A DNA stretch of 64,000 nt from Candidatus Enterousia sp. GTDB lineage: Bacteria; Pseudomonadota; Alphaproteobacteria; Rs-D84. The first letter of the stretch is position 1, and each line of letters starts with the position of its first letter. The stretch is taken from NCBI GenBank assembly GCA_045630455.1, contig JAZQTD010000048.1, positions 1,828 through 65,827 of the forward strand. The letters are read 5' to 3'. Below, one piece after another: positions 1 to 64,000 of this stretch. The notes below the pieces were generated by a model. That model saw only the letters and a program-made list of their open reading frames with translations, ran no database searches and was not told where the DNA came from. Both the position numbers and the translations under genes were made by a program.

Positions 1-1047
1 CAGGATGGTGCAATTTCTGACTTTGATTTTCTGATTGATAAGATGAAGCAGAATCGTGTTGTCGAACAACAGGTGGTAAATATTGTGCCAATTGCTGAAG
101 GGCAGGTTATGGCAACCGCAAATGGTAATAATACCGGTGCCATGATACGTGGCATCAGAATGCCTGATTTGATTGCTAAGTCCCAGGCGGGAACCCGTGT
201 ATATGGTAAGCCGTTGACCGAGATTGTCGATGGTGAATTGGTTGCAGGGGCTTCGTTGACGCGCGCGCTGAAGGTGACAATGGGGGATAATATTTCATTG
301 GTGTCTGCGAATAACGCGACACCAACACCATTTGGTTCAATGCCACGTATTATGTCGTATCCTGTGAAAAGTTCATTTTTTATGGGGATGTACGAATATG
401 ATTCAGGGTATATTTTTATGCCACTGGAAACCGCACAAAAATATTTAAATATTGGTAATGCAGTTACGCATATTGATTTGTTCCTGCGTAATCCCGAAGA
501 AACAAAGCCTGTTCTGGAAAGTTTGGCGCGTTTGTTGCCTGATGGTTTTGTCGTACGCGATTGGCGCGATTTAAATCGAGGCTTTGTTGGGGCGTTGCAG
601 GTTGAATCAAATGTTATGTTTTTAATATTAATGTTAATTGTTATTGTTGCGGCGTTTAACATTGTTTCCAGTTTGGTTATGCTGGTTAAAGATAAAAACA
701 AAGATATTGCGGTTTTGCGTACTTTTGGTGTGTCGCGTAAATCTATGATGAAGATATTTATTTTGTCTGGAACCTCAATTGGGGCAATTGGTGCGTTCTT
801 TGGAACAATACTGGGGGTTTTGATTGCGATTTATGTGGAACCAATTCGTCAGTTTTTTCAATGGTTGACAGGGCGTGATTTATTCCCGGCGGAATTGTAT
901 TATTTGTCAGAGTTACCATCAAAGTTGGTTTGGACAGATGTTTTGGGAATTGCGTTGATTGCGGTGTTGTTGGCGTGTCTGGCAACATTGTACCCGGCGT
1001 GGAAGGCGGCAAATACAGACCCGGTTGAGGTGTTAAGAAATGAGTAA
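1..1047 (+). CDS. lolC: Lipoprotein-releasing ABC transporter permease, LolC/LolE family (5' end outside window)
   Basis: Frame 1 is open from nt 1 into the listed ORF 43..1047. C-terminal FtsX-type permease region with hydrophobic helices (FLILMLIVIVAAFNIVSSLVML, ILSGTSIGAIGAFFGTILGVLIAIYV, LGIALIAVLLACLATLYPAW). A lolD-like ATPase follows. Confidence 0.8.
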   Translation, partial: QDGAISDFDFLIDKMKQNRVVEQQVVNIVPIAEGQVMATANGNNTGAMIRGIRMPDLIAKSQAGTRVYGKPLTEIVDGELVAGASLTRALKVTMGDNISLVSANNATPTPFGSMPRIMSYPVKSSFFMGMYEYDSGYIFMPLETAQKYLNIGNAVTHIDLFLRNPEETKPVLESLARLLPDGFVVRDWRDLNRGFVGALQVESNVMFLILMLIVIVAAFNIVSSLVMLVKDKNKDIAVLRTFGVSRKSMMKIFILSGTSIGAIGAFFGTILGVLIAIYVEPIRQFFQWLTGRDLFPAELYYLSELPSKLVWTDVLGIALIAVLLACLATLYPAWKAANTDPVEVLRNE

Positions 1048-1258
1048 TAAAAAGACAAGTTTTGATGATGCCAATTTCAAGGTTGTGCTTAAAAAGTTTT
1101 TGCGCGATTGGTCTGCGATAGAGTATGAAGATAATCCGCGGTATCAAAATTTGAAGTTTGGGCATTTTACAACACCGGAACATTATGAAGCCTTGTTGGT
1201 CGCGGAACAACAAATTCAACAGATAGAGCAAGCAAAACAAAACAACGGAAAAGAATAA
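1040..1258 (+). CDS. Hypothetical 72-aa protein filling the lolC-lolD gap
   Basis: The ORF fills the whole 211-nt gap. It overlaps the lolC stop by 8 nt and its TAA abuts the lolD ATG (TAAATG at 1256..1261). No recognisable domain. Confidence 0.45.
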   Translation: MSNKKTSFDDANFKVVLKKFLRDWSAIEYEDNPRYQNLKFGHFTTPEHYEALLVAEQQIQQIEQAKQNNGKE

Positions 1259-1969
1259 ATGGCGAATATTTTGAATTCTTTGTCAAAGGTGCATTCGGCA
1301 GACGTAGTTATGTCGGTGCGTGATATTAAACGGACCTTTGTAGAAGGGGGGCAGCCTTTGCATATTTTGCGTGGTGGTGGGTTTGATTTGCATCGCGGGG
1401 AAATTATTGCGCTGGTTGGACAGTCGGGGTCGGGAAAATCGACCTTGTTGCAATGTGTTGGATTGCTGGATAAGCCCAGTTCTGGCAGTATTTTAATTAA
1501 TGGGGCCGCTGTTCAAAAGATGGATGAAGATATGCGTACACAAATTCGCAGAAATAAAATAGGCTTTGTGTATCAGCGACATAATTTATTGTCGGACTTT
1601 ACGGCACTGGAAAACGTTATGTTACCGATGCTGGCCAATGGGGTGGATGAAAATGTTGCGCGCGCGCGCGCAATAAAACTGTTGAAATCTGCAAATGTGG
1701 CACATCGTGCATCACATTTACCGGGTGAAATGTCGGGCGGGGAACAGCAACGTACTGCGGTTGCGCGGGCGCTGGCAAATAATCCTGATATATTGTTGGC
1801 CGATGAACCAACGGGCAGTTTGGACCCGCAACATGCGACGGCTGTGTTTGATTTGTTGTTGGACTTGGTTCGTAAGAACAAGATGGCAATGTTGTTCGTT
1901 ACGCATGATATGAATCTGGCAGCGCGTGCAGATAAAAAAATTACAATTGACAATGGGATTGTTATATAG
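1259..1969 (+). CDS. lolD: Lipoprotein-releasing system ATP-binding protein LolD
   Basis: ABC ATPase motifs: Walker A GQSGSGKST, signature MSGGEQQR, Walker B ILLADEPTGSLD, H-loop VTHD. Operon context with lolC. Confidence 0.85.
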   Translation: MANILNSLSKVHSADVVMSVRDIKRTFVEGGQPLHILRGGGFDLHRGEIIALVGQSGSGKSTLLQCVGLLDKPSSGSILINGAAVQKMDEDMRTQIRRNKIGFVYQRHNLLSDFTALENVMLPMLANGVDENVARARAIKLLKSANVAHRASHLPGEMSGGEQQRTAVARALANNPDILLADEPTGSLDPQHATAVFDLLLDLVRKNKMAMLFVTHDMNLAARADKKITIDNGIVI

Positions 1970-2006
1970 TGTAATATAATCATTAATGATAACAGGAGAG
2001 GGGAAT

Positions 2007-3041
2007 ATGAAAAAATCACAAGATGTTCGTGTTAAACATACCAAATCACAACGTGTTTGGGGAATATTAGCGTTGGTGGCACTGTTTGCATGCGGTGTTA
2101 TGGTTGGTTTGGATTTTGGCAGATTGAATTCCCGTCCAAAACCGGCGGATGGTATTGGTGTTAAGTTTAGTCCAAATGCAAATATTGATTTTACCGATAT
2201 AAACGTTGGTGAAACAAAAACACATAATGTTCATGTGGCTGTGAGTTCAAAACTGGATACTTTGGTTGTTAAACCAATTGATGGTATCAGCGGTTTGAAA
2301 ATTACAAATGACTGTGCGGATATTGCGCGTGTTAATGAAAAGGCAGGTTGTGACATTGTTGTTGAATATACCCCACGTGTTGCACAGGATTTAGGGCGTG
2401 TGTCATTAATTGTTGGATGGGCAGACGCATCTGGTGAAGAATTTGTTGCAGAATTGCCAATTTTGATTAAGGTGACAGACCCAAATCAAAAACCGACATG
2501 TGTTGTTATCGAAGAATTGTTGGCGCAAAGATTATACCCAGAAGCTTCACAAGAAGTATGGGAACATGAAGAAAACATCAAAATTTATGAAAAAATGGTT
2601 ATGAATGGTTGTTCAGAAAACCAGTTGAAAAATCATAAGATGGCCCAGCGTGAACGTGAAATATTGGCGGCGCTGCAACAATCAGGTACTGTTCAGCAAA
2701 CATGTGAACAAATTGAAGAATTGTTGTTGAAACAGTTGCCAGGTCCAGACGGAGATGCAGAATATCGTATTATGCGTGCAAAAATCTATGCTAATTTGTC
2801 TGAACGTGGGTGCCCAGCAAACAGTGCAAAATATGTGGACCAGGCAAAGCAAGAGTTGGAAATCGCGCGTGCGTTGGAAGATGATGAATTTGATAATGAT
2901 GAAACAATCGAGGTTGTTGAAACATATAAACGTTTGAATATGCAGGCGGCCGCTGAAGAAATATTTGAAACAGCTAAAAAATTAACAAATCCGGCAATTG
3001 ATTTCATTTTGGAAGTTGAAAAAATAATTAACGAACAATAA
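2007..3041 (+). CDS. Hypothetical membrane-anchored/secreted protein with beta-rich N-domain and two internal two-Cys repeats
   Basis: ORF track gives 1986..3041. The ATG at 2007 follows AGGAGAGGGG. N-terminal hydrophobic helix WGILALVALFACGVMVGL. Repeats TCVVIEELLAQRL...IYEKMVMNGC and TCEQIEELLLKQL...IYANLSERGC. Confidence 0.6.
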   Translation: MKKSQDVRVKHTKSQRVWGILALVALFACGVMVGLDFGRLNSRPKPADGIGVKFSPNANIDFTDINVGETKTHNVHVAVSSKLDTLVVKPIDGISGLKITNDCADIARVNEKAGCDIVVEYTPRVAQDLGRVSLIVGWADASGEEFVAELPILIKVTDPNQKPTCVVIEELLAQRLYPEASQEVWEHEENIKIYEKMVMNGCSENQLKNHKMAQREREILAALQQSGTVQQTCEQIEELLLKQLPGPDGDAEYRIMRAKIYANLSERGCPANSAKYVDQAKQELEIARALEDDEFDNDETIEVVETYKRLNMQAAAEEIFETAKKLTNPAIDFILEVEKIINEQ

Positions 3042-3053
3042 CGGGGTGCGCAG

Positions 3054-3647
3054 ATGAAATTTCTGATTATATTATTGGGAATTGTTACGGTGACTTCAAG
3101 CTTTGCGGATGAGGTTGCAGGTGTTGCGGTACGTATGACATGCGCTGAGATTAATTCAATGATTTCTGAATTATCCGCAGTAGAAGAGCCCGATACAGAT
3201 ACAATTGATGAATTGACCAAGTTAAAGGCCGATTATCGTCGCAGCTGTTCGCGTGCCGCGCGTGGACGTAAGACGTCGGCTAGTTCGCGTGTGGTTGTTG
3301 CCGAAGCGGTGGTGACGACAGAGGATGAACTGCAGACAGAAAACGACGAAAAAGATGTCAAGGCAGCCGACGTTGTTTTGGAGTCTCAATCTGAATCACA
3401 GCCAGAAGATGAAGAAGAAGTTGTGGGTCTTGAAGAAGAGGTTGTTGAAGAAGAAACTGTCCAGGGGCCAACGGAAGAAGAACTGTTGGAGCAGGAGTTA
3501 GCAAATCTGGATGCTGGTTTATGTGTGGATGGAACAAAACCAAATAAATATGGTTGTTGTACTGACGAACTGTTCAAGGATTTAGGAAATACTGTTTTTG
3601 CGTGTTGTCCCAAGGATGGGGGAGATTGTTTCCCGCCAATAAAATAG
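3054..3647 (+). CDS. Secreted acidic protein with C-terminal six-Cys domain (GGDCFPPIK)
   Basis: Signal-like N-terminus MKFLIILLGIVTVTSSFA, Glu-rich low-complexity linker, C-terminal GLCVDGTKPNKYGCCTDELFKDLGNTVFACCPKDGGDCFPPIK. Confidence 0.6.
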   Translation: MKFLIILLGIVTVTSSFADEVAGVAVRMTCAEINSMISELSAVEEPDTDTIDELTKLKADYRRSCSRAARGRKTSASSRVVVAEAVVTTEDELQTENDEKDVKAADVVLESQSESQPEDEEEVVGLEEEVVEEETVQGPTEEELLEQELANLDAGLCVDGTKPNKYGCCTDELFKDLGNTVFACCPKDGGDCFPPIK

Positions 3648-3656
3648 GGTGTTTTT

Positions 3657-3899
3657 ATGAAAAAGAATATTAATTTAGCATCAGCGGTTGTTATATCGTT
3701 TGTTTTGGGGTTCGCGTTTGGGGTCTTGGCCCATGCGGGGCGTAATATGTTCTTGTTTGCGGAACCAGGATTGTGTGTGGACGGAACCGAGCCTGATAAG
3801 CACGGTTGTTGCGAAGGGGAATTGTATACTGATATGGGTGATCTTGGGTATAATTGTTGCCCTGAAATCGGTGGGGATTGTTTTCCGCCAATAAAATAG
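3657..3899 (+). CDS. Small secreted protein consisting of signal/anchor plus the same six-Cys domain
   Basis: Hydrophobic N-terminus ASAVVISFVLGFAFGVLAHA, then GLCVDGTEPDKHGCCEGELYTDMGDLGYNCCPEIGGDCFPPIK. 28 of 43 positions are identical to the C-terminus of the upstream gene. Confidence 0.6.
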   Translation: MKKNINLASAVVISFVLGFAFGVLAHAGRNMFLFAEPGLCVDGTEPDKHGCCEGELYTDMGDLGYNCCPEIGGDCFPPIK

Positions 3900-3909
3900 T
3901 TTTTTTAGA

Positions 3910-3935
3910 TAAAAAATCCCCCGATTTGGGGGATT
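3910..3935. terminator. Bidirectional intrinsic terminator (AAAAAATCCCCC-GATTT-GGGGGATTT)
   Basis: GC stem CCCCC/GGGGG flanked by an A-run and a T-run, between convergent genes 3657..3899 (+) and secB (-). Confidence 0.7.
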
Positions 3936-3957
3936 TGTAATACATATGTGTATATAT

Positions 3958-4386
3958 TTATTGTTTTGACTTTTTCTGTTCATACAATTGAGCAAAGTCA
4001 ACTGGCTGCATCGAGAATGCAGGAAAGCCTGATTCAGATGTTAAACGTGTTACCAATGCGCGAACAGATGGGAACAACATTGTGGGTACATCAATCAATA
4101 ATGTGCGTTTTTTGTCTTCTTCGTCTTTTTCCTGTTCCATCTGTACCAGACCAGAATATGTGGATTCAATCAAGAAGATAGATTTGTCGCCAGCATCCAG
4201 TTTTGAATGAATCTTGGTTATAACATCCACTAAAAACAAATTGTTGTCGGCGCCTTTGATTTGGATGTCGATGTTGATTTCCAGTTTTGCCTGGCCGTTA
4301 TCGTTTTTAAAGAATAATTCAGGTACGTTTGGGCTTTCAAAAGAAATGTCTTTCAAGAACTGGGAAATGATATTAAATTTTGCCAT
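3958..4386 (-). CDS. secB: Protein-export chaperone SecB
   Basis: 142 aa. N-terminus MAKFNIISQFLKDISFESPNVPELFF and overall length typical of alphaproteobacterial SecB. Confidence 0.85.
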   Translation of the reverse strand: MAKFNIISQFLKDISFESPNVPELFFKNDNGQAKLEINIDIQIKGADNNLFLVDVITKIHSKLDAGDKSIFLIESTYSGLVQMEQEKDEEDKKRTLLIDVPTMLFPSVRALVTRLTSESGFPAFSMQPVDFAQLYEQKKSKQ

Positions 4387-4491
4387 TGTTAATTCTCCTT
4401 GTGGTCTTAATTTTATGGTCTGGACTTGCGTCCTGATTTTATGCTAATATAGCATTATAAAAATCTTTTACAAGTGGGGGGATTGCTAAAA

Positions 4492-5592
4492 ATGCTTTTT
4501 TTTCAAAAAAATATTGTTTTGCGTTCGTTTTTATCTGTTTTTTGTGCATTTGTCCTGGCGTCGTGTGATGTTTCTACGCCGACGGTGGTTGGGGATAATT
4601 CGGTAATTCCATCTAATTTTAAACGTGTGTCTTATTCCGATTTGCCGGGATGGCGTGATGATGATGTACGTTATGCTTTGCAGGCGTTTCGTAATTCGTG
4701 CAAGGCCAAGATTCAATATACTGGGCGATTGATTCCAGATAAGGAATTATTTGCGGAAAAATGTCGTATGTTGCCGTCTGCGTCGGCCGATGTGGCGACT
4801 GTGCGCGCATGGTTTGAATCGAATTTTCAGCCGTATCAGATTTATAATGATAATGGTGGTGACCGTGGAACTTATACGGGATATTATTCCCCAATAATTC
4901 CTGCGTGTCGTACAAAGACGGCCAATTGTAATGAACCTTTGATGGGGGTGCCAACAGATGGACGTCAGTACAAAGGTGTTCCAAAAAAGGATATTGTTGA
5001 AAAACAAATTGGACGTGTGTTGTATTGGGCTAATATCGTTGATGTGCAAAATATTCAGATTCAGGGTTCGGGAAATTTGCGTCTGGAAGATGGTACGGAT
5101 GTTAAGTTGAACTTTGCGGCCGTTAATAATATGCCGTTTAAATCAATTGGTGAAGAATTGCGTAATCGTGGTATCAGACCAAAAGGGGGCTATTCGTCCG
5201 AGGCCGTATGGCAACACCTGAAGGCAAATCCCGCGTTGGCCAAAGATGTGATTTATAAAAATCCACGTTATGTTTATTTTTATGAATCGACCCCGCCAGA
5301 TGTAATTGGCAAGTTGGGAACACCGCTGTCCAAGATTCGTAGCGTGGCAATGGATGATGATTTGTATACGTTGGGTTTGCCGGTGTATATTAATACTAAT
5401 TTGTCGGATGGTCGTCCGTTCCGTCGGTTAATGATTGCCCAGGATACTGGCAGTGCAATTCGTGGTTGGATTCGTGCGGACATCTTCTTTGGCAAGGGGG
5501 ATGAAGCATATAAATTCGCCCAAGGACAGCATGCCCAGGGTCAGATGTTTATCTTGATGCCAAAAGAATATACCTATGTCAAACCAAACTAA
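4492..5592 (+). CDS. mltA: Membrane-bound lytic murein transglycosylase A (MltA family)
   Basis: Lipoprotein-like signal (FVLASCDV). MltA/3D-domain motifs YYSPII, VAMDDDLYTLGLPVYI, AQDTGSAIRG..RADIFFGKGDEA. ORF track starts at GTG 4474; the ATG at 4492 lies downstream of GGGGGGA. Confidence 0.85.
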   Translation: MLFFQKNIVLRSFLSVFCAFVLASCDVSTPTVVGDNSVIPSNFKRVSYSDLPGWRDDDVRYALQAFRNSCKAKIQYTGRLIPDKELFAEKCRMLPSASADVATVRAWFESNFQPYQIYNDNGGDRGTYTGYYSPIIPACRTKTANCNEPLMGVPTDGRQYKGVPKKDIVEKQIGRVLYWANIVDVQNIQIQGSGNLRLEDGTDVKLNFAAVNNMPFKSIGEELRNRGIRPKGGYSSEAVWQHLKANPALAKDVIYKNPRYVYFYESTPPDVIGKLGTPLSKIRSVAMDDDLYTLGLPVYINTNLSDGRPFRRLMIAQDTGSAIRGWIRADIFFGKGDEAYKFAQGQHAQGQMFILMPKEYTYVKPN

Positions 5593-5905
5593 GAATTTTG
5601 ATGAACGCTCTAAACGTCCCCAGACAATTGGCGGGGCGTTGGGTGGTTTAATCAAAATTTTCGGGGTGCGTGCATCGGATGCAGATTTGGTCCAGCGATG
5701 GGACGAGATTATGGGACCAGATATTGCAGCGGTGGCAAAATTGGCGGCAATCAGAAAAAATCGTGATAATACCTTTAATGTTGTGCTGCGACCTGCGGTG
5801 CCGGCCTATGCGTTGCAGTTGTCGTATCGTTCTGATGAGATAATCAAGAAAATTAATAAATATTTCGGCTATAATGCCGTCGGTAAAATAAGTTTTAGAA
5901 AATGA
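5576..5905 (+). CDS. dciA: DUF721/DciA-like protein
   Basis: 109 aa with the DUF721 pattern (W..IMGPDIA...L.V.V.....A.EL......II.KIN...G...V.KI.F). Overlaps the mltA end by 17 nt. Confidence 0.65.
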   Translation: MSNQTKNFDERSKRPQTIGGALGGLIKIFGVRASDADLVQRWDEIMGPDIAAVAKLAAIRKNRDNTFNVVLRPAVPAYALQLSYRSDEIIKKINKYFGYNAVGKISFRK

Positions 5906-6327
5906 AAAAGGGGTGTGGGATGACTTTTATTTTGCTTGTTTTTATTGGTGCGGCGTTAGAAATTGCCTATAATCCATCTGAAAGTATCTGGATTAGTATG
6001 TTGTTATTTATTGCGATAGATTTTATTGTGCAGTTTTTTTCATTGTGTACCGAAATTGTGACTGTGAAATCAAAAAAAATAAAAAAAGTTGGTTTTTTTA
6101 AACTTAAGCATCGTGTAATAAACACAACAGATGGATGCGAGTTGTTTAATGTTAATGATGATGCTTTCCTGAAATTTAATGCAAGAAAAATTCAGTCCAA
6201 AATAAAAGTTGGTAAGACGTATCAGGTGAAAATGTATAGGATTGCCTTGAGTGGTAAATATAATATTTTGTCTGTACGTGAAGTGCGGCCTGTTGTACGT
6301 AAGAAATCTGGGAAAAAATCAAAATGA
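5902..6327 (+). CDS. Hypothetical two-helix membrane protein, basic C-terminus
   Basis: ATGA overlaps at both ends (with dciA at 5902..5905 and with ruvC at 6324..6327). Two hydrophobic helices, then a soluble Lys-rich domain. Confidence 0.5.
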   Translation: MKKGCGMTFILLVFIGAALEIAYNPSESIWISMLLFIAIDFIVQFFSLCTEIVTVKSKKIKKVGFFKLKHRVINTTDGCELFNVNDDAFLKFNARKIQSKIKVGKTYQVKMYRIALSGKYNILSVREVRPVVRKKSGKKSK

Positions 6328-6803
6328 CACGACGTGTGTTGGGGATTGACCCGGGACTTTTGCATACAGGTTGGGCGGTGGTGGATACATGTGGTCAATC
6401 ACGTAAATATGTTGCCAGTGGCGTTATATTGCCAAATGCAAAAATGGAAATGTCCCAACGTTTGGTTACTATCTTTCGTGAATTGGGAAAAATCTGTGAA
6501 ACTTTTCAACCCGATGAATGCAGTATTGAAATCATTTTTGTAAACAAAAATCCCAAGACAACATTGTTGTTGGGGCAGGCGCGATCTGCTGCAATTGTTG
6601 CAGTGGCCAATCATGATATTCCCGTTTTTGAATATGAACCAAATGTTATAAAAAAGGCTTTGACGGGGGCGGGGCATGCGGACAAGGCTGCGATGGATAA
6701 AATGGTGCAAATTTTATTGCCGGTGGCCAAACCAAAAACGCCGGATGAAGCCGATGCGATTGCAATTGCTTTGGCGCATACCAATATGGTGCGATATCAA
6801 TAA
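6324..6803 (+). CDS. ruvC: Crossover junction endodeoxyribonuclease RuvC
   Basis: RVLGIDPGLLHTGWAVVD N-terminus, central ECSIEIIFV, C-terminal PDEADAIAIALAH. 159 aa. Confidence 0.9.
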   Translation: MTRRVLGIDPGLLHTGWAVVDTCGQSRKYVASGVILPNAKMEMSQRLVTIFRELGKICETFQPDECSIEIIFVNKNPKTTLLLGQARSAAIVAVANHDIPVFEYEPNVIKKALTGAGHADKAAMDKMVQILLPVAKPKTPDEADAIAIALAHTNMVRYQ

Positions 6804-6813
6804 TTTTGATTTA

Positions 6814-7371
6814 TCAGAAGTTATAAATCATTCCCAGACCATAAAATGCATAAGAATTGTTTTCCGGTGCGGTGTTGCCGTTGGAAAAATGTTGGGCAAA
6901 GAATTCAATGCTGCTGCATTCTGACAGTCTGTATCCGCCACCGAATTTAAATGTGAATATCAGTTTTGAGCCTATGCGTTCGTTTTGCTGGACCTGGAAT
7001 CCGGCACCAAGACCGATGAAAGTGTACCATTTTTTCCCGTAAAATGGGATGATGTCTTCGGATATAATGCCGATTGGAATTGTGAATTTTTCCCAATCCC
7101 AACCATATCTTTGACCGTACCCAATTGTTTGTATTATATTTAATGATTTGCGTGCATGCAGTCTGAAAAAATTTGCCGGTTGGGAATATTGGGCGGCAAT
7201 CATTGCAAATGGTACCCATTGTGTTGGCGGGGGCAACAAAAATCCCCCGTTTACGCCGGTGCCGATATTAAATGCAAGTTGATTTTCGTATCCATTAAAA
7301 AATGGATTGGTTTCTGCCGTTGCGGGCAGGGTGAAGGATAGTAAAAAAAGTGCGCATAAAAATTTTTTCAT
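6814..7371 (-). CDS. Outer-membrane lipid A deacylase-like protein (PagL / acyloxyacyl hydrolase family)
   Basis: Signal peptide MKKFLCALFLLSFTLPATA. Beta-barrel-like alternating pattern, terminal aromatic (..MIYNF). HFSNG motif resembles the PagL His/Ser site. Confidence 0.55.
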   Translation of the reverse strand: MKKFLCALFLLSFTLPATAETNPFFNGYENQLAFNIGTGVNGGFLLPPPTQWVPFAMIAAQYSQPANFFRLHARKSLNIIQTIGYGQRYGWDWEKFTIPIGIISEDIIPFYGKKWYTFIGLGAGFQVQQNERIGSKLIFTFKFGGGYRLSECSSIEFFAQHFSNGNTAPENNSYAFYGLGMIYNF

Positions 7372-7436
7372 CTGTATGATTTTATTATAAAAAACAATGA
7401 TTTCTTATAAGAATATAATCGGGGTGCTGGTTTTTC

Positions 7437-7464
7437 TTGCAATTAAAAAAAAAGTTGTTATAAT
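7437..7464 (+). promoter_or_regulatory. Sigma70-like promoter for the tRNA (TTGCAA-16 nt-TATAAT)
   Basis: -35 TTGCAA at 7437..7442 and -10 TATAAT at 7459..7464, 11 nt upstream of the tRNA 5' end. Confidence 0.5.
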
Positions 7465-7475
7465 GCGTGGCGTTT

Positions 7476-7550
7476 GGCAGCGTAGCTCAGTGGTAGAGCA
7501 GAGGAATCATAATCCTTTGGTCGGGGGTCCGAATCCCTCCGCTGCTACCA
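7476..7550 (+). tRNA. tRNA with CAU anticodon (elongator Met or lysidine-dependent Ile2)
   Basis: Hand-folded cloverleaf: acceptor GGCAGCG/CGCTGCT, D arm GCTC-AGTGGTA-GAGC, anticodon arm GAGGA-ATCATAA-TCCTT, T arm GGGGG-TCCGAAT-CCCTC, encoded ACCA. Lacks initiator features. The T loop reads TCC rather than TTC. Confidence 0.85.
7532..7550 (+). repeat. Direct repeat copy 1 (tRNA 3' end AATCCCTCCGCTGCTACCA)
   Basis: Exact 19-nt match to 7708..7726. Confidence 0.9.
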
Positions 7551-7557
7551 AAGATTC

Positions 7558-7586
7558 AACCCCGATTTATTCGGGGTTTAATTTTT
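7558..7586 (+). terminator. Intrinsic terminator after the tRNA
   Basis: AACCCCG-ATTTATT-CGGGGTT followed by TAATTTTT. Confidence 0.6.
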
Positions 7587-7707
7587 GGTATAGTTGTGGT
7601 GGATAAGGACCCCAGGGTCCGACAAAATAGCAGGTTTTGCAAGTGCAACGCAGCGAAACCGTTGCGATTTGGAAAGGGACCCGCACACAAAGTGTGTGGG
7701 AATACAC

Positions 7708-7726
7708 AATCCCTCCGCTGCTACCA
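7708..7726 (+). repeat. Direct repeat copy 2 (orphan tRNA 3' end)
   Basis: AATCCCTCCGCTGCTACCA repeated 176 nt downstream of copy 1 with no tRNA body in front of it. Confidence 0.9.
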
Positions 7727-7730
7727 GAAT

Positions 7731-7760
7731 AAAAAAACGACCCGATGGGTCGTTTTTTTA
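7731..7760 (+). terminator. Intrinsic terminator after the orphan tRNA 3' end
   Basis: AAAAAAACGACCC-GAT-GGGTCGTTTTTTT. Confidence 0.65.
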
Positions 7761-7850
7761 TTCTGTGCGTCGGGGTGGTGAAGGATAACCATATGGGGGG
7801 CCAACCCACAGGCAAAAGGATATAATACTTTACAAAAGTGATACAAATAT

Positions 7851-7880
7851 AATTAATAAACACCGCCACGGGGGCGGTGA
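7851..7880 (-). terminator. Intrinsic terminator of the 80-aa Cys-rich gene
   Basis: On the minus strand, CACCGCC-CCCGT-GGCGGTG followed by TTTATTAATT, 12 nt after the stop at 7892. Confidence 0.55.
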
Positions 7881-7891
7881 AAATGGATTTA

Positions 7892-8134
7892 TTATTTTTG
7901 ATGTTCTTTTAGTTTGTTGATTTCTTGCATTATTTGTTTTTGTTTTTGTTGTATGCTTAATAAGTATTCCATAATGGTGTATTCTGTCTTAGATACTTCT
8001 AACATATCGCTGCAATGTAACCAAATGTATTTTGGACATCTGCCGTCTGGGAGCATGTCTTTGCAAAAGTCGTTTTTGCACTGTTCGGGCATATATTTCT
8101 TTTTGCAGATATGCATTATTTCTTTATCGCTCAT
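7892..8134 (-). CDS. Small cysteine-rich protein (PDGRC-motif family) with coiled-coil tail
   Basis: 80 aa with five Cys in the pattern C-x8-C-x4-C-KDMLPDGR-C-x7-C, then TEYTIMEYLLSIQQKQKQIMQEINKLKEHQK. Paralogous to 50036..50248 and 50260..50673. Confidence 0.6.
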   Translation of the reverse strand: MSDKEIMHICKKKYMPEQCKNDFCKDMLPDGRCPKYIWLHCSDMLEVSKTEYTIMEYLLSIQQKQKQIMQEINKLKEHQK

Positions 8135-8243
8135 GTATTTTTTCCTTTGTTATGTTATTTGTATAATAACACTAAATAAAATCTTGTCAATTTTTTTGTC
8201 AAACATTATATCATAAAAACTTACCCTTCACACTCTTGCATGG

Positions 8244-8272
8244 TTGACTTTTTTTTACAGATTTTCTAAGAT
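8244..8272 (+). promoter_or_regulatory. Sigma70-like promoter (TTGACT-17 nt-TAAGAT)
   Basis: -35 at 8244..8249 and -10 at 8267..8272, upstream of RBS AAGGGGA and the ATG at 8303. Confidence 0.4.
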
Positions 8273-8302
8273 ATGCGCGTACATATACGAAAGGGGACTT
8301 AT

Positions 8303-8800
8303 ATGCGAAAATTGATTGCAGCTTTATTTGCAACTTTGCCATTTAGTGCAATGGCAAATCCAGCGTGTCCAGTATGCACAATCGCAGTTGGCGCAGGTCT
8401 TGATATTGCACGTCGTCTGGGCGTTCCAGACAGTATTGTTGGACTGTGGGCGGGTGCGCTTTTGACTTTGGTTGGGTATTGGACTTTGAAATTTATGGAT
8501 AAAAAGAACTGGCACTTTTGGGGTCGCGATACAATTGTAATATTGCTATCTGTTGCAATGATTGGTTTTGTTTATATGGGGGCGGTACAATATGCGCCAA
8601 CACCTATTTGTGGTATGTTCACAATGGACCCTGTGTTGTTCGGCACAATTTGTGGTGCGCTGATATTTATTGGTACTGGGAAACTGTACCAATGGATGAA
8701 GGCAAAAAATGGTGGACACGCACACTTTCCATTTGAAAAAGTTGTATTGCCAATTGTTGCGCTTGCGTTGGCCAGTTGGGCGATGATTGCTTGTTTATAA
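8303..8800 (+). CDS. Hypothetical polytopic membrane protein
   Basis: The ORF-track start at 8273 lies inside the predicted promoter. The ATG at 8303 has an RBS. Signal-like MRKLIAALFATLPFSAMA, CPVC motif, about four hydrophobic helices. Confidence 0.6.
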   Translation: MRKLIAALFATLPFSAMANPACPVCTIAVGAGLDIARRLGVPDSIVGLWAGALLTLVGYWTLKFMDKKNWHFWGRDTIVILLSVAMIGFVYMGAVQYAPTPICGMFTMDPVLFGTICGALIFIGTGKLYQWMKAKNGGHAHFPFEKVVLPIVALALASWAMIACL

Positions 8801-8819
8801 AATAATCAGGGGTAAATCA

Positions 8820-9365
8820 ATGAAAAAAATAGAATCCGTACAAGAATTTGTTGAAAAATTAGATGCCGCAAAAAAGGTTAATCCAAAAGACTTGTCCAGC
8901 GACCAAGATTTAACGATTGGTATTATGAATCTGATTTCAATCGAAGAACACTTGATGTTTTCTGGTGCAAAAACTGGCAAACACGAATACTATGACTTAA
9001 TTAATCAAGTTCGTGAAATGCGCAAAAATGCTATGCTGAAAATCATACCATCTTATGAAGGTGAAGTATGGTGTATATCTAAACACTTGCTGGCGGCATC
9101 TATGCGCGTATTTGAAGTTGGAACCAAAGCCTTGGCCGCAGGCGACAAACAAACAGCATATGATTTATTCGACCAGTCTTATGAATTGTATTGTATGTTC
9201 TGGGGATTAAATATGGGGATGTTAAGTGGCGAAACACCAAAATCAAAAACCACAGCCAAAGAAACAAAAAAAGAAGTTGCTGTTGAAACACCTGCACCAA
9301 AATCCGGCGGAGTTAGCAAATTAAAGGACTGGGTCAAAAAAGCGGTAAACTGCTGTATCGAATAA
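8820..9365 (+). CDS. Hypothetical soluble protein (C-terminal ..NCCIE)
   Basis: The ATG at 8820 follows AGGGG and lies 19 nt after the upstream stop. Helical N-domain and a Lys/Thr-rich tail. No recognised domain. Confidence 0.6.
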   Translation: MKKIESVQEFVEKLDAAKKVNPKDLSSDQDLTIGIMNLISIEEHLMFSGAKTGKHEYYDLINQVREMRKNAMLKIIPSYEGEVWCISKHLLAASMRVFEVGTKALAAGDKQTAYDLFDQSYELYCMFWGLNMGMLSGETPKSKTTAKETKKEVAVETPAPKSGGVSKLKDWVKKAVNCCIE

Positions 9366-9374
9366 AATAAATAT

Positions 9375-9399
9375 CCCGCATTATTGCGGGTTGTTTTTT
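9375..9399 (+). terminator. Intrinsic terminator
   Basis: CCCGCA-TTAT-TGCGGG followed by TTGTTTTTT. Confidence 0.6.
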
Positions 9400-9403
9400 A
9401 TCC

Positions 9404-9431
9404 TTGATTTTTATTGATACGACCGTATAAT
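9404..9431 (+). promoter_or_regulatory. Sigma70-like promoter for tRNA-Thr (TTGATT-16 nt-TATAAT)
   Basis: -35 at 9404..9409 and -10 at 9426..9431, 15 nt upstream of the tRNA. Confidence 0.5.
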
Positions 9432-9446
9432 ATGACACGTCTTATC

Positions 9447-9520
9447 GCCCTAATAGTCTAGTGGTAAAACACGTCCTTGGTAAGGACGAGTCGCAAGTCC
9501 GATTCTTGCTTAGGGCACCA
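9447..9520 (+). tRNA. tRNA-Thr (GGU anticodon)
   Basis: Acceptor GCCCTAA/TTAGGGC, anticodon arm CGTCC-TTGGTAA-GGACG, T arm GCAAG-TCCGATT-CTTGC, encoded ACCA. The T loop again reads TCC. Confidence 0.85.
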
Positions 9521-9524
9521 GAAC

Positions 9525-9552
9525 AAATCCCGCTTCACGCGGGATTTTTTTT
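9525..9552. terminator. Bidirectional intrinsic terminator between tRNA-Thr and ung
   Basis: AAATCCCGC-TTCA-GCGGGATTTTTTTT. Overlaps the ung stop codon. Confidence 0.65.
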
Positions 9553-10213
9553 ACCATTCAATTGGCGACTTACCGTTTTGAATCAAATATTCATTTGCGC
9601 GACTAAAATGATGATTTCCAAAAAAACCACGATATGCAGACAGTGGTGACGGATGCGCACTTTTTAGGATTAAATTCTTATCTGCATTTACAAATGCTGC
9701 TTTTTTCTGGGCGTAACTCCCCCACAACATATAGACTATATTTTCACGCATAGCAACCACGCGAATAACTGCATCTGTAAATTCTTCCCAACCACGCCCC
9801 GCGTGCGATGCCGCTGCATGCGCCCGCACCGTCAGTGTTGAATTTAACAATAATACCCCTTGATTCGCCCAGTGTGTTAAATCACCATTCGTGACCGATT
9901 TGCGCCCCAAATCAGATTCAATTTCTTTATAGATATTTTGCAAACTTGGTGGCAGTATTGTCGGCGGCAACACAGAAAAACAAAGACCGTGCGCCTGCCC
10001 TGGTTCATGATATGGGTCTTGACCGATAATGACAACTTTTACCTTATCAATCGGACATAAATTAAACGCATTAAAAATATTTTTTGCCTCTGGATAAATC
10101 GCATTACCAGACAAATATTCACCGCGCACAAAATCTGTCAGTTTGATAAAATAATCTTTATCAAATTCTGCCCCCAACGCATCTTTCCAAGACTGTTCTA
10201 TTTTAACATTCAT
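9551..10213 (-). CDS. ung: Uracil-DNA glycosylase
   Basis: Family 1 UDG motifs GQDPYH and HPSPLSA. ORF track extends to 10246; the Met at 10213 ([13 protein letters not shown]) abuts the upstream stop. Confidence 0.9.
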
Positions 10214-10860
10214 AACTTTATTAATCCCTGTTGTAAACTGCGCCACAGCACCACATCAATATACCCCCGCGGTAATCTGGTTTCTTGTTCCAAATGCGAA
10301 AACATATCATCACACACACTTTTTATTTCCGGTGCTAACTTTCCATTGTTTATTTTTGCTTCTAAATCTGCACACCCTGCAAACACGCACCCCAGTCTTT
10401 GAATCCAAATATCATATTTTACCAAATTCTCGCCCAGATTACGCGCCAAATGATTGGCTGTTATTTTTCCGATATGTGGTAATTTTTGTAAAAATTTTAA
10501 TTTATCTTCTAATGAATTTTGCAGATAGTATTCATCACAAAACTTGTGTCGATTTTCCCAGATTTTACAAATCGCATTTATTTTATTTTTGTTGTTAAAA
10601 ATCTGAATCAGAGAATCAAAAACCACTCCGCTTTGATTCAAAAAAAACATAATCTTTTCGTGAATTTTTTTAGCCGTTTTTTGTGAAAAACCACCCGCTA
10701 AAATCACATAGACACAATGTGCAGCAAACTCATCTGGTGAATAAATTTTTCGCGCCCGAATATTTTCTAAAATTTCATCAAAAGATTGAGCATCACTATC
10801 CAACCCACGCGCACGCAATTCAGAATCAAGATTCAAAAACCAGTCTCTGGAAAAATCCAT
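10210..10860 (-). CDS. Divergent helix-hairpin-helix (HhH-GPD-like) base-excision glycosylase candidate
   Basis: [27 protein letters not shown] parallels LPGIGQKTANVV...GVDTHVFRN in the Nth of this window. No Cys cluster. Confidence 0.5.
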
Positions 10861-11145
10861 TTATTCCATTCCTTGCCCACCCAACATCTGCGCCATTTGT
10901 GCTTCTTTCATTGCAGCCTGATCTTTGACATTTTGTTGTCCCTTAGTAAAGCCATCTGCTAAATTTTTCTTAGGCTGGTTGCGTTTTGCAATCACTTCTT
11001 CCAGTTGTTTTTTTCGCGATTTCATATATTCAACCTCAGATGCCGAATAGTGTTCAGAACGTTTTAATTTTTCTTCTAATTCATTAACTTCACGTTGCCA
11101 TACGGCTTCCCATGAATTATCAAACTTCTTTTCATCATCCGACAT
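10861..11145 (-). CDS. Hypothetical 94-aa charged helical protein
   Basis: Its stop codon directly abuts the downstream start codon (no spacer), and it lies 15 nt below the gyrB stop. Coiled-coil-like composition. Confidence 0.45.
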   Translation of the reverse strand: MSDDEKKFDNSWEAVWQREVNELEEKLKRSEHYSASEVEYMKSRKKQLEEVIAKRNQPKKNLADGFTKGQQNVKDQAAMKEAQMAQMLGGQGME

Positions 11146-11160
11146 CTGATTAGCCTATTG

Positions 11161-13605
<2,445 letters not shown>

Positions 13606-13637
13606 CTATAATTATCAAGAAAAAAGGGATTAAAACT

Positions 13638-13910
13638 ATGGAAAATACAACACCACGATTTACAAAAGAAGATTTCCTGAACGCAAAAGATTTGGTAAAA
13701 AAATTAAACGACCAATACAATAAAAAATACGACTTAGAAACCGTAAAAAAAACAATGGAATCCGAGTTTCGTAAAAAAACAAAAATAAAAACCAAATACA
13801 GTAACGCAACACAACTTATATACGATGTAAAATGGACTCATCGTCATGCGTTACGCCTACACCCATTGGGTTTAGAAAAATTCAAAGAAATCTTAGAAAA
13901 AGGTAAATAA
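13638..13910 (+). CDS. Hypothetical 90-aa Lys-rich protein
   Basis: ORF ends 1 nt before the next ATG (TAATATG). No recognised domain. Confidence 0.45.
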   Translation: MENTTPRFTKEDFLNAKDLVKKLNDQYNKKYDLETVKKTMESEFRKKTKIKTKYSNATQLIYDVKWTHRHALRLHPLGLEKFKEILEKGK

Positions 13911-13911
13911 T

Positions 13912-14481
13912 ATGAAATTCAAATTATTATATTTTGGCGATATTTTGATTAACCCAAAAAAACGGGCCCAACATATTGCAGACATTCGTATGCAGTTTCA
14001 TCCACAATTAAAGAAACTGATTGAACACAGTCCGTGGAATAACCTGACCCAGTACATGGTACCAAATCCAACCAAAAGTCCAATTACAACACGACACGTT
14101 GGTGGAATTGATTGGAATCCAATTATTACACCAAATCTAAAATTGATTGCAGAACTGGATATTCAAATGTTACACCCTGAAATTGTTGGTGTTCCACGTT
14201 CTGATATCGACAACCGTGTTAAGACTATTATGGACGGCCTGCGTTGTCCACAAAACGAACATGAAATTGGTGCAAACACACCACGTGATATTGGACCAAT
14301 TTATACATTACTGGACGATGACCATTTAATAACTAAATTATCTGTTAATACCAGTCACTTGCTGGATTCTAGTATATTCGCAGAAAATATTCAGCGCACC
14401 CCAGATTCAATCTTTATGATGATTGACGTAAATGTACGCGTGGCTGAGGGTACATTGGAAAACCTACCTTTTATGGTGTAA
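13912..14481 (+). CDS. Hypothetical protein with RusA-like resolvase motifs
   Basis: ELDIQMLHP..PRSDIDNRVKTIMDGL...LLDDDHLITKLSV resembles the E. coli RusA core RRRDLDNLQKAAFDAL...LDDAQVVDYRV. Confidence 0.5.
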   Translation: MKFKLLYFGDILINPKKRAQHIADIRMQFHPQLKKLIEHSPWNNLTQYMVPNPTKSPITTRHVGGIDWNPIITPNLKLIAELDIQMLHPEIVGVPRSDIDNRVKTIMDGLRCPQNEHEIGANTPRDIGPIYTLLDDDHLITKLSVNTSHLLDSSIFAENIQRTPDSIFMMIDVNVRVAEGTLENLPFMV

Positions 14482-14506
14482 AAAATCCCCCTAATGGGGG
14501 ATTTTT
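14480..14506. terminator. Bidirectional intrinsic terminator (AAAAAATCCCCC-TAAT-GGGGGATTTTT)
   Basis: Sits between convergent genes 13912..14481 (+) and 14509..15579 (-). Confidence 0.7.
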
Positions 14507-14508
14507 GT

Positions 14509-15579
14509 TTATGATAACGCGGAAGTAATCTGATCCTGCATCTGGAACGTTCCCAATACCACCCACGCGATAATCAATGACACTAATAAAATACCCGCGC
14601 TGTTCATAATATTAGACAAAGATTCCATCTTGCGCACTGATTCTGCCAGATAGTCATTTGCAACCTGATTTAAATTTTTATCAAACCCATTCATATCGGC
14701 ATATATCGTTAAATCACCAACGATATCCGCATCTGGGAATTCGCGTTCTGTTTTATCCAGTGCCACCCCCAGATTATCACCATTTGCAATAAAACGCAAC
14801 GCACTGTCTAATATAGACCGCAAATATTTATTCGCATTATCCGCCAACATACGCATTGCATCTGGTATCGTAACCCCAGATCCAACCATTGCTGACAACG
14901 CCATCATCCAACCTACCCCCATATGAATTTTATATATACTCCAAGGTGGTAATTTATCAAACACCGCACGCAGCCTTCCCGACCAATTTGCAAGACTAAC
15001 CCAACCAACCAATACGACCGTTGCAAAAATTCCAACAATCCACGACCAATACGCAATTGAAAAATCAGACAACGCAATCAAAGAACGCGCAGACCCACGC
15101 CATACAATATTATCACCTGCAACTTCTGCCAACGGTGGCACAAGATAAATTCCCACCATTAAAACAATACCAAACGTCAATGCTAACAAAAACAGCGGAT
15201 ACATAATCGCGCCACGCATTGCGCGTGAAATACGTTGCGTACCATCAACAACACGCCCAACATTTTCCAACGCCAACACCAGATTTGAGATATTACCACT
15301 GGTCACCAACAAGGTTTCATTTGGTGGCACCCAACCGCGTGTTGCATCTGAAAAACTCATCCCGCGTTCAAGATTTTTTTGCCACTGGCGCATAACGATT
15401 GCGAACGGTTCATTTGGCTTTTTACCGTTTTTAGATTCAATCATTTCAAGTCGCCCCAGCGCATCCATCAACGTAAAATCATTACGCAACAACGAAGCCA
15501 GTTTTCGACATATTGCCATACGTCGTTCTGTATTTAATCTGAATACCAGTTTTGCATAAAGCATTTCCAGTTTATTCAT
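14509..15579 (-). CDS. Type II secretion/type IV pilus platform protein (GspF/PilC family; R64 PilR / BfpE position)
   Basis: 356 aa polytopic membrane protein with a duplicated T2SS-F-like layout, directly downstream of the GspE-family ATPase. Confidence 0.8.
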   Translation of the reverse strand: MNKLEMLYAKLVFRLNTERRMAICRKLASLLRNDFTLMDALGRLEMIESKNGKKPNEPFAIVMRQWQKNLERGMSFSDATRGWVPPNETLLVTSGNISNLVLALENVGRVVDGTQRISRAMRGAIMYPLFLLALTFGIVLMVGIYLVPPLAEVAGDNIVWRGSARSLIALSDFSIAYWSWIVGIFATVVLVGWVSLANWSGRLRAVFDKLPPWSIYKIHMGVGWMMALSAMVGSGVTIPDAMRMLADNANKYLRSILDSALRFIANGDNLGVALDKTEREFPDADIVGDLTIYADMNGFDKNLNQVANDYLAESVRKMESLSNIMNSAGILLVSLIIAWVVLGTFQMQDQITSALS

Positions 15580-15580
15580 C

Positions 15581-17215
15581 TTAATACACCCCCGGCTGGT
15601 CTAATTGCCCGACCCAACGTTCTAATTCATCAACACCGATAATCCCTTGTAACATTAACGCAGACGCAGCCTCTTTTAATGTACGTCCATCCATCTCTTC
15701 AAGCCAGTATTTGATTGCCCCATCTGTATTCCCAGACAAAGCCAACTGTAAAAATTCACTGTTTGTGATAATAATTTCACCGGCCTTGATACGCCCCAAT
15801 GTCCCAGTTCCCTTACAATGTTCGCACCCAGAACCACGCATATAAACCTGATTTAAACCAATATCACCAAACGCATCACGCACACGACGATAAGCCGAAC
15901 GATGTGGATTATCAATTAAACGCTGGCGACAATGCGGACACAGTTTTTTAAACAATCGCATAGACACCAATCCACGCATCAAGGTTTCTTCTTTTAACTT
16001 AAACGGTTCAATACCTAAATCCAACAAACGGGTCAAAGCCGCCAACGCAGAATTTGCGTGCAATGTCGTCCAAACATTATGTCCTGACAACGCACCACGT
16101 ACCGTCAATTCCGCTGCCGCCAATGTACGAATTTCCCCAACCATCAGCGTATCAGGGTCACTTCGTAATGCCGCCGCCAATGCTTCTACATATTTTTCAT
16201 CACGCTGTTCTTCGTTTGTGGTATTTACCACCGGCATTTGATGCGCACCAAAAATCTTCTGTTCAACTGGATTTTCCACCGTAATCATATTGATTTCATA
16301 ATTACGCTCTTTCAGCATCATCGACATATTGCGTACCAATGTCGTTGATTTACCAGAACTGGTTGGGCCTGCTACAATAACCAAGCCTGTTGGAAAAGAA
16401 CGCATACGTGCCAACAAACGCTGTTCATATGGTCCAAATTCTTGCTCTGTTTTAATACCTTCGGATGGATTGTCATAAAGCAATCGCATAACCACATATC
16501 GAGATCCAAACGCAATTGGGTTAAATTGCATACGTACACCCATTACCCCCGACGGCAGATATAAATCTTTGGTTCCGCGCAGTGGTGTACGTCCATCTTT
16601 TTGTGCAGATTGATATTCATTCTGGGCATAGTTAGCATTTGACATATCCGCCGACGCAAATGCCGCACGAACAAAAGATTCACCCCATCCTGAATTATAT
16701 TCTAATACCGGCTGCATACTGCCATCGATACGAAAATAAATCGTTGTCTGGTCTGCAACTTCGATATGAACGTCAGATACTTTTTGCGCCGCCGCACGTG
16801 CAATAATATCAACAAAGTCTTTCTGCATCTGGTTATCATAGTCTTGACGCGAACGATGCATACCACCTAATGTCGCCTCATACATTTTATAGATACCAGA
16901 CACCAAACTTAAATCAGAATAAAACGGTTCGTGCACTACACGTCCACGTTTTCTTAGTAAATCTATAAACGCCAACACACGACCATCATATTGATGTGTA
17001 CGTGAAATAATAATTTCACCACCTGAAAAATAAGCAATTATACCTTGTGTATCTCGCGGCAGTTCAAATTCAGCCCCAGTCGCAGTTAATAAACGATTTC
17101 CATTTTCAAACAAGTAATCAATAATATCTTTGGGCTCTGCATTTTCCAACCCCACAGGCACAGACAGTTTTACTGTATCCGAGTTTGTACCAAAAATACT
17201 ATTTTGTTTTTCCAT
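15581..17215 (-). CDS. GspE/PilB-family secretion ATPase (R64 PilQ / BfpD position)
   Basis: Walker A GPTSSGKST, Asp box DPDTLMVGEIR, His box GHNVWTTLHAN, tetracysteine CPHC...CEHC. Confidence 0.85.
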   Translation of the reverse strand: MEKQNSIFGTNSDTVKLSVPVGLENAEPKDIIDYLFENGNRLLTATGAEFELPRDTQGIIAYFSGGEIIISRTHQYDGRVLAFIDLLRKRGRVVHEPFYSDLSLVSGIYKMYEATLGGMHRSRQDYDNQMQKDFVDIIARAAAQKVSDVHIEVADQTTIYFRIDGSMQPVLEYNSGWGESFVRAAFASADMSNANYAQNEYQSAQKDGRTPLRGTKDLYLPSGVMGVRMQFNPIAFGSRYVVMRLLYDNPSEGIKTEQEFGPYEQRLLARMRSFPTGLVIVAGPTSSGKSTTLVRNMSMMLKERNYEINMITVENPVEQKIFGAHQMPVVNTTNEEQRDEKYVEALAAALRSDPDTLMVGEIRTLAAAELTVRGALSGHNVWTTLHANSALAALTRLLDLGIEPFKLKEETLMRGLVSMRLFKKLCPHCRQRLIDNPHRSAYRRVRDAFGDIGLNQVYMRGSGCEHCKGTGTLGRIKAGEIIITNSEFLQLALSGNTDGAIKYWLEEMDGRTLKEAASALMLQGIIGVDELERWVGQLDQPGVY

Positions 17216-17227
17216 CGTGTATCCTGA

Positions 17228-17890
17228 TTATTTTGCCGAACCAACATTCAAGGTTTGCGTGCTACCATCTTTTATAAAAACAATTCCTTCGTCCAAAGAT
17301 ATAGATTTAACCACATACCCATCCAACGATTTACCAACACCAACACGTTTTGTTTGCCCACTAGCTAAATCTGTAATTGTCGCCTGTAATTGATTACCCG
17401 CCCCAATAACATTGACCAGTTTATATTTCTTAGTCAAATCTGTTTCTGGTTTAACTTCTTCTTTTTTTGTTTCATAATAAGACACAGGCTCATTTTCCGC
17501 CGCTAATATTTTTTCTTTTTCACGTTCTAAACGCGCTGCTTCTGCCTCTAACTTTGCTTTTTCTGTTTCAATCTGTTGTTGCTGTTGTTCTGCACGTCCA
17601 GACAGTGTATCAATTTCCATATGCAGTTTTATTTTCTCTGCTGCCAATCTGTCTAATTCCAAATCTAATTGAGCACGTTCCTTTTCCAACTGCATCAAAA
17701 CCTTTTCTTGTTCCAAATCTGTAATTTGTTGAAACAAAGAACCTTCGACTTGATAATCAGCAATTGCATCCACAGAAACTTGTTCTACATCATCAACCAA
17801 CACTTCATCTACAACGATTTCACCCGTGGCGCAAAACGCACCTGTGGTAAAAAACATTCCAGCCAACATAATTAAAAATTTATTTTGCAT
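17228..17890 (-). CDS. Secreted coiled-coil protein, PilP/BfpU-position pilus assembly candidate
   Basis: Signal peptide MQNKFLIMLAGMFFTTGAFCA, long E/Q/L coiled coil, beta-rich C-terminus (YKLVNVIGAG..ATITDLASGQTKRVGVGKSLDGYVVKSISLDEGIVFI). Confidence 0.5.
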   Translation of the reverse strand: MQNKFLIMLAGMFFTTGAFCATGEIVVDEVLVDDVEQVSVDAIADYQVEGSLFQQITDLEQEKVLMQLEKERAQLDLELDRLAAEKIKLHMEIDTLSGRAEQQQQQIETEKAKLEAEAARLEREKEKILAAENEPVSYYETKKEEVKPETDLTKKYKLVNVIGAGNQLQATITDLASGQTKRVGVGKSLDGYVVKSISLDEGIVFIKDGSTQTLNVGSAK

Positions 17891-19145
17891 AGATTATCAC
17901 CTCATAGTTCCAAAAACGTCTTGATGCGTCCCATGTACAACTTGTCATATAGACGCCACCAAAATCTTCAAATATTTTCATAAACTGCATTGGCACCAAT
18001 TTAGAAGATGCCGCAATCTCTACAACATTCACAGTCGTAATATCAACACCATTAGTCAGCGTATCAACAACAATATTTGTTTCTACATTTGTATCAATTC
18101 CTTGGAAAGCACTTGTAATTTCACGAACAATTGTTTCCGCATCACGTTCATCCTGAGACGCGATTGTATCAACCAATGGTAAAATCCCTTCTACCACCAA
18201 TACGTCTTCAGAACGTTCACCAACCAATACCCCTGGCATTAAATCGCCAGCAATTGTATAAAAAAGATCCAAAGTTCCAAAACTGCGTTGAAATTCTGCG
18301 CTAACCGTTGTTTCACCACAAGTTGCAATTATTTGATTCCAACCAACAATCGGCTGCATAACAAAACCAATCGCTTTGTAACAAACTTCCGCCCTCTGAA
18401 CTGGATTTGGTAAATTTTCATACGGCATAACAATTGGTGCTGGCGGCAAAGGTTTTACTATTTCAAATTGCGCATCCAATTCTTTGTTTTTTTCTTCTAT
18501 TTGACGTTTATATTCCGCAACCAATTCCGGATTCACATCTGCAATTTGTGGCCTTGGTATTAACATTTCACCAATTGGTTTTTGAAATACATATAACAAA
18601 AACACCATAAACACAGCCAATAATAACACAGCTGTCATACGCGACCCAAAACGACTTATTGTATGCAATACAGCATACGACGACCCACCACTAATAATAT
18701 CATACAATGTACGCTCAATCGCGCGCGGCATCCCCCACACACCTGGTGCAATCAATGCACCCCAATCTGGAATCTGCGATAACTTCACATATTCTTCACG
18801 CGCAGCACTTTCTGTTTCAAAAACCTTGTCTTCTAAGATAACCCCATTACGAACCGCAATAACGATATACTTTTTATCTGTGGCAAAAGCACCTAAAAAA
18901 GATGTATATTCTGCCATAGATTCCATAACCTGGGCGGCGATTGATGGCATACCCGCACGATGTCCTGCTTTACGCGATCCCAAACCAATCATTCCACGAT
19001 ATTCTGTAAAAAGTTTTAGTTTTTTATCAACCGACTTTGCCAGATTTTTAGCATAATTACGCGCAACAAACCCCGCACCAATCGGTTGCCAGAACAGACC
19101 GGTTGCGTATTTTTTATGATGAATATAAACAACTTGATTAATCAA
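17880..19145 (-). CDS. Bitopic membrane protein, PilO(R64)/BfpC-position pilus assembly candidate
   Basis: 421 aa. N-terminal GLFWQPIG-type cytoplasmic domain, single central helix MTAVLLLAVFMVFLLYVF, periplasmic C-domain. TTG start after GAGAGAGA. Overlaps the next gene by 11 nt. Confidence 0.5.
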   Translation of the reverse strand: MINQVVYIHHKKYATGLFWQPIGAGFVARNYAKNLAKSVDKKLKLFTEYRGMIGLGSRKAGHRAGMPSIAAQVMESMAEYTSFLGAFATDKKYIVIAVRNGVILEDKVFETESAAREEYVKLSQIPDWGALIAPGVWGMPRAIERTLYDIISGGSSYAVLHTISRFGSRMTAVLLLAVFMVFLLYVFQKPIGEMLIPRPQIADVNPELVAEYKRQIEEKNKELDAQFEIVKPLPPAPIVMPYENLPNPVQRAEVCYKAIGFVMQPIVGWNQIIATCGETTVSAEFQRSFGTLDLFYTIAGDLMPGVLVGERSEDVLVVEGILPLVDTIASQDERDAETIVREITSAFQGIDTNVETNIVVDTLTNGVDITTVNVVEIAASSKLVPMQFMKIFEDFGGVYMTSCTWDASRRFWNYEVIIYAK

Positions 19146-19216
19146 TTTCTCTCTCTAACTTAGGCCCTGTTATAAAATTATAACACAAAAATCCCAACCA
19201 CCGCAACCACAAAACC

Positions 19217-19299
19217 AAAGTTCAAAGTGCAATTAAGGAATTTATAAAACATTAAATATATTCATTATTTGAACTTTGCACTCTGCACTTTGAACTTTT
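19217..19299. promoter_or_regulatory. 15-nt inverted repeat pair upstream of the pilus-core operon
   Basis: AAAGTTCAAAGTGCA (19217..19231) and its exact reverse complement TGCACTTTGAACTTT (19285..19299), plus an extra half-site TGAACTTTGCAC at 19270..19281. A possible -10 (TATAAT on the minus strand) lies at 19177..19182. Confidence 0.4.
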
Positions 19300-19329
19300 A
19301 AAAAATCCCCCAAACGGGGGATTTTTTTT
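19300..19329. terminator. Intrinsic terminator (AAAAAATCCCCC-AAAC-GGGGGATTTTTTTT)
   Basis: Overlaps the stop of the lipoprotein gene at 19328. Confidence 0.7.
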
Positions 19330-19678
19330 AATCTGCTGCTGTTCTAATACGCTGTGGGCTTGGACAATCATAAACATTTGCAACCAAAATAAACGCACGT
19401 TCTGGCCCAAAAATCACCCATTCGTTTGGACGTGTACGCTGGCTGGTAATCCAGTACGCATTCCCAGCACGCGCCTGATCCACAATACGATTTTCAAGAT
19501 ATCTGCGTGCATCATCTGCATCATATACAGAAACTTCTGATTCCAACTTGTACAAATACGTACAACCAATCGGTTCCGCATCCAGTTGCACCAGATGTTC
19601 ACTACCTTTTTCGTTTTTAATTAAACCACCACATCCAGCCAACAACACAAACGCTAACAAAGCAAAAAACTTTTTCAT
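19328..19678 (-). CDS. Small lipoprotein (DUF4156-like)
   Basis: Lipobox LLAGCGG. The ATG at 19678 follows AAGGAAAGGGA. Conserved-looking ...GNAYWI....Y.C tail. Confidence 0.6.
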   Translation of the reverse strand: MKKFFALLAFVLLAGCGGLIKNEKGSEHLVQLDAEPIGCTYLYKLESEVSVYDADDARRYLENRIVDQARAGNAYWITSQRTRPNEWVIFGPERAFILVANVYDCPSPQRIRTAAD

Positions 19679-19700
19679 ATTCCCTTTCCTTTTTTCTCTT

Positions 19701-20636
19701 TTACTCAACTATATCATAATTAGACGGATCACTGAATAACTTTTTCAAGACAATATTATTCAGCGCATGACTACCCTTGTATGATTCCAGTTTTCCACAA
19801 ACCATACCGCCCGACGTGTACATATCCCCAATTGCATCAATAATTTTATGGCGAACAAATTCATCTGACCAATTCAGTTCATTAATCGTCCCATCACCCG
19901 CATCATTCAGCGCAATTACATTTGTTTCATCTGCTCCACGCCCCATACCACGCGCTTTCAGATATTCCCATTCTGAATACTTGCCAAACGTGCGTGCACG
20001 TGCGATATTTCTAACAAAGTTATTCTCTGATTTTTTAGTACCATCAAAAGAATACTCAAAACTCTGTGTCCCAATAATCTTTTCACGATACACCAGCGTC
20101 GCCACAACATCCAAAGATTTTTCATTATTTGGACTTAGTTTCACAAAGCCATCCGCTTTACGCCCAGATATTTTATTCATAACCCAAATCTGCAAACGCA
20201 CAAAAAGCGGTAATTGCTTTGTCACTTCACCAGCATAGGCAACAACAGGTCGCTTTACTATGATTTTTTTAAGTTTTGTTTTTACATCCACATATGGTTT
20301 TATCAGTTTATAAAATTGGTCTGCACTACCGTCTAAGATTGGTGTTTCTGCGCCATCAATTTCAATGATCGCACTGTCTATACCACACATAAACAATGCT
20401 GCCATTAAATGTTCAACTGTTTGAACGTGTGCAGAATTCATCGCACCAACTGTAGTATTACGCATCTTGGTCTCGCCCACATTATCGTATGTTGCCGGCA
20501 CCAGTCCAGTTCCTGCCATATCAACACGACGAAAGAAAATCCCGCGCCTATCCGACGGCTTTATAACCATATTCACCGGCAGCCCCGAATGAATCCCCCG
20601 TCCCTTGATTTCTATATTTTGCGTCACAGTATTCAT
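19701..20636 (-). CDS. lpxC: UDP-3-O-acyl-N-acetylglucosamine deacetylase
   Basis: LpxC pattern: GRGIHSG N-terminus, TVEHLMAAL, FVRHKIIDAIGDMY, KGSHALN. Confidence 0.9.
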   Translation of the reverse strand: MNTVTQNIEIKGRGIHSGLPVNMVIKPSDRRGIFFRRVDMAGTGLVPATYDNVGETKMRNTTVGAMNSAHVQTVEHLMAALFMCGIDSAIIEIDGAETPILDGSADQFYKLIKPYVDVKTKLKKIIVKRPVVAYAGEVTKQLPLFVRLQIWVMNKISGRKADGFVKLSPNNEKSLDVVATLVYREKIIGTQSFEYSFDGTKKSENNFVRNIARARTFGKYSEWEYLKARGMGRGADETNVIALNDAGDGTINELNWSDEFVRHKIIDAIGDMYTSGGMVCGKLESYKGSHALNNIVLKKLFSDPSNYDIVE

Positions 20637-21535
20637 TTTAATTTATCCCCCAGCCAGCTCCAAAACGCATCATCTATTTGCGTATCCAGTTTTGCATATT
20701 TAATTTTTTCACGTGCATATTCTGGCAACCGAACCCAATCTTTTTCTGTCGTCACCAATTTTGCCCCATGCTTTTCCGCCAATACAAATAATTTTTTTAT
20801 ATCTTCGTCTGTGTACTGCCAATGGTCTGCGAACGAACGTGTTGCAACCACATTATCTAAACAGCGAAAGAATTTTTTCGGATATCCAATTCCCGCAAAA
20901 GCAACCAACTTTTCGCCTGTTTCATATGGCGATACAGTATGATTTTTTGCAAAGAACGTAGGGATACCAACCGGCAAACTAAAATCTTTTTTATGTGCTT
21001 TACTTTTAATAACAATTATTGCATCCGCACGGCGCACCGCACCCTTTGGCTCACGCAATGGACCCGCCGGTAATAAAAAACCATTTCCATACCCCAACGC
21101 CTCATCAAACACAAGTATTGAAATATCTTTTTTAATAGACGAGTTTTGAAACCCATCATCCATAACAATCGGCGCGTCTTCAGACTGTTTGTTTAATAGA
21201 ATAATATTGCTTTTTCTGTCACCAACATGCACCGCCAAACCATCACGAGATAACATAGTCGCTTCATCCCCAGCATCAGCAAAATTTTTGCTTTTTTTGT
21301 ACCCACGCATAACCACAGGCGAATCCATACGAGTAGCAATCTGGCGAACAATAGGCGTTTTACCAACCCCACCCGCCAAGATATTTCCAACACATATAAT
21401 CTTGCGTCTAGATTTCAAAGCCCCCCAAGACCGTATAACATAAACAACACGCCCAACTAAATAATACAACCAACTAACTGGCCATAAAACAAATGACAAA
21501 GGTGTAATTTTCAAAAACCACCAAGGTGTTTTCAT
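20633..21535 (-). CDS. lpxK: Tetraacyldisaccharide 4'-kinase
   Basis: P-loop GNILAGGVGKTP. The start at 21535 (MKTPWWF) lies 1 nt past the upstream stop. ORF track extends to 21580. Confidence 0.85.
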   Translation of the reverse strand: MKTPWWFLKITPLSFVLWPVSWLYYLVGRVVYVIRSWGALKSRRKIICVGNILAGGVGKTPIVRQIATRMDSPVVMRGYKKSKNFADAGDEATMLSRDGLAVHVGDRKSNIILLNKQSEDAPIVMDDGFQNSSIKKDISILVFDEALGYGNGFLLPAGPLREPKGAVRRADAIIVIKSKAHKKDFSLPVGIPTFFAKNHTVSPYETGEKLVAFAGIGYPKKFFRCLDNVVATRSFADHWQYTDEDIKKLFVLAEKHGAKLVTTEKDWVRLPEYAREKIKYAKLDTQIDDAFWSWLGDKLK

Positions 21536-21536
21536 A

Positions 21537-22346
21537 TTATTTACCTTTTTTCTGTATTTTTTTATTTTTTCGCGCTTCACGAATATCTTTTTTAAATTGT
21601 CCTGCGATTAAATCTTGCTCAACTTTATGTAATTTAAACTCAGCATCCAAGTCCCACACTTGTTTAAGCATAGTTTTTTCTAATTGTTGACGTATATTTT
21701 CAAATTCCTGACTTGTCGCATTTGGCGCAACAAATACAGGTTTTCCAACAATACATTTTATACGTGAAAAATGTAATGCGACCAAATACCGATCCCATCG
21801 ATTTTGAATCCAAGACCGCGACGCTGAATAACACACAGGAATAATTGGTGCCCCAGTCATTTTAGCAAAATACAACGCCCCATCTTTTATACGCATAGAC
21901 GGTCCACTTGGACCATCAGGCGACAAACATAATGCGTAACGTCCATCACGCAACACACGCACACCTTGACGTAAAACAGAAACACCGCCCTTAGTCGAAG
22001 AACCAAAAATAGCACGTACACCAAATAATCTTTGTAATTTTGCCATCATACGTCCATCTTTGTGCTCACTTGCAACCATATACGTACGCACACCATGCGC
22101 ACGAACAATCGGCCCTAACATCATAGAACGACCATGCCAACAGACAAAAATTGCCGGTTTTTTACGATATTCTTTTAATACATCCATACCAATAATACGT
22201 TTACGAGACGTTAAATAGACAGTCCAGATAGGTATAGATAATAATAAAGCAATAATCCATTGAGTTATCTCACACCCCAGTATAGGTTCCCAAAAACCCT
22301 TCCACGCTTTTCTAAATATTTTATTATTAATCACAATATACCTCAC
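21537..22346 (-). CDS. DUF374 / lysophospholipid acyltransferase-family protein
   Basis: N-terminal membrane helix, CWHGR and PDGP.GP motifs. Usual lipid A-cluster neighbour in alphaproteobacteria. Confidence 0.7.
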   Translation of the reverse strand: MRYIVINNKIFRKAWKGFWEPILGCEITQWIIALLLSIPIWTVYLTSRKRIIGMDVLKEYRKKPAIFVCWHGRSMMLGPIVRAHGVRTYMVASEHKDGRMMAKLQRLFGVRAIFGSSTKGGVSVLRQGVRVLRDGRYALCLSPDGPSGPSMRIKDGALYFAKMTGAPIIPVCYSASRSWIQNRWDRYLVALHFSRIKCIVGKPVFVAPNATSQEFENIRQQLEKTMLKQVWDLDAEFKLHKVEQDLIAGQFKKDIREARKNKKIQKKGK

Positions 22347-22440
22347 TTACCACCCCAGTCTAGCAACAAAAACTCTAATTTTCAAGCCAAGGCTGGGATA
22401 AAAGTCATTTTATATTATTTACACAGGTTATTTTTTTTAT

Positions 22441-22468
22441 TTGACTATATATAAAAATAATATATAAT
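22441..22468 (+). promoter_or_regulatory. Sigma70-like promoter for tRNA-fMet (TTGACT-16 nt-TATAAT)
   Basis: -35 at 22441..22446 and -10 at 22463..22468, 21 nt upstream of the tRNA. Confidence 0.5.
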
Positions 22469-22489
22469 AAACAGGCTTTTAATCAGTGA

Positions 22490-22566
<77 letters not shown>

Positions 22567-22593
22567 GTTTTAATAAAAAAAATTGGTATTTTT

Positions 22594-23205
22594 TTATTCA
22601 AAACACTTTTTTAGTGCCACCCCATTATCTTTTTTATCAATACGTTTACTTCGTATTTCTTCATCGGCTTTGATTTTTTGTTTTATTAAAATCATTTCCG
22701 GATGTGATTGAATTTTATTATTCAGTTTTTCAATCGCATTATCAATATCATCTGCATAATAAACAAACACCGGCATCACAGAATCCGCCGCATTGTAAAG
22801 CGCGCTGTGTAAATCCAGATTATAATCTTCTACAACAGATAAATATTCACGAATATGTTGGTCTTCGTGGGACAACACCGCATCATAAGAACATGTATTT
22901 GGTTGATGCCTTATATCAACCTGAACTAAAAAATTAGAATACCCGATTTCTGCATCAACTTGCTTAATTCCGACACAAAAACCATCTTCAATTGATGTAA
23001 TATCTGCGACAATTTCATAATTATCTACCATTGTCGCAATAACGTTACCATGCCATAAATCCATCGGTTCTAAAGGCTGAACAACTTCTTTAGTCCACAT
23101 TGGTGCAGATACAGTAATTTTAGGTGTTATTTTATACGACACACATTCATTAGCAATTGCCGGTAAACATAATAAACCAAATAAAATACCAAAATATTTT
23201 ACCAC
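22594..23205 (-). CDS. Secreted protein with HExxH motif (DUF922-like putative Zn protease)
   Basis: Signal peptide MVKYFGILFGLLCLPAIA. SHEDQH motif. Starts 4 nt after the virB4 stop. Confidence 0.5.
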   Translation of the reverse strand: MVKYFGILFGLLCLPAIANECVSYKITPKITVSAPMWTKEVVQPLEPMDLWHGNVIATMVDNYEIVADITSIEDGFCVGIKQVDAEIGYSNFLVQVDIRHQPNTCSYDAVLSHEDQHIREYLSVVEDYNLDLHSALYNAADSVMPVFVYYADDIDNAIEKLNNKIQSHPEMILIKQKIKADEEIRSKRIDKKDNGVALKKCFE

Positions 23206-23209
23206 CAGA

Positions 23210-25630
23210 CTATTCCAAAGCCCCTTGTTTTTTCAGGTATTCATTTACAAAATTATTTCCATACATTTTGTATAATTCTTCTGCCAATAATACAGACGAA
23301 CGCCCCGACTCAAACAACCGCAACATATTCCCCAAGCCGCCCAATTCAGTATTCAAAATCACAGATTCCCCATTAACTGGACGCGATAATAATACCGCAC
23401 GTTTCAGATTTGGATACGCCTTGCCTTGAATAAACGCCATTTCCAATGGATTCAAGTTCCAGTGTTCATAATCACGTGCATCTGCCGCCGGATTGCGGAA
23501 GAATAATACCGTCTGAGCCTGACCACGAACTACGTCCCCAATCCCCAGTTTATCTAAAACATTTGCACGCTGGAACGCCGCCATATAAGCCTGACGATTT
23601 TTACGCCCTTCTTGTAGACCTGCTATAAAATTATCGCGGAACATCTTGTTTTCCAACATAGGTGCAGTCTCGTCAATCATAATCAATGACGGATTTCCAC
23701 CAGATACAGTTGTATTATTAATACGATGCAAGATATAAGAAATAACCGCCGGCGACAATACTTCGTCTTGCAGAATTTCTGTAAAATCGAACGTAGTCAG
23801 ACGCGATTGCAAATCCAACGTATCTTCTTTTTCGTTGAACATAAACCCATATTGCAACGGATCAACCCACTTTTTAAGTGCTGGTCGCATCTCACCCGCA
23901 GACGAGAAACAACTTTCCCATAAATTAGTTAACAATCTATCTTTTTCCGACAGATAGTCAAAATTAACCGATACCGCACGCGCAATTTCATCGGCTGATT
24001 TCGGATCATTTTGCCCCGTTATAATAGAAAACCAGCGACGCAAGAATGCACGATTTGCTGCACTATCTGGCATCAACAATGGATTAAGGTGTGTTTGGAA
24101 AATATTTGCCATTGGGTCAGTATTTTTCTCTTTCCCTTGCATTGTTATATATTTCCCACCTACGGCCAGAGTAAATATTTCCGCCCCTTTATTTCTATCA
24201 AAAAAGAATGCTTTTAATTTAGGAAAACGTAAACTCTGTGCGATTAAGAACGAGAACAATGTTGTCTTACCACCACCAGTTGGACCAATTGTCAATGTAT
24301 GTCCCACTGCCGCCGGTTTATCAGATACATGGAATTGGAATTGATACGGTGTCCCCTGGGCGGTCGGGAAAACAACCAGCGGCCCTGCCCCCCAATCTGA
24401 ATTTGCAACACCACGTGGAGTGCTGGACATCGGAATACTGATTGCAGCCGTTTTTGATAATAACTTAAAACTGCGTGGAAACACATTAAAACCAGGAATT
24501 TGTGAAAACCAAGCAACTTTAGATGCAAAAGTTTCCACCACAGGCGAAATACCAAACGAAGCGGCGATTTTCTTGAATTCTGCAATATATTTTTGCAACT
24601 CATCAATTGTTGCACCAAAAATCAAGAACAGCGGATAATAATTCACTAACGTCTGATTTCCAGAAACATTTTCATCCATTGCGGATTCCATTGCATAAAT
24701 CTGCTCTTCTGTCGATTTTTGAACCTTTTCATCAGCTGTTGAACGGCGCTGACGTATTGTAGCCTCAACATCCGCCGCCCCCATAATACCAAAACCATTC
24801 ATACAAATCATTTCTGTCTGGATTGTAGAAATAGTGTCATAAAATTCTTCGTCCAGATAGTCCGGTGAAATCTTGAAAGACAATGCTGCTGCAAAAGTTT
24901 GTGCCCCGCCACTAATATACCTAATTACACCATCGCGCATAAATTCAACATCATCAACAGTTACTAAATTTGAAATGCTGTTATTACATGTTTTTGGCTG
25001 TGGTTTAGTAATTGGTGATAAAATCCGTCCAAAGAACCGTGCCATATTATCTGGTGTATTATTTTTTAACACACTTGGTTTATATGCCGCCAATATAGAT
25101 TCTATATAATTTCCACACTGATTTAACTTAGTACGTGCATCTGCCCCACCAACAGACACAACAATATAATAATTATTCAAGAATATACGTAATCCCTGAC
25201 TTTTCCATTTATCATAAATTCTCTGTAATGTCGGTTGGTCAAATTCATAATTTGTATTTTCATCCATCGCATCACGCACCATATAGAAACGTAAAGTTAC
25301 ATTTGGATCACGAATTTGATTAAATAATTGCGCACGCAAATCCAAGAATTTTTCTTTGGTTTTATCGTCCTGCATACTGGTCTGTAGCCCTTGGACACGA
25401 TATGCACGAATAAGTGTTCCATCCGTTAATTCAATAGAATTGTCAGAAAACACCGTTTTGAATGGCAAATAATTAGCATATTTTGCATAGCCAAATCGCG
25501 GAAAAATCCGCTTGGTCAACGCCGGCACATACATCATCATCCCAAGAAACACAAAAATCACCGCCATAACCATAATAGTTGTGGTCACTATAAATTCACC
25601 GCCTGCAAAATATTCAAAAAAACTATTCAT
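23210..25630 (-). CDS. virB4: Type IV secretion system ATPase VirB4/TraC family
   Basis: 806 aa. Walker A GPTGGGKTT, Walker B LIMIDETAPM. Preceded by a virB3-like gene. Confidence 0.85.
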   Translation of the reverse strand: MNSFFEYFAGGEFIVTTTIMVMAVIFVFLGMMMYVPALTKRIFPRFGYAKYANYLPFKTVFSDNSIELTDGTLIRAYRVQGLQTSMQDDKTKEKFLDLRAQLFNQIRDPNVTLRFYMVRDAMDENTNYEFDQPTLQRIYDKWKSQGLRIFLNNYYIVVSVGGADARTKLNQCGNYIESILAAYKPSVLKNNTPDNMARFFGRILSPITKPQPKTCNNSISNLVTVDDVEFMRDGVIRYISGGAQTFAAALSFKISPDYLDEEFYDTISTIQTEMICMNGFGIMGAADVEATIRQRRSTADEKVQKSTEEQIYAMESAMDENVSGNQTLVNYYPLFLIFGATIDELQKYIAEFKKIAASFGISPVVETFASKVAWFSQIPGFNVFPRSFKLLSKTAAISIPMSSTPRGVANSDWGAGPLVVFPTAQGTPYQFQFHVSDKPAAVGHTLTIGPTGGGKTTLFSFLIAQSLRFPKLKAFFFDRNKGAEIFTLAVGGKYITMQGKEKNTDPMANIFQTHLNPLLMPDSAANRAFLRRWFSIITGQNDPKSADEIARAVSVNFDYLSEKDRLLTNLWESCFSSAGEMRPALKKWVDPLQYGFMFNEKEDTLDLQSRLTTFDFTEILQDEVLSPAVISYILHRINNTTVSGGNPSLIMIDETAPMLENKMFRDNFIAGLQEGRKNRQAYMAAFQRANVLDKLGIGDVVRGQAQTVLFFRNPAADARDYEHWNLNPLEMAFIQGKAYPNLKRAVLLSRPVNGESVILNTELGGLGNMLRLFESGRSSVLLAEELYKMYGNNFVNEYLKKQGALE

Positions 25631-25638
25631 TTTTCAAC

Positions 25639-25935
25639 CTATGCCGCTAATCTGTTTGGTATTTTTTTCTTCATTAATTGAATTTTTGCCGAAATAATTT
25701 GTCCAATTTGTGGGTCACGCTTTGAATAAATTGCCAATAAAGAATGCACAATAATAACCGATACCAAGAAATAAAGCGGACTAACATTTGAATTTGTGCC
25801 TTTAATCAGCAAACTGGCCACAAAAATAATGATAAATATAATGAATTGCACTGCAAAATTCAAAACGGCCAACGAATACGGCACATAAAATATGCGCGCC
25901 GGATTTGCCAAAGCCTTTAAAACTTGCTGTTTCAT
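25639..25935 (-). CDS. virB3: Type IV secretion system protein VirB3-like
   Basis: 98 aa from Met 25935 (MKQQVLKALANPARIFYVPYSLAVLNFAVQFIIFIIIFV), with two hydrophobic segments, 8 nt upstream of virB4. ORF track extends to 26037. Confidence 0.6.
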   Translation of the reverse strand: MKQQVLKALANPARIFYVPYSLAVLNFAVQFIIFIIIFVASLLIKGTNSNVSPLYFLVSVIIVHSLLAIYSKRDPQIGQIISAKIQLMKKKIPNRLAA

Positions 25936-25964
25936 CTCTCTTTTGTCCCTATGTATTTGAATTA

Positions 25965-26165
25965 TAACAATTTCAACAATTTTCAACAAGCACAAAAACA
26001 AATTCAAAAAAATTGTTAATTGTGTTAAAAAAAGCAAACTTTTTAACAGTTAATTTAACAGGTGTATTTCTCAACAGTTCTAACAAAACGCCCCAGAAAT
26101 CCTGCAAATAATTGTTAAAAAACGGTTGATAAAAAGTTTATAAAAGTTTTCAACAATTTCAACAG
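25965..26165. repeat. Cluster of T(T/C)AACA(A/G) heptamers including two phased doublets
   Basis: Copies at 25965, 25973, 25983, 26013(rc), 26043, 26055, 26071, 26080, 26112(rc), 26150 and 26159. Exact 13-mer AACAATTTCAACA at 25966..25978 and 26152..26164. Confidence 0.5.
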
Positions 26166-26253
26166 CCCCTACAAAAACAACAAAAAAATAATATTAATAT
26201 TTGATTTTTCACAAAAAGTGTTTATAATAGCCACCGTACCAAAGGATTAAGAC

Positions 26254-26388
26254 ATGAAATTTTTAAGTTCATTAAAGGCTTGGAAGAAACGCGGAAACGT
26301 AAAACAGATCCGTCGTGGCAAGCAGGTAATCTTAATCGATCCAGATAATCCAAAGTTCAAAGCGAAACAGGGTTTCAAAAGAAAATAA
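26254..26388 (+). CDS. rpmJ: 50S ribosomal protein L36 (bL36)
   Basis: 44-aa ORF, too short for the ORF track: MKFLSSLKAWKKRGNVKQIRRGKQVILIDPDNPKFKAKQGFKRK. Matches the alphaproteobacterial bL36 pattern (MK.R.SLK..K.R....VRR.G.V.VI.K.NPRFKARQG). Confidence 0.8.
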   Translation: MKFLSSLKAWKKRGNVKQIRRGKQVILIDPDNPKFKAKQGFKRK

Positions 26389-26413
26389 GATTAAGTTCGA
26401 ATTAAGACCTAAT

Positions 26414-26439
26414 AAAAAATCCCCGATTGGGGTTTTTTT
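26414..26439 (+). terminator. Intrinsic terminator after rpmJ
   Basis: AAAAAATCCCC-GATT-GGGGTTTTTTT. Confidence 0.65.
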
Positions 26440-26473
26440 ATTATCTTATAATATTTACCAAGAAATCATATAT

Positions 26474-26595
26474 AAAAAAAAAGAACCTGAAAAGGTTCTA
26501 AAAAAACAGGGAGTAACCTCTTGCAAAATAATCTGCATTGTAGGCGTCCCCAAAAAATAATTTTTTATCAACGCCTCGTTAATTGTTACTACTGA
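26474..26595 (-). ncRNA. Candidate small RNA (promoter-to-terminator unit, ~120 nt)
   Basis: A near-consensus minus-strand promoter at 26602..26630 and a minus-strand terminator (AGAACC-TTTTCA-GGTTCT plus nine T) ending about 26474. Internal hairpin AGGCGT..ACGCCT. No credible ORF. Confidence 0.3.
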
Positions 26596-26601
26596 GCTTT
26601 C

Positions 26602-26630
26602 ATTATAAACGAATAAAAAATCAATTGCAA
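26602..26630 (-). promoter_or_regulatory. Sigma70-like promoter (TTGCAA-17 nt-TATAAT) on the minus strand
   Basis: The reverse complement reads TTGCAAttgattttttattcgttTATAAT, immediately after the ychF terminator. Confidence 0.45.
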
Positions 26631-26631
26631 C

Positions 26632-26659
26632 AAAAAAAAACGGCAAAAGCCGTTTTTTT
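26632..26659 (-). terminator. Intrinsic terminator of ychF
   Basis: The minus strand reads AAAAAAACGGC-TTTT-GCCGTTTTTTTTT. Overlaps the ychF stop. Confidence 0.65.
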
Positions 26660-27737
26660 AATTATTAAACAAGAAATGGCAAATATCGCCGTTTTGCATT
26701 ATATAATCACGTCCTACCAGGCGCATTTTACCGGCTTCTTTAACTGCTACTTCACCACCCAGTGCGATATAATCGGCGGGACTAATAACCTCGGCACGGA
26801 TAAACCCTTTTTCAAAGTCTGTATGTATCTTACCGGCGGCCTGTGGCGCAGTCATACCAACTGTGATTGTCCAGGCATGTGCTTCCTTGGGGCCGATTGT
26901 GTAATATGTTTGCAGCCCCAGTGTTTTATACCCTGTCTTGATAACCTGGTCCAGACCTGATTCTGTCAGTCCCAAATCATCAAGGAACATTTTACGTTCG
27001 TCCAAATCAACAATCTGGGATATTTCCATTTCAATTTTCGATGAAATAACCAAAACATCTGCAACACTGCCGAATTTTTCGCGAACCATATCAGAATATT
27101 TGTTTCCAGTGGCCGCGGCGGCTTCTTCGACATTACATACATAGATAACTGGCTTGGCTGTTAATAAATTAAATGGCGTTGCATCAATACCACCATCACG
27201 CGCAGGAATTGATTTTTCAAGATTGGCCTTAATAGCGTTTGCATCTGCTAATAATTTAGCGGCTTCTTTGTCCAGACCACGTGCCTTTTTTTCAAGGTTT
27301 TTAATCTGTTTATCCAGACTTTCCATATCTGCCAGCATCAATTCAGTTTCAATTGTTTCAATATCCCCCAGTGGGTCGATTTTTCCATTAACGTGCACAA
27401 TATCATCGTTTTCAAAGCATCGCACAACGTGAATAATTGCATCTGTGGATAAAATATTGCCCAAGAATTTATTCCCTAAACCCTCACCTGCTGATGCACC
27501 CTTAACCAGGCCTGCAATATCAACAATTTCCAGTTGTGTTGGAATAATTTTTTGTGAACCCGCCACACGTGCTAATTCGTGCAGTGTGCTATCGGGCACA
27601 ACTACGCGCCCCGTATTCGGTTCGATTGTACAGAACGGATAGTTTTGTGCATCCGCCGCTGCACTTTGTGTCAAAGCATTAAACAGTGTTGACTTACCGA
27701 CATTTGGCAATCCAACAATTCCACAATTGAAACCCAT
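26658..27737 (-). CDS. ychF: Ribosome-binding ATPase YchF
   Basis: MGFNCGIVGLPNVGKSTLFNALT G1 motif, OBG-type GTPase/TGS layout. 359 aa. Confidence 0.9.
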   Translation of the reverse strand: MGFNCGIVGLPNVGKSTLFNALTQSAAADAQNYPFCTIEPNTGRVVVPDSTLHELARVAGSQKIIPTQLEIVDIAGLVKGASAGEGLGNKFLGNILSTDAIIHVVRCFENDDIVHVNGKIDPLGDIETIETELMLADMESLDKQIKNLEKKARGLDKEAAKLLADANAIKANLEKSIPARDGGIDATPFNLLTAKPVIYVCNVEEAAAATGNKYSDMVREKFGSVADVLVISSKIEMEISQIVDLDERKMFLDDLGLTESGLDQVIKTGYKTLGLQTYYTIGPKEAHAWTITVGMTAPQAAGKIHTDFEKGFIRAEVISPADYIALGGEVAVKEAGKMRLVGRDYIMQNGDICHFLFNN

Positions 27738-27764
27738 TTCTAAATCCTTTATAATGCGAATAAT

Positions 27765-28445
27765 ATGTCATACATGTGGAATGAATTCAACATAAAAACC
27801 TTTCCTGCGGAAACTATTGTTTTCCGCGATGGTGTTTTTGTGCCTGAATTATCTACGATAAATACCGGCAAAATTGATAAAAAGTATGATTTACCTGTGC
27901 ATATTATCTATGTGGGTGAAATTGTTGATAAAAACGATTTAGTCATAGATATAAATGTTGAAAACCAACCGGTGTTTTTATCGGTTGATATAAAAAATAA
28001 AAAGCCGGCATTTTTGAATATTTTTATCAAAAACACCGGTAAAAATTCTGAATTACGTGGTCACGTTTTTGTTGAAAACTTTGATAGATTGAATCTTGAT
28101 ATAAATGCCGGCCATTTTAACGAAAATACCGGTATTTTGGTGTATACAAAATTAATTGCGCATAAAAATACATATTCAAAACTATCTGGAATTGCCGAAA
28201 TTGCCGGTAATTGCCGGGATTGTACGTCTGATATTGGATTTTCTGCGATTGCCGATGATACGGCTAAATTAGAGTTTTTACCAGCACAACGTATTAAATC
28301 AGAGCCAAAATCTGCCGAACATTCTGCATCAATTTACCAGCTTTTGCCGGCACAAATTGAATATTTAAGAACTGCGGGGTTGTCAACCGCTGAAATACGT
28401 GACGTTTCATTCGAAGCGTTCAAAAAAGACTTTTCGCTGTTTTAA
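27765..28445 (+). CDS. Short stand-alone SufD/SufB-like beta-helix protein
   Basis: C-terminus AKLEFLPAQRIKSEPKSAEHSASIYQLLPAQIEYLRTAGLSTAEIRDVSFEAF parallels the SufD tail (P.LEI.ADDVKC.HGATVG..D.EQ.FYL.SRGI....A......F). Confidence 0.5.
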   Translation: MSYMWNEFNIKTFPAETIVFRDGVFVPELSTINTGKIDKKYDLPVHIIYVGEIVDKNDLVIDINVENQPVFLSVDIKNKKPAFLNIFIKNTGKNSELRGHVFVENFDRLNLDINAGHFNENTGILVYTKLIAHKNTYSKLSGIAEIAGNCRDCTSDIGFSAIADDTAKLEFLPAQRIKSEPKSAEHSASIYQLLPAQIEYLRTAGLSTAEIRDVSFEAFKKDFSLF

Positions 28446-28505
28446 TTGTTAATAATTTCCCGGCAGTTTTGATAAAAATGTTCAAAAACACCGGTAATTT
28501 TTTTA

Positions 28506-30116
28506 TCACAAAGAAATTAATTTTTCCATTTTTTCACGTGCCACTGATAATTCTTTATCAATTTTTGATAGTTCTGTGCGCGCATCTTCTTCGCCGGCCA
28601 ACAAACGTGTTGTTAAATCTTTTTTCATCAGGTTTAATTTATCGATATATCTTTGCAACTTTAGTGACACAATATATTTTTCTGCATCACCAACGGTTAA
28701 ATCCAGATCAGCTGCTACACCATCAAAGTCGATATTCAGTGTTGATAAAAATTCCCCGTATCGCTCAACAATTTCTGGATAAGTATTTACGATATAAACC
28801 AACGTGCTTTGTGTGATATTATCAATATCAGGCAGTTTTATTTTTATCGCAACTTTGTCACGTTTCCACCTGCGCCAATTTTCAAATTTACGTTTTTCGT
28901 ATTCTTTTTCGATTTCATTTTTAAGGTCTGGGTCGGTAATTTTTTCAATTTCTTTTTTTAAGAATTTTTCAGCCTGAACCCGACCACCCGGTGTCGACAC
29001 AATATAGTTTTTATTTGCTAATTCCCACAGAAAATCAACCAACGGCATTGCAACATCAATAATCTTTTTCATTGCATCAACGCCGCCAGATTTCAAGATT
29101 TCATCTGGGTCTTTACCGCCCGATACAAATGCGAATTTTACATCTGAATTATCACGTAAAAATGGCATTATTATACCGCAAGCACGTGCCGCAGCCTTTT
29201 GCCCAGCAGCATCCCCGTCAAAACAAAAAGTTATATTGCGATTTGATTTACAAAGAATCGCAACATGGTCTTCTGTCAGCGCTGTCCCCAATGGTGCAAC
29301 AGTTTCTGGAAAACCACCCAATTGCATCTTTATTGCATCTATTTGCCCTTCGACAATAATACTGCGATTTGCGCGATGAATTGCATCACGTGCAAAATTT
29401 AGCCCAAACACAGTCTTTCTTTTGTGGAAAATTTCGGTGTCTGTTGTGTTTATATATTTTGGTTCTGAACCATCCAAAGAACGTCCCGAAAAAGCGACAA
29501 TTTTCCCATGTGCATTAAATATAGGAAACATTAATTTATTACGGAAAAAGTCATATAATCCATAATCCCCACGTCGACATAATCCCGATTCAATCAGGTG
29601 TTTATAATTTGCAAATTTATTGGCGATTATATTATTTTTTGGCGCATACCCCAGACGATATTTTTTTATATCTTCGTCTGAAAAACCGCGTTTTCTTGCG
29701 TATAGCAAGGCTTGTTCCCCTTCTGGAGTAAATAATTTTTCGGTATATGTTTGGGCAGCTTTTTCACAAATTTCAAACAAAGAATCTTCATGTTGTACAA
29801 TTTTTGGATCACGCGGTTTATAGTCTGGCATTTTTATACCAGCGATATTGGCCAGTTCCGCAATCGCCGCTTTGAAATCCATATGATTATGTTTCATTGT
29901 AAAAGAAATAATATCGCCGTGTTCACCACAACCGAAACAATGATAAAACCCTTTGTCTTCATTTACGGAAAAACTTGGTGTTTTTTCATTGTGAAATGGA
30001 CAACAACCCCACCAGTTTTGTCCTTTTTTTGTTAACGGTACAATGCGCCCCACAACATCCACCACAGACAGGCGTTCACGTAATTCATCTGTAAAGTTGC
30101 GGTTGTATTTATCCAT
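28506..30116 (-). CDS. dnaG: DNA primase
   Basis: Zinc finger CPFHNEKTPSFSV..YHCFGCGEHGD. Toprim EGQIDA. Confidence 0.9.
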   Translation of the reverse strand: MDKYNRNFTDELRERLSVVDVVGRIVPLTKKGQNWWGCCPFHNEKTPSFSVNEDKGFYHCFGCGEHGDIISFTMKHNHMDFKAAIAELANIAGIKMPDYKPRDPKIVQHEDSLFEICEKAAQTYTEKLFTPEGEQALLYARKRGFSDEDIKKYRLGYAPKNNIIANKFANYKHLIESGLCRRGDYGLYDFFRNKLMFPIFNAHGKIVAFSGRSLDGSEPKYINTTDTEIFHKRKTVFGLNFARDAIHRANRSIIVEGQIDAIKMQLGGFPETVAPLGTALTEDHVAILCKSNRNITFCFDGDAAGQKAAARACGIIMPFLRDNSDVKFAFVSGGKDPDEILKSGGVDAMKKIIDVAMPLVDFLWELANKNYIVSTPGGRVQAEKFLKKEIEKITDPDLKNEIEKEYEKRKFENWRRWKRDKVAIKIKLPDIDNITQSTLVYIVNTYPEIVERYGEFLSTLNIDFDGVAADLDLTVGDAEKYIVSLKLQRYIDKLNLMKKDLTTRLLAGEEDARTELSKIDKELSVAREKMEKLISL

Positions 30117-32356
30117 TACTTCTTTTTGCTTTTATCGTTAATAAGTTTTATCGCAGTATCTAAATCCGGCATTTCTTTGACTGAAACATTTACACGGTTC
30201 GAAGAAATATATGGACCATACCGACCAGTTTGGTAAAAGAATATCATCTTTTTAGTTTCTGGGTTTTCTCCGATTTTTACTGGTTCTGCTTTTTTGCCTG
30301 CATTTGTTAATAATTCACGTGCAATTTCCAGTGTTATTGTTTCTGCGTTATATTGTTTTGCAGATACATTTTTAGCACCATCTGTCACATATGGGCCAAA
30401 TTTTCCAACACGAAATTCGATACCATCACCTAATTCTACTGCGTCTGAAATATTGCGCTGTACGCTGGATTCTGTGGCGTCTGTTGATTTATCGTTTTTA
30501 CTTAATTGTTTTGTGTATTTGCAATTTGGATAATTTTCGCAACCAATAAAAGGTCCGAATTTAGATAACTTAATGCCTAATTTTTTACCACATTCTGGAC
30601 ATGTGTCACCGGTTTCGTCAAACAGATGTTTGTGCATAAAATCGTTGATTTCATCGATGATATCAGATGTTTTAATACCGCGCGCGCCTTCTATCATTTC
30701 ATTTGTTGGTTTCCAGAAATTTTCTAATGCGGTTAATTTTTTTACTTTGCCATTTGAAACATCGTCTAATGTATCTTCTGTTTTTGCGGTAAAGTTTACA
30801 TCGACCAAATCAGTGAAATATTTATTCAAATAAGATGCAATAACCCACCCACCATTTGTTGGATGAAAGCGACGTTGTTTGTCTTGTTCTACATACGCAC
30901 GGTCAACGATTGTTGACATAATTGTTGCATATGTTGAAGGACGTCCAATTCCTAATTCTTCCAGTTTTTTAACCAATGAAGCTTCGGTATATCTTGGTGG
31001 TGCCTGTGTAAAATGTTGTTCCGGAACCAGTTCGGTAATTGAAATTGCGTCCCCAACATTTAATACCGGTAATTTAGATTCTTTCTTTTCTTCATCATCG
31101 TCTTTATCTTCGGTATAAACTTTCATAAAACCGTCAAAAGTACGGGTTGAGCCAACCGCATGAAATACAGCAATTTTATTTTCTGTTTCAATATCAGCAG
31201 CAACAGAATCAAATTCAGCATTTTTCATCTGGCATGCGATTGTACGTTTCCAAATCAAATCATATAGTTTGGCTTCATCTCCGCTTAACCCCGATGCTGG
31301 TGCCTCAAAGTGTGTTGGACGAATTGCTTCGTGTGCTTCTTGGGCGTTTTTTGATTTTGTTGCATATACGTTTGGTGATGATGGAACAAAGTTTTCACCA
31401 TATGTATTTGCAATATATTTTCTGATTTCAGTTACAGCGTCCGCATTCAGATTTGTTGCGTCGGTACGCATATATGTAATTAACCCTTGTTCGTAAAGTT
31501 TTTGAGCCGCACTCATTGTGCGTTTCGAAGCAAAATATAATTTACGTGCCGCTTCCTGTTGCAGTGTTGATGTTGTAAATGGTGCAGCGGGCTTACGCTG
31601 GGTCTTTTTCTTTTCAATATCAATAACAGATGCATTGATTTCAGGTGTTCCAATTTTATTCAAGATATTATTAACCATATCTTGGCTTTCAATGGTCATT
31701 TTTTCAATTTTTACGCCATCAAATTTATTTAAGTTTGCTTTGAATTCTGCATTTTGAACCTTGCAAACAGATTCCAGCGACCAATATTCAACCGGTTTAA
31801 AATCTTCGATTTCTTTTTCACGATCTACAACCAATTTAACTGCAACCGATTGCACACGGCCGGCGGATTTACCTAAATTGCGTCGCCACAATAACGGTGA
31901 AATACCAAACCCAATTAAATAATCCAGCGCGCGGCGAACCAGATACGCATCAACCAAGTTTTTATCTATTTCGCGTGGACTTTCGATTGCAGTTTGAACC
32001 GCTTTTTTTGTAATTTCATGGAACGCCACACGATAAACAGGTTTATCTGTTAATAATTTCTTGGTTTTTAAAATATCCAGCAAATGCCATGCAATTGCTT
32101 CCCCTTCGCGGTCAGGGTCGCTTGCCAGATAAACTGCATCGGCTTTTTTTAGTTCATCTGTAATAAGTTTAATTTGTTTTTCTTTGCCTGGCATAATTTG
32201 CCAACGCATTTTAAAGTTATTTTCTGTATCAACACTGCCGTTTTCAGGCACCAAGTCACGAACATGACCAACAGACGCGATAACGCGCCACCCAGCCCCC
32301 AGATACTTTTCAATAGTTTTTGCCTTTGATGGTGACTCTACGATAAGTAGTTTCAT
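30116..32356 (-). CDS. topA: DNA topoisomerase I
   Basis: Toprim start MKLLIVESPSKAKTIEKYLG (ATG at 32356 after GGGGAG), active-site region GLITYMRTD, C-terminal CxxC zinc ribbons. ORF track extends to 32428. Confidence 0.9.
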   Translation of the reverse strand: MKLLIVESPSKAKTIEKYLGAGWRVIASVGHVRDLVPENGSVDTENNFKMRWQIMPGKEKQIKLITDELKKADAVYLASDPDREGEAIAWHLLDILKTKKLLTDKPVYRVAFHEITKKAVQTAIESPREIDKNLVDAYLVRRALDYLIGFGISPLLWRRNLGKSAGRVQSVAVKLVVDREKEIEDFKPVEYWSLESVCKVQNAEFKANLNKFDGVKIEKMTIESQDMVNNILNKIGTPEINASVIDIEKKKTQRKPAAPFTTSTLQQEAARKLYFASKRTMSAAQKLYEQGLITYMRTDATNLNADAVTEIRKYIANTYGENFVPSSPNVYATKSKNAQEAHEAIRPTHFEAPASGLSGDEAKLYDLIWKRTIACQMKNAEFDSVAADIETENKIAVFHAVGSTRTFDGFMKVYTEDKDDDEEKKESKLPVLNVGDAISITELVPEQHFTQAPPRYTEASLVKKLEELGIGRPSTYATIMSTIVDRAYVEQDKQRRFHPTNGGWVIASYLNKYFTDLVDVNFTAKTEDTLDDVSNGKVKKLTALENFWKPTNEMIEGARGIKTSDIIDEINDFMHKHLFDETGDTCPECGKKLGIKLSKFGPFIGCENYPNCKYTKQLSKNDKSTDATESSVQRNISDAVELGDGIEFRVGKFGPYVTDGAKNVSAKQYNAETITLEIARELLTNAGKKAEPVKIGENPETKKMIFFYQTGRYGPYISSNRVNVSVKEMPDLDTAIKLINDKSKKK

Positions 32357-32360
32357 AACC

Positions 32361-33506
32361 TTAACTCCCCCTTGCCGATAATTGTTGGTCTTTGTGAATA
32401 TGTGCGTTTTGGGCCAATCCAAAACCAAACATCAGGGAAAGTAGACTGCTGCCACCGAACGACATCAGTGGTAATGGCACCCCAACGGTTGGCATTAACC
32501 CTAAAACCATTGCGATATTTATAAAATAATAAATAAAAAAGTTCAACATAAAACCAAAGCATATTAATTGTCCAAATCTATTTCGGCATGTTTTAGCAGA
32601 CCAAAACAATACGATAATTATCCAAGAGTATATCAATAATAATCCAAAAGCCCCGATAAAACCAAACTCTTCCCCCAGCATTGTAAATATAAAGTCTGTA
32701 TGCTTTTCTGGTAAAAATGATTGCTGGGATTGTGTGCCAGACATATATCCTTTGCCAATCATACCGCCTGAACCAAATGCAATTTTTGCCTGGGTAATTT
32801 GATAGCCTGCTCCTTGGATATCACTGTCTGGATTTAAAAAAGTAATAATTCGACCACGCTGATAGTCGTGCAGACCGCCATACCATATAGCCGGTGCTGC
32901 CATTAACCCCAGAATAGCCGCAATAATAAACCACTTTTTATTTGCGCCAACAATATAAAACACTCCAACTGTAATCATTCCCAGTGACAATGCAGTTCCT
33001 AAATCTGGCTGGGCTACAATTAAGCCAAATGGCACCAATAACATTAACCCAGGTACCAGATAATTTTTAAATTGCTCCAGTTCTACGGAATTCATCCATG
33101 CAAAATATCGTGCTAATGCCAACACTAGTGCAATTTTTATTAATTCAGACGGCTGAATATGAAAAAAACCAAGATTAAGCCAACGTTGTGCTCCCATACC
33201 TGTATGTCCAACAAACGTCACCAAAATAATCATAATCAGTGCAATCGCATAAATTCCATATGCGGACTTAATCCAGGTTTTAATATTTGTAAACGCAACA
33301 AAAAAGAAAACACCAAAACCAACAATAATCTTTAATAACTGCGATAATGCAAACGGCCGCCACGCACCACCAGCCGCAGAATAAAGAACAACAATAGAAA
33401 GCGCTAAAACAATGCACATAGGTACAAACAACCCCCATGAAAAACGGGCAAGTTTTTCATTAAAACTCATCATAGAGGCATTTGAAACACGTGTCTGTTT
33501 TGCCAT
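32361..33506 (-). CDS. rodA: Peptidoglycan glycosyltransferase RodA (SEDS family)
   Basis: FtsW/RodA/SpoVE polytopic pattern. Directly downstream of the PBP2 gene. Confidence 0.85.
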   Translation of the reverse strand: MAKQTRVSNASMMSFNEKLARFSWGLFVPMCIVLALSIVVLYSAAGGAWRPFALSQLLKIIVGFGVFFFVAFTNIKTWIKSAYGIYAIALIMIILVTFVGHTGMGAQRWLNLGFFHIQPSELIKIALVLALARYFAWMNSVELEQFKNYLVPGLMLLVPFGLIVAQPDLGTALSLGMITVGVFYIVGANKKWFIIAAILGLMAAPAIWYGGLHDYQRGRIITFLNPDSDIQGAGYQITQAKIAFGSGGMIGKGYMSGTQSQQSFLPEKHTDFIFTMLGEEFGFIGAFGLLLIYSWIIIVLFWSAKTCRNRFGQLICFGFMLNFFIYYFINIAMVLGLMPTVGVPLPLMSFGGSSLLSLMFGFGLAQNAHIHKDQQLSARGS

Positions 33507-33510
33507 TATT

Positions 33511-35286
33511 TTATATTCCTTGCTTTAATAATTCTTTCATTACGGTGGCGGCCGTTCGTGCGGCGGGCGTACTGGACCCGGAATGCTCGGTCACAACACA
33601 GACCGCATATTTTGGTTTGTCCAGTGGCGCATATCCGACAAATAATCCATGATTTCGCATAGACCATTTTAGTTGCTCGTTAGTTAATACACCACTTTCA
33701 CGTTCTTTCTTGGAAATACTGCGTACCTGAGAAGTACCGGTTTTACCGCCCATTTTCATACCATTGACATTAATTGCGCTTCCGCTTGCTGTACCGCCAC
33801 GCTGTAAAACCTGTTCCAGACCATTCAATACGTGTTTAATATTTTTTTCTTTTAACCGCAGTGGCGAAAAACGTGGTCCACGACCATTGTTAATAATTCT
33901 GGGCACGACCACCTTATTAGATGCAACGCGTGACATCATTGTCACTAATTGCAGACAGTTTGCCAAAATAAATCCCTGACCGATACCAGAAATAATCGTA
34001 TCACCATGCACCCATTTTACACCGATATTTTTTTCTTTCCATTTTCTGTCTGGCATAACACCAGACATTTCACGTGATAAAATATCGTTCATAAATGTTT
34101 CTGTGAACCCCAGACGTAACGCCATAGACTTAATAGCATCAATACCAATGCGCAACGCCATCTGATAGAAATAAATATCACAAGAATGCTTTAATGCACC
34201 GTACAGGTCGACTTTTCCATGCCCTTCGTCTTCCCAGCAGTGATATCTTCTATCACCATAATCCCAGTGCCCTGGACAATAAATTTTTTCTTTTGGATTT
34301 ATTGCGCCGGATTCCAGTCCTGCTAACGCCACAATAATTTTAAATGTAGAGCCTGGGGGGTATAATCCTTCGATTGCTTTGTTCATAAATGGTTTTGCAA
34401 AATCAGAACGCAGTGTACTGATATATTCATCACCATCAGCAGTGCGGAATATATTTGGATCAAAACTGGGGGTGGAAACCATAGCTAAAATATTTCCAGT
34501 ATTTATATCCATTGCAACACCACAACCAGCACGATTAGCAGTCAAAGCATCATACATTTTGCGCTGGATATTATCATTAATTGTTGTACGTATGTCGCCC
34601 CCAGGGATTGATGGTATAAATTGTGTTTTGTCTTCACCTGTCACGCGTCCAACCGCATTAGTTATCATAACCGTCTGCCCTGGTGTGCCAGCTAAATCTT
34701 CATCGTATTTCTTTTCAAGACCAGTTATCCCAGTGGTAAAAAATGGTGCGTTTGGCACAGATTTGTTTGGTGCGCCAACGTACCCGAAAATTTGTGCCCC
34801 CGCCGGCCCCAGTTCATACACACGCCCATATCCACTTTCCACGTGAAGACCAGGCAGATTTTTTGCCTGAAGCCGTGCCAGTTTTTCCCACTTTGCGTTT
34901 TCACTGACCAGTACAGGTTGAAATTTTGGTTGTTTCTGAATCTTTTTATATATGTTTTTTATGGATTTTTCACGCAATCCTAAATCCTTGGCGACTGTAT
35001 CAACCAAGTGTTCAATATTATCTGATTCTTCGGGAACGATATATATTCTGTAAATTGGCGCATCACGCGATATAGGATTTCCATTTGCAGATAATATCTG
35101 ACCGCGTATAGCCATATCTAATTGCATACGATAAGAATTATTCTGGCTTTTTTTTGTGTAATCACGATAGTTAAAAAGTTGCATTTGCAGCATACGCATA
35201 ACCAATACAGACGTCAAAACCGCCCCACCTGTTAAAAACAGTGCGCTGCGTCTGTCAAATGTGCGTGCAACCTCTTTATCTATCAT
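33511..35286 (-). CDS. mrdA: Penicillin-binding protein 2 (elongation transpeptidase)
   Basis: SxxK GSTFK, KTGT motif, N-terminal anchor. mreCD-PBP2-rodA context. Confidence 0.9.
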   Translation of the reverse strand: MIDKEVARTFDRRSALFLTGGAVLTSVLVMRMLQMQLFNYRDYTKKSQNNSYRMQLDMAIRGQILSANGNPISRDAPIYRIYIVPEESDNIEHLVDTVAKDLGLREKSIKNIYKKIQKQPKFQPVLVSENAKWEKLARLQAKNLPGLHVESGYGRVYELGPAGAQIFGYVGAPNKSVPNAPFFTTGITGLEKKYDEDLAGTPGQTVMITNAVGRVTGEDKTQFIPSIPGGDIRTTINDNIQRKMYDALTANRAGCGVAMDINTGNILAMVSTPSFDPNIFRTADGDEYISTLRSDFAKPFMNKAIEGLYPPGSTFKIIVALAGLESGAINPKEKIYCPGHWDYGDRRYHCWEDEGHGKVDLYGALKHSCDIYFYQMALRIGIDAIKSMALRLGFTETFMNDILSREMSGVMPDRKWKEKNIGVKWVHGDTIISGIGQGFILANCLQLVTMMSRVASNKVVVPRIINNGRGPRFSPLRLKEKNIKHVLNGLEQVLQRGGTASGSAINVNGMKMGGKTGTSQVRSISKKERESGVLTNEQLKWSMRNHGLFVGYAPLDKPKYAVCVVTEHSGSSTPAARTAATVMKELLKQGI

Positions 35287-35734
35287 TTTGCACCCATTTT
35301 ATTAACCGTGTTATTGGAATATATAAAAGTCCAGACCATAATATAATCCAAATTGTTTCCAGCATATTTATAAAACCGAAATTAGCCAATAATAATACTA
35401 ACATTCCTAGCCCGAAAAATAATATAAAAATATGAATTGCATCAAATTCTATTTTAGTCAGGTCAAAGAAAGTCTGAAATCCGTTAATTGCATAAAACAA
35501 GCAATACCACGCCGTCCAAAAAGCTAGTGTTTCAAATTTATAATCGATTAAAAAACAAAATAAAATTGCAAACGGTACAAAATAATGTGTTGGTCGTACA
35601 AAAGAATAATAAAAAATCGGTATTAGCGCCAAAAGTCCGGCTGGATTCCAAAAAGAAACAGATAATCGCCACAATATAATCACAGCAAGCCAAGGTGTCG
35701 ATACACGTAAAAAATGAACGATTTTAGCCAACAT
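35276..35734 (-). CDS. mreD: Rod shape-determining protein MreD
   Basis: 152-aa polytopic membrane protein between mreC and mrdA. Confidence 0.6.
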   Translation of the reverse strand: MLAKIVHFLRVSTPWLAVIILWRLSVSFWNPAGLLALIPIFYYSFVRPTHYFVPFAILFCFLIDYKFETLAFWTAWYCLFYAINGFQTFFDLTKIEFDAIHIFILFFGLGMLVLLLANFGFINMLETIWIILWSGLLYIPITRLIKWVQNDR

Positions 35735-36556
35735 TTATCTGTATTCACCTATATTATCAAACTGTAAAACCATAACCCGTGTTAATTCACGTGGTGTTAT
35801 TGTTTTTACATCAGTGTCTTTTGTGATTTCGCCAACAAAGACTCCATTTGGTAGAACACCGCTAATATTACTGGTTATTAATCTTAATCCGGTTGAAGGT
35901 TGAAATTGAGGGTCGCTAAAAAATCCAATAGATGGTGTGTTTGTTCCATTGCCTTTTAAGAAACCGTACACAGAGGTTCCTGCTACACGTACTGCGATAT
36001 TTGAATCAGAATCTGTTAACGCACGCACGCGTGCAAAATTACCACCTGCATCGATAACAATACCGGCTAATTTATTATCCATAGACACAACTACATTTCC
36101 ACGTGCAACACCATTATCTGTACCGCGATTTATTATAAATGTTGAATTATGTAGTGCATTGTTATTATACATAACATCTGCGATAATTGTCTTGTGTGGC
36201 TGGGCAGACACCATATTTAATTCATGGTTTAACTTTTTATTTTCAGCCACCGCGATATCGCAAGAATATTTATCGGCCAATGCCGCATCCAGACGTACCC
36301 GTAATTCCTCGTTTTTAGCTCGCAGATTAGATAATTCGTAAAAACCATCGATTGTATTACCAACCACCCGAATTGGCCAAGTGACTACATCTCCGACCCA
36401 ATTTGCCACCGGCAACACAATATGCGCCAACTCATTAAGTATTTTATAATCCGGCTTTGCAATCATAATATATATAAATAACACAGGCAGAACCGCTGCC
36501 GTTGCTGCGGATTTTATAATCGTATATACTCTGGAAGATAGTTTATTTTGGTTCAT
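35735..36556 (-). CDS. mreC: Rod shape-determining protein MreC
   Basis: N-terminal anchor, coiled coil LRAKNEELRVRLDAA, beta-rich C-domain. ORF track extends to 36658, but Met 36556 (MNQNKLSS) gives the usual architecture and leaves room for divergent promoters. Confidence 0.8.
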   Translation of the reverse strand: MNQNKLSSRVYTIIKSAATAAVLPVLFIYIMIAKPDYKILNELAHIVLPVANWVGDVVTWPIRVVGNTIDGFYELSNLRAKNEELRVRLDAALADKYSCDIAVAENKKLNHELNMVSAQPHKTIIADVMYNNNALHNSTFIINRGTDNGVARGNVVVSMDNKLAGIVIDAGGNFARVRALTDSDSNIAVRVAGTSVYGFLKGNGTNTPSIGFFSDPQFQPSTGLRLITSNISGVLPNGVFVGEITKDTDVKTITPRELTRVMVLQFDNIGEYR

Positions 36557-36694
36557 CAGAGTTAGTTTATACGTAAAAAATCCGATATTCAATAAAAACT
36601 TGATTTTTCCAGAAAATATGCCAAAATACACATCAGTCAAAGTGGCAGGCATTGCCACCAGACTGTTATAAACCTAAGAATAAAAGGATATAAA

Positions 36695-36898
36695 ATGCCA
36701 AAATTAAAGACAAAGTCATACTTGAAAAAGCGTGCGTCTATGACTGCGACCGGTAAAATCCGTGTTGCCCGTAACGCCCACAAGAAACTGTTGCGTAAAA
36801 AATCTGCACGTGCAAACAACGCAGGTTCAAAACCACAGTATTTGAACGATAACATGGTCGGTCAGGCTAAAATCTTGGCCCCATATGGTTTGAAATAA
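36695..36898 (+). CDS. rpmI: 50S ribosomal protein L35
   Basis: MPKLKTKSYLKKR... is the typical bL35 start. 67 aa. Confidence 0.9.
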   Translation: MPKLKTKSYLKKRASMTATGKIRVARNAHKKLLRKKSARANNAGSKPQYLNDNMVGQAKILAPYGLK

Positions 36899-36910
36899 TA
36901 GGGGGTAATT

Positions 36911-37279
36911 ATGGCAAGAGTTAAACGTGGAACAACCGTAAAACAAAAACATAACAAGATTTTGGCGCGTGCCAAGGGTTACTTGGGCCGTCATCATTCA
37001 ACATATCGTGCTGCACGTGAAAAAACAGAAAAAGCGGGTCAGTATGCATATCGCGATCGCCGTGTTAAAAAACGCGAATTTCGTGGTTTGTGGATTGTCC
37101 GTATCAATGCTGCGGTACGTCAAAATGGTATGACATACAGCCAGTTTATGAACGGCTTGAAAAAAGCTGGTATCGCTCTGGACCGCAAGGTTTTGGCCGA
37201 AATGGCATATGCAGGCGATGCGAACTTTGTAAAATTGGTTGATACAGCAAAACGATTTAGCGCCGGGGAATCTAAATAA
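36911..37279 (+). CDS. rplT: 50S ribosomal protein L20
   Basis: [18 protein letters not shown]... is the typical bL20 start. 122 aa. Confidence 0.9.
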
Positions 37280-37310
37280 TCCCTTGTCGGCGGGGTATTT
37301 GTTTTGTAAT

Positions 37311-37338
37311 ATAAAGGTCGTCAATTGACGACCTTTAT
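37311..37338. promoter_or_regulatory. Perfect 28-nt palindrome between rplT and pheS
   Basis: ATAAAGGTCGTCAA|TTGACGACCTTTAT. No clear U-tract follows. Confidence 0.4.
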
Positions 37339-37367
37339 TAGTTCAATAATTGTCTAAGGTAAAAGTT

Positions 37368-38315
37368 ATGCAAGAACAAATTAAAAATATAAATACACTA
37401 GAAGAATTACAGGCGTTATATACCGCTACATTTGGTAAAAACGGTACAATGACCGCACGCCTAAAAGAAATGAAAAATCTGGATAACGATGCACGTGCAG
37501 CATTGAATCTCGAAAATTCAACCTTGCGTGAATTGTTCAAAACACGCCAAACTGAAATTGAAAATGCGGTTTTGATGGCGGGGCTGCAAAAGCAGAAACT
37601 GGATGTATCTTTGAATGCGGCACCTGAAAACCGTGGTACGTTGCATCCAATGACACAAAGTTTAATTGAAATTTCTGAAATCTTGGAATCTTTTGGGTAT
37701 AAACCATTTACTGGCCCAGAAATCGAAGATGATTGGCATAACTTTACAGCGTTAAATACTCCGGATTATCACCCTGCCCGTGATATGCAGGATACATTCT
37801 TTTTAGCAAATGGTAATGTAATGCGTACCCAGACATCTGCGATTCAAATCCGCACAATGGAAAAAACAGGCGCACCAATTAAAATGTTTGGTATTGGCGC
37901 AACATATCGCAAAGAAATGGATGCAACGCACGCGCCTATGTTCGGCCAGATAGAAGGGTTATATGTTAATAAAAACATAACTATGTCTGATTTGATTGGC
38001 GATATTCGTGCATTCCTGAAACGTTTCTTTGAAATGGATGATATTGAGTTGCGTATTCGTCCGTCTTACTTTCCATTTACAGACCCATCTATTGAGGTTG
38101 ATTTGAAGTGGAAAAATGGTCGCTGGCTGGAAATTATGGGTGCTGGTATGGTACATCCAAACGTATTGCGTAATTGTGGTATTGACTCAGATACTTACCA
38201 AGGGTTTGCATTCGGATTTGGTTGGGACAGATTGGCTATGCTGAAATACGGTCTGCCAGATTTACGCGATTTCCGTGGCAATGATATCAGATGGTTAAAA
38301 AGTGCTGGTTTTTAA
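37368..38315 (+). CDS. pheS: Phenylalanine--tRNA ligase alpha subunit
   Basis: Class II motifs (HPARDMQDTFF, FRKE..DATH, GFAFGFGWDRLAM). The ATG at 37368 follows AAGG. The ORF track starts at TTG 37350. Confidence 0.9.
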   Translation: MQEQIKNINTLEELQALYTATFGKNGTMTARLKEMKNLDNDARAALNLENSTLRELFKTRQTEIENAVLMAGLQKQKLDVSLNAAPENRGTLHPMTQSLIEISEILESFGYKPFTGPEIEDDWHNFTALNTPDYHPARDMQDTFFLANGNVMRTQTSAIQIRTMEKTGAPIKMFGIGATYRKEMDATHAPMFGQIEGLYVNKNITMSDLIGDIRAFLKRFFEMDDIELRIRPSYFPFTDPSIEVDLKWKNGRWLEIMGAGMVHPNVLRNCGIDSDTYQGFAFGFGWDRLAMLKYGLPDLRDFRGNDIRWLKSAGF

Positions 38316-38330
38316 TGTGGGGGTATTGAT

Positions 38331-40634
38331 ATGAAATGGACTTATGATTGGTTAAAAGATTATCTGGAAACAGATTTAACACCAGAACAGATTGCTGATG
38401 AATTAACACGCATCGGGCTAGAGGTCGAAGAAATATCTGCACCAGTTGCGCCAATTGCGGCACGTATTGTTGAATGCAAAGCGCATGAAAACAGCGATCA
38501 TTTACACGTGCTGATGGTTGAGGATGGTTCTGATAAATTGCGTCAGGTTGTTTGTGGTGCTCCAAACGCACGTGTAGGATTGGTATCTGCGCTGGCGGTG
38601 CCGGGGTGTGTTATTGGTGGACACGAAATTACATCTGGTAAATTACGTGGTGTTGTATCGAACGGTATGATGTGTTCTGGCAAAGAATTAGGTATAAACA
38701 ACGACCACGATGGTATTATTGAATTGGACGCGGATACAAAAATTGGTTCGCCGGTCTTGGATGTTAAAACGGTATTTGATGCGGGTATCACACCAAATCG
38801 ACCAGATTATTTGTCTGTGCGTGGTGTTGCGCGCGATTTATCGGCAAGTGGTGCTGGGAAATATGTCGCACCAAAAGATACGGCATTCAAAACGGTATCG
38901 GGCAAACGTCGTGCGATTATTGAAACAGACAAATGCGCAACATATAAACTGATTGAAATCAGTGGTGTAAATATTGCGCCCAGTTGTGAAAAAATTGCAT
39001 CACGTCTGCGTGCGATTGGTATAAATCCAAAAAATGCTGCAATCGATGCGACAAATTATATCTGCTATGATATGGCACAGCCTATGCATTGCTTTGATGC
39101 GGATGAAATCAAAGGCGACATTGTTGTTCGTATGGCGCAAAAAGGCGAAAAATTTACAGACCTGTTTGGCGGCGAACACGAATTAACAGAAAACGATATG
39201 GTTATCGCAGATGGTATGGGAATCTTGGCGCTGGCGGGGGTAATCGGTGGTGCGCGCGGTTCAACCACAGATAATACGAAAAATATTATCTTGGAATCTG
39301 CATATTTTGACCCTGTTTCTGTTCGTAAATCTGCAAAAAGAATTGGTATGTCTACAGATGCATCATATCGTTATGAACGTGGTATAAATCCAACAATAAC
39401 AGGTGCAGCGGCAATGTATGCAGCCCAGATTATTATGGACGCGTGTGGTGGAAAAATCACAAACGCGTACATAGCGGGTGCAGATATTGTCCCAGACGTA
39501 AAAATCAAATATAACCCAAATATCTTTACCAAAAAGACAGGTGTTAAAATGGATGAAAAAATCCAGCAAGATATTTTGGAAAAATTGGGATATACGCTGG
39601 AAATCGTGGGTGATGACTGGTTGTTAACCCCACCTGCACGCCGTGTTGATGTTCAAATTCCTGAAACAGTTGTGGCAGATTTACTGCGTATATACGGTTA
39701 TGAAAAACTGGCATTATCCGCAGAACACACAATTGGTGACACAGATAAAAAATATAATCACGAATTATATCTAAAAAGTTCTATGGCATCGCGTGGATTA
39801 AACGAATGTTGTTCTTATGCATTCGGCAACAGTGCCACAGAAGAATTATTGTCTGATAAACCGATTGTAAAAATTACAAATCCAATTACATCCGATATGG
39901 ATACAGCGCGTAATGGATTGCTGGGTGGTTTATTGCAGATCGTTTCAAATAATGAAAAGCGTGGTTATCCAGACTTGAATCTGTTCGAATTGGGAACGGT
40001 TTTTGATGGCGATACCCCGGGTGCACAACATACATCGCTGTGTATTGTACGTACGGGACGCACCGGTCCAAAACATTGGCAATCACGCACACGTGACGTT
40101 GATATTTATGATGTTAAAAACGATATTATATCAATGTTAAACGGTCAGAAATTTACAATCTCGACTGATAATGCACCACGCTGGGCACATCCATACCGCT
40201 ATGGAAAAATTGTTCAGGGTAAACGCATATTAGCGGAATTTGGTGAATTACATCCATCGGTTGCGAAACAGTTGCGTATCAAAACAAACACTGTTATTGC
40301 AATTGTTGATGATATTAACAATATGCCAAATAAACGCGCGGGTAAAAATATCACACCATCTGAATTTCAGCCAATATCGCGCGACTTTGCGTTCATAGTG
40401 GATGTTGATATGCCGGCTGAAAAATTAACTGGTGCGGCAATGTCGGCGGATGCGCGTATTACAAATGCAGTTGTATTTGATGCGTTTGATTTAGGCGATG
40501 GTAAAAAGTCTATTGCATTTACAATCACAATCGAACCAACAGAAAATATGACAGATACAGATTTGTTAAAAATCCAAGACAGTGTTATAAAATCTGTTGA
40601 AACCAAATGTAACGCACAAATACGTGATAAATAA
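38331..40634 (+). CDS. pheT: Phenylalanine--tRNA ligase beta subunit
   Basis: N-terminal tRNA-binding domain, B3/4 and B5 domains, FDX-ACB C-terminus. 767 aa. Confidence 0.9.
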   Translation: MKWTYDWLKDYLETDLTPEQIADELTRIGLEVEEISAPVAPIAARIVECKAHENSDHLHVLMVEDGSDKLRQVVCGAPNARVGLVSALAVPGCVIGGHEITSGKLRGVVSNGMMCSGKELGINNDHDGIIELDADTKIGSPVLDVKTVFDAGITPNRPDYLSVRGVARDLSASGAGKYVAPKDTAFKTVSGKRRAIIETDKCATYKLIEISGVNIAPSCEKIASRLRAIGINPKNAAIDATNYICYDMAQPMHCFDADEIKGDIVVRMAQKGEKFTDLFGGEHELTENDMVIADGMGILALAGVIGGARGSTTDNTKNIILESAYFDPVSVRKSAKRIGMSTDASYRYERGINPTITGAAAMYAAQIIMDACGGKITNAYIAGADIVPDVKIKYNPNIFTKKTGVKMDEKIQQDILEKLGYTLEIVGDDWLLTPPARRVDVQIPETVVADLLRIYGYEKLALSAEHTIGDTDKKYNHELYLKSSMASRGLNECCSYAFGNSATEELLSDKPIVKITNPITSDMDTARNGLLGGLLQIVSNNEKRGYPDLNLFELGTVFDGDTPGAQHTSLCIVRTGRTGPKHWQSRTRDVDIYDVKNDIISMLNGQKFTISTDNAPRWAHPYRYGKIVQGKRILAEFGELHPSVAKQLRIKTNTVIAIVDDINNMPNKRAGKNITPSEFQPISRDFAFIVDVDMPAEKLTGAAMSADARITNAVVFDAFDLGDGKKSIAFTITIEPTENMTDTDLLKIQDSVIKSVETKCNAQIRDK

Positions 40635-40658
40635 AAATCCCCCGTTTGGGGGATTTTT
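40633..40658. terminator. Bidirectional intrinsic terminator (AAAAATCCCCC-GTTT-GGGGGATTTTT)
   Basis: Fills the 22-nt gap between convergent pheT and virD4 and touches both stop codons. Confidence 0.7.
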
Positions 40659-42906
40659 ATTCAAGTATCTTAATTTCCTTGGTTGCGGGATAGTAAATTC
40701 GTGGTGTCCCAGTAAATCCCAGCGCACGATGATGCGACGGTACCAAGAAATCTGGCAATGGTGGTGCCTCACCCATTTGAACTTTTTTGTATAATTCTTT
40801 TTGAACTGGTGTTTTATTTAAAAACCATCTTTCCTGGTCTGCTTCAATCGGACGATTATAGTGTCCTTGGACGATTACCAGTTGTTTGCCGTCTGATAAT
40901 TTCATAATATCCATTGGGGTGTACAGCAGTGATTCTTTGGTGACTTCTTTACCGTCTGCGCCTTTTTCTTTTTTCATTTTCATTCCCATCATTTGTGAAA
41001 ATGTGTCCGCAGACCCAGGGTCATTTTGTCGTAATACAATCTTGGCGGCCGTTGTTGAAATAATAGTTTTTGCGGCTTCTGGTCCGTATTTTTCTGAAAT
41101 TTGGTTTAGGTCTTGACCAATCAAAAGATATGAAATTTTTTGTCCACGTCCTAAATCTGGCCCTTGGATAACCGCCTGCATTTTTTGCATTTTTGGCATT
41201 TCGTCCAATACAAACAATACAGGATAAGGCCCCAGTTCTTCACCATTATGCTTGCCACCAGGGGCGTTTGCCAACAAGAAGTTAGACATTAATTCGATAA
41301 ATATTGCGGTAATCGGGTTTAATGCCTGGGCGTCAACCATATTAATTGATAAATATACTGTCACTGGCTTAATCTTGCCGTCACGTGGGTCACGAAGCCC
41401 GCGCAGGTCTGAAAAATGAAAATCAGAATGGCTGGTACGATTGCGAACAGCTGCATTACGGAAAATTGTCAGTCCAGATAATGCGGTTGACATAATAGAG
41501 CCACGTTCTTTGTCTGGTGTATTGGCCAGTTGTGTTAATTCTTGGACGGCACGATGTGAATATGCGTATTGGCGCGCTTCATCAACTGCATTTTGTAATA
41601 AGTCTTTCATCGGGTCGGCCATCATAACCATTTGGTCGCCTGCTTTGCGTCTTTCTTCCATTTCCTGGGCGATTGCAATCTGGCTTGAAGTCAACCAGTC
41701 AAGAATCATTGGCAATGATGCCTCTTTGCCACGCCATGTATCTGGGATATTTGCCCACGTTCCAACGTGGACGTAATTCATTGCGTTCAATTCACCGCGT
41801 TGCAACATCGCATGCGCCGCATACGCATTTGGGTCGGTCATCATAGAAAGATAGTAATCAGATAAAACGGCGGCATCTTCGGCATTAAATGTGCCATTTA
41901 CCATACGTGAATAAAAATAATCGTCGGCTTTGGCACGTTCAACCTTGGACACAATATATTGCACAAAACCAGTCAATGCAGCACGTCCAGTAATTGTCCA
42001 GTGTGGGTCAGCAGACGACCCAGAACGGTCTGGAATAAGTGTATTACAAATTGAATCGATATACAAATCACGTTGTTCGGTATTAAACGGCACGTGTTCA
42101 GGTGACAGCGGATTCCAAGACGGATAATAAATACCGCGTGCTGGATCGTCTTGACCTGCCCAGTTCATAATAAATACCGGACCAACAGATGCGCGATACG
42201 CACTGGTGTTTTGTTTTAATTCAGGTTTTGGGTCGTTGATAATCATAGATACGCTATCGCAATCTAAAATTGTCGGAATAACGACACCGGCGGTTTTACC
42301 GGTTCCCGGGGGCGCAACGCACAAGGCAGATAAACATTCGTCAAACATTAACGGGACACTTTTTCCTTTGTTTTTAAAATACCCCAAAACCATCATAAAA
42401 CCATCAAACAAGCCTTCTTTGTTTTTAAAATTTTGTGCCATTTTCTTAATATCGGTGGCGGTTGCCTTGTTAGAAGATTTTTCATCAAATTTATCTTTGC
42501 CGTGTGGGTTAAATTCATCTGTGAACGTGCCGTCTGACAAGAAATAGTATGCGACAATTGGCAGCAATGGCACGATACACGCCATATCAGTTCTGAAAAC
42601 ACATCGAAATACCCAGGCCGGCAATTCTGCAATCGCGCTTAAACCGCCACTGGTTAATAAATTCATAAAATATGTCTTTGTCCAGACTGCGGATGCCGGA
42701 CTCCACCCGTAACGCCAAATATGCTCAATAACAAAAGCCGTCGCAAACGCCAGTGCGCACGCAATCCATATTCCACACCCCCAACGTATGCGCCAAAATA
42801 TTTGCGCCATTGGGGTCTTTTCGTGTTCTTTATAAGAGCTGGACTTAAATATCCCCAGCCCTTTACCTTTTCCACTTGCTGATAAAAAGTTGAACTTCTT
42901 GGCCAT
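40657..42906 (-). CDS. virD4: Type IV secretion coupling protein VirD4/TraG family
   Basis: N-terminal membrane helices, Walker A APPGTGKTAG, Walker B VLFVLDEMP. 749 aa. Confidence 0.85.
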   Translation of the reverse strand: MAKKFNFLSASGKGKGLGIFKSSSYKEHEKTPMAQIFWRIRWGCGIWIACALAFATAFVIEHIWRYGWSPASAVWTKTYFMNLLTSGGLSAIAELPAWVFRCVFRTDMACIVPLLPIVAYYFLSDGTFTDEFNPHGKDKFDEKSSNKATATDIKKMAQNFKNKEGLFDGFMMVLGYFKNKGKSVPLMFDECLSALCVAPPGTGKTAGVVIPTILDCDSVSMIINDPKPELKQNTSAYRASVGPVFIMNWAGQDDPARGIYYPSWNPLSPEHVPFNTEQRDLYIDSICNTLIPDRSGSSADPHWTITGRAALTGFVQYIVSKVERAKADDYFYSRMVNGTFNAEDAAVLSDYYLSMMTDPNAYAAHAMLQRGELNAMNYVHVGTWANIPDTWRGKEASLPMILDWLTSSQIAIAQEMEERRKAGDQMVMMADPMKDLLQNAVDEARQYAYSHRAVQELTQLANTPDKERGSIMSTALSGLTIFRNAAVRNRTSHSDFHFSDLRGLRDPRDGKIKPVTVYLSINMVDAQALNPITAIFIELMSNFLLANAPGGKHNGEELGPYPVLFVLDEMPKMQKMQAVIQGPDLGRGQKISYLLIGQDLNQISEKYGPEAAKTIISTTAAKIVLRQNDPGSADTFSQMMGMKMKKEKGADGKEVTKESLLYTPMDIMKLSDGKQLVIVQGHYNRPIEADQERWFLNKTPVQKELYKKVQMGEAPPLPDFLVPSHHRALGFTGTPRIYYPATKEIKILE

Positions 42907-42961
42907 TGTGTTATGATTATATCAGAAAAAAGCAATCGAATAAATCAGGAAAAACAATTTT

Positions 42962-43615
42962 ATGAAAAATATCCCAAGAATTTTTATAGGCGACAATATT
43001 AAAGAGGGTATTCAAATACCGTTATCTCGTGAAACAATGCATTATTTAACACGTGTTATGCGTACACGCGAATGCTTGGTCTTTGGTGGTGGCGATGAAT
43101 ATGCTGCGACTGTGTCTGATGATGATAAAAGTTTAATTATTGGCAATAAAACGCCACACACTGACCCGTCTAATGATATTACACTGATGTTTTCGCCGAT
43201 TAAGCATACAGATGATTTAATAAATATGGCGACACAAATGGGTGTTGCACGATTTTTGCCGGTTATAACATCACGCACAGTTGCGCATCATGTAAATTGG
43301 GAACGTATGCGAAAAATAGCAATCGAAAGCGCCGAGCAATCAAATCGTAATTCTGTACCAGAAATTTTAGAACCGGTTAAATTTAACGATTTGGATTTAT
43401 CGGAAATTGTTTTTGCAGACGAACGTGCTGCATATGGCGCAACTACTTCAAACGACTTTGAAACGACAAAAATCCTGATTGGACCCGAAGGTGGTTTTTC
43501 AGATGAGGAATTTTCTGCGCTGGACGTGTCTGGTGCGTGTGGAATTGGATTAGGTAAAACAATATTGCGGGCTGAAACAGCGGCGATTGTTGCGCTGGCT
43601 AAAATCATAAAGTAA
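42962..43615 (+). CDS. rsmE: 16S rRNA (uracil1498-N3)-methyltransferase RsmE family
   Basis: SPOUT C-terminus IGPEGGFSDEE...LGKTILRAETA. Confidence 0.8.
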   Translation: MKNIPRIFIGDNIKEGIQIPLSRETMHYLTRVMRTRECLVFGGGDEYAATVSDDDKSLIIGNKTPHTDPSNDITLMFSPIKHTDDLINMATQMGVARFLPVITSRTVAHHVNWERMRKIAIESAEQSNRNSVPEILEPVKFNDLDLSEIVFADERAAYGATTSNDFETTKILIGPEGGFSDEEFSALDVSGACGIGLGKTILRAETAAIVALAKIIK

Positions 43616-43618
43616 AAA

Positions 43619-44311
43619 ATGACTGTACGAATTGCAAAATTTTTATCAGATTGTTCTGTGGCATCACGGCGTGGGGCGGAAAAATTAATCGCCGATGGCG
43701 CGGTTGCAATTAATGGGAAAATAATAGACAGTCCGGTTAATTTTGTATCTGACCAAGACACGGTGACGGTTAATGGTGTGGTTGTTGGTGCGCAAAAAAC
43801 AGAAATATATGCATTTTATAAACCGATTAATACAATGACAACTGCGCACGACCCAGAAGGGCGTAAAACGATTTATGATGTGTTGCCTAAACAATATCGT
43901 CATCTTAAATATATTGGGCGACTGGATTATAAAACAACAGGATTGTTGTTGTTAACCAACAATGGGGAATTGGCGCGTAAATTAACAATGCCGTCTTCAA
44001 AAATACCACGTGTTTATATTGCTCAGGTTTCTGGTGATACAAAAAATATAGAACGTGCACGTCGCGGAATAATTGTTGATGGAATAAAATATGCGCCGAT
44101 GAAGATAGATGAAATTGAACCGAATATTTTACGTATTGAAATTACAGAAGGGAAAAAGAATGAAATCCGAATTGTAATGCGTGCGTGTGGTTGTCCGGTT
44201 GTAAAATTACACCGCATAAAATACGGAAAAATTGAATTGGGAAAATTAACAGTCGGACAAATTAAAAAGATTTCACAAAAAATAATTGACGAAATAATAA
44301 AAACTCTCTAA
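43619..44311 (+). CDS. rRNA pseudouridine synthase (RsuA/RluB family)
   Basis: S4 domain (IAKFLSDCSVASRRGAEKLI) plus catalytic GRLDYKTTGLLLLTNNG. Confidence 0.8.
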   Translation: MTVRIAKFLSDCSVASRRGAEKLIADGAVAINGKIIDSPVNFVSDQDTVTVNGVVVGAQKTEIYAFYKPINTMTTAHDPEGRKTIYDVLPKQYRHLKYIGRLDYKTTGLLLLTNNGELARKLTMPSSKIPRVYIAQVSGDTKNIERARRGIIVDGIKYAPMKIDEIEPNILRIEITEGKKNEIRIVMRACGCPVVKLHRIKYGKIELGKLTVGQIKKISQKIIDEIIKTL

Positions 44312-44339
44312 TATTCCATTAAACGGAAGGGAGATTTTT

Positions 44340-45371
44340 ATGAAAAAAACACCACTTAAAAACACAAAATCAACAAAAAAAGCTCAAAAAACTAAGCCAG
44401 TAGCCAAAGTTACGGTGAAAAAAGCGTGCACATCTGCATGGTCTTTGTCTATTTATGTATATTGGTTTATTATTTTGTTCTTTATTGCAGCGACTTTTTA
44501 TATCTTGGGTCGCAGCCACGATGCAATTTATACACCATCAACTGCACAAATTAGCGAAGAGCAACTATTGCAGGCTGGCGACTATTATGAAAACGGCAAA
44601 ACAAAGTTGTTGGCAGGTAATATTGATGAAGCAGTGGCAGATTTGACAACTGCAATTGACAGCGGTGCTGCATCGATTGATACATATATCTTGCGTGGTG
44701 AAGCATATATGCAATCTGGCGATTATCGTAACGCAATGGCTGATTTTGATACTGCTTTGGAAAAAGATGCACAAAATGCAGTAGCGTTTTATGATCGTGC
44801 TTTACTGAATATGCGTTTAGAAGATTATAATGCTGCGTTGAACGATATTAATAATGCAATGGCTGCAAATACAACGAATCCAACACCAGTATTACAGTTG
44901 CGTGATTTGTATGCGAAACGTGGTCAATTGAACTTGTGGTTAAAGAACTGGGAAGGTGCAATTGCAGACTATACAAATTCTTTGGCTAGACCAGAGGGTG
45001 TTGTTAATCCATCTGTATATGCAGAACGTGCTGAAGCTTATACTGCAATAAGTGATTATGCAAACGCGATTGATGATTATTCGTCTGCAGTTCGTGTAAT
45101 TTCTGAACAAATTCAGGGGGTACCAACAATGTCATCGCGTGAAATTTTGTCATCAAACGCAATGGGTTACTTTGAAAAGTCTGCAGCATTGAATGTAAAT
45201 CTAGGTAATATGGAAGCTGCACGTGCTGACTTGGAATCTGCACGCACAATTGCCGTGGCGTTGGGTGATACAGAAACTGTTGAACGTTTGGATAAATTGT
45301 TGGCTGATATGACAGTGGTTATAACATCTACAGGACCAGAAGCGCCATCAGAACAAGTTATGGCAGAATAA
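44340..45371 (+). CDS. Membrane-anchored TPR-repeat protein
   Basis: Basic N-terminus, one helix (LSIYVYWFIILFFIAATFYIL), then repeated A..D...A/Y..RG TPR-like units. Confidence 0.65.
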   Translation: MKKTPLKNTKSTKKAQKTKPVAKVTVKKACTSAWSLSIYVYWFIILFFIAATFYILGRSHDAIYTPSTAQISEEQLLQAGDYYENGKTKLLAGNIDEAVADLTTAIDSGAASIDTYILRGEAYMQSGDYRNAMADFDTALEKDAQNAVAFYDRALLNMRLEDYNAALNDINNAMAANTTNPTPVLQLRDLYAKRGQLNLWLKNWEGAIADYTNSLARPEGVVNPSVYAERAEAYTAISDYANAIDDYSSAVRVISEQIQGVPTMSSREILSSNAMGYFEKSAALNVNLGNMEAARADLESARTIAVALGDTETVERLDKLLADMTVVITSTGPEAPSEQVMAE

Positions 45372-45372
45372 C

Positions 45373-45399
45373 AAAAAATCCGGCATTTGCCGGATTTTT
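45373..45399 (+). terminator. Intrinsic terminator (AAAAAATCCGGC-ATTT-GCCGGATTTTT)
   Basis: Starts 2 nt after the TPR gene stop. Confidence 0.65.
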
Positions 45400-45458
45400 A
45401 ATTGCAAAATTTTGTTTCGTTTTGTATGCTAAACCTGATAAACAATTGGGGGTGTATT

Positions 45459-45656
45459 ATGGACGAAAATAAACTAACATTTGAAGAAGCATACAAACAG
45501 TTAATGGAATTGGTCAAAAAAATGGAATCTGGCGAATTGCCATTGGCTGAATCTGTCACTGCTTATGAGCAAGGCGTTAAATTAAAAGCATATTGCGAAC
45601 AATTATTAAAAGAAGCAGAATTAAAAATCGAAACATTAAAAGTTAGCAATCAATAA
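45459..45656 (+). CDS. xseB: Exodeoxyribonuclease VII small subunit
   Basis: MDENKLTFEEAYKQLMELVKKMESGELPLAESVTAYEQGVKL is the XseB pattern. The ATG at 45459 follows GGGGG. ORF track starts at 45402. Confidence 0.8.
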   Translation: MDENKLTFEEAYKQLMELVKKMESGELPLAESVTAYEQGVKLKAYCEQLLKEAELKIETLKVSNQ

Positions 45657-45668
45657 ACGGATTTAATC

Positions 45669-48203
45669 GTGGCTGAAAAAAGCAAATTAACCCCTGTTAT
45701 GCAACAATATGTTGATATGAAGGCGGAAAATCCAGACGCATTATTAATGTTTCGTCTGGGGGATTTTTATGAATCTTTTTTTGAAGATGCAAAAATAATT
45801 AGTGCAAATCTGGGACTGGTTTTAACGGCACGTGGCACAGATGGTGATGGAGAATCAATTCCAATGTGCGGTATTCCGTGGCACGCGGCAGATAATTATT
45901 TTGGTCGTCTGGTGCGCGCTGGTTTTTCGGTCGCATTGGTTGAGCAAATGGAAACCCCGGCCGAGGCCAAATCCCGCGGTCATAAATTCATAGAAAGAAA
46001 AGTTGTTCGTGTTTTAACCCCTGGGACATTAACAGATGAAAATTTATTAATACCAAAAAATTCTAATTTTTTGGTTTCAGTAATGCCGATTGATAATAAT
46101 GAATTTGATATTGCGGGCTGTGATATTTCGACTGGTGAATTTTTTATTGGCAAAACATCTGATATTATTGATGATTTAGTAAGACTTAATCCGGCTGAGG
46201 TTATATACCCCGCATCTGCCGCAGAAAACGATCAGATTATGCAAATTCGTAATATTTTCAAGACAACGGCTGTATTTGAAAAATTATATCATCGCACAGA
46301 TATAGACCAGATTGTATCACGTGTATTCTGCGGTGTTGTGCGTATGGACACGATTTCAACGAATATAGACAATGCGATTTGTTTATTGGCGGGATATTTA
46401 TTTAATACCCAGCGTGATGCCACAATCACATTTCGTGCGCCACATCAATTTAAATCTGGCGCACAGTTGCTGATTGATTCTGCAACATGGAAAAGTCTGG
46501 AAATAGACGCACCAATTAACGATGGTGGTGCATGCTTGATTGATGTTTTAGATAATACCAAGACGGCGGCGGGTGCACGAAAACTGCGCGGATATTTGCG
46601 CGCGCTGTCCGCAGACAGTGACGAGATTCGTTCACGCCAATTGCACATTGCGCACCTGATTACAAATCCAGACGTAATGTTGTCGTTACAGCGAATTTTA
46701 TCAACTGTTCCTGATGTTGGTCGCTGTTTATCAAGACTGCTGTCGGGGCGTGGCACACCACGTGATATGCGAAATATTTCTGAATTTATTATGTCTTTGC
46801 CAAATGCAAAATCTATGTCTGTGCGCTTAGATTCTGGGCTGGGCGCACGTTTTGCGGAAATAAAAACACACGATGAATTGTGTTTAAAATTACAAAATGC
46901 ACTGGCTGACGAGTTGCCAACATTTTTCCGTGATGGCAATGTAATTCGTGATGGTTTTGATATCGCACTGGATAATATGCGCCGCTTAGCCAATGGTGCC
47001 AAAGAAACCATTGCCACCCTGCAATCTGAATATGTGGCAAAAACAGGGATTAACACATTAAAGATAAAATATAACAATATCTTGGGATATTTTATAGAAA
47101 TTCCGTCTGCCCGCGCTGAAATTATGATGAACCCAGAATCTGGTTTTATCCATCGTCAAACGATGGCGGGCAATATGCGCTTTACAACTGCGCGCTTGAT
47201 TGATTTGGATAATGATGTACGCAGTGCGGCTGAAAAATCTGCGGGCATAGAAGCGCAGATTATAAATTCCTTAATCGAAGAAATTCGCAGAGTTGCAGAT
47301 GATTTATTGGCAACGTCTGATTTATTGGCGGATGCAGATGTTTGGTGTTCGCTGGCCTATGTTGCAGATTTATATGATTGGGTTTGCCCAAATGTGACAC
47401 CTGATTGTGCGTTTGATATTATTGGTGGTCGTCACCCAGTGATAGAGTCGGTCTTGCGCGCACGTGGGGATAATTTTGTTAAAAACGATTGTAATCTAAA
47501 TGCGCGTGCGATTGCATTACTGACTGGGCCAAATATGGCGGGTAAATCAACATACCTGCGCCAGAATGCGATAATCGTAGTCTTGGCACATTTGGGTTCT
47601 TTTGTGCCTGCAACCCGTGCGACTATTGGCATCTGTGACCAGTTGTTTAGTCGTGTTGGAGCCTCAGACAATCTGGCGGCTGGTCAGTCTACGTTTATGG
47701 TAGAAATGGCCGAGACTGCAAACATATTAAATCGTGCAACGTCAAAATCTTTTATTATATTTGATGAAATTGGACGTGGTACGGCGACCTATGACGGTAT
47801 GGCAATCGCCCAAGCAGTTCTTGAATTTTTGAACACATTACAGCCACGAACATTATTCGCAACACACTATCACGAATTAACAAGATTGGTGTCTGGTGGC
47901 GAATTGGGCAATGTGTCTTGTCTGACGATTGATGTGCGTGAACACAATAATGAAATTGTCTTTATGCATAAAATAGTAGCGGGTGTTGCAAACCGTTCAT
48001 ATGGTATTCATGTTGCGCGTATGGCGGGAATGCCACAATCTGTTGTTGCGCGCGCAGAAAGTGTTTTGGAATCATTGGAATCAAATACCGCGCCTGTTGC
48101 GTCAAAAGAAACGATTGAAAGCACGCACGTTAAAACGGTTAATCTGGAACCTATGAAGATTCAGTCACCTACGCGTTCACAATTAAACTTGTTTGGGGAA
48201 TAA
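45669..48203 (+). CDS. mutS: DNA mismatch repair protein MutS
   Basis: TPVMQQY N-terminus, Walker A GPNMAGKST, DEIGRGT, THYHEL. GTG start. Confidence 0.9.
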   Translation: MAEKSKLTPVMQQYVDMKAENPDALLMFRLGDFYESFFEDAKIISANLGLVLTARGTDGDGESIPMCGIPWHAADNYFGRLVRAGFSVALVEQMETPAEAKSRGHKFIERKVVRVLTPGTLTDENLLIPKNSNFLVSVMPIDNNEFDIAGCDISTGEFFIGKTSDIIDDLVRLNPAEVIYPASAAENDQIMQIRNIFKTTAVFEKLYHRTDIDQIVSRVFCGVVRMDTISTNIDNAICLLAGYLFNTQRDATITFRAPHQFKSGAQLLIDSATWKSLEIDAPINDGGACLIDVLDNTKTAAGARKLRGYLRALSADSDEIRSRQLHIAHLITNPDVMLSLQRILSTVPDVGRCLSRLLSGRGTPRDMRNISEFIMSLPNAKSMSVRLDSGLGARFAEIKTHDELCLKLQNALADELPTFFRDGNVIRDGFDIALDNMRRLANGAKETIATLQSEYVAKTGINTLKIKYNNILGYFIEIPSARAEIMMNPESGFIHRQTMAGNMRFTTARLIDLDNDVRSAAEKSAGIEAQIINSLIEEIRRVADDLLATSDLLADADVWCSLAYVADLYDWVCPNVTPDCAFDIIGGRHPVIESVLRARGDNFVKNDCNLNARAIALLTGPNMAGKSTYLRQNAIIVVLAHLGSFVPATRATIGICDQLFSRVGASDNLAAGQSTFMVEMAETANILNRATSKSFIIFDEIGRGTATYDGMAIAQAVLEFLNTLQPRTLFATHYHELTRLVSGGELGNVSCLTIDVREHNNEIVFMHKIVAGVANRSYGIHVARMAGMPQSVVARAESVLESLESNTAPVASKETIESTHVKTVNLEPMKIQSPTRSQLNLFGE

Positions 48204-49077
48204 ATTGGCAGATGGATTTATAATCTTGGACAAAGACAGTGGAATGTTTTCAAGAACAGCGGGTGGCAAGATTGCGCGTATGTTTGAAACTAAAAAGTTC
48301 GGACATATCGGCACACTGGACCCAATGGCAACGGGTGTTTTGCCAATTGCAATTGGTAATGCGACAAAGATGATACCGTTTATCGAAGATATAAATTCTA
48401 ATGAAAAAGAATATTTGTTTTCATGCCAGTTTGGATTTGAAACAGACACATTGGATATAACAGGACATGAAATCGCCCGTGATAATATTACGCCAACTGT
48501 TGACATGGTGCAATCTGTACTGCCAAATTTGATTGGTAAAATTATGCAAACGCCGCCAATTTATTCGGCGGTGCACGTTGATGGTGTGCGCGCCTATGAT
48601 GCGGCGCGCCGTGGTCGCGATATTGAAATTCCGCCCCGCGAAATAGAGATTTTTGAACTAGAATTTACTGGGATTGTTGATAATTCTTGGCAGTTTCGTG
48701 TGCGTTGCAGTCGTGGTACATACGTGCGTTCTATTGCGCGCGATATTGCTAAAATGTGTGGGTGTTTGGCAACGGTTGATATGATACGCCGGACGCAAAC
48801 CAATGGATTTACTATAAAAAATGCAGTAAAACTTGATTTTTTAGAAAATCTGGTTAATAATGGTGGCGATTTCAAGAAATACTTGGAACCAATTGATTCA
48901 GGACTGGGGGACATTCCGGTTATGAATCTTGACGGCACGGCGGCTAACTTTTACAAGAATGGCGGCTTTGTCGAGACGGCGGGTGCGGACGGTCTGCGCC
49001 GTGTATATTCTGGTGACGTGTTCATTGGAATTGGTACGGTTGTGGACGGAAAATTGCGCCCAAAAAGAACAATATAA
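48193..49077 (+). CDS. truB: tRNA pseudouridine(55) synthase
   Basis: GHIGTLDPMATGVLPIAIG catalytic motif. Overlaps the mutS end by 11 nt. Confidence 0.9.
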   Translation: MGNKLADGFIILDKDSGMFSRTAGGKIARMFETKKFGHIGTLDPMATGVLPIAIGNATKMIPFIEDINSNEKEYLFSCQFGFETDTLDITGHEIARDNITPTVDMVQSVLPNLIGKIMQTPPIYSAVHVDGVRAYDAARRGRDIEIPPREIEIFELEFTGIVDNSWQFRVRCSRGTYVRSIARDIAKMCGCLATVDMIRRTQTNGFTIKNAVKLDFLENLVNNGGDFKKYLEPIDSGLGDIPVMNLDGTAANFYKNGGFVETAGADGLRRVYSGDVFIGIGTVVDGKLRPKRTI

Positions 49078-49096
49078 AAAACAAAAGGAAAAAATA

Positions 49097-49369
49097 ATGT
49101 CCGTTACAAAAGAACAAATTGCCGAAGTAGTGGCAAATTTCAAAACGACTGAAAAAGACAATGGTGGTTCTGCTGCGGCTCAGGTTGCAGGTTTGACATT
49201 GCGTATTCGCAATTTGACAGAACACATGAAGGCTAATCACAAAGACAAACACTCTAAACGTGGTCTGTTGTTGATGGTTAACCGTCGTAAAAAATTATTG
49301 GCATACATCAAGAAAAACGATGTTGCTGAATACGAAGAACTGATTAAGAAATTGGGTTTGCGTAAATAA
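49097..49369 (+). CDS. rpsO: 30S ribosomal protein S15
   Basis: MSVTKEQIAEVV...GSAAAQVAGLTLRIRNLTEHMKANHKDKHSKRGLL is the uS15 pattern. The ORF track's upstream extension from 48929 is spurious. Confidence 0.9.
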   Translation: MSVTKEQIAEVVANFKTTEKDNGGSAAAQVAGLTLRIRNLTEHMKANHKDKHSKRGLLLMVNRRKKLLAYIKKNDVAEYEELIKKLGLRK

Positions 49370-49370
49370 T

Positions 49371-49399
49371 AAAAAACACCGGCAATCGCCGGTGTTTTT
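49371..49399. terminator. Bidirectional intrinsic terminator (AAAAAACACCGGC-AATC-GCCGGTGTTTTT)
   Basis: Between convergent rpsO and nth. Overlaps the nth stop. Confidence 0.7.
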
Positions 49400-50036
49400 A
49401 TTTGTTTTTCGGACACCATTTTGCAACGGGGCACATGTCGCACTTTGGGCGCAGTGCCGTGCACACATAGCGACCGTGCAGAACCATTACGTGATTTACA
49501 ATACTGTGATATTTTTTCGGAATCTTTTTTAGTAATTTTGCCTCTACTTTTTCAGGTGTGTTGTCGGTGTCATCCACCCAACCATATCGATGTGCATTGC
49601 GGAAAACGTGCGTATCGACACCGATGTTTGGTGCACCCCACAAAACATTACAAACAACATTTGCGGTCTTTTGTCCAATTCCCGGCAACTTCATCAGTTC
49701 ATCACGATTGTGGTATTTTGTTGGAAAAGTATCGGTCATATTTTCTGCCACCAACCGTTCAGCCAACGCAATTATGTTCTTTGCTTTGTTGTTAAAAAAC
49801 GAAATAACCTTGATGTGTTCTTTTAATCCGTCAATCCCCAGTTCCAGCATCTTTTGTGGTGTTGGCGCGATGCGGAATAATTCTGGTGTGACTTCGTTAA
49901 CTTTTTTATCAGTCGCTTGGGCTGATAAAATCACCGCCACCGCAAAGTTAAATTCATTTGTGTGATACAGTTCCGACCGAATTGTCATATCAACGGTCGG
50001 TGGAACATTTTCAAAATATCTTTGCGGTGTCAGCAT
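49398..50036 (-). CDS. nth: Endonuclease III
   Basis: HhH LPGIGQKTANVV, catalytic VDTHVFR, 4Fe-4S ligands C..LRPKCDMCPVAKWC. Confidence 0.9.
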   Translation of the reverse strand: MLTPQRYFENVPPTVDMTIRSELYHTNEFNFAVAVILSAQATDKKVNEVTPELFRIAPTPQKMLELGIDGLKEHIKVISFFNNKAKNIIALAERLVAENMTDTFPTKYHNRDELMKLPGIGQKTANVVCNVLWGAPNIGVDTHVFRNAHRYGWVDDTDNTPEKVEAKLLKKIPKKYHSIVNHVMVLHGRYVCTALRPKCDMCPVAKWCPKNK

Positions 50037-50248
50037 TATTTCTGCTTTTGTAACAGTTCCAGAATTTTTGCGTTTTGCCCTTTTACAATCCGCAAATTGT
50101 CCAGTATTGTATATTCTTCACGTGTTAAATTTAACTTACGTGAACATAACGATTCTCTTTTGCAAAGACCGTTTGAACGAAAATCAGGACATTGACAACC
50201 ATAATCATTTTCTGGATAAAAAAATTCTTTACAATATTTTTCTGCCAT
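50036..50248 (-). CDS. Small cysteine-rich protein (PDGRC-motif family)
   Basis: 70 aa: C-x11-C-Q-C-PDFRSNGL-C-x5-C, then TREEYTILDNL...LELLQKQK. Overlaps the nth start by 1 nt. Confidence 0.6.
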   Translation of the reverse strand: MAEKYCKEFFYPENDYGCQCPDFRSNGLCKRESLCSRKLNLTREEYTILDNLRIVKGQNAKILELLQKQK

Positions 50249-50259
50249 TTTTTAATTCC

Positions 50260-50673
50260 TTATTTCTGATTTTCTTTATCACGATGAATAAATTGCAGCA
50301 AGCGCGTGGCTAATTCCATTTCTTCGCTTAAATACATTTCGTGTGGACAGTCCTCACGTTCCTGTTTATATTCGTGTGCTTTGCATTTACCGCCCGGCGA
50401 TTGATATGGACAATGTTTATCAATCTGACCACAGAAAAGATTATTTGGAAAAGATTGTTCTTTTTTACAGGTTGTTGAAATCACACGCGCACCATTATTG
50501 TGGATATGATACATATACTTAATCAGAAATCCCATATCTGGACTTGTCACCACCACAGAGTCCGGACAGCGTTCAACCTCGCCCAAACGTTCGGTTAATT
50601 TACAACGTCCGTCTGGCATTTTTTCCGGACATTTCGTTGTGATATTGCCGCAGTACAAATATGGGTATTTCAT
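50260..50673 (-). CDS. Cysteine-rich protein with two PDGRC-type repeats
   Basis: 137 aa. Repeat 1 is C-x6-C-PEKMPDGR-C-x11-C. Repeat 2 is C-x11-C-x6-C-PYQSPGGK-C-x11-C. The tail ends KENQK. 11-nt spacers on both sides. Confidence 0.6.
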   Translation of the reverse strand: MKYPYLYCGNITTKCPEKMPDGRCKLTERLGEVERCPDSVVVTSPDMGFLIKYMYHIHNNGARVISTTCKKEQSFPNNLFCGQIDKHCPYQSPGGKCKAHEYKQEREDCPHEMYLSEEMELATRLLQFIHRDKENQK

Positions 50674-50684
50674 GATTTATCCTT

Positions 50685-53600
50685 TTATGCTTTTTTGACC
50701 GAGATTGCTAATGCGTATCCTTCGATATCCGTGGTGTATTCACCGTCACCATTTACCATTTCAACAACCAGTGCCTCACTCATAATACGCTTTTTATGGG
50801 CATCAATTGCCATTGCCAATGCCGGGTCTGCATTATATGTCAAAACGATACGGTCAGATACGTCCAACCCCGCTGTTTTACGTGTGTCTTGGATAAAGCG
50901 AAGCGCATCGTTTGCCAACCCTTCGGCAACCAGGTCTGCGGTTACATCTGTATCCAACACAACCACAGCGGTGTTATCTGGCAGCGCCGCCCCAGTTACA
51001 CCTTCTTTTACAGTCAATCTGTTTTCGAATTCGTCGGCGTTTAATTCAAATCCAGCTACGACCAATTTGTCATCTTTGACTTCAAAGTCGCCACGTTTAA
51101 CGGCTGGGATAATTTCTTTTAATGCCCCGCCCAGACGTGCGCCGATTTTTGGTGTAATCAGATACACAAAAGAATCTGCTACGTCTGCAATGTTATCAAC
51201 GAACACAACTTGTTTTACATTTAGTTCGTCGCGGATAATATCGGCGTATGCGCTTAAATCTGTGCCTGCAACCGTCATAGATGCCAATGGTAAACGATTG
51301 CGCAATTTGTATTGTTCGCGTAACTGTTTTCCAGTTGATACGATTGCCTGTACACGGCGCATATCATCTACGATTTTGTTGTCGAATTCAGCGACTGTTG
51401 GGAAATCTGTTAAATGCACAGATTCTTCACCTGTTAATGAGCGATAGATATATTCAGACACAAACGGTGCAAACGGTGCAAGTACGCGACAAAGTTTTAC
51501 CAGTACTGTGTACAGCGTATCAAATGCGTCTTGTTCTTCGTCCCAGAAACGTGCGCGTCCACGACGAATGTACCAGTTGTTCAAGATATCCAAGAATCTT
51601 ACAAATTCTTTGATTGCGACATCTGGCTTGTATTCGGTTAGTGAATTTTTAACCACATCAACTAACACATTTAATTCCGCCAAGATATATTTATCCAATG
51701 GATTTGTTGGATTTGCCATTTCTTGTGCAGTCACATTTCCTGCGTTTGCATACAGTGTAAAGAAGTGATACGCGTTCCACAGTGGTGTTTGAATTGTTTT
51801 TGTTGATTCAACGAATACTTTACCTTCTTTATCAACTGGAACTGGTTCTGCCTTCATAAAGTTAGAGCCCAATATATACAAACGAACGGCATCTGCGCCA
51901 TATTGTTCAATCTGTTCACTTGGGTCAACAAAGTTGCGCAATGATTTAGAGAACTTCTTTTTATTTTCATCAACAACCATACCGTTTGCAGACACAGCCA
52001 TAAATGCAGGCTTGTCAAACAATGCAGTTGCCAACACCATCAGCGCATAGAACCAACCACGTGTTTGGTCTTGACCTTCGATAATATAATCGGCTGGGAA
52101 TGTCGCTGCAAATTTATCTGCATTTTCGAACGGATAGTGCAACGATGCCCACGGCATAGAACCACTTTCAACCCAGCAATCCAAAACGTCTGGGATACGT
52201 GTCCAACCGTCTTTGGTTAATTTATCCAATGTTGGACGGTGCAGATCGTCAACCGTTACGCCAAAGAATTCTTCCAGTTCTGCGATAGAGCCAAATATTT
52301 TATATTCACCATCCCGTTCCCAGATTGGCAATGGCATACCCCAGAAACGATTTCTGGAAATTGACCACGGACGTGCGTTTTCAATCCACATACGGAAACG
52401 TTCGCCAGCAGATGTCCAATTAACCAGATTGTTATTCGCAATCAGTTTGTCTTTGATTTTTGGCACATCGATATACCAAGAATCGGTCGCGCGCTGAATT
52501 AACTTTTCTTTGCTGCGGTCGCCGAATGGATAACTGTGCTTGTACTGTTCTTTTTTGACCAGTTTACCATTTGTTTTCAGCCAATCTAAAATAGCCGGTG
52601 TTGCCGCAAAGATATTTTGACCTGCAAAATCCACAACTGTTTCATCAAAGTTGCCGTACGTATCAACATTTAATAAAACTGGGAATTTTGGATCAATTGC
52701 CTTGGCGGCCCAAAAGTCTTCGGCTCCGTACGCAGGTGCAATATGAACGATACCCGTACCATCAGAATCAGAAACATAGTCTGCTGGGATAACCTGGAAT
52801 AATAATTCAGACTGGCCCGCATAGTATGGGAACAATGGTGTATAGTGCATACCCGCCAATTCAGAGCCCTTTACACGAGCGATTTCAGTTGTGTTGGCGA
52901 ATTGCTTTTCGTATGCCTTCAGACGACTTTCTGCAACAACGTAAACTGCGCCATCTGTATCTTGCATACGCAGATATGTCATATTTGGGTTAACGGCCAA
53001 CGCACTGTTTGCAGGCAATGTCCACGGTGTAGTTGTCCACGCAATTACACGATCACCGTTTTCCAATTCGAACCAAACAGTCACTGCATCATCAATAATT
53101 TCGCGATAATCACTGGAAGCTTCGGAATTAGAAATAACCGTACCGTTTACCCAGTCGTATGGATTAACACTGTAATCTTTGTACAACAGACCCTTTTCAT
53201 ACAAAGACTTTAATGTCCATAGCATGGATTCCATATAGTTTTTATCCATTGTTTTGTATCCGTATCCGTCACCGATATCAACCCAGCGACCCATACGTGT
53301 AATAAATGTGTTCCATTCATTTGTATATGTCATAACATCAGTGCGGCACATATCACAGAACGCAGCAATGCCATCGTTTGCAACGATATCCTTGGCAGAT
53401 TTACCGACTTTTTTCTCGACCGAGTTTTCCGCAGGTAACCCGTGGCAATCCCAGCCCAGTTCACGATTAACATATCGACCCGACATCGTCTGGAAACGTG
53501 ACACCATATCTTTGACAACCGAAACCCCCAAGTGTCCCCAGTGTGGTTTACCATTGGCAAAGGGCGGACCGTCAAAGAATGAAAATGGACGACCAGACTT

Positions 53601-53708
53601 TGTTTTGTCTAGTGATTTATGAAAAGTGTTATTTTCGCGCCAGTATGCTAATACAGCCTGTTCCATTTCTGGAAAGTTTGCGCGTGGGTCTGTTTTTTTG
53701 TATGACAT
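50685..53708 (-). CDS. ileS: Isoleucine--tRNA ligase (long, type 2 / eukaryote-like form)
   Basis: GPPFANGKPHWGH (HIGH region), KFSKS. About 1007 aa from the ATG at 53708 (after GGAG). No C-terminal CxxC zinc motifs. Confidence 0.9.
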   Translation of the reverse strand: MSYKKTDPRANFPEMEQAVLAYWRENNTFHKSLDKTKSGRPFSFFDGPPFANGKPHWGHLGVSVVKDMVSRFQTMSGRYVNRELGWDCHGLPAENSVEKKVGKSAKDIVANDGIAAFCDMCRTDVMTYTNEWNTFITRMGRWVDIGDGYGYKTMDKNYMESMLWTLKSLYEKGLLYKDYSVNPYDWVNGTVISNSEASSDYREIIDDAVTVWFELENGDRVIAWTTTPWTLPANSALAVNPNMTYLRMQDTDGAVYVVAESRLKAYEKQFANTTEIARVKGSELAGMHYTPLFPYYAGQSELLFQVIPADYVSDSDGTGIVHIAPAYGAEDFWAAKAIDPKFPVLLNVDTYGNFDETVVDFAGQNIFAATPAILDWLKTNGKLVKKEQYKHSYPFGDRSKEKLIQRATDSWYIDVPKIKDKLIANNNLVNWTSAGERFRMWIENARPWSISRNRFWGMPLPIWERDGEYKIFGSIAELEEFFGVTVDDLHRPTLDKLTKDGWTRIPDVLDCWVESGSMPWASLHYPFENADKFAATFPADYIIEGQDQTRGWFYALMVLATALFDKPAFMAVSANGMVVDENKKKFSKSLRNFVDPSEQIEQYGADAVRLYILGSNFMKAEPVPVDKEGKVFVESTKTIQTPLWNAYHFFTLYANAGNVTAQEMANPTNPLDKYILAELNVLVDVVKNSLTEYKPDVAIKEFVRFLDILNNWYIRRGRARFWDEEQDAFDTLYTVLVKLCRVLAPFAPFVSEYIYRSLTGEESVHLTDFPTVAEFDNKIVDDMRRVQAIVSTGKQLREQYKLRNRLPLASMTVAGTDLSAYADIIRDELNVKQVVFVDNIADVADSFVYLITPKIGARLGGALKEIIPAVKRGDFEVKDDKLVVAGFELNADEFENRLTVKEGVTGAALPDNTAVVVLDTDVTADLVAEGLANDALRFIQDTRKTAGLDVSDRIVLTYNADPALAMAIDAHKKRIMSEALVVEMVNGDGEYTTDIEGYALAISVKKA

Positions 53709-53732
53709 ACTTACTACTCCGTTTTTATTATT

Positions 53733-53754
53733 AAAAAAAAGGCGCATATGCGCC
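53733..53754 (-). terminator. Intrinsic terminator between tRNA-Thr and ileS
   Basis: The minus strand reads GGCGCATATGCGCC followed by TTTTTTTT. Confidence 0.6.
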
Positions 53755-53831
53755 CCAGCCACCGCCAAAGCGCGTGCGACTATTATCTAATAATAATTAT
53801 TGTTGTCTGTTTCATTTTTTTCTTTTATTTC

Positions 53832-53907
53832 TGGTGCCGGTGATAGGACTTGAACCTACGACCCCCTCATTACGAATGAGATGCTCTACCAGCTGAGCTA
53901 CACCGGC
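53832..53907 (-). tRNA. tRNA-Thr (CGU anticodon)
   Basis: Reverse complement GCCGGTGTAGCTCAGCTGGTAGAGCATCTCATTCGTAATGAGGGGGTCGTAGGTTCAAGTCCTATCACCGGCACCA. Canonical cloverleaf with anticodon loop TTCGTAA. Confidence 0.9.
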
Positions 53908-53957
53908 GACGCAAAAAACTATAAAACATATTTGCGACAAATTCCAGTATAATTTTT

Positions 53958-55601
53958 TTAAGATTTAATCTTGCGCAGTACGACCATAATGCCCGCTGGG
54001 GTCATACCTGGGATTCTGGACAAGTCTGCAATATTTTCAGGGCGCACCGCATTTAATTTTTCAATCAATTCATTGGTCAGCCCTGGTAAATTATCATACT
54101 TAAAACCGCTTGGGATTTTCATATCTGCATCACGTTTGTATGCCGCAATTTCGCGTTCGTTTCGTGCAATATATCCCGCATAGAATTTATCGTTTTCGGC
54201 AAAAATATCTTTTTTAAGATTATATAATTTTTCGTATTTTTCTTGGGATATTAATCCTAATTTAACACCCATTTGCCCCAGACGTGCAATTGCATTATCT
54301 GCACGTAAATTCAGTCTGTATTCTGCACGCGAAGTAAACATACGATACGGTTCATCAACCCCAAGTGTTGTAATATCATCAATTAAAACACCAATCATCG
54401 CGTTTGTTCGGTCTAATTCTAAGTACTCAATCCCCAATGCGTATGCGGCGGCATTTGCACCCGCAACCAAGCCTTGGGCGGCGGCTTCTTCGTATCCACT
54501 TGTTCCGTTTATTTGTCCCGCAAAGAACAAGTGTGGATTGTCTTTGCTTTGTAATTTATCGTTTAATGCGCGTGCATCAATTGCATCATATTCAATCGCA
54601 TATCCATATCGTGCAATACGTGCGTTTTCCAGCCCCGGTATCGTGCGAATCCATTTGTCTTGCATATCAGATCCAAAACTGGTTGATATTCCGTTTGGAT
54701 ATATAATATCGCTGTCATAGCCTTCGGGTTCCAAAAATACGTGATGTGATTTGTGTTCTGGGAAACGCATAACTTTATCTTCCAGACTTGGGCAATATCG
54801 CGGACCTGTACCAACAATGTCGCCATTATACATTGGCGCATTTTTTATGTTTTCACGAATTACGTTATGTGTTTCTTCGTTCGTATGCGTGATAAAACAT
54901 GCACAGTGATAATTATTTTTTTCGTCCCCTAAATCAAACCAGTCGTGTGGCGTGTCGGGCTCTTGTACCTCGCACACGTCCCAGTTAATAGAATCACGAT
55001 AAATACGAGCGGGTGTACCTGTTTTCAGACGTAAAATCTTGAATCCCGCACCACGCAGAATATCAGAAATATTTTTATCTGCATCTTGATATGTGCCATC
55101 GTCTTGCAGGCGACCAGACGAAATCTTTTCATCACCACGTGTGACAACGCCATGCAAAAAAGTACCCGTTGTTAAAACAATAGATTTTGCTGCATACGCA
55201 TTGTTTACAGTACTTAGTGCAATATCTAAATCAACAACTGGTTCGTATTTTATACTCAGATTTTTATATTCAGACAAAATATTTATGATTGCATTGTGGT
55301 ATAAATCACGGTCGATTTGTGCGCGCAGTGCCTGGGTTGCCGCGCCATGTGTCGCATTCAGTGTGCGCCAATGAATGCCAGACTGGTCGGCTGCACGTCC
55401 CATAACACCGCCCAGCGCAGACATTTCTGCCACCATTTGTGATTTGCCGGGTCCACCAATACTTGGGTTACACGACAACGCGCCTAAATCACTTTTTGCC
55501 TGGGTCAGCAGTAATGTTTTAGCCCCACGGCGTGCAGATGCCGCCGCGGCTTCTACTCCGGCGTGTCCCCCACCAATAACAATCACATCATATTTTTTCA
55601 T
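53958..55601 (-). CDS. mnmG: tRNA uridine 5-carboxymethylaminomethyl modification enzyme MnmG (short form)
   Basis: FAD motif YDVIVIGGGHAGVEAA, CNPSIGG, RLKTGTPAR, GPRYCPSLEDK, AGQINGTSGYEEAAAQG. 547 aa. Confidence 0.85.
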   Translation of the reverse strand: MKKYDVIVIGGGHAGVEAAAASARRGAKTLLLTQAKSDLGALSCNPSIGGPGKSQMVAEMSALGGVMGRAADQSGIHWRTLNATHGAATQALRAQIDRDLYHNAIINILSEYKNLSIKYEPVVDLDIALSTVNNAYAAKSIVLTTGTFLHGVVTRGDEKISSGRLQDDGTYQDADKNISDILRGAGFKILRLKTGTPARIYRDSINWDVCEVQEPDTPHDWFDLGDEKNNYHCACFITHTNEETHNVIRENIKNAPMYNGDIVGTGPRYCPSLEDKVMRFPEHKSHHVFLEPEGYDSDIIYPNGISTSFGSDMQDKWIRTIPGLENARIARYGYAIEYDAIDARALNDKLQSKDNPHLFFAGQINGTSGYEEAAAQGLVAGANAAAYALGIEYLELDRTNAMIGVLIDDITTLGVDEPYRMFTSRAEYRLNLRADNAIARLGQMGVKLGLISQEKYEKLYNLKKDIFAENDKFYAGYIARNEREIAAYKRDADMKIPSGFKYDNLPGLTNELIEKLNAVRPENIADLSRIPGMTPAGIMVVLRKIKS

Positions 55602-56329
55602 TAAAAGCGTCCCATTCCACCATTTACATGCAGTGTCTGACCGTTGATATAAGCCGCTTCATCAGATGCCAAGAATACGCATGCGTTCGCAATATCTTCT
55701 GGTTCGCCAAAGCGACCCGCTGGGATTTGTGCCAAATAGTTTTTCTTTAATTCTTCTGGCAAAACATCGGTCATTGGTGTCTTGATAAAGCCTGGTGCGA
55801 TTGTGTTGGCGGTGATGCCGCGACTGCCAACTTCGGCCGCGATAGATTTTGTCATTGCAATCATACCACCCTTACTTGCGGCATAGTTTGCCTGACCTGG
55901 GCCACCAATTGCGCCAATAATAGATGCCATATTAATAATACGACCAAAACGATTCTTCATCATCGGCATAATTGCCGCACGACACATTTTGAAACAAGAG
56001 CGCAGGTTTGTGTTAATAACTTCGTCAAATTGTTCGTCACTCATACGCATTAACAGCGTGTCACGCGTAATCCCTGCATTATTAATCAAAATATCGATTT
56101 TACCCGCTGCTTCGATTGTGTTCATAACCAGTTCAACTGCGCCACCATCACTTGCCAGATCGCATGGAATTTTGATATATTCATCGCCAAATTCAGCATC
56201 CATTTTCGCAGTATTACGACCAGAAACAACAACTGTTGCGCCTGCTTCTTTCATTTTTCTTGCGATTGCGCCACCGATTCCACCGGTTGCGCCTGTGATA
56301 AGTGCTACTTTGCCTGTTAAGTCAAACAT
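55601..56329 (-). CDS. fabG: 3-oxoacyl-ACP reductase
   Basis: SDR motifs TGATGGIG, NNAG and YAASK. Next to fabD. Confidence 0.85.
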   Translation of the reverse strand: MFDLTGKVALITGATGGIGGAIARKMKEAGATVVVSGRNTAKMDAEFGDEYIKIPCDLASDGGAVELVMNTIEAAGKIDILINNAGITRDTLLMRMSDEQFDEVINTNLRSCFKMCRAAIMPMMKNRFGRIINMASIIGAIGGPGQANYAASKGGMIAMTKSIAAEVGSRGITANTIAPGFIKTPMTDVLPEELKKNYLAQIPAGRFGEPEDIANACVFLASDEAAYINGQTLHVNGGMGRF

Positions 56330-56330
56330 T

Positions 56331-57206
56331 TTATATCTCCAATTTCTTTGCGGTTATTTTATCTGTGATGCGGGAACACAGGCCGGTTAACACATTGCCT
56401 GGGCCCACTTCGATTTGTTCTGTGATACCGAGTTCAGCCATATTCAATACACTTTCACGCCAGCGCACACCGTGTGTCATTTGATATACCAACGCTTCTT
56501 TAATTTCATTGATATCTGTTGTTGGTTGACATGTCTTGTTCAAAATAATTGGCACGATTGGCTGTTTAAAGTCAACAGTTTCCAGTGCATCACGCATTAC
56601 ATCTGCCGAGGACGATTGCGCCCGACAATGAACCGGTACAGACAATGCCAACGGCATTGCGCGTTTTGCGCCATGTTCTTTTGCGACGTCTATTATTTTT
56701 TCAACGGCACCGCGCAGACCAGAGATTACAACCTGACCCGGACAGTTATCATTTGCAACATCACAATCTGTACATGCGCAAATTTCACGCACCGCGTCAA
56801 TATCCAACCCCAGAATTACAGCGGTTAAACCATCGCCGACTGGAACCGCGCTTTGCATTGCGTTTCCACGCACACGCAACAGTTTTGCCGCATCTCCAAC
56901 CGACAAAGCACCAGCTGCACATAACGCCGTATATTCACCCAGTGAATGTCCCGCAACGTATTCTGGTATTTTTGCATTTGCTGCACGCATCATTGCAATA
57001 GAAGTTGCCATAATTGCAGGCTGAACATTTGCAGTTAATGTTAGTGTATCAGCCGGTCCATTAAAAATAACGTCTGATAATTTTTCGCCCAGTGCTGCGT
57101 CCACTTCATCAAAGACCGCGCGTGCTGCCGCATTGGTTTCATAAAGTTCTTTGCCCATACCAACGCTTTGCGCACCTTGACCTGGGAAAACAAAAATAGA
57201 TGACAT
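56331..57206 (-). CDS. fabD: Malonyl CoA-ACP transacylase
   Basis: FPGQGAQ N-terminus and GHSLGEY active site. Confidence 0.85.
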   Translation of the reverse strand: MSSIFVFPGQGAQSVGMGKELYETNAAARAVFDEVDAALGEKLSDVIFNGPADTLTLTANVQPAIMATSIAMMRAANAKIPEYVAGHSLGEYTALCAAGALSVGDAAKLLRVRGNAMQSAVPVGDGLTAVILGLDIDAVREICACTDCDVANDNCPGQVVISGLRGAVEKIIDVAKEHGAKRAMPLALSVPVHCRAQSSSADVMRDALETVDFKQPIVPIILNKTCQPTTDINEIKEALVYQMTHGVRWRESVLNMAELGITEQIEVGPGNVLTGLCSRITDKITAKKLEI

Positions 57207-57343
57207 ATCGTGCCTTTTTTTATATTTAATACACCCATTATAGACTGGATTTTTCCTAAGCGCAAATATAATGATTTGTTGACTTTTTTCAGGGATAAAT
57301 TTGTTGAAAAAAAATTTGTCTGTATTAAACTATGCGACTGTAG

Positions 57344-57778
57344 GTGGTACAAAATATATGGAATAAACCAATGCACAATAAGATTAAAAAAAGCTTTACA
57401 TATGATACAACCATCGAATTCCAAAAATATTTGGGGCCTGTTATAGATACATATAAATGCGAATTATCAGAACATAAATTGCGTAAATTTTTAGAATCGA
57501 TTAGTTTTCATGGCAAGCCTACATGTATCAACACTATATCGGCAAAGGTGGACGCAAAGCATGATTCTTATCTTTTGTTAAAAGAGGGATATCCTTTGTA
57601 TTTTAACCACGCTGGCAACGGCGCCGCCAAAATCACGGTTGAATTAAAACCACTGGGGTGTATATGCGGAATTGAAAATTGTCCCCAAAGAATCATTGAT
57701 GGCAAATGTTTGTTTGATTGTGTTGAAAAAACATTTGGCGCCCACATCTTTGATAATAAAAAAATTAAAGGCAGATAA
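57344..57778 (+). CDS. Hypothetical protein with C-terminal PDGRC-like Cys motif
   Basis: C-terminus GCICGIENCPQRIIDGKCLFDC matches C-x-C-x4-C-P-x5-GK-C-x3-C. The start is uncertain (GTG 57344 or ATG 57371). Confidence 0.5.
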   Translation: MVQNIWNKPMHNKIKKSFTYDTTIEFQKYLGPVIDTYKCELSEHKLRKFLESISFHGKPTCINTISAKVDAKHDSYLLLKEGYPLYFNHAGNGAAKITVELKPLGCICGIENCPQRIIDGKCLFDCVEKTFGAHIFDNKKIKGR

Positions 57779-57784
57779 AGTCCT

Positions 57785-57814
57785 AAAAAAACACCGGTAT
57801 TTGCCGGTGTTTTT
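57785..57814. terminator. Bidirectional intrinsic terminator (AAAAAAACACCGGT-ATTT-GCCGGTGTTTTT)
   Basis: Between the convergent 57344..57778 gene and queH. Overlaps the queH stop. Confidence 0.7.
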
Positions 57815-58358
57815 ATATCTTTCTGATACTAAATTCGCAACCGCAATAATTTTGTCGGTAAAAGTCAGATTCGCGGTTAATTTGCACTCTTAAATTTTCA
57901 TCCCATTTTAGTGGTAAATATTCAATATTATCACATACACTTTGGGCGGCACTGTCAACCTGAGATTGGTCTTTGTGTCGGGATACACCCAGTACACTTG
58001 CAATTGCGTTGTATCCATTTTTGCGGGCAAATTTTACCGCGCGCCGGAAACGATATTCAAAACATAAACTGCATCGCGCACCACGTTCGGGTGCGTTTTC
58101 AAATCCACGTACCGCCGCGCGCCACGCATCGTGATCATATTCCAGAACCGCATATTTTGCGCCAACACTTTCACAGTATCTAATCTGTTCTGCCATACGT
58201 TTGGTGTATTCAGATTCTGGAAAAATATTAGGGTTATAAAACAGAACAATAAAATCATCAACGTTTTCAATTTCACCGTCTGCTAATTGCTTAATTGCGC
58301 CCACAGAACAAGGGGCGCAACAAGATAATAACACAAGACGTAATTTTGTATTACTCAT
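57813..58358 (-). CDS. queH: Epoxyqueuosine reductase QueH (DUF208)
   Basis: CCAPCS, FYNPNIFPESEY, C.LC...R and YRQNYCGCEFS motifs. Confidence 0.8.
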   Translation of the reverse strand: MSNTKLRLVLLSCCAPCSVGAIKQLADGEIENVDDFIVLFYNPNIFPESEYTKRMAEQIRYCESVGAKYAVLEYDHDAWRAAVRGFENAPERGARCSLCFEYRFRRAVKFARKNGYNAIASVLGVSRHKDQSQVDSAAQSVCDNIEYLPLKWDENLRVQINRESDFYRQNYCGCEFSIRKI

Positions 58359-58694
58359 TTATTTGCAGTTTCTGTATATCTGATGTGTATGCAATTTAAT
58401 CGCGCGATTAACAACCTTTTGTGCGGTTTCAATTTCTGAGATAGAATGTGTTATCACAGTAATATCCAGCGTATTTTTATCAGAACTTTTATATTCTACA
58501 TTTGGTAAACGTTCTAAAATATAAGTTGCCAATTTGCATTTGCCACTTATTTGACACACAGGAACAAAGTTTGGTTTGTTAAACTTTTGTGCTGTTTGTC
58601 TGCAATGTTTGCACTTCATATTGGCGCGTGTTAAACAGTCCATTGATGCAGGTGCTGTCTTGATAGATATTTTTATATTTTTATATGGTGTCAT
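58359..58694 (-). CDS. Hypothetical 111-aa Cys-containing protein
   Basis: C-x7-C-x2-C-x15-C-QISGK-C. 12 nt after the metG stop; its stop abuts the queH start. Confidence 0.5.
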   Translation of the reverse strand: MTPYKNIKISIKTAPASMDCLTRANMKCKHCRQTAQKFNKPNFVPVCQISGKCKLATYILERLPNVEYKSSDKNTLDITVITHSISEIETAQKVVNRAIKLHTHQIYRNCK

Positions 58695-58706
58695 TTTTTT
58701 ACCTTC

Positions 58707-60698
58707 TTATTTTACAAATACATCACCAACGATTAAGTTATTACCCAATTCAATAATATTTTTATTGTCATTGCCAATCCCCAGTTCAGCAGCACCGCAC
58801 ATCATCCCATATGATTCAGTACCTGCAACAGTGCGCTGGGTGATTGGCTTTTTCATTGTTGGTAATATACAACCAACCGGTGCCAGTACACTAATCATCC
58901 CGGCGCGCACATTTGGTGCGGCGCATACAACTTGTGCTGGTTTTTCTGCGCCATATTCAACGGTTAAAATGTGCAAATCTTCGCGTGATGGATGATTTTC
59001 AACCGATACGATTTTTGCAACAACCGGCTTTGGTGTGTTGTCTTCTTTTTTTGGTGCGTATTTTTCAGTCAGTTTTGCAACTGTTTCCTCATCAATACGG
59101 TTAAACAAGTTTTCAGGTACAACAAATTCTGCACCATCTTTAATGCGGCGTTCAAATGTTGTTGACCACGATAAATCATGTTTATCGGCGAATACATTTT
59201 GCATTTTTTCAGAGGCAGTTGGGATGAATGGTGCAGATACACGTGCATATAAATCGATTAATTGGAAACATTCGTTCAGTGCCGCACCTGCACCATCTGT
59301 GTCGCCATTTTTAACCAATGTCCATGGTTCATGCTTGGTCATATATTCATTACCAATTGCGTATAGTCCACGCAGCGCAGCAATCGCCGCACGGAATTCA
59401 CACGCATCCAATGCATTTGTTAATTCCGCTAATTTTTCATTAATCTGTGATTCAAGTTCAGTGTTCATCGCACCCGCACTTGGAACATTGTTTCCAAAAT
59501 TCTTGGCGGTTAACTTGCATACACGCGAAACAAAGTTCCCCAACATACCGTTTAAGTCTTTGTTTACAATATCTGCAAAGCGTGCGATTGTAAAATCGGT
59601 ATCGTCTGTTTCAGGGGCACTTGCCAACAAAGCATACCGCCACGCATCCGCCGGTGCTTCATTGATTGCAGCGTCCAAGAAAATTCCACGCTTTTGTGAT
59701 TTTGAGAATTTTCCTCCTTCGAAATTAAGGAAATTCATACCCTTTAACATATCAACAGTTTTCCAATTATCGTTCATCGCTAACTGTTGTTCTGGGAAAA
59801 ATACAGAATGGAATTTAACGTTGTCTTTGCCCATGAATTGTGCATAATGCGTGTCTAGATTTTTCCACCAATCTGCCCAGTTTTCATTTGCGTATTGTGA
59901 AATTGAAACATACCCCCACGGTGCATCAAACCAAACATAGAAAACTTTGTTTTCATATCCTGGTTTATTCACTGGAATACCCCATGGCAAATCACGAGTA
60001 ATTGATGTGTCGCGCAACCCTTCGTTTGCCCAGCCACGTGCAATTGCAGCGGCTGATTTAGACCATTTTGGCGCGTGTGTGGCCAGCCACTCTTTCCACT
60101 TATCCTCAATCTTGGATGCTAAAAAGAACAGGTTTTTTGTAGCGCGTGCTTCGATTTTATCGCTGCCTGAAATTGCACTGCGTGGGTTGATTAATTCAGT
60201 TGCTTCGTACGTTGCGCTGCATTTATCGCATTGGTCGCCACGTGCGTTTTCATATCCACATTTTGGGCATGTTCCCAGCAACTGACGGTCGGCCAAGAAC
60301 ATATCGTCATCAACCGAAAACGGCTGAATTGTTTCGCGTTCTTCGATTAAGCCCTGTTCATCCAGACGTGCAAATAATTCGTGGATTAATTTTTCCTGCT
60401 TTTCTGTATGTGTACGACCGTATAAATCAAAAGACAGGTTAAAATCACGTACGGCACGCAAATGCTTTTCATAATACTTATTATTATATTCGATAATCGG
60501 CATCCCTTCGGCGGCAGCACCAACAACAGCGGGCGTTCCGTGTTCATCTGCGCCACAAATAAATAAAACATCACGACCACACGCACGGCAAAAGCGGGCG
60601 TAAACGTCACTTGGTAAATAACAGCCAATCAAATGCCCCAAGTGTAATTCGCCATTCACATACGGTAACGCAGATGTAATTAAATATTTTTTTGCCAT
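58707..60698 (-). CDS. metG: Methionine--tRNA ligase
   Basis: HIGH region (PYVNGELHLGHL), zinc knuckle CPKCGYENARGDQCDKC, KFSKS, C-terminal Trbp111/EMAP-like tRNA-binding domain. Confidence 0.9.
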   Translation of the reverse strand: MAKKYLITSALPYVNGELHLGHLIGCYLPSDVYARFCRACGRDVLFICGADEHGTPAVVGAAAEGMPIIEYNNKYYEKHLRAVRDFNLSFDLYGRTHTEKQEKLIHELFARLDEQGLIEERETIQPFSVDDDMFLADRQLLGTCPKCGYENARGDQCDKCSATYEATELINPRSAISGSDKIEARATKNLFFLASKIEDKWKEWLATHAPKWSKSAAAIARGWANEGLRDTSITRDLPWGIPVNKPGYENKVFYVWFDAPWGYVSISQYANENWADWWKNLDTHYAQFMGKDNVKFHSVFFPEQQLAMNDNWKTVDMLKGMNFLNFEGGKFSKSQKRGIFLDAAINEAPADAWRYALLASAPETDDTDFTIARFADIVNKDLNGMLGNFVSRVCKLTAKNFGNNVPSAGAMNTELESQINEKLAELTNALDACEFRAAIAALRGLYAIGNEYMTKHEPWTLVKNGDTDGAGAALNECFQLIDLYARVSAPFIPTASEKMQNVFADKHDLSWSTTFERRIKDGAEFVVPENLFNRIDEETVAKLTEKYAPKKEDNTPKPVVAKIVSVENHPSREDLHILTVEYGAEKPAQVVCAAPNVRAGMISVLAPVGCILPTMKKPITQRTVAGTESYGMMCGAAELGIGNDNKNIIELGNNLIVGDVFVK

Positions 60699-60818
60699 TT
60701 TTTATGCCTTTTTATTTATCTTGGAAATTATAAACCATATTTTACGCAAATCAATATTTATAAAAATATCTTGTAATGGCACGATTTTGTGATACTTTTC
60801 AAAAAAAGAGGTTAACTG

Positions 60819-61184
60819 ATGAAAAGAATTTTACACAAATTACCATTGTCTGTTGTTGCGGGGTTGTGCCTGATGGGATGTGGCGGAAATCGTACAAATA
60901 ACACAGATAATTTATATTCAGAATCCAATGATTATAAAATTGATACAGTTTACGTATTAAATACACACCCAAGCACGTATACAACCAGTGCGCGTTTATG
61001 GGCAACTGATAAATCAGGAACTGATTTTCAATGCAGTTTTTCTTTAGAGGATGATACTGTTATGCCTCAGACCGGTGATATTGTTATTTTAGCGTCCAGA
61101 CCAAATGATTTGTTAGATAATTACAAAATTATAAAAAACATCACCGCTGAAAAACGCAAATCAGAATATATGAAAAGTAAATAA
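60819..61184 (+). CDS. Hypothetical lipoprotein
   Basis: Lipobox LMGCGG after a signal-like helix. RBS AAGAGG. Confidence 0.55.
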   Translation: MKRILHKLPLSVVAGLCLMGCGGNRTNNTDNLYSESNDYKIDTVYVLNTHPSTYTTSARLWATDKSGTDFQCSFSLEDDTVMPQTGDIVILASRPNDLLDNYKIIKNITAEKRKSEYMKSK

Positions 61185-61210
61185 AAACACCGGCATTTGC
61201 CGGTGTTTTT
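61183..61210. terminator. Bidirectional intrinsic terminator (AAAAACACCGGC-ATTT-GCCGGTGTTTTT)
   Basis: Between the convergent lipoprotein gene and the OmpA-family gene. Confidence 0.7.
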
Positions 61211-61216
61211 GTGTTT

Positions 61217-61864
61217 TTATTTATTTGGAATAATTTTAATTTCAACACGACGGTTTTGTGCGCGTCCCGCGGCATCTGCATTTGATGCAATTGGATTAGA
61301 CGACCCCATACCCATTACTTCAAATCGTGATGCTTTGACACCCTGGCCCTGCAGGTATGCCGCAACCGATTGTGCGCGTGATTTAGATAAGGCCAGATTG
61401 TAATCTGCGCTGCCTGTGCTGTCTGTGTGTCCTGAAACCAGAACAGTTGAATTTGAATATTTATTCAAAACCTTGGCCACAGAATTTAACACAGCATAAA
61501 AGTTAGAATTAATATCTGCGGAATCTGTCTGGAACGTGATGTTGCCCGGCATAATCAAGCGAATATTATCATCAGATTCTACAACCTGAACACCGGTTGA
61601 TGCCAATTCTTGGCGTAATTCTGCCGCTTGGACGTCTAAATAATAACCTGTACCCGCGCCCAGTGCAGCGCCAGCCAGACCCCCAACCAGTGCGCCTTTG
61701 CCACTGTTGCCGGCAACCAATGCACCTGTGGCAGCGCCGGTGGCTGCGCCAATTGCTGTTCCCCACACAGTTTTAGAAGTCTGAGTTTGACCCGTGTATG
61801 GGTTAACAGTTGTACAACCAGCTAAAAAAGCAACCAATGCACCACAAATAACTAACTTTTTCAT
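61217..61864 (-). CDS. OmpA-family lipoprotein with glycine-zipper segment
   Basis: Lipobox LAGCTT. Gly-zipper GTAIGAATGAATGALVAG..GALVGGLAGAALGAGTG. OmpA_C motifs (GHTDSTGSADYNLALSKSRAQSV, NRRVEI). Confidence 0.8.
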   Translation of the reverse strand: MKKLVICGALVAFLAGCTTVNPYTGQTQTSKTVWGTAIGAATGAATGALVAGNSGKGALVGGLAGAALGAGTGYYLDVQAAELRQELASTGVQVVESDDNIRLIMPGNITFQTDSADINSNFYAVLNSVAKVLNKYSNSTVLVSGHTDSTGSADYNLALSKSRAQSVAAYLQGQGVKASRFEVMGMGSSNPIASNADAAGRAQNRRVEIKIIPNK

Positions 61865-61910
61865 CTTTTCTCCCTTTTTGTATTAGTGTTTTTATCTTAT
61901 ACCATAAATT

Positions 61911-62936
61911 TTAGAACGTCAATCGCATCCCCGCTGAAACAAAAGGCGTCTTTGACGTTATCCCCAGTGACATCCAACCATCGACATTTGCACTGTATTT
62001 ATATCGGAAAGAACCAATAACCATATGGTCTATAAAATCATCTACGTCACGATTCCAGATGCCGGTATCAGAAAACATATATGTCAAAGATACACTGTAT
62101 TGCAATAAATCATAACTGACCCCGGTGCCGGCGACTATACCATCAGAAACCGGTCCAATAGGATTGTTGTCATAAATAACACGTGCGGTTGTACCCCAAA
62201 TCCAGCTGTTGTATTGAATGTTCATACCCGCTGTGAATTGGGTACGTGAATCGGCGGTCACCGCCGGTGCATAGACATCTGTGCTGAAACCACGTGGGTT
62301 ATCCATAAAAGACGCGCCCAGTGAAAACGCACTTTTAACCTTTCCGTCTGATTTACGGATTTTTAGCCCACCATCAACTGTGAAATCAAAATCGTCTGTT
62401 AACCCCGCCACAGATAATCCGTATTGCGCGCCGTCTATTTGACTGGTGGCGACATTCATACGTAATGCACCACGGCCCGTGGTTAATGTAGTGTCCGAGA
62501 TAACGGGGCCGTCTGGCACAATCTTTTTATGAAAAATCGGGCGATCGTTTATGCGCAGCCCCCCAACGTCTGGTAACCCAACACCTAATTTTCGTGCAAT
62601 AGAATCTGTGAATCCAACCTCAATCCGCCCCAAGTGTTTTACCTGATAAAAACCAAACGCTTCGCGGAAAGCCTTGCCGTCTTCGGTTGCAGCAGCATCG
62701 ATTGAATATACCCCCCCGAATTTATGGTTGTCGTTCGCATTAAAGTCTATTTCCCCGCGTACACGCCAATCCCCGATAAACAGCGGTGTTTCAAAGTCTG
62801 GCTGAATAATTCCGCCTGTACCATAGCCGGTTAATTTAAAATCGAATTTATCTGTATTATATTCCAGCGCGTGCGCCGATGCACCCGACAGTACCGCACC
62901 AATTACCACGGCACAAATTTTACTATAAAATCCCAT
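61911..62936 (-). CDS. Outer-membrane beta-barrel porin-like protein
   Basis: Signal peptide ending SAHA, alternating beta-strand pattern, C-terminal ..GMRLTF. Confidence 0.6.
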   Translation of the reverse strand: MGFYSKICAVVIGAVLSGASAHALEYNTDKFDFKLTGYGTGGIIQPDFETPLFIGDWRVRGEIDFNANDNHKFGGVYSIDAAATEDGKAFREAFGFYQVKHLGRIEVGFTDSIARKLGVGLPDVGGLRINDRPIFHKKIVPDGPVISDTTLTTGRGALRMNVATSQIDGAQYGLSVAGLTDDFDFTVDGGLKIRKSDGKVKSAFSLGASFMDNPRGFSTDVYAPAVTADSRTQFTAGMNIQYNSWIWGTTARVIYDNNPIGPVSDGIVAGTGVSYDLLQYSVSLTYMFSDTGIWNRDVDDFIDHMVIGSFRYKYSANVDGWMSLGITSKTPFVSAGMRLTF

Positions 62937-62940
62937 ACCC

Positions 62941-63852
62941 CTACCCTTGACTTTCTTTTAATATCGCATCGCGAAGTTTGTTGTATGCGCGTTCTTCGAT
63001 TTGTCGCACGCGTTCACGTGAAATACCATACTTTTGCGACAAAGATTCCAGTGTAGCCACCGGATCTGCCAGACGGCGCGCCTTTAAGATTTCGCGGTCA
63101 CGTTCTGGTAATGCATCCAAGTGTTTGCGCAACATTTCATATCCACGACGGCGGAATTCTATTCTTTCCAGTGATTCTTCGATACTGGTTCGTCCATCTG
63201 GTAAATTAGACAATATGTCTGTAGAGCCTTCGTCCCCCACGTGCGCCGGCGAATTCAGTGATACGTCACGCGCCCCAACACGTGTCGCCATACGTTTTAC
63301 ATCGTTTTCTGGCACGTCCAAGTATTCTGCGATTTGCTGTGCCTGTTCATCACTAAGATTATTATCCATAATCCCCAGCGCGCGTTTTGCGCGTGCCAGA
63401 TTAAAGAACACACGCTTTTGATTTGCAGATGTTCCGATTTTTACAATTGACCAGTTGTTAAGAATTGTTTCATAAATCTCGGCCCGCACCCAAAACATTG
63501 CGTATGTAGAAAATCTGAACCCTTTTTCTGGGTCGAATTTTTGTAATGCCTGCATTAATCCCATATTACCACTGGCGATTAAATCGCCAACCGGAATACC
63601 ATAGTTTTTGAAATCATATGCCACCGACACCACCATTTTCAGGTGTGATGCAACCAACTTTTCCCCAGCGCGCTGGTCATGATTTTTAACCCATTGGGTG
63701 GCGCATTCATATTCTTCTTCGGCAGAGAGTATAGGAATCTTTTGCACAGTTTGAATATACTGGGCCAAGCCATTTTCATCACTGACCCCACGGGCAGCGA
63801 CCAGTGAAGTGTTTGTTTGTGCTGGTAATGTGTTCTTGATTTGCTTTTTCAT
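62941..63852 (-). CDS. rpoH: RNA polymerase sigma-32 factor
   Basis: Sigma70 regions 2-4 and the RpoH box QKRVFFNLARAKR. Confidence 0.9.
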   Translation of the reverse strand: MKKQIKNTLPAQTNTSLVAARGVSDENGLAQYIQTVQKIPILSAEEEYECATQWVKNHDQRAGEKLVASHLKMVVSVAYDFKNYGIPVGDLIASGNMGLMQALQKFDPEKGFRFSTYAMFWVRAEIYETILNNWSIVKIGTSANQKRVFFNLARAKRALGIMDNNLSDEQAQQIAEYLDVPENDVKRMATRVGARDVSLNSPAHVGDEGSTDILSNLPDGRTSIEESLERIEFRRRGYEMLRKHLDALPERDREILKARRLADPVATLESLSQKYGISRERVRQIEERAYNKLRDAILKESQG

Positions 63853-63906
63853 AACTTTTATAGTATATCATAATTTGATAATTATCAAGCACAGGAGATT
63901 TATAAA

Positions 63907-64000
63907 ATGTCATCAATCTTATCAAGAAACCAAAAAGTTGCCCCAAAAAAGAAAACGCACCAGGAACACGCTGAAGACGCCCTTTATCGCGAAGTATGGG
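63907..64000 (+). CDS. 5' fragment of an unidentified ORF running off the window
   Basis: The ATG lies 9 nt after AGGAG. The frame is open to nt 64000 (MSSILSRNQKVAPKKKTHQEHAEDALYREVW...). Confidence 0.3.
   Translation, partial: MSSILSRNQKVAPKKKTHQEHAEDALYREVW

What the first reader, a model, noticed from the sequence alone, without database searches (positions are those of the whole stretch)
3516..3896. 43-residue six-cysteine C-terminal domain ending GGDCFPPIK, present twice in tandem genes
GLCVDGTKPNKYGCCTDELFKDLGNTVFACCPKDGGDCFPPIK (nt 3516..3644) and GLCVDGTEPDKHGCCEGELYTDMGDLGYNCCPEIGGDCFPPIK (nt 3768..3896) share 28 of 43 positions. The Cys framework is identical: C-x10-CC-x14-CC-x6-C. 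The second gene would yield a mature peptide of roughly 50 residues that is almost only this domain. A C-CC-CC-C framework on a small exported peptide resembles disulfide-knotted mini-proteins (toxin or defensin style). That is uncommon in bacteria, and I do not recognise it as a named family.
Basis: seen in the sequence. Interest (0 to 1): 0.65.

Follow-up and report, generated by a model that had tools for sequence, protein, structure and literature searches.

The report
Six-cysteine tail domain of Enterousia envelope proteins
The two tandem genes really do end in the same 43-residue six-cysteine module, but it is not a free toxin-like peptide: it is an undescribed C-terminal domain found throughout one family of tiny-genome gut Alphaproteobacteria (Candidatus Enterousia and relatives), where its commonest carrier is the VirB10 subunit of their type IV secretion machine.

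Summary
Window 3516-3644 and 3768-3896 encode two 43-aa C-x10-CC-x14-CC-x6-C modules (28/43 identical) that end two adjacent genes.

The "knotted toxin or defensin" reading is not supported. The module is a domain family restricted to one lineage.
- It occurs in 299 of 328 genomes of the order. All 18 genera of the window's family (Rs-D84, including Ca. Enterousia) have it, and none of 12 genera of the sister families do.
- It lies within 6 residues of the C-terminus in 148 of the 150 best hits.
- It is under purifying selection (dN/dS about 0.1), and 147 of 150 representatives keep all six Cys.

It sits on four protein types:
- a ~800-aa VirB10/TrbI subunit, the main carrier outside Enterousia;
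- a ~700-aa bitopic protein with a long periplasmic linker;
- a ~200-aa exported acidic protein (window 3054-3647);
- an ~80-aa protein with a membrane-anchor-like N-terminus (window 3657-3899).

The last two follow lolE-lolD-orf351 in 76-79 of 80 loci.

No Pfam, NCBIfam or PDB sequence match was found, and no significant fold match. AlphaFold gives a β-hairpin mini-domain (pLDDT 81).

My best reading is inferred, not shown: a disulfide-stabilised periplasmic docking module that began on VirB10 and spread to accessory envelope proteins. Interest is moderate.

The parts
1..1047 (+). lolC/E-type permease gene (5' end cut by the window); first gene of the conserved gene string
   Evidence: ORF. 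tblastn finds it upstream of orf351 and 'a' in 76 of 80 related loci. The LolC/E assignment rests on sequence appearance and synteny with lolD; it was not scanned against Pfam here.
1040..1258 (+). 72-aa ORF between lolE and lolD; variable across relatives
   Evidence: No Pfam or NCBIfam hit. Detected in only 6 of 80 related loci. A contig of run X1 carries 510 other letters here.
1259..1969 (+). lolD-like ABC ATPase
   Evidence: ORF. Conserved upstream of orf351 in 77 of 80 loci.
1986..3041 (+). orf351: membrane-anchored protein with an Ig-like (ASH / choice-of-anchor-D-like) module followed by helical Cys-containing modules
   Evidence: Weak ASH and choice_anch_D hits. Its residues 66-145 align to the N-terminal module of the genome's VirB10-like protein (BLASTP E = 8e-10). 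Present in 79 of 80 loci.
3054..3647 (+). gene 'a': exported 197-aa protein. It has a signal peptide, a small two-Cys N-domain, a ~100-aa acidic linker, a short helix, and a type-A six-Cys domain.
   Evidence: Short hydrophobic N-terminus typical of a signal peptide. Orthologues in 68-79 of 80 loci. A helix before the A domain is predicted in the paralogue.
3516..3644 (+). type-A copy of the six-Cys C-terminal domain (C-x10-CC-x14-CC-x6-C, ...GGDCFPPIK-stop)
   Evidence: dN/dS about 0.10 among 44 type-A copies.
3657..3899 (+). gene 'b': 80-aa protein made of an N-terminal membrane-anchor-like helix (about aa 7-25) and a type-B six-Cys domain
   Evidence: An orthologous small gene lies directly downstream of 'a' in 48 loci.
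3768..3896 (+). type-B copy of the six-Cys domain (YTDMG..G[FY]NCCP signature, shared with the VirB10-like and ~700-aa carriers)
   Evidence: AlphaFold pLDDT 81.4 with a β-hairpin. dN/dS about 0.13 among 56 type-B copies.
3914..3936 (.). G+C-rich hairpin flanked by T/A runs: bidirectional terminator-like site between gene 'b' (+) and secB (-)
23210..26037 (-). virB3-like (25639-26037) and virB4-like (23210-25630) genes: another piece of the scattered chromosomal type IV secretion system whose VirB10 carries the domain
   Evidence: PF05101 at 2.1e-6 and PF03135 at 1e-13.

Best explanation
The 43-residue unit is a previously undescribed, lineage-restricted C-terminal protein domain of the alphaproteobacterial family that contains Candidatus Enterousia (order Rs-D84). 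These are gut bacteria with genomes of about 0.6-1.2 Mb. The domain is a small β-hairpin mini-domain held by six invariant cysteines. The cysteines most likely form three disulfides made in the periplasm, where a membrane-anchored DsbA-like oxidase with a CGYC motif is encoded. Its widest-spread carrier is the C-terminus of the VirB10/TrbI subunit of a chromosomal, scattered type IV secretion system. VirB10 in sister families lacks the domain. From VirB10 it was copied onto a ~700-aa bitopic inner-membrane protein with a long Pro/Glu/Val-rich periplasmic spacer. In the genus Enterousia it was also copied onto the two proteins in this window: an exported acidic ~200-aa protein ('a', type-A variant) and an ~80-aa membrane-anchored protein ('b', type-B variant). 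These two follow lolE-lolD-orf351 in a tightly packed, conserved gene string. I infer that the domain is a protein-protein docking module. It would tie these periplasm-facing proteins to a common partner or to each other around the T4SS envelope complex, with A and B variants working as a pair. Shown here: the existence of the domain, its conservation, its distribution, its architectures, its C-terminal position, purifying selection and the lack of known relatives. Inferred: disulfide formation, periplasmic location, the docking function and A-B pairing.
For: - **Own genome:** it holds six copies in five proteins, all C-terminal except one internal copy.
- **Profile search:** a search of 1.84 billion representatives gave 267 hits at E <= 1e-3. 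The domain ends within 6 residues of the C-terminus in 148 of the 150 best hits.
- **Framework:** 147 of 150 representatives keep it, with loops mostly 10/14/6. Invariant residues are C, G-CC, E, CC, C and P.
- **Distribution:** 299 of 328 genomes of the order are positive. All 18 genera of the family have it and 0 of 12 genera of other families do. Record titles name Ca. Enterousia.
- **Carriers:** the VirB10-like protein matches PF03743 at 3.9e-16 and lies in a virB8 / virB9(+SPOR) / virB10 string. In the 17 other genera, the top-scoring carrier in most genomes is a ~765-905-aa protein. TrbI was confirmed for 4 of 4 tested.
- **Gain on VirB10:** VirB10 is single-copy in all 12 genera sampled. 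In the sister-family VirB10 proteins examined (6 loci) it ends in acidic tails without the domain.
- **Synteny:** lolE-lolD-orf351-a(-b) is found in 76-79 of 80 loci, with one terminator after 'b'.
- **Module sharing:** orf351 shares its N-terminal Ig-like module with the VirB10-like protein (E = 8e-10).
- **Complementary distribution of B:** 48 loci have single-A plus a separate 'b' gene. 17 loci have a fused B-A protein and none of them has 'b' (Fisher p = 3e-10, not corrected for phylogeny).
- **Selection:** dN/dS is 0.10-0.13.
- **Structure:** AlphaFold gives pLDDT 81 and a β-hairpin.
- **Redox context:** a DsbA-like protein with CGYC and a TM anchor is encoded.
- **Transcription:** contigs of an RNA-labelled metatranscriptome cover parts of 'a' and 'b' at >= 99% identity.
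Against: - No partner has been identified, and nothing tests binding.
- AlphaFold of a natural B-linker-A segment gives pTM 0.34 with a disordered linker, so it predicts no A-B packing.
- DsbB and VKOR were not found in the 94%-complete genome, and the lineage lacks respiratory chains (PMC12306168). How DsbA would be re-oxidised is therefore unclear, and the cysteines could be metal ligands instead.
- In some relatives the 'b' protein tethers the domain only 5-7 residues from the membrane. The other carriers hold it on ~100-200-residue linkers. One fixed partner at one height in the periplasm is hard to picture.
- The fusion/fission statistic counts related genomes, not independent events.
- Whether the Lol genes have any functional link or are only neighbours is unknown.
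Confidence: 0.45

Rival explanations
1. Secreted disulfide-knotted mini-protein (toxin, defensin or bacteriocin-like). Gene 'b' would be cleaved after AHA to release a ~53-residue peptide that acts on host or competitor cells. Gene 'a' would be a larger precursor.
For: It has a six-Cys framework on small proteins with hydrophobic N-termini. An AHA-G motif could be a signal-peptidase site in the window's copy. The weak top Foldseek hits are small disulfide-rich peptides: psalmotoxin at E = 2.5 and a granulin subdomain at E = 3.8.
Confidence: 0.06
2. Cell-wall or glycan-binding anchor. The domain would be a hevein-like, aromatic-rich, disulfide-stapled hairpin that binds peptidoglycan or another envelope glycan. 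It would fix VirB10 and the other carriers to the sacculus.
For: The neighbouring VirB9-like protein of the same T4SS has acquired a C-terminal SPOR peptidoglycan-binding domain, so wall-anchoring additions occur in this machine. The hairpin carries conserved aromatic, Gly, Asp and Glu positions. Long periplasm-spanning linkers in carriers 'a' and 'd' would let the domain reach the wall.
Against: No hit to hevein/CBM18, LysM, SPOR, OmpA or any carbohydrate-binding family, even at E <= 10 over 148 members. In some 'b' proteins the domain starts 5-7 residues after the membrane helix, which is too short to reach the wall.
Confidence: 0.15
3. Surface-exposed adhesion tip. The domain would be displayed outside the outer membrane through or beside the T4SS and bind a partner cell or host surface. 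This would serve the proposed partner-dependent lifestyle.
For: The lineage is predicted to be an obligate symbiont or parasite that takes metabolites from other cells (PMC12306168). The T4SS is core in every genus of the order. The C-terminal position and high conservation fit a ligand-binding tip.
Against: Established VirB10 structures such as pKM101 TraF place the C-terminus on the periplasmic side (background knowledge, not tested here). 'b' has only a short tether to an inner-membrane-type helix. Strong purifying selection (dN/dS about 0.1) is unusual for exposed adhesin tips, which tend to diversify.
Confidence: 0.12
4. Metal-binding cluster rather than a disulfide domain. The six thiolates (C, CC, CC, C) would hold Zn, Cu or Fe, either structurally or for metal handling in an anaerobic periplasm.
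For: No DsbB or VKOR was found. The lineage is fermentative and lacks respiratory chains, so oxidising power is uncertain. Vicinal Cys pairs also occur in metallothionein-type sites (background knowledge).
Against: A DsbA-family oxidase with CGYC is encoded. There is no His and no CxxC spacing typical of Zn sites. AlphaFold folds it confidently as a compact hairpin of the kind seen in disulfide-rich peptides. The genome encodes other exported Cys-rich proteins (notes, unchecked).
Confidence: 0.1
5. C-terminal sorting or processing tag, analogous in logic to the T9SS CTD or PEP-CTERM. It would be recognised by a dedicated export or attachment machine and perhaps removed.
For: It sits at the extreme C-terminus in 148 of 150 cases, on proteins with unrelated N-terminal parts. 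The last residue tends to be carrier-specific: K/R on 'a' and 'b', L/I on most Enterousia VirB10 proteins (K in several sister genera), F/L on the ~700-aa type.
Against: There are only 2-6 carriers per genome. Sorting tags usually mark dozens of proteins. Internal copies followed by 60-95 more residues exist in fused proteins. The carriers include a structural T4SS subunit. No sortase-like gene is linked, and there are no NCBIfam sorting-domain hits.
Confidence: 0.07

Closest known systems
VirB10/TrbI C-terminal and accessory extensions of type IV secretion core complexes (for example the large Cys-containing repeat region of Helicobacter CagY; Rickettsiales rvh scattered T4SS)
   Same: The main carrier matches TrbI (PF03743) and lies in a virB8-virB9-virB10 string. 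virB3-virB4 lie elsewhere on the chromosome. Lineage-specific decoration of VirB10 homologues is known (background knowledge).
   Different: The decoration here is a discrete 40-45-aa six-Cys module at the very C-terminus, after the TrbI barrel. It is also carried by three non-VirB10 proteins. VirB10 of sister families lacks it. No sequence similarity to CagY repeats was found or tested.
Granulin / epithelin module (PF00396)
   Same: It has vicinal CC pairs, a 'CCP' motif, a β-hairpin predicted by AlphaFold and a small size. Foldseek lists the granulin A N-terminal subdomain 1g26 (rmsd 2.1 Å over 22 columns, E = 3.8).
Inhibitor cystine knot (knottin) toxins and defensins
   Same: Six cysteines and about 40 residues. 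The top Foldseek hit is psalmotoxin (E = 2.5, TM 0.42).
Shared C-terminal envelope-targeting domains (SPOR, OmpA-like, TonB/TolA C-terminal domains)
   Same: The architecture logic matches: an inner-membrane anchor or signal peptide, then a long Pro- or acid-rich spacer, then a small C-terminal domain. This holds for VirB10, the ~700-aa carrier and 'a'. The adjacent VirB9 carries SPOR.
   Different: There is no sequence or fold similarity to any of these. The domain is Cys-rich and much smaller. Its ligand is unknown.

Membership tests
Granulin (PF00396) | Match to the family profile | tested here: not met
   hmmscan of 148 domain members at E <= 10 gave 1 member at E = 0.67 and none significant. 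The full proteins gave no hit at E <= 1.
Granulin (PF00396) | 12-Cys framework C-C-CC-CC-CC-CC-C-C forming a stack of β-hairpins | tested here: not met
Inhibitor cystine knot / knottin toxins | C-C-CC-C-C framework with knotted 1-4, 2-5, 3-6 disulfides, and a significant fold match | tested here: not met
Defensins (α/β, CSαβ) | Characteristic six-Cys spacing and fold; free secreted cationic peptide | tested here: not met
   The only defensin in the Foldseek list is hBD4, at E = 4.4, TM 0.25. The domain is acidic to neutral and attached to large proteins.
VirB10/TrbI (PF03743), for the principal carrier protein and not for the domain itself | TrbI profile match above the curated cut-off, in a virB8-virB9-virB10 gene context | tested here: met
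   59.9 bits against a cut-off of 35 for the 792-aa protein. VirB8 and CagX/VirB9 matches lie upstream. 4 of 4 carriers from other genera match at 63-72 bits.
Known C-terminal sorting domains (T9SS CTD, PEP-CTERM, GlyGly-CTERM, LPXTG) | NCBIfam or Pfam profile match; a terminal TM helix plus basic tail, or a β-sandwich CTD; many cargo proteins per genome | tested here: not met
   No NCBIfam or Pfam hit. There is no terminal hydrophobic helix. There are only 2-6 carriers per genome.
Hevein / CBM18 and other small glycan-binding Cys-rich domains | Profile match and the conserved aromatic triad of the chitin-binding site | tested here: not met
   No Pfam hit at E <= 10 in 148 members. Binding itself cannot be tested with these tools.
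Disulfide-rich periplasmic domain (general class) | Cysteines oxidised to disulfides in vivo | not testable with these tools
   The supporting context is mixed. A DsbA-like CGYC protein is present, but DsbB and VKOR were not found.

The most novel reading that the evidence does not exclude
The A and B variants would be a new kind of small, heterotypic 'click' module. A secretion machine subunit (VirB10), a periplasm-spanning membrane protein and two tiny accessory proteins would use it to assemble into one envelope structure. This would be a lineage-specific docking code that lets reduced-genome, partner-dependent gut Alphaproteobacteria couple their T4SS, and perhaps the Lol-linked orf351-a-b genes, into an organelle for contacting other cells.
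Probability: 0.15. Interest if true: 0.7.

Novelty: new variant of a known kind. Interest (0 to 1): 0.45.

Why it matters
Candidatus Enterousia and its relatives are widespread, uncultured gut bacteria of ruminants, poultry and humans. Their genomes are about 0.9 Mb, they have no respiration and few transporters, and they are thought to live off other cells (PMC12306168). The type IV secretion system is one of the few large machines that every genus of the order keeps.

This domain is invariant, unique to one family, and welded to VirB10. It has been copied onto three more envelope proteins, two of them fixed behind the Lol lipoprotein-sorting genes. That makes it a concrete, testable handle on how these organisms build their cell-contact apparatus. 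It also adds an unannotated domain family of at least 267 clusters (at 50% identity) that current databases leave blank. Finally, it raises a small biochemical puzzle: how is a six-Cys periplasmic domain oxidised in a lineage with DsbA but no DsbB or VKOR and no quinone-linked respiration?

Tried and rejected
1. **Pfam and NCBIfam** on the two window proteins, orf351, orf72 and the paralogues gave nothing for the domain.
2. **Pfam at E <= 10 on 148 domain copies** gave only stray hits: DUF2650 in 5 members, Tetraspanin in 2 and Granulin in 1.
3. **A profile search of all PDB sequences at E <= 10** gave zero hits.
5. **AlphaFold of a natural two-domain segment**, run to look for A-B packing, gave pTM 0.34. 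It neither supports nor excludes packing. Model coordinates are not exposed, so disulfide connectivity could not be read.
6. **The lipoprotein idea for 'b'** (because of the Lol neighbours) was rejected. No lipobox precedes the first Cys in any homologue inspected.
7. **CaaX-type or protease-inhibitor (BBI/SFTI 'PPI/CFP') resemblance of CFPPIK** was considered from memory. It was dropped because the Cys is six residues from the end and the terminal residue varies by carrier.
8. **The first 'genus-specific' conclusion** was corrected to family-wide after the order-wide scan.
9. **The ~700-aa carrier's N-terminal half** gave only coiled-coil noise in Pfam and PDB.
10. **The attempt to settle whether contig C48 is chimeric** was inconclusive.

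Full report
**1. Observation**

The window encodes two adjacent plus-strand ORFs, 3054-3647 (197 aa) and 3657-3899 (80 aa). BLASTP aligns them without gaps at 28/43 identity, E = 3e-21. Both have the framework C-x10-CC-x14-CC-x6-C and end in GGDCFPPIK followed by a stop.

**2. Local anatomy**

The two genes close a tightly packed plus-strand string:
- lolE (to 1047)
- a 72-aa ORF (1040-1258)
- lolD (1259-1969)
- orf351 (1986-3041)
- 'a' (3054-3647)
- 'b' (3657-3899)

A G+C-rich hairpin at 3914-3936 is flanked by T runs on both strands. It separates 'b' from the convergent secB (3958-4386, PF02556 at 2.4e-32).

Protein 'a' has a short signal-peptide-like N-terminus (MKFLIILLGIVTVTSSFA) and a small N-domain with two Cys. 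After these come a ~100-residue acidic linker and the domain.

Protein 'b' is a basic N-terminus, a 19-residue uncharged helix, a ~12-residue tether and the domain. Across representatives, the uncharged N-terminal run of 'b'-type proteins has a median of 21 residues, against 12 for 'a'-type proteins. The tether to the first Cys is 5-35 residues. I therefore read 'b' as a bitopic membrane protein that displays the domain at the periplasmic face, not as a precursor of a free 50-residue peptide. This is inferred from sequence only.

orf351 has a membrane helix and an Ig-like module, with weak ASH and choice-of-anchor-D hits.

**3. Other copies in the same genome**

The 1.2-Mb, 42% G+C, 48-contig assembly holds six copies:
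- the two in the window;
- two in one 220-aa 'a'-like protein on contig C44 (an internal type-B copy plus a terminal type-A copy);
- one at the end of a 792-aa protein on C26;
- one at the end of a 697-aa protein on C30.

The 792-aa protein matches TrbI/VirB10 (PF03743 at 3.9e-16) and has an N-terminal ASH-like module. It follows genes matching VirB8 (PF04335) and CagX/VirB9 (PF03524). That VirB9-like protein carries a C-terminal SPOR domain. The N-terminal Ig-like module of orf351 aligns to that of the VirB10-like protein (E = 8e-10).

The 697-aa protein has a cytoplasmic coiled-coil half, one membrane helix, a ~170-residue Pro/Glu/Val-rich stretch and then the domain. virB3- and virB4-like genes lie in the window at 23210-26037. 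The T4SS is therefore chromosomal and scattered among housekeeping genes.

**4. Distribution**

A profile of the six copies was searched against 1.84 billion cluster representatives. It found 267 proteins at E <= 1e-3 and 137 at E <= 1e-10. In the 150 best hits:
- the domain ends 0-6 residues from the C-terminus in 148;
- 14 proteins have two copies and one has three;
- 147 keep the full Cys framework, and the three exceptions look truncated;
- loop lengths are overwhelmingly 10/14/6.

Record titles of 80 loci from the species-genome collection name Candidatus Enterousia or unclassified Alphaproteobacteria/Rickettsiales MAGs. They come from goat, sheep, yak, deer, buffalo, chicken and human gut.

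A first scan suggested genus restriction. An order-wide scan with a 148-sequence profile corrected this. 299 of 328 genomes are positive. All 18 genera of the window's family have the domain, and none of 12 genera of the other families do.

In the 17 non-Enterousia genera of the family, the top-scoring carrier in most genomes is a ~765-905-aa protein, and 4 of 4 checked match TrbI. Many genomes also have a ~620-750-aa protein. The small 'a' and 'b' forms are almost confined to Enterousia.

VirB10 is single-copy in all 12 genera first sampled across the order. In the sister-family VirB10 proteins examined (6 loci) it ends in acidic tails without cysteines. The simplest history is a gain on VirB10 at the base of the family, followed by copying to other envelope proteins.

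**5. Conservation and selection**

In a 148-sequence alignment the invariant positions are the six Cys, the Gly before the first CC, a Glu three residues after it and a Pro in the CFPP tail. Several Pro, Gly, Asp and Phe positions are conserved at 90% or more.

Two sub-types are clear:
- Type A has ...PNK[FY]GCC..E.FKD[LM]GN.VFACCP... and is preceded by a conserved amphipathic helix. It occurs only on 'a' proteins.
- Type B has ...PD.NGCC.GE.YTDMG..GFNCCP... and occurs on 'b', on VirB10, on the ~700-aa protein and as the internal copy of fused 'a' proteins.

Pairwise NG86 dN/dS has a median of 0.10 for type A and 0.13 for type B. Contigs of one run labelled RNA-Seq from bovine gut match parts of orf351, 'a' and the 3' end of 'b' at >= 99% identity. 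This is weak evidence of transcription, because DNA carry-over cannot be excluded.

**6. Synteny and fusion/fission**

In 80 related loci, lolE, lolD and orf351 precede 'a' in 76-79 cases. The downstream genes vary.
- 48 loci have 'a' with a single type-A domain followed by a separate 'b' gene.
- 17 loci have a fused 'a' with an internal B and a terminal A, and none of these has a 'b' gene.
- 10 loci have a single-A 'a' with no adjacent 'b'.

The complementarity gives Fisher p = 3e-10, not corrected for shared ancestry. It suggests that a B module is supplied either in cis or by the neighbouring gene. This is the basis for proposing that A and B act together.

AlphaFold of a natural B-linker-A segment folds both domains (pLDDT ~80-84). 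The linker is left disordered and pTM is 0.34, so this gives no support for packing.

**7. Relation to known families**

There is no Pfam or NCBIfam match for the domain. Scanning 148 copies at E <= 10 gave only stray hits, with Granulin in 1 of 148 at E = 0.67. A profile search of all PDB sequences at E <= 10 found nothing.

The domain therefore resembles small disulfide-rich hairpin modules in general. It cannot be placed in any of them, and its Cys framework differs from the knottin, defensin and granulin frameworks.

**8. Redox context**

The genome encodes a DsbA-family protein with a CGYC motif and N-terminal membrane helices (C30:24604-25503). No DsbB (PF02600) or VKOR (PF07884) was found. 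The lineage is described as purely fermentative and without respiratory chains (PMC12306168).

Disulfide formation is thus plausible, but its electron sink is unknown. A metal-binding role for the thiols cannot be excluded.

**9. Interpretation**

What is established: this is a new domain family restricted to one bacterial family. It is almost always C-terminal, under strong constraint, and attached to periplasm-facing parts of four envelope protein types. VirB10 is the most widespread of these.

What I infer: the domain is a disulfide-stapled docking module that connects these proteins to a common partner or to one another around the T4SS. Three points support this.
- The carriers share the layout of anchor, spacer and small terminal domain.
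- orf351 also shares a module with VirB10.
- B modules show complementary cis/trans supply.

I put this at about 0.45. Each is weaker, for the reasons given in its entry. The toxin/defensin reading is the least compatible with the architectures and the distribution.

**10. Caveat on the assembly**

Contig C44 carries second copies of lolE, lolD, the orf351 C-terminus, 'a', secB, mltA, ruvC and an OMP-like gene. These are 67-88% identical in protein to the copies in the first ~9.4 kb of contig C48, which corresponds to window 1 to ~7600. Almost nothing else in the genome is duplicated.

Public runs that hold window 1-5.9 kb at >= 95% identity do not hold 5.9-11.5 kb, apart from the tRNAs. Either the bin or contig mixes two Enterousia species, or this is a real segmental duplication. 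The per-organism copy number is therefore 3-4 rather than 6. None of the conclusions above depends on this.

Noticed in passing
G000 contig C44:63800-102373 compared with C48:1-9422 (window 1 to ~7600): Six housekeeping-type protein pairs (lolE, lolD, secB/mltA region, ruvC region, an OMP-like gene) are duplicated at 67-88% identity between these two contigs only. Runs that hold window 1-5.9 kb lack 5.9-11.5 kb at >= 95% identity. Either the bin or contig mixes two congeners, with a possible join near the tRNA at ~7.5 kb, or this is a real segmental duplication.
   Followed up: partly
G000 contig C26:40932-42461 (-): The VirB9/CagX-like protein of the T4SS carries a C-terminal SPOR (peptidoglycan-binding) domain (PF05036, 2.6e-4, at the cut-off). 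This is an unusual addition to VirB9.
   Followed up: no
window 1040-1258: The 72-aa ORF wedged between lolE and lolD is detectable in only 6 of 80 related loci. One metagenome contig has 510 different letters in its place (joint 1138/1160). It is a variable insert rather than a conserved Lol component.
   Followed up: partly
window 23210-26037 (-): virB4-like (806 aa) and virB3-like (132 aa) genes sit among lpxC, lpxK, ychF and dnaG. They lie far from virB8-10, so this is a scattered chromosomal T4SS reminiscent of the Rickettsiales rvh layout.
   Followed up: partly
G000 contig C30:24604-25503 (+); whole genome: A membrane-anchored DsbA-like protein (CGYC) is present, but neither DsbB nor VKOR is detectable. 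This is a genome that encodes several exported Cys-rich proteins and lacks respiration. How DsbA is re-oxidised is open.
   Followed up: partly
window 3462-3515, and the same position in orthologues: A conserved amphipathic helix (consensus about E-E-L-x-x-E-L-A-N-L-D-A-G) directly precedes every type-A domain but not type-B domains. The functional type-A unit is therefore about 60 residues rather than 43.
   Followed up: partly
window 8273-8800 (+): A 175-aa predicted four-helix membrane protein has an exported CPVC motif and no Pfam match. It could be looked at as a candidate thiol-redox partner, given the missing DsbB.
   Followed up: no
window 3899-3900: Contigs of two runs carry one extra T in the T-run just after the stop codon of 'b'. 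This is a strain-level length variant in the terminator region.
   Followed up: no
L094 (CAVGNU010000015.1): A contig with the typical Enterousia lolD-orf351-'a' locus is deposited under the name 'Bacteroides fragilis isolate ... cleanbin'. It is probably a mis-binned or mislabelled record.
   Followed up: no

What the first reader, a model, noticed from the sequence alone, without database searches (positions are those of the whole stretch)
50036..50673. Undescribed family of small cysteine-rich proteins with a C-[PK]-x4-5-[DNG]-G-[RKL]-C core
Aligned by eye: 7892..8134 gives C-KKKYMPEQ-C-KNDF-C-KDMLPDGR-C-PKYIWLH-C. 50036..50248 gives C-KEFFYPENDYG-C-Q-C-PDFRSNGL-C-KRESL-C. The N-half of 50260..50673 gives C-GNITTK-C-PEKMPDGR-C-KLTERLGEVER-C. 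Its C-half gives C-KKEQSFPNNLF-C-GQIDKH-C-PYQSPGGK-C-KAHEYKQERED-C. Three of these four repeats (all but the N-half of 50260..50673) are followed by an S/T-x-EE[YM] helix and a tail ending in QK (KEHQK, LQKQK, KENQK). The 144-aa protein at 57344..57778 ends with C-I-C-GIEN-C-PQRIIDGK-C-LFD-C. That makes at least four genes and five domain copies in 64 kb, one of them an internal duplication, with no signal peptides. The spacing suggests a metal-binding (zinc-ribbon or Fe-S-like) mini-domain. I cannot assign it to a known family.
Basis: seen in the sequence. Interest (0 to 1): 0.7.

Follow-up and report, generated by a model that had tools for sequence, protein, structure and literature searches.

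The report
Orphan cysteine-rich mini-protein family in Enterousia
Three genes in this window encode a real, previously undescribed family of small four-cysteine proteins found only in one group of tiny-genome gut bacteria; what they do is unknown, but they probably bind a metal.

Summary
The ORFs and motifs are real. Three genes (7892..8134, 50036..50248, 50260..50673, all on the minus strand) carry four copies of one ~65-aa module: [Y/F]-C1, then C2-x8-C3 with G two residues before C3, then C4, a short strand and a long helix usually ending in QK.

Profile comparisons link the copies (E 2e-12 to 5e-6). dN/dS is 0.08-0.3, and 40+ homologue clusters keep the four cysteines.

A profile search of 1.84 billion representatives found only 12 true clusters, all from Ca. 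Enterousia-type Alphaproteobacteria MAGs. Pfam, NCBIfam, PHROGs, PADLOC, PDB sequences and Foldseek (model pLDDT 85) gave no match.

New findings:
- Every related genome carries 1-3 family genes packed between ileS and nth.
- The single-module genes are 97-100% identical in DNA between species whose flanking genes are 65-82% identical. They are also absent from some genomes or present as different alleles.
- Some relatives carry C-x6-C-x2-C-x5-C, the endonuclease III [4Fe-4S] spacing.

Most likely reading: cytoplasmic Cys4 metal-binding adaptor proteins that pair through the helix. Whether the metal is Zn or Fe-S is open, and function is inferred, not shown.

The parts
50260..50673 (-). Double-module gene ('D', 137 aa). 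It is two tandem copies of the Cys4-plus-helix module and is the core member of the family at this locus.
   Evidence: ORF. 20 homologues at 57-85% identity with the same length; C8/15/24/36 and C81/88/97/109 are invariant. dN/dS 0.08-0.21. AF2 pLDDT 63, with each half predicted as strand, Cys loops, strand, helix.
50488..50673 (-). N-terminal module of D (residues 1-62): Y-C-x6-C-P-x5-D-G-R-C-x11-C, then a strand, then a helix.
   Evidence: hhalign N-half vs C-half E=2e-12, and N-half vs 80-aa family E=5e-6. Alignments A3-A5.
50263..50457 (-). C-terminal module of D (residues 73-137): [Y/F]-C-x6-C-P-x5-G-G-K-C-x11-C, then a strand, then a helix ending LLQF[IV]HRD..QK.
50036..50248 (-). Single-module gene ('S70', 70 aa): C6...C20-x8-C29-x5-C35, then a long helix ending LLQKQK. 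Its stop codon overlaps the nth start (TAATG).
   Evidence: ORF. Orthologues lie at the same position in L005, L008, L010, L011 and L022, with a different allele in L004/L006. AF2 pLDDT 85. It is 97-98% identical in DNA to L005/L010/L011, while flanking genes are 65-82% identical. Sequence context.
7892..8134 (-). Single-module gene ('S80', 80 aa): C10-x8-C19-x4-C24-x8-C33-x7-C41, then a long helix ending KEHQK.
   Evidence: ORF. Homologues at 74-91% identity. Module HMM E=2e-20. The block containing the gene is 81-100% identical in DNA to L015/L016, with unrelated flanks.
8163..8190 (-). Near-consensus sigma-70-type promoter of S80 (TTGACA, 16 nt, TG-n-TATTAT; 11 of 12 matches). It is conserved with the gene in L015/L016.
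   Evidence: consensus match only.
7861..7879 (-). Intrinsic-terminator-like hairpin directly after S80. With the promoter, it makes S80 a stand-alone transcription unit.
50685..53768 (-). ileS (type-2 isoleucyl-tRNA synthetase), the upstream gene of the operon. An 11-nt gap containing an AAGGA ribosome-binding site separates it from D.
   Evidence: Synteny is conserved in all loci.
49398..50036 (-). nth (endonuclease III, with C-x6-C-x2-C-x5-C at its C-terminus), the downstream gene of the operon. It is translationally coupled to S70.
49372..49399 (.). Bidirectional terminator-like hairpin (12-bp stem) that closes the ileS-D-S-nth unit.
57344..57778 (+). The 144-aa protein (the likely start is the ATG at 57371). 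It belongs to a separate lineage-specific ~140-aa family whose C-terminus carries G-C-x-C-x4-C-x8-C, that is C-x6-C-x8-C. A relationship to the module family is unproven.
   Evidence: Orthologues and paralogues next to fabD in L001-L004 and L013, including three tandem copies in L001. hhalign vs modules E~0.006, probability 6%. Not found by the module HMM. No Pfam or PDB hit.

Best explanation
These are real genes of a lineage-restricted family of small cytoplasmic proteins. So far the family is seen only in Ca. Enterousia-type Alphaproteobacteria MAGs, which are gut bacteria with genomes under about 1 Mb.

The family is built from one ~65-aa module. Four cysteines come together from a short N-terminal strand and an intervening loop: [Y/F]-C1, C2-x8-C3 with a Gly two residues before C3, and C4. 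A second strand and a long amphipathic, partly coiled-coil helix follow, usually ending in ...QK.

Inferred mechanism (not shown):
- Each module folds around one Cys4 metal centre. Structural Zn(II) is the default assumption; Fe-S is the main alternative.
- Modules pair through the helix. Pairing is within one chain in the double-module protein D, and between chains in the single-module proteins S70 and S80.
- The result is a small two-site adaptor or regulator rather than an enzyme.

D is a core gene, co-transcribed and translationally coupled within ileS-D-(S)-nth, so it is probably expressed constitutively. The single-module paralogues are accessory cassettes that are gained, lost and swapped between species.
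For: Shown:
- The genes are real. D has dN/dS 0.08-0.21 and S70 0.24-0.32, and lengths are conserved.
- The modules are homologous.
- C2, C3, C4 and the Gly two residues before C3 are invariant, and C1 is nearly so, across 30 diverse modules.
- The one sequence that lacks two cysteines (P0026) has a compensated frameshift in A-runs.
- There is no signal peptide.
- The AF2 model of S70 is confident (pLDDT 85, pTM 0.68): strand 3-6, Cys-bearing loops, strand 38-41, helix 43-69. D repeats this layout twice.
- Longer relatives extend the helix with obvious heptad repeats, for example LKKEKAQLQKQIEELQ.
- The operon has 11-nt gaps with ribosome-binding sites, a TAATG overlap, and its strongest terminator-like hairpin (12-bp stem) after nth.
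- The ileS-nth interval holds 1-3 family genes in each of the 19 loci from 14 or more distinct genomes.
- The family is restricted: 12 true clusters among 1.84 billion representatives.

Inferred: metal binding, pairing through the helix, and the adaptor role.
Against: - No metal, partner or phenotype has been observed.
- Zn sites normally use CxxC knuckles, and the window members have none.
- The AF2 model of the double-module protein is only moderately confident (pLDDT 63, pTM 0.42), so module-module packing is not established.
- Helix amphipathicity is modest; only 1 of 4 helices beats 95% of shuffles.
- The cross-species near-identity of S70 and S80 is not explained by a housekeeping adaptor role.
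Confidence: 0.45

Rival explanations
1. The module binds an iron-sulfur cluster, most likely [4Fe-4S], rather than zinc. It would then act as a small redox- or cluster-dependent factor. That role would be analogous to WhiB-like proteins, or linked functionally to the [4Fe-4S] glycosylase EndoIII encoded next door.
For: - Several single-module relatives carry exactly C-x6-C-x2-C-x5-C: L013 6460..6663 and L020 3766..3981 and 4490..4702.
- That is the spacing of the EndoIII/MutY [4Fe-4S] ligands (PMC11138216). The adjacent nth has it in every locus.
- The family-wide C-x6-C-x8-C equals this motif with the third Cys replaced (2+1+5=8) and a downstream C4 added.
- These relatives are firmly in the family (hhalign E=2.6e-13).
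- From general knowledge, C-x2-C-x5-C is also the [4Fe-4S] signature of WhiB-like proteins and AddB/Cas4 nucleases.
- There are no CxxC zinc knuckles, and C2 and C4 are often followed by Pro.
- A SufBD-like gene shows the lineage assembles Fe-S clusters.
- Gene order is always ...module gene(s)-nth, with translational coupling.
Against: - The window's own members lack the middle Cys.
- There is no detectable sequence similarity to the nth cluster loop beyond the cysteines (hhalign E=0.33, probability 0.2%).
- There is no Pfam WhiB hit.
- Matching one spacing among many known Cys motifs could be chance; my rough estimate is a few percent after allowing for multiple motifs.
- nth keeps its own complete cluster site, so it needs no ligands supplied in trans.
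Confidence: 0.25
2. The single-module genes (S70, S80) are primarily mobile or selectively swept accessory cassettes. They could be addiction, immunity or specificity-type small genes, spread among co-resident Enterousia species by recombination. Their biology would then be conflict-related rather than housekeeping. This reading is compatible with either metal hypothesis.
For: - S70 is 97-98% identical in DNA to L005/L010/L011, while ileS, D and nth in the same loci are 65-82% identical.
- The closest genome overall (L004, 88% in D) carries a 61%-identical allele. That allele is 100% identical to L006's over 235 nt, although L004 and L006 are 78-87% identical in the flanks.
- There are at least three allele classes and a null state. 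Position is also variable (upstream of D in L007 and L020) and so is copy number, from 1 to 3 genes.
- S80 with its promoter is 81-100% identical to L015/L016 in a completely different genomic context.
- Other S70-family clusters span 66-99% protein identity, so the near-identity is not a universal constraint.
Against: - No transposase, integrase, flanking repeats or toxin partner was seen.
- No copies were found on viral contigs.
- The rpsO region is also 90-100% identical between some of these genomes, so mosaic recombination may be general in the genus rather than specific to these genes.
- Only about 20 loci were examined.
Confidence: 0.2
3. The proteins are exported, for example through the type IV secretion system of this lineage, with the conserved basic ...QK C-terminus as the signal. 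The cysteines would then form disulfides outside the cell, as in cysteine-rich effectors.
For: - A VirB4/CagE homologue lies in the window at 23210..25630.
- The ...QK terminus is highly specific to these cysteine-rich proteins. It also occurs on some paralogues of the unrelated-looking 140-aa cysteine-rich family: L001 19001..19420 and L013 7459..7875.
- The lineage is proposed to depend on other organisms (PMC12306168).
Against: - D is embedded in, and translationally coupled with, a housekeeping operon (ileS-nth).
- The tail carries only +1 to +2 net charge and has no Arg-rich motif.
- The gut habitat is anoxic, which disfavours disulfide-stabilised effectors.
- The even number and fixed spacing of cysteines around a predicted compact core fit a metal site at least as well.
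Confidence: 0.06
4. The ORFs are chance reading frames, or the shared motif is a coincidence of composition.
For: The proteins are short, and the pairwise BLASTP hits between D and the S proteins are weak.
Against: - Orthologues of the same length are conserved in many independent assemblies, with dN/dS well below 1.
- Profile-profile E-values reach 2e-12.
- Ribosome-binding sites, a promoter and a terminator are present.
- The strict motif occurs nowhere else in the six frames.
Confidence: 0.01

Closest known systems
Iron-sulfur cluster loop of endonuclease III / MutY (Cys-X6-Cys-X2-Cys-X5-Cys, [4Fe-4S])
   Same: The C-x6-C spacing is identical, and the span from C2 to C3 is the same length (8 = 2+1+5). 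Several relatives (L013, L020) have the exact four-Cys motif. The genes always sit directly upstream of nth.
   Different: The window members lack the third Cys and use a Cys further downstream. The cluster of cysteines is N-terminal and followed by a long helix, rather than at the C-terminal end of a glycosylase fold. There is no sequence similarity beyond the cysteines (hhalign E=0.33). Cluster binding is untested.
WhiB-like (Wbl) proteins of Actinobacteria
   Same: Resemblance in kind only. Both are 70-140-aa cytoplasmic proteins with four conserved cysteines, a helical remainder and a basic C-terminus. Both have several paralogues per genome and are confined to one lineage. Some relatives have C-x2-C-x5-C.
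   Different: No Pfam Whib match. By inspection there is no G[V/I]WGG turn. The predicted strand-loop-strand-helix layout is not a helical bundle. The host phylum is different.
Small zinc-finger / zinc-ribbon proteins (rubredoxin-like CPxCG knuckles; DksA/TraR C4 fingers with a coiled coil)
   Same: They are small, have four cysteines, often have 'C-P', and in DksA/TraR combine with a coiled-coil helix. They probably act by binding partners rather than as enzymes.
   Different: The window members have no CxxC pairs; spacings are 6-14, 8 and 5-11. There are no Pfam, PDB or Foldseek hits.
Eukaryotic CCCH zinc finger (C-x8-C-x5-C-x3-H)
   Same: S70 has C-x8-C-x5-C. One family member gives a weak zf-CCCH hit (E=0.021).
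   Different: The +4 position after the third Cys is Leu, not His. The C3-C4 spacing varies from 5 to 14 across the family. The fourth conserved ligand candidate lies upstream (C1). The hit is below threshold and comes from 1 of 30 members.

Membership tests
New family defined here (Enterousia Cys4-helix module) | [Y/F]-C1, C2-x8-C3 with Gly at C3-2, C4, then a strand and a long helix; detected by the module HMM built from A5. | tested here: met
   D (both halves), S70 and S80 score E=3e-49, 3e-20 and 2e-20. The invariant columns are C2, G, C3 and C4, and C1 is conserved in at least 90% of sequences.
New family defined here (Enterousia Cys4-helix module) | Membership of the 144-aa protein at 57344..57778. 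| tested here: inconclusive
   It shares C-x6-C-x8-C and G-K-C. However, the module HMM does not find it at E<=0.01, and hhalign gives E~0.006 with probability 6% over 24 columns. It lacks the conserved C4 and the helix.
Zinc ribbon / rubredoxin-like knuckle proteins | Two CxxC (CPxCG-type) knuckles. | tested here: not met
   None of the three window proteins contains CxxC. No Pfam zinc-ribbon hit.
EndoIII/MutY-type [4Fe-4S] cluster loop | Cys-X6-Cys-X2-Cys-X5-Cys. | tested here: not met
   The window members have 6-8-11 (D), 11-1-8-5 (S70) and 8-4-8-7 (S80). The exact motif is present only in relatives L013 6460 and L020 3766 and 4490.
EndoIII/MutY-type [4Fe-4S] cluster loop | Sequence homology to the glycosylase C-terminal loop. 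| tested here: not met
   hhalign of the 6-2-5 subfamily vs an nth alignment gives E=0.33, probability 0.2%.
EndoIII/MutY-type [4Fe-4S] cluster loop | Binds a [4Fe-4S] cluster. | not testable with these tools
   Needs anaerobic purification, UV-vis/EPR and Fe/S analysis.
WhiB-like (Pfam PF02467) | Match to the Whib profile, with C-x(n)-C-x2-C-x5-C and the G[V/I]WGG turn. | tested here: not met
   No Pfam hit at E<=10 for the window proteins or at E<=1 for the 30 family modules. The motif and the turn are absent from the window sequences by inspection.
CCCH zinc finger (Pfam PF00642) | C-x7-8-C-x4-5-C-x3-H, scoring above the Pfam threshold. | tested here: not met
   Only 1 of 30 members hits, at E=0.021. 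There is no His at +4 in S70.
Phage or defence-system proteins | Match to a PHROG or PADLOC family, or presence on viral contigs. | tested here: not met
   No hit better than E=0.058. No relatives found in IMG/VR.

The most novel reading that the evidence does not exclude
The module is a new kind of Fe-S mini-protein, derived from or convergent with the C-x6-C-x2-C-x5-C cluster loop. In tiny-genome gut symbionts it would act as a redox- or cluster-sensing partner of the DNA-repair or gene-expression machinery encoded around it (EndoIII, IleRS). The single-module paralogues would be interchangeable specificity cassettes traded between species under balancing or sweep selection.
Probability: 0.12. 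Interest if true: 0.75.

Novelty: new variant of a known kind. Interest (0 to 1): 0.5.

Why it matters
Genomes under 1 Mb keep few dispensable genes. Even so, every Enterousia-type genome sampled keeps at least one of these proteins wedged between two housekeeping genes, and many carry several paralogues. That argues for an important, lineage-specific function that no existing annotation captures.

If the module binds metal, it adds a new Cys4 fold class without CxxC knuckles. If it binds Fe-S, it would be a compact relative-in-kind of the glycosylase cluster loop or of Wbl proteins, outside the Actinobacteria.

The near-identical S cassettes in otherwise diverged species are a clean, small test case for gene-specific sweeps or recombination among uncultured gut bacteria.

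Without experiments this remains an orphan family of unknown function, and metagenomes contain many of those.

Tried and rejected
1. Known-family assignment. All of these were negative or gave only single, sub-threshold hits:
- Pfam and NCBIfam on the four proteins.
- Pfam on 30 modules.
- PHROGs and PADLOC.
- PDB sequence searches with the A3 and A1 profiles and with the 144-aa protein.

2. Fold assignment. Foldseek of the D model (pLDDT 63) against PDB, and of the S70 model (pLDDT 85) against PDB and BFVD, found nothing with E<1. No AlphaFold DB library was available.

3. Phage origin. Three scans of viral contigs found no relatives. One attempt with the A5 alignment failed because it has no conserved stretch of 7-10 columns.

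4. JGI metagenome scans. S80 gave nothing and D gave only 2 short contigs.

5. Trans-complementation of a cluster-less EndoIII. Rejected, because all 18 nth genes in the loci keep C-x6-C-x2-C-x5-C.

6. The idea that C10 and C19 of S80 are dispensable because P0026 lacks them. Rejected, because P0026 differs by two 1-nt indels in A-runs, a compensated frameshift or an assembly error.

7. A missing zinc domain of IleRS supplied in trans. The IleRS here is an ordinary type-2 enzyme with a DUF5915 C-terminus, as in many bacteria that have no such partner. This idea has no support.

8. CDGSH, DUF1289 and twin-Cx9C resemblances recalled from memory. The motif order and spacing do not fit, and there are no Pfam hits.

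9. Cysteine geometry in the AF2 models could not be inspected, because coordinates are not exposed.
Full report
**1. What is there**

- 7892..8134 (-), 80 aa
- 50036..50248 (-), 70 aa
- 50260..50673 (-), 137 aa
- 57344..57778 (+), 144 aa

A six-frame regex scan of the 64 kb finds the strict motif C-[PKG]-x4-6-[DNG]-G-[RKL]-C five times, and only in these ORFs.

The window is about 40% G+C with strong strand-linked GC skew. It carries ordinary bacterial housekeeping genes.

Related loci come from MAGs labelled 'Candidatus Enterousia sp.' or 'Alphaproteobacteria bacterium', from ruminant and other guts. Enterousia belongs to the uncultured order Rs-D84, whose genomes are mostly under 1 Mb and lack the TCA cycle and respiration (PMC12306168; taxonomy).

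**2. Are they real genes and one family?**

The 137-aa protein (D) is a real gene:
- It has 20 homologue clusters at 57-85% identity, nearly all of 137-139 aa.
- In the alignment, C8, C15, C24, C36 and C81, C88, C97, C109 are invariant. That is C-x6-C-x8-C-x11-C twice.
- Against seven orthologues, dN/dS is 0.08-0.21.

The modules are related to each other:

| Comparison | Method | E-value |
|---|---|---|
| N-half vs C-half of D | hhalign | 2e-12 |
| 70-aa vs 80-aa family | hhalign | 3e-7 |
| N-half of D vs 80-aa family | hhalign | 5e-6 |
| 70-aa vs 80-aa | BLASTP | 3e-6 |

An alignment of 30 diverse modules (A5) has invariant C2, a Gly two residues before C3, C3 and C4. C1 is conserved in at least 90% of sequences and is usually preceded by Y or F.

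The only sequence lacking C1 is P0026. It differs from its relatives by two single-base indels in A-runs, so its odd N-terminus is a compensated frameshift or an assembly error, not evidence that those cysteines are dispensable.

A module HMM run over all 2,801 ORFs of at least 40 aa in the window and 23 loci finds exactly three genes in the window: D with two domains, S70 and S80.

**3. The 144-aa protein**

This protein has its own orthologues and paralogues next to fabD, with three tandem copies in L001.

Its C-x6-C-x8-C spacing and its G-[KR]-C echo the module. However, hhalign gives only E~0.006 with probability 6% over 24 columns, and the module HMM misses it. I treat it as a separate lineage-specific cysteine-rich family whose relationship to the modules is unproven.

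**4. Is the family known?**

No.
- Pfam, NCBIfam, PHROGs and PADLOC give nothing consistent.
- PDB sequence profiles give nothing.
- A profile of 17 modules searched with HMMER against 1.84 billion cluster representatives returned 14 proteins at E<=1e-3. Twelve are genuine single-module (~70 aa) or double-module (135-161 aa) proteins, and two are repeat artefacts.
- A word-indexed profile search of 5.8 billion proteins returned 41 clusters. All are unnamed or 'hypothetical', and all named sources are Alphaproteobacteria MAGs.
- AlphaFold2 with the diverse alignment gives a confident S70 model: pLDDT 85, pTM 0.68, with strand 3-6, Cys-bearing loops, strand 38-41 and helix 43-69.
- Foldseek finds no match to that model in PDB or BFVD.
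- The D model is weaker (pLDDT 63) but repeats the same layout twice.

**5. Genomic anatomy**

In the window the order on the minus strand is:
- ileS, then an 11-nt gap with AAGGA
- D, then an 11-nt gap with AGGAA
- S70, whose stop overlaps the next start (TAATG)
- nth, followed by a strong bidirectional terminator at 49372..49399

The ileS-nth interval holds family genes in every locus examined:

| Arrangement between ileS and nth | Loci |
|---|---|
| S only | L017, L019 |
| D only | L001-3, L009, L012, L014 |
| D+S | window, L004-6, L008, L010-11, L013, L022 |
| S+D | L007 |
| S+D+S | L020/21 |

S80 is a stand-alone unit. It has a near-consensus promoter at 8190..8163 and a terminator at 7879..7861.

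**6. Unexpected: cassette behaviour of the single-module genes**

S70 stands out from its flanks:

| Segment | DNA identity, window vs L005/L010/L011 |
|---|---|
| S70 | 97-98% (dS 0.02-0.08) |
| D | 65-73% (dS about 2) |
| ileS 3' end | 72-77% |
| nth | 81-82% |

- The genome closest overall (L004, 88% in D) carries a different 76-aa allele that is 61% identical.
- That allele is 100% identical over 235 nt to L006's allele, although L004 and L006 are only 78-87% identical in the flanks.
- L008 has a third allele.
- L001, L007, L009, L012 and L014 have none at this position.

S80 and its promoter are 81-100% identical to L015/L016, where the flanking DNA is unrelated.

Other S70-family clusters range from 66% to 99% protein identity, so the near-identity is not a universal constraint.

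The simplest reading is recent exchange or sweeps of these cassettes among species. One caveat is that the rpsO region is also 90-100% identical between some of these genomes, so mosaic recombination may be widespread in the genus. I found no mobile-element genes, and no copies on viral contigs.

**7. A lead on the metal**

Several single-module relatives carry an extra Cys that gives exactly C-x6-C-x2-C-x5-C: L013 6460..6663 and L020 3766..3981 and 4490..4702. They are firmly in the family (E=2.6e-13).

This is the spacing of the [4Fe-4S] ligands of endonuclease III and MutY (PMC11138216). The adjacent nth has it in all 18 copies seen. The family-wide C-x6-C-x8-C equals this motif minus its third Cys.

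Beyond the cysteines there is no similarity to the nth loop (hhalign E=0.33). This is therefore a resemblance, not membership, and the window members do not have the full motif.

**8. Most likely mechanism**

Shown: a real, conserved, cytoplasmic family (no signal peptide) with four invariant cysteines, a predicted compact strand-loop-strand core, and a long helix that becomes an overt coiled coil in longer relatives.

Inferred: each module holds one Cys4 metal centre, modules pair through the helix, and the proteins act as small adaptors or regulators. D would be a tethered pair of modules. D is core and co-expressed with ileS and nth, while the S genes are accessory.

- Zn is the default assumption, because it is the commonest Cys4 ligand in such small domains.
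- Fe-S is a serious rival, given the absence of CxxC, the 6-2-5 variants and the nth linkage.
- Export through the lineage's type IV system (VirB4 homologue at 23210..25630), using the specific ...QK tail, is a minor rival.
- Chance ORFs are excluded.

**9. Verdict**

Corrections:
- Three genes and four modules, not four genes and five modules.
- Two of the listed cysteines are not conserved.
- The N-half of D also has a helix.

The family is a new, very narrowly distributed variant of the small cysteine-rich, presumably metal-binding protein kind. Its function is unknown.

The conserved ileS-nth array and the cross-species cassette identity make it more interesting than a typical orphan. Without biochemistry it remains a moderate-interest finding.

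Noticed in passing
window 50015..50262, compared with L004-L011: The S70 cassette is 97-100% identical in DNA between species whose flanking genes are 65-82% identical. Allele classes are distributed incongruently with the flanks, and some genomes lack the gene.
   Followed up: partly
window 7892..8202, compared with L015/L016 5930..6243: S80 and its promoter are 81-100% identical in DNA in a completely different genomic context. In L015/L016 the gene is followed by a 226-aa protein with a cysteine-rich C-terminus that is absent from the window.
   Followed up: partly
L015 6001..6234 (P0026): The apparent loss of two cysteines in this homologue is caused by two 1-nt indels in A-homopolymers. 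This is a compensated frameshift or an assembly error.
   Followed up: yes
L013 6460..6663; L020 3766..3981 and 4490..4702: These single-module relatives carry exactly C-x6-C-x2-C-x5-C. That is the endonuclease III [4Fe-4S] ligand spacing, and they lie immediately upstream of nth.
   Followed up: partly
window 23210..25630 (-) and 25639..26037 (-): A VirB4/CagE/TrbE homologue (Pfam PF03135, E=1e-13) lies next to a small membrane ORF upstream of it. This suggests a type IV secretion component in this reduced genome.
   Followed up: no
window 58359..58694 (-): A 111-aa ORF with 6 cysteines (C-x6-C-x2-C ... C-x5-C, 'SGKC') lies directly upstream of a CCAPC-motif protein at 57813..58358. It is conserved in L009 (73%), L004 (46%) and L012 (31%). 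It is another unannotated cysteine-rich small protein.
   Followed up: partly
L001 19001..20418; L013 7459..7875: The 144-aa family forms up to three tandem paralogues next to fabD. Some copies also end in ...QKQK or ...RKQK, so the QK tail recurs in a second cysteine-rich family.
   Followed up: partly
window 7579..7860: About 280 bp between the tRNA-Met terminator and the S80 terminator have no gene, no Rfam hit and no homology to L015/L016. Their content is unexplained.
   Followed up: no
window 27765..28445 (+): A short SufBD-like protein (Pfam PF01458, E=1e-6) indicates that the lineage retains a SUF-type Fe-S assembly component.
   Followed up: no
window 1..64000: GC skew is unusually strong (up to ±0.3) and flips with the blocks of gene orientation, at about 9 kb, 37 kb and 50 kb.
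   Followed up: no
window 49145..49377 (rpsO), compared with L004, L005 and L009: The rpsO region is 90-100% identical in DNA to genomes that are 70-80% identical in ileS. This hints at widespread mosaic recombination in the genus.
   Followed up: no
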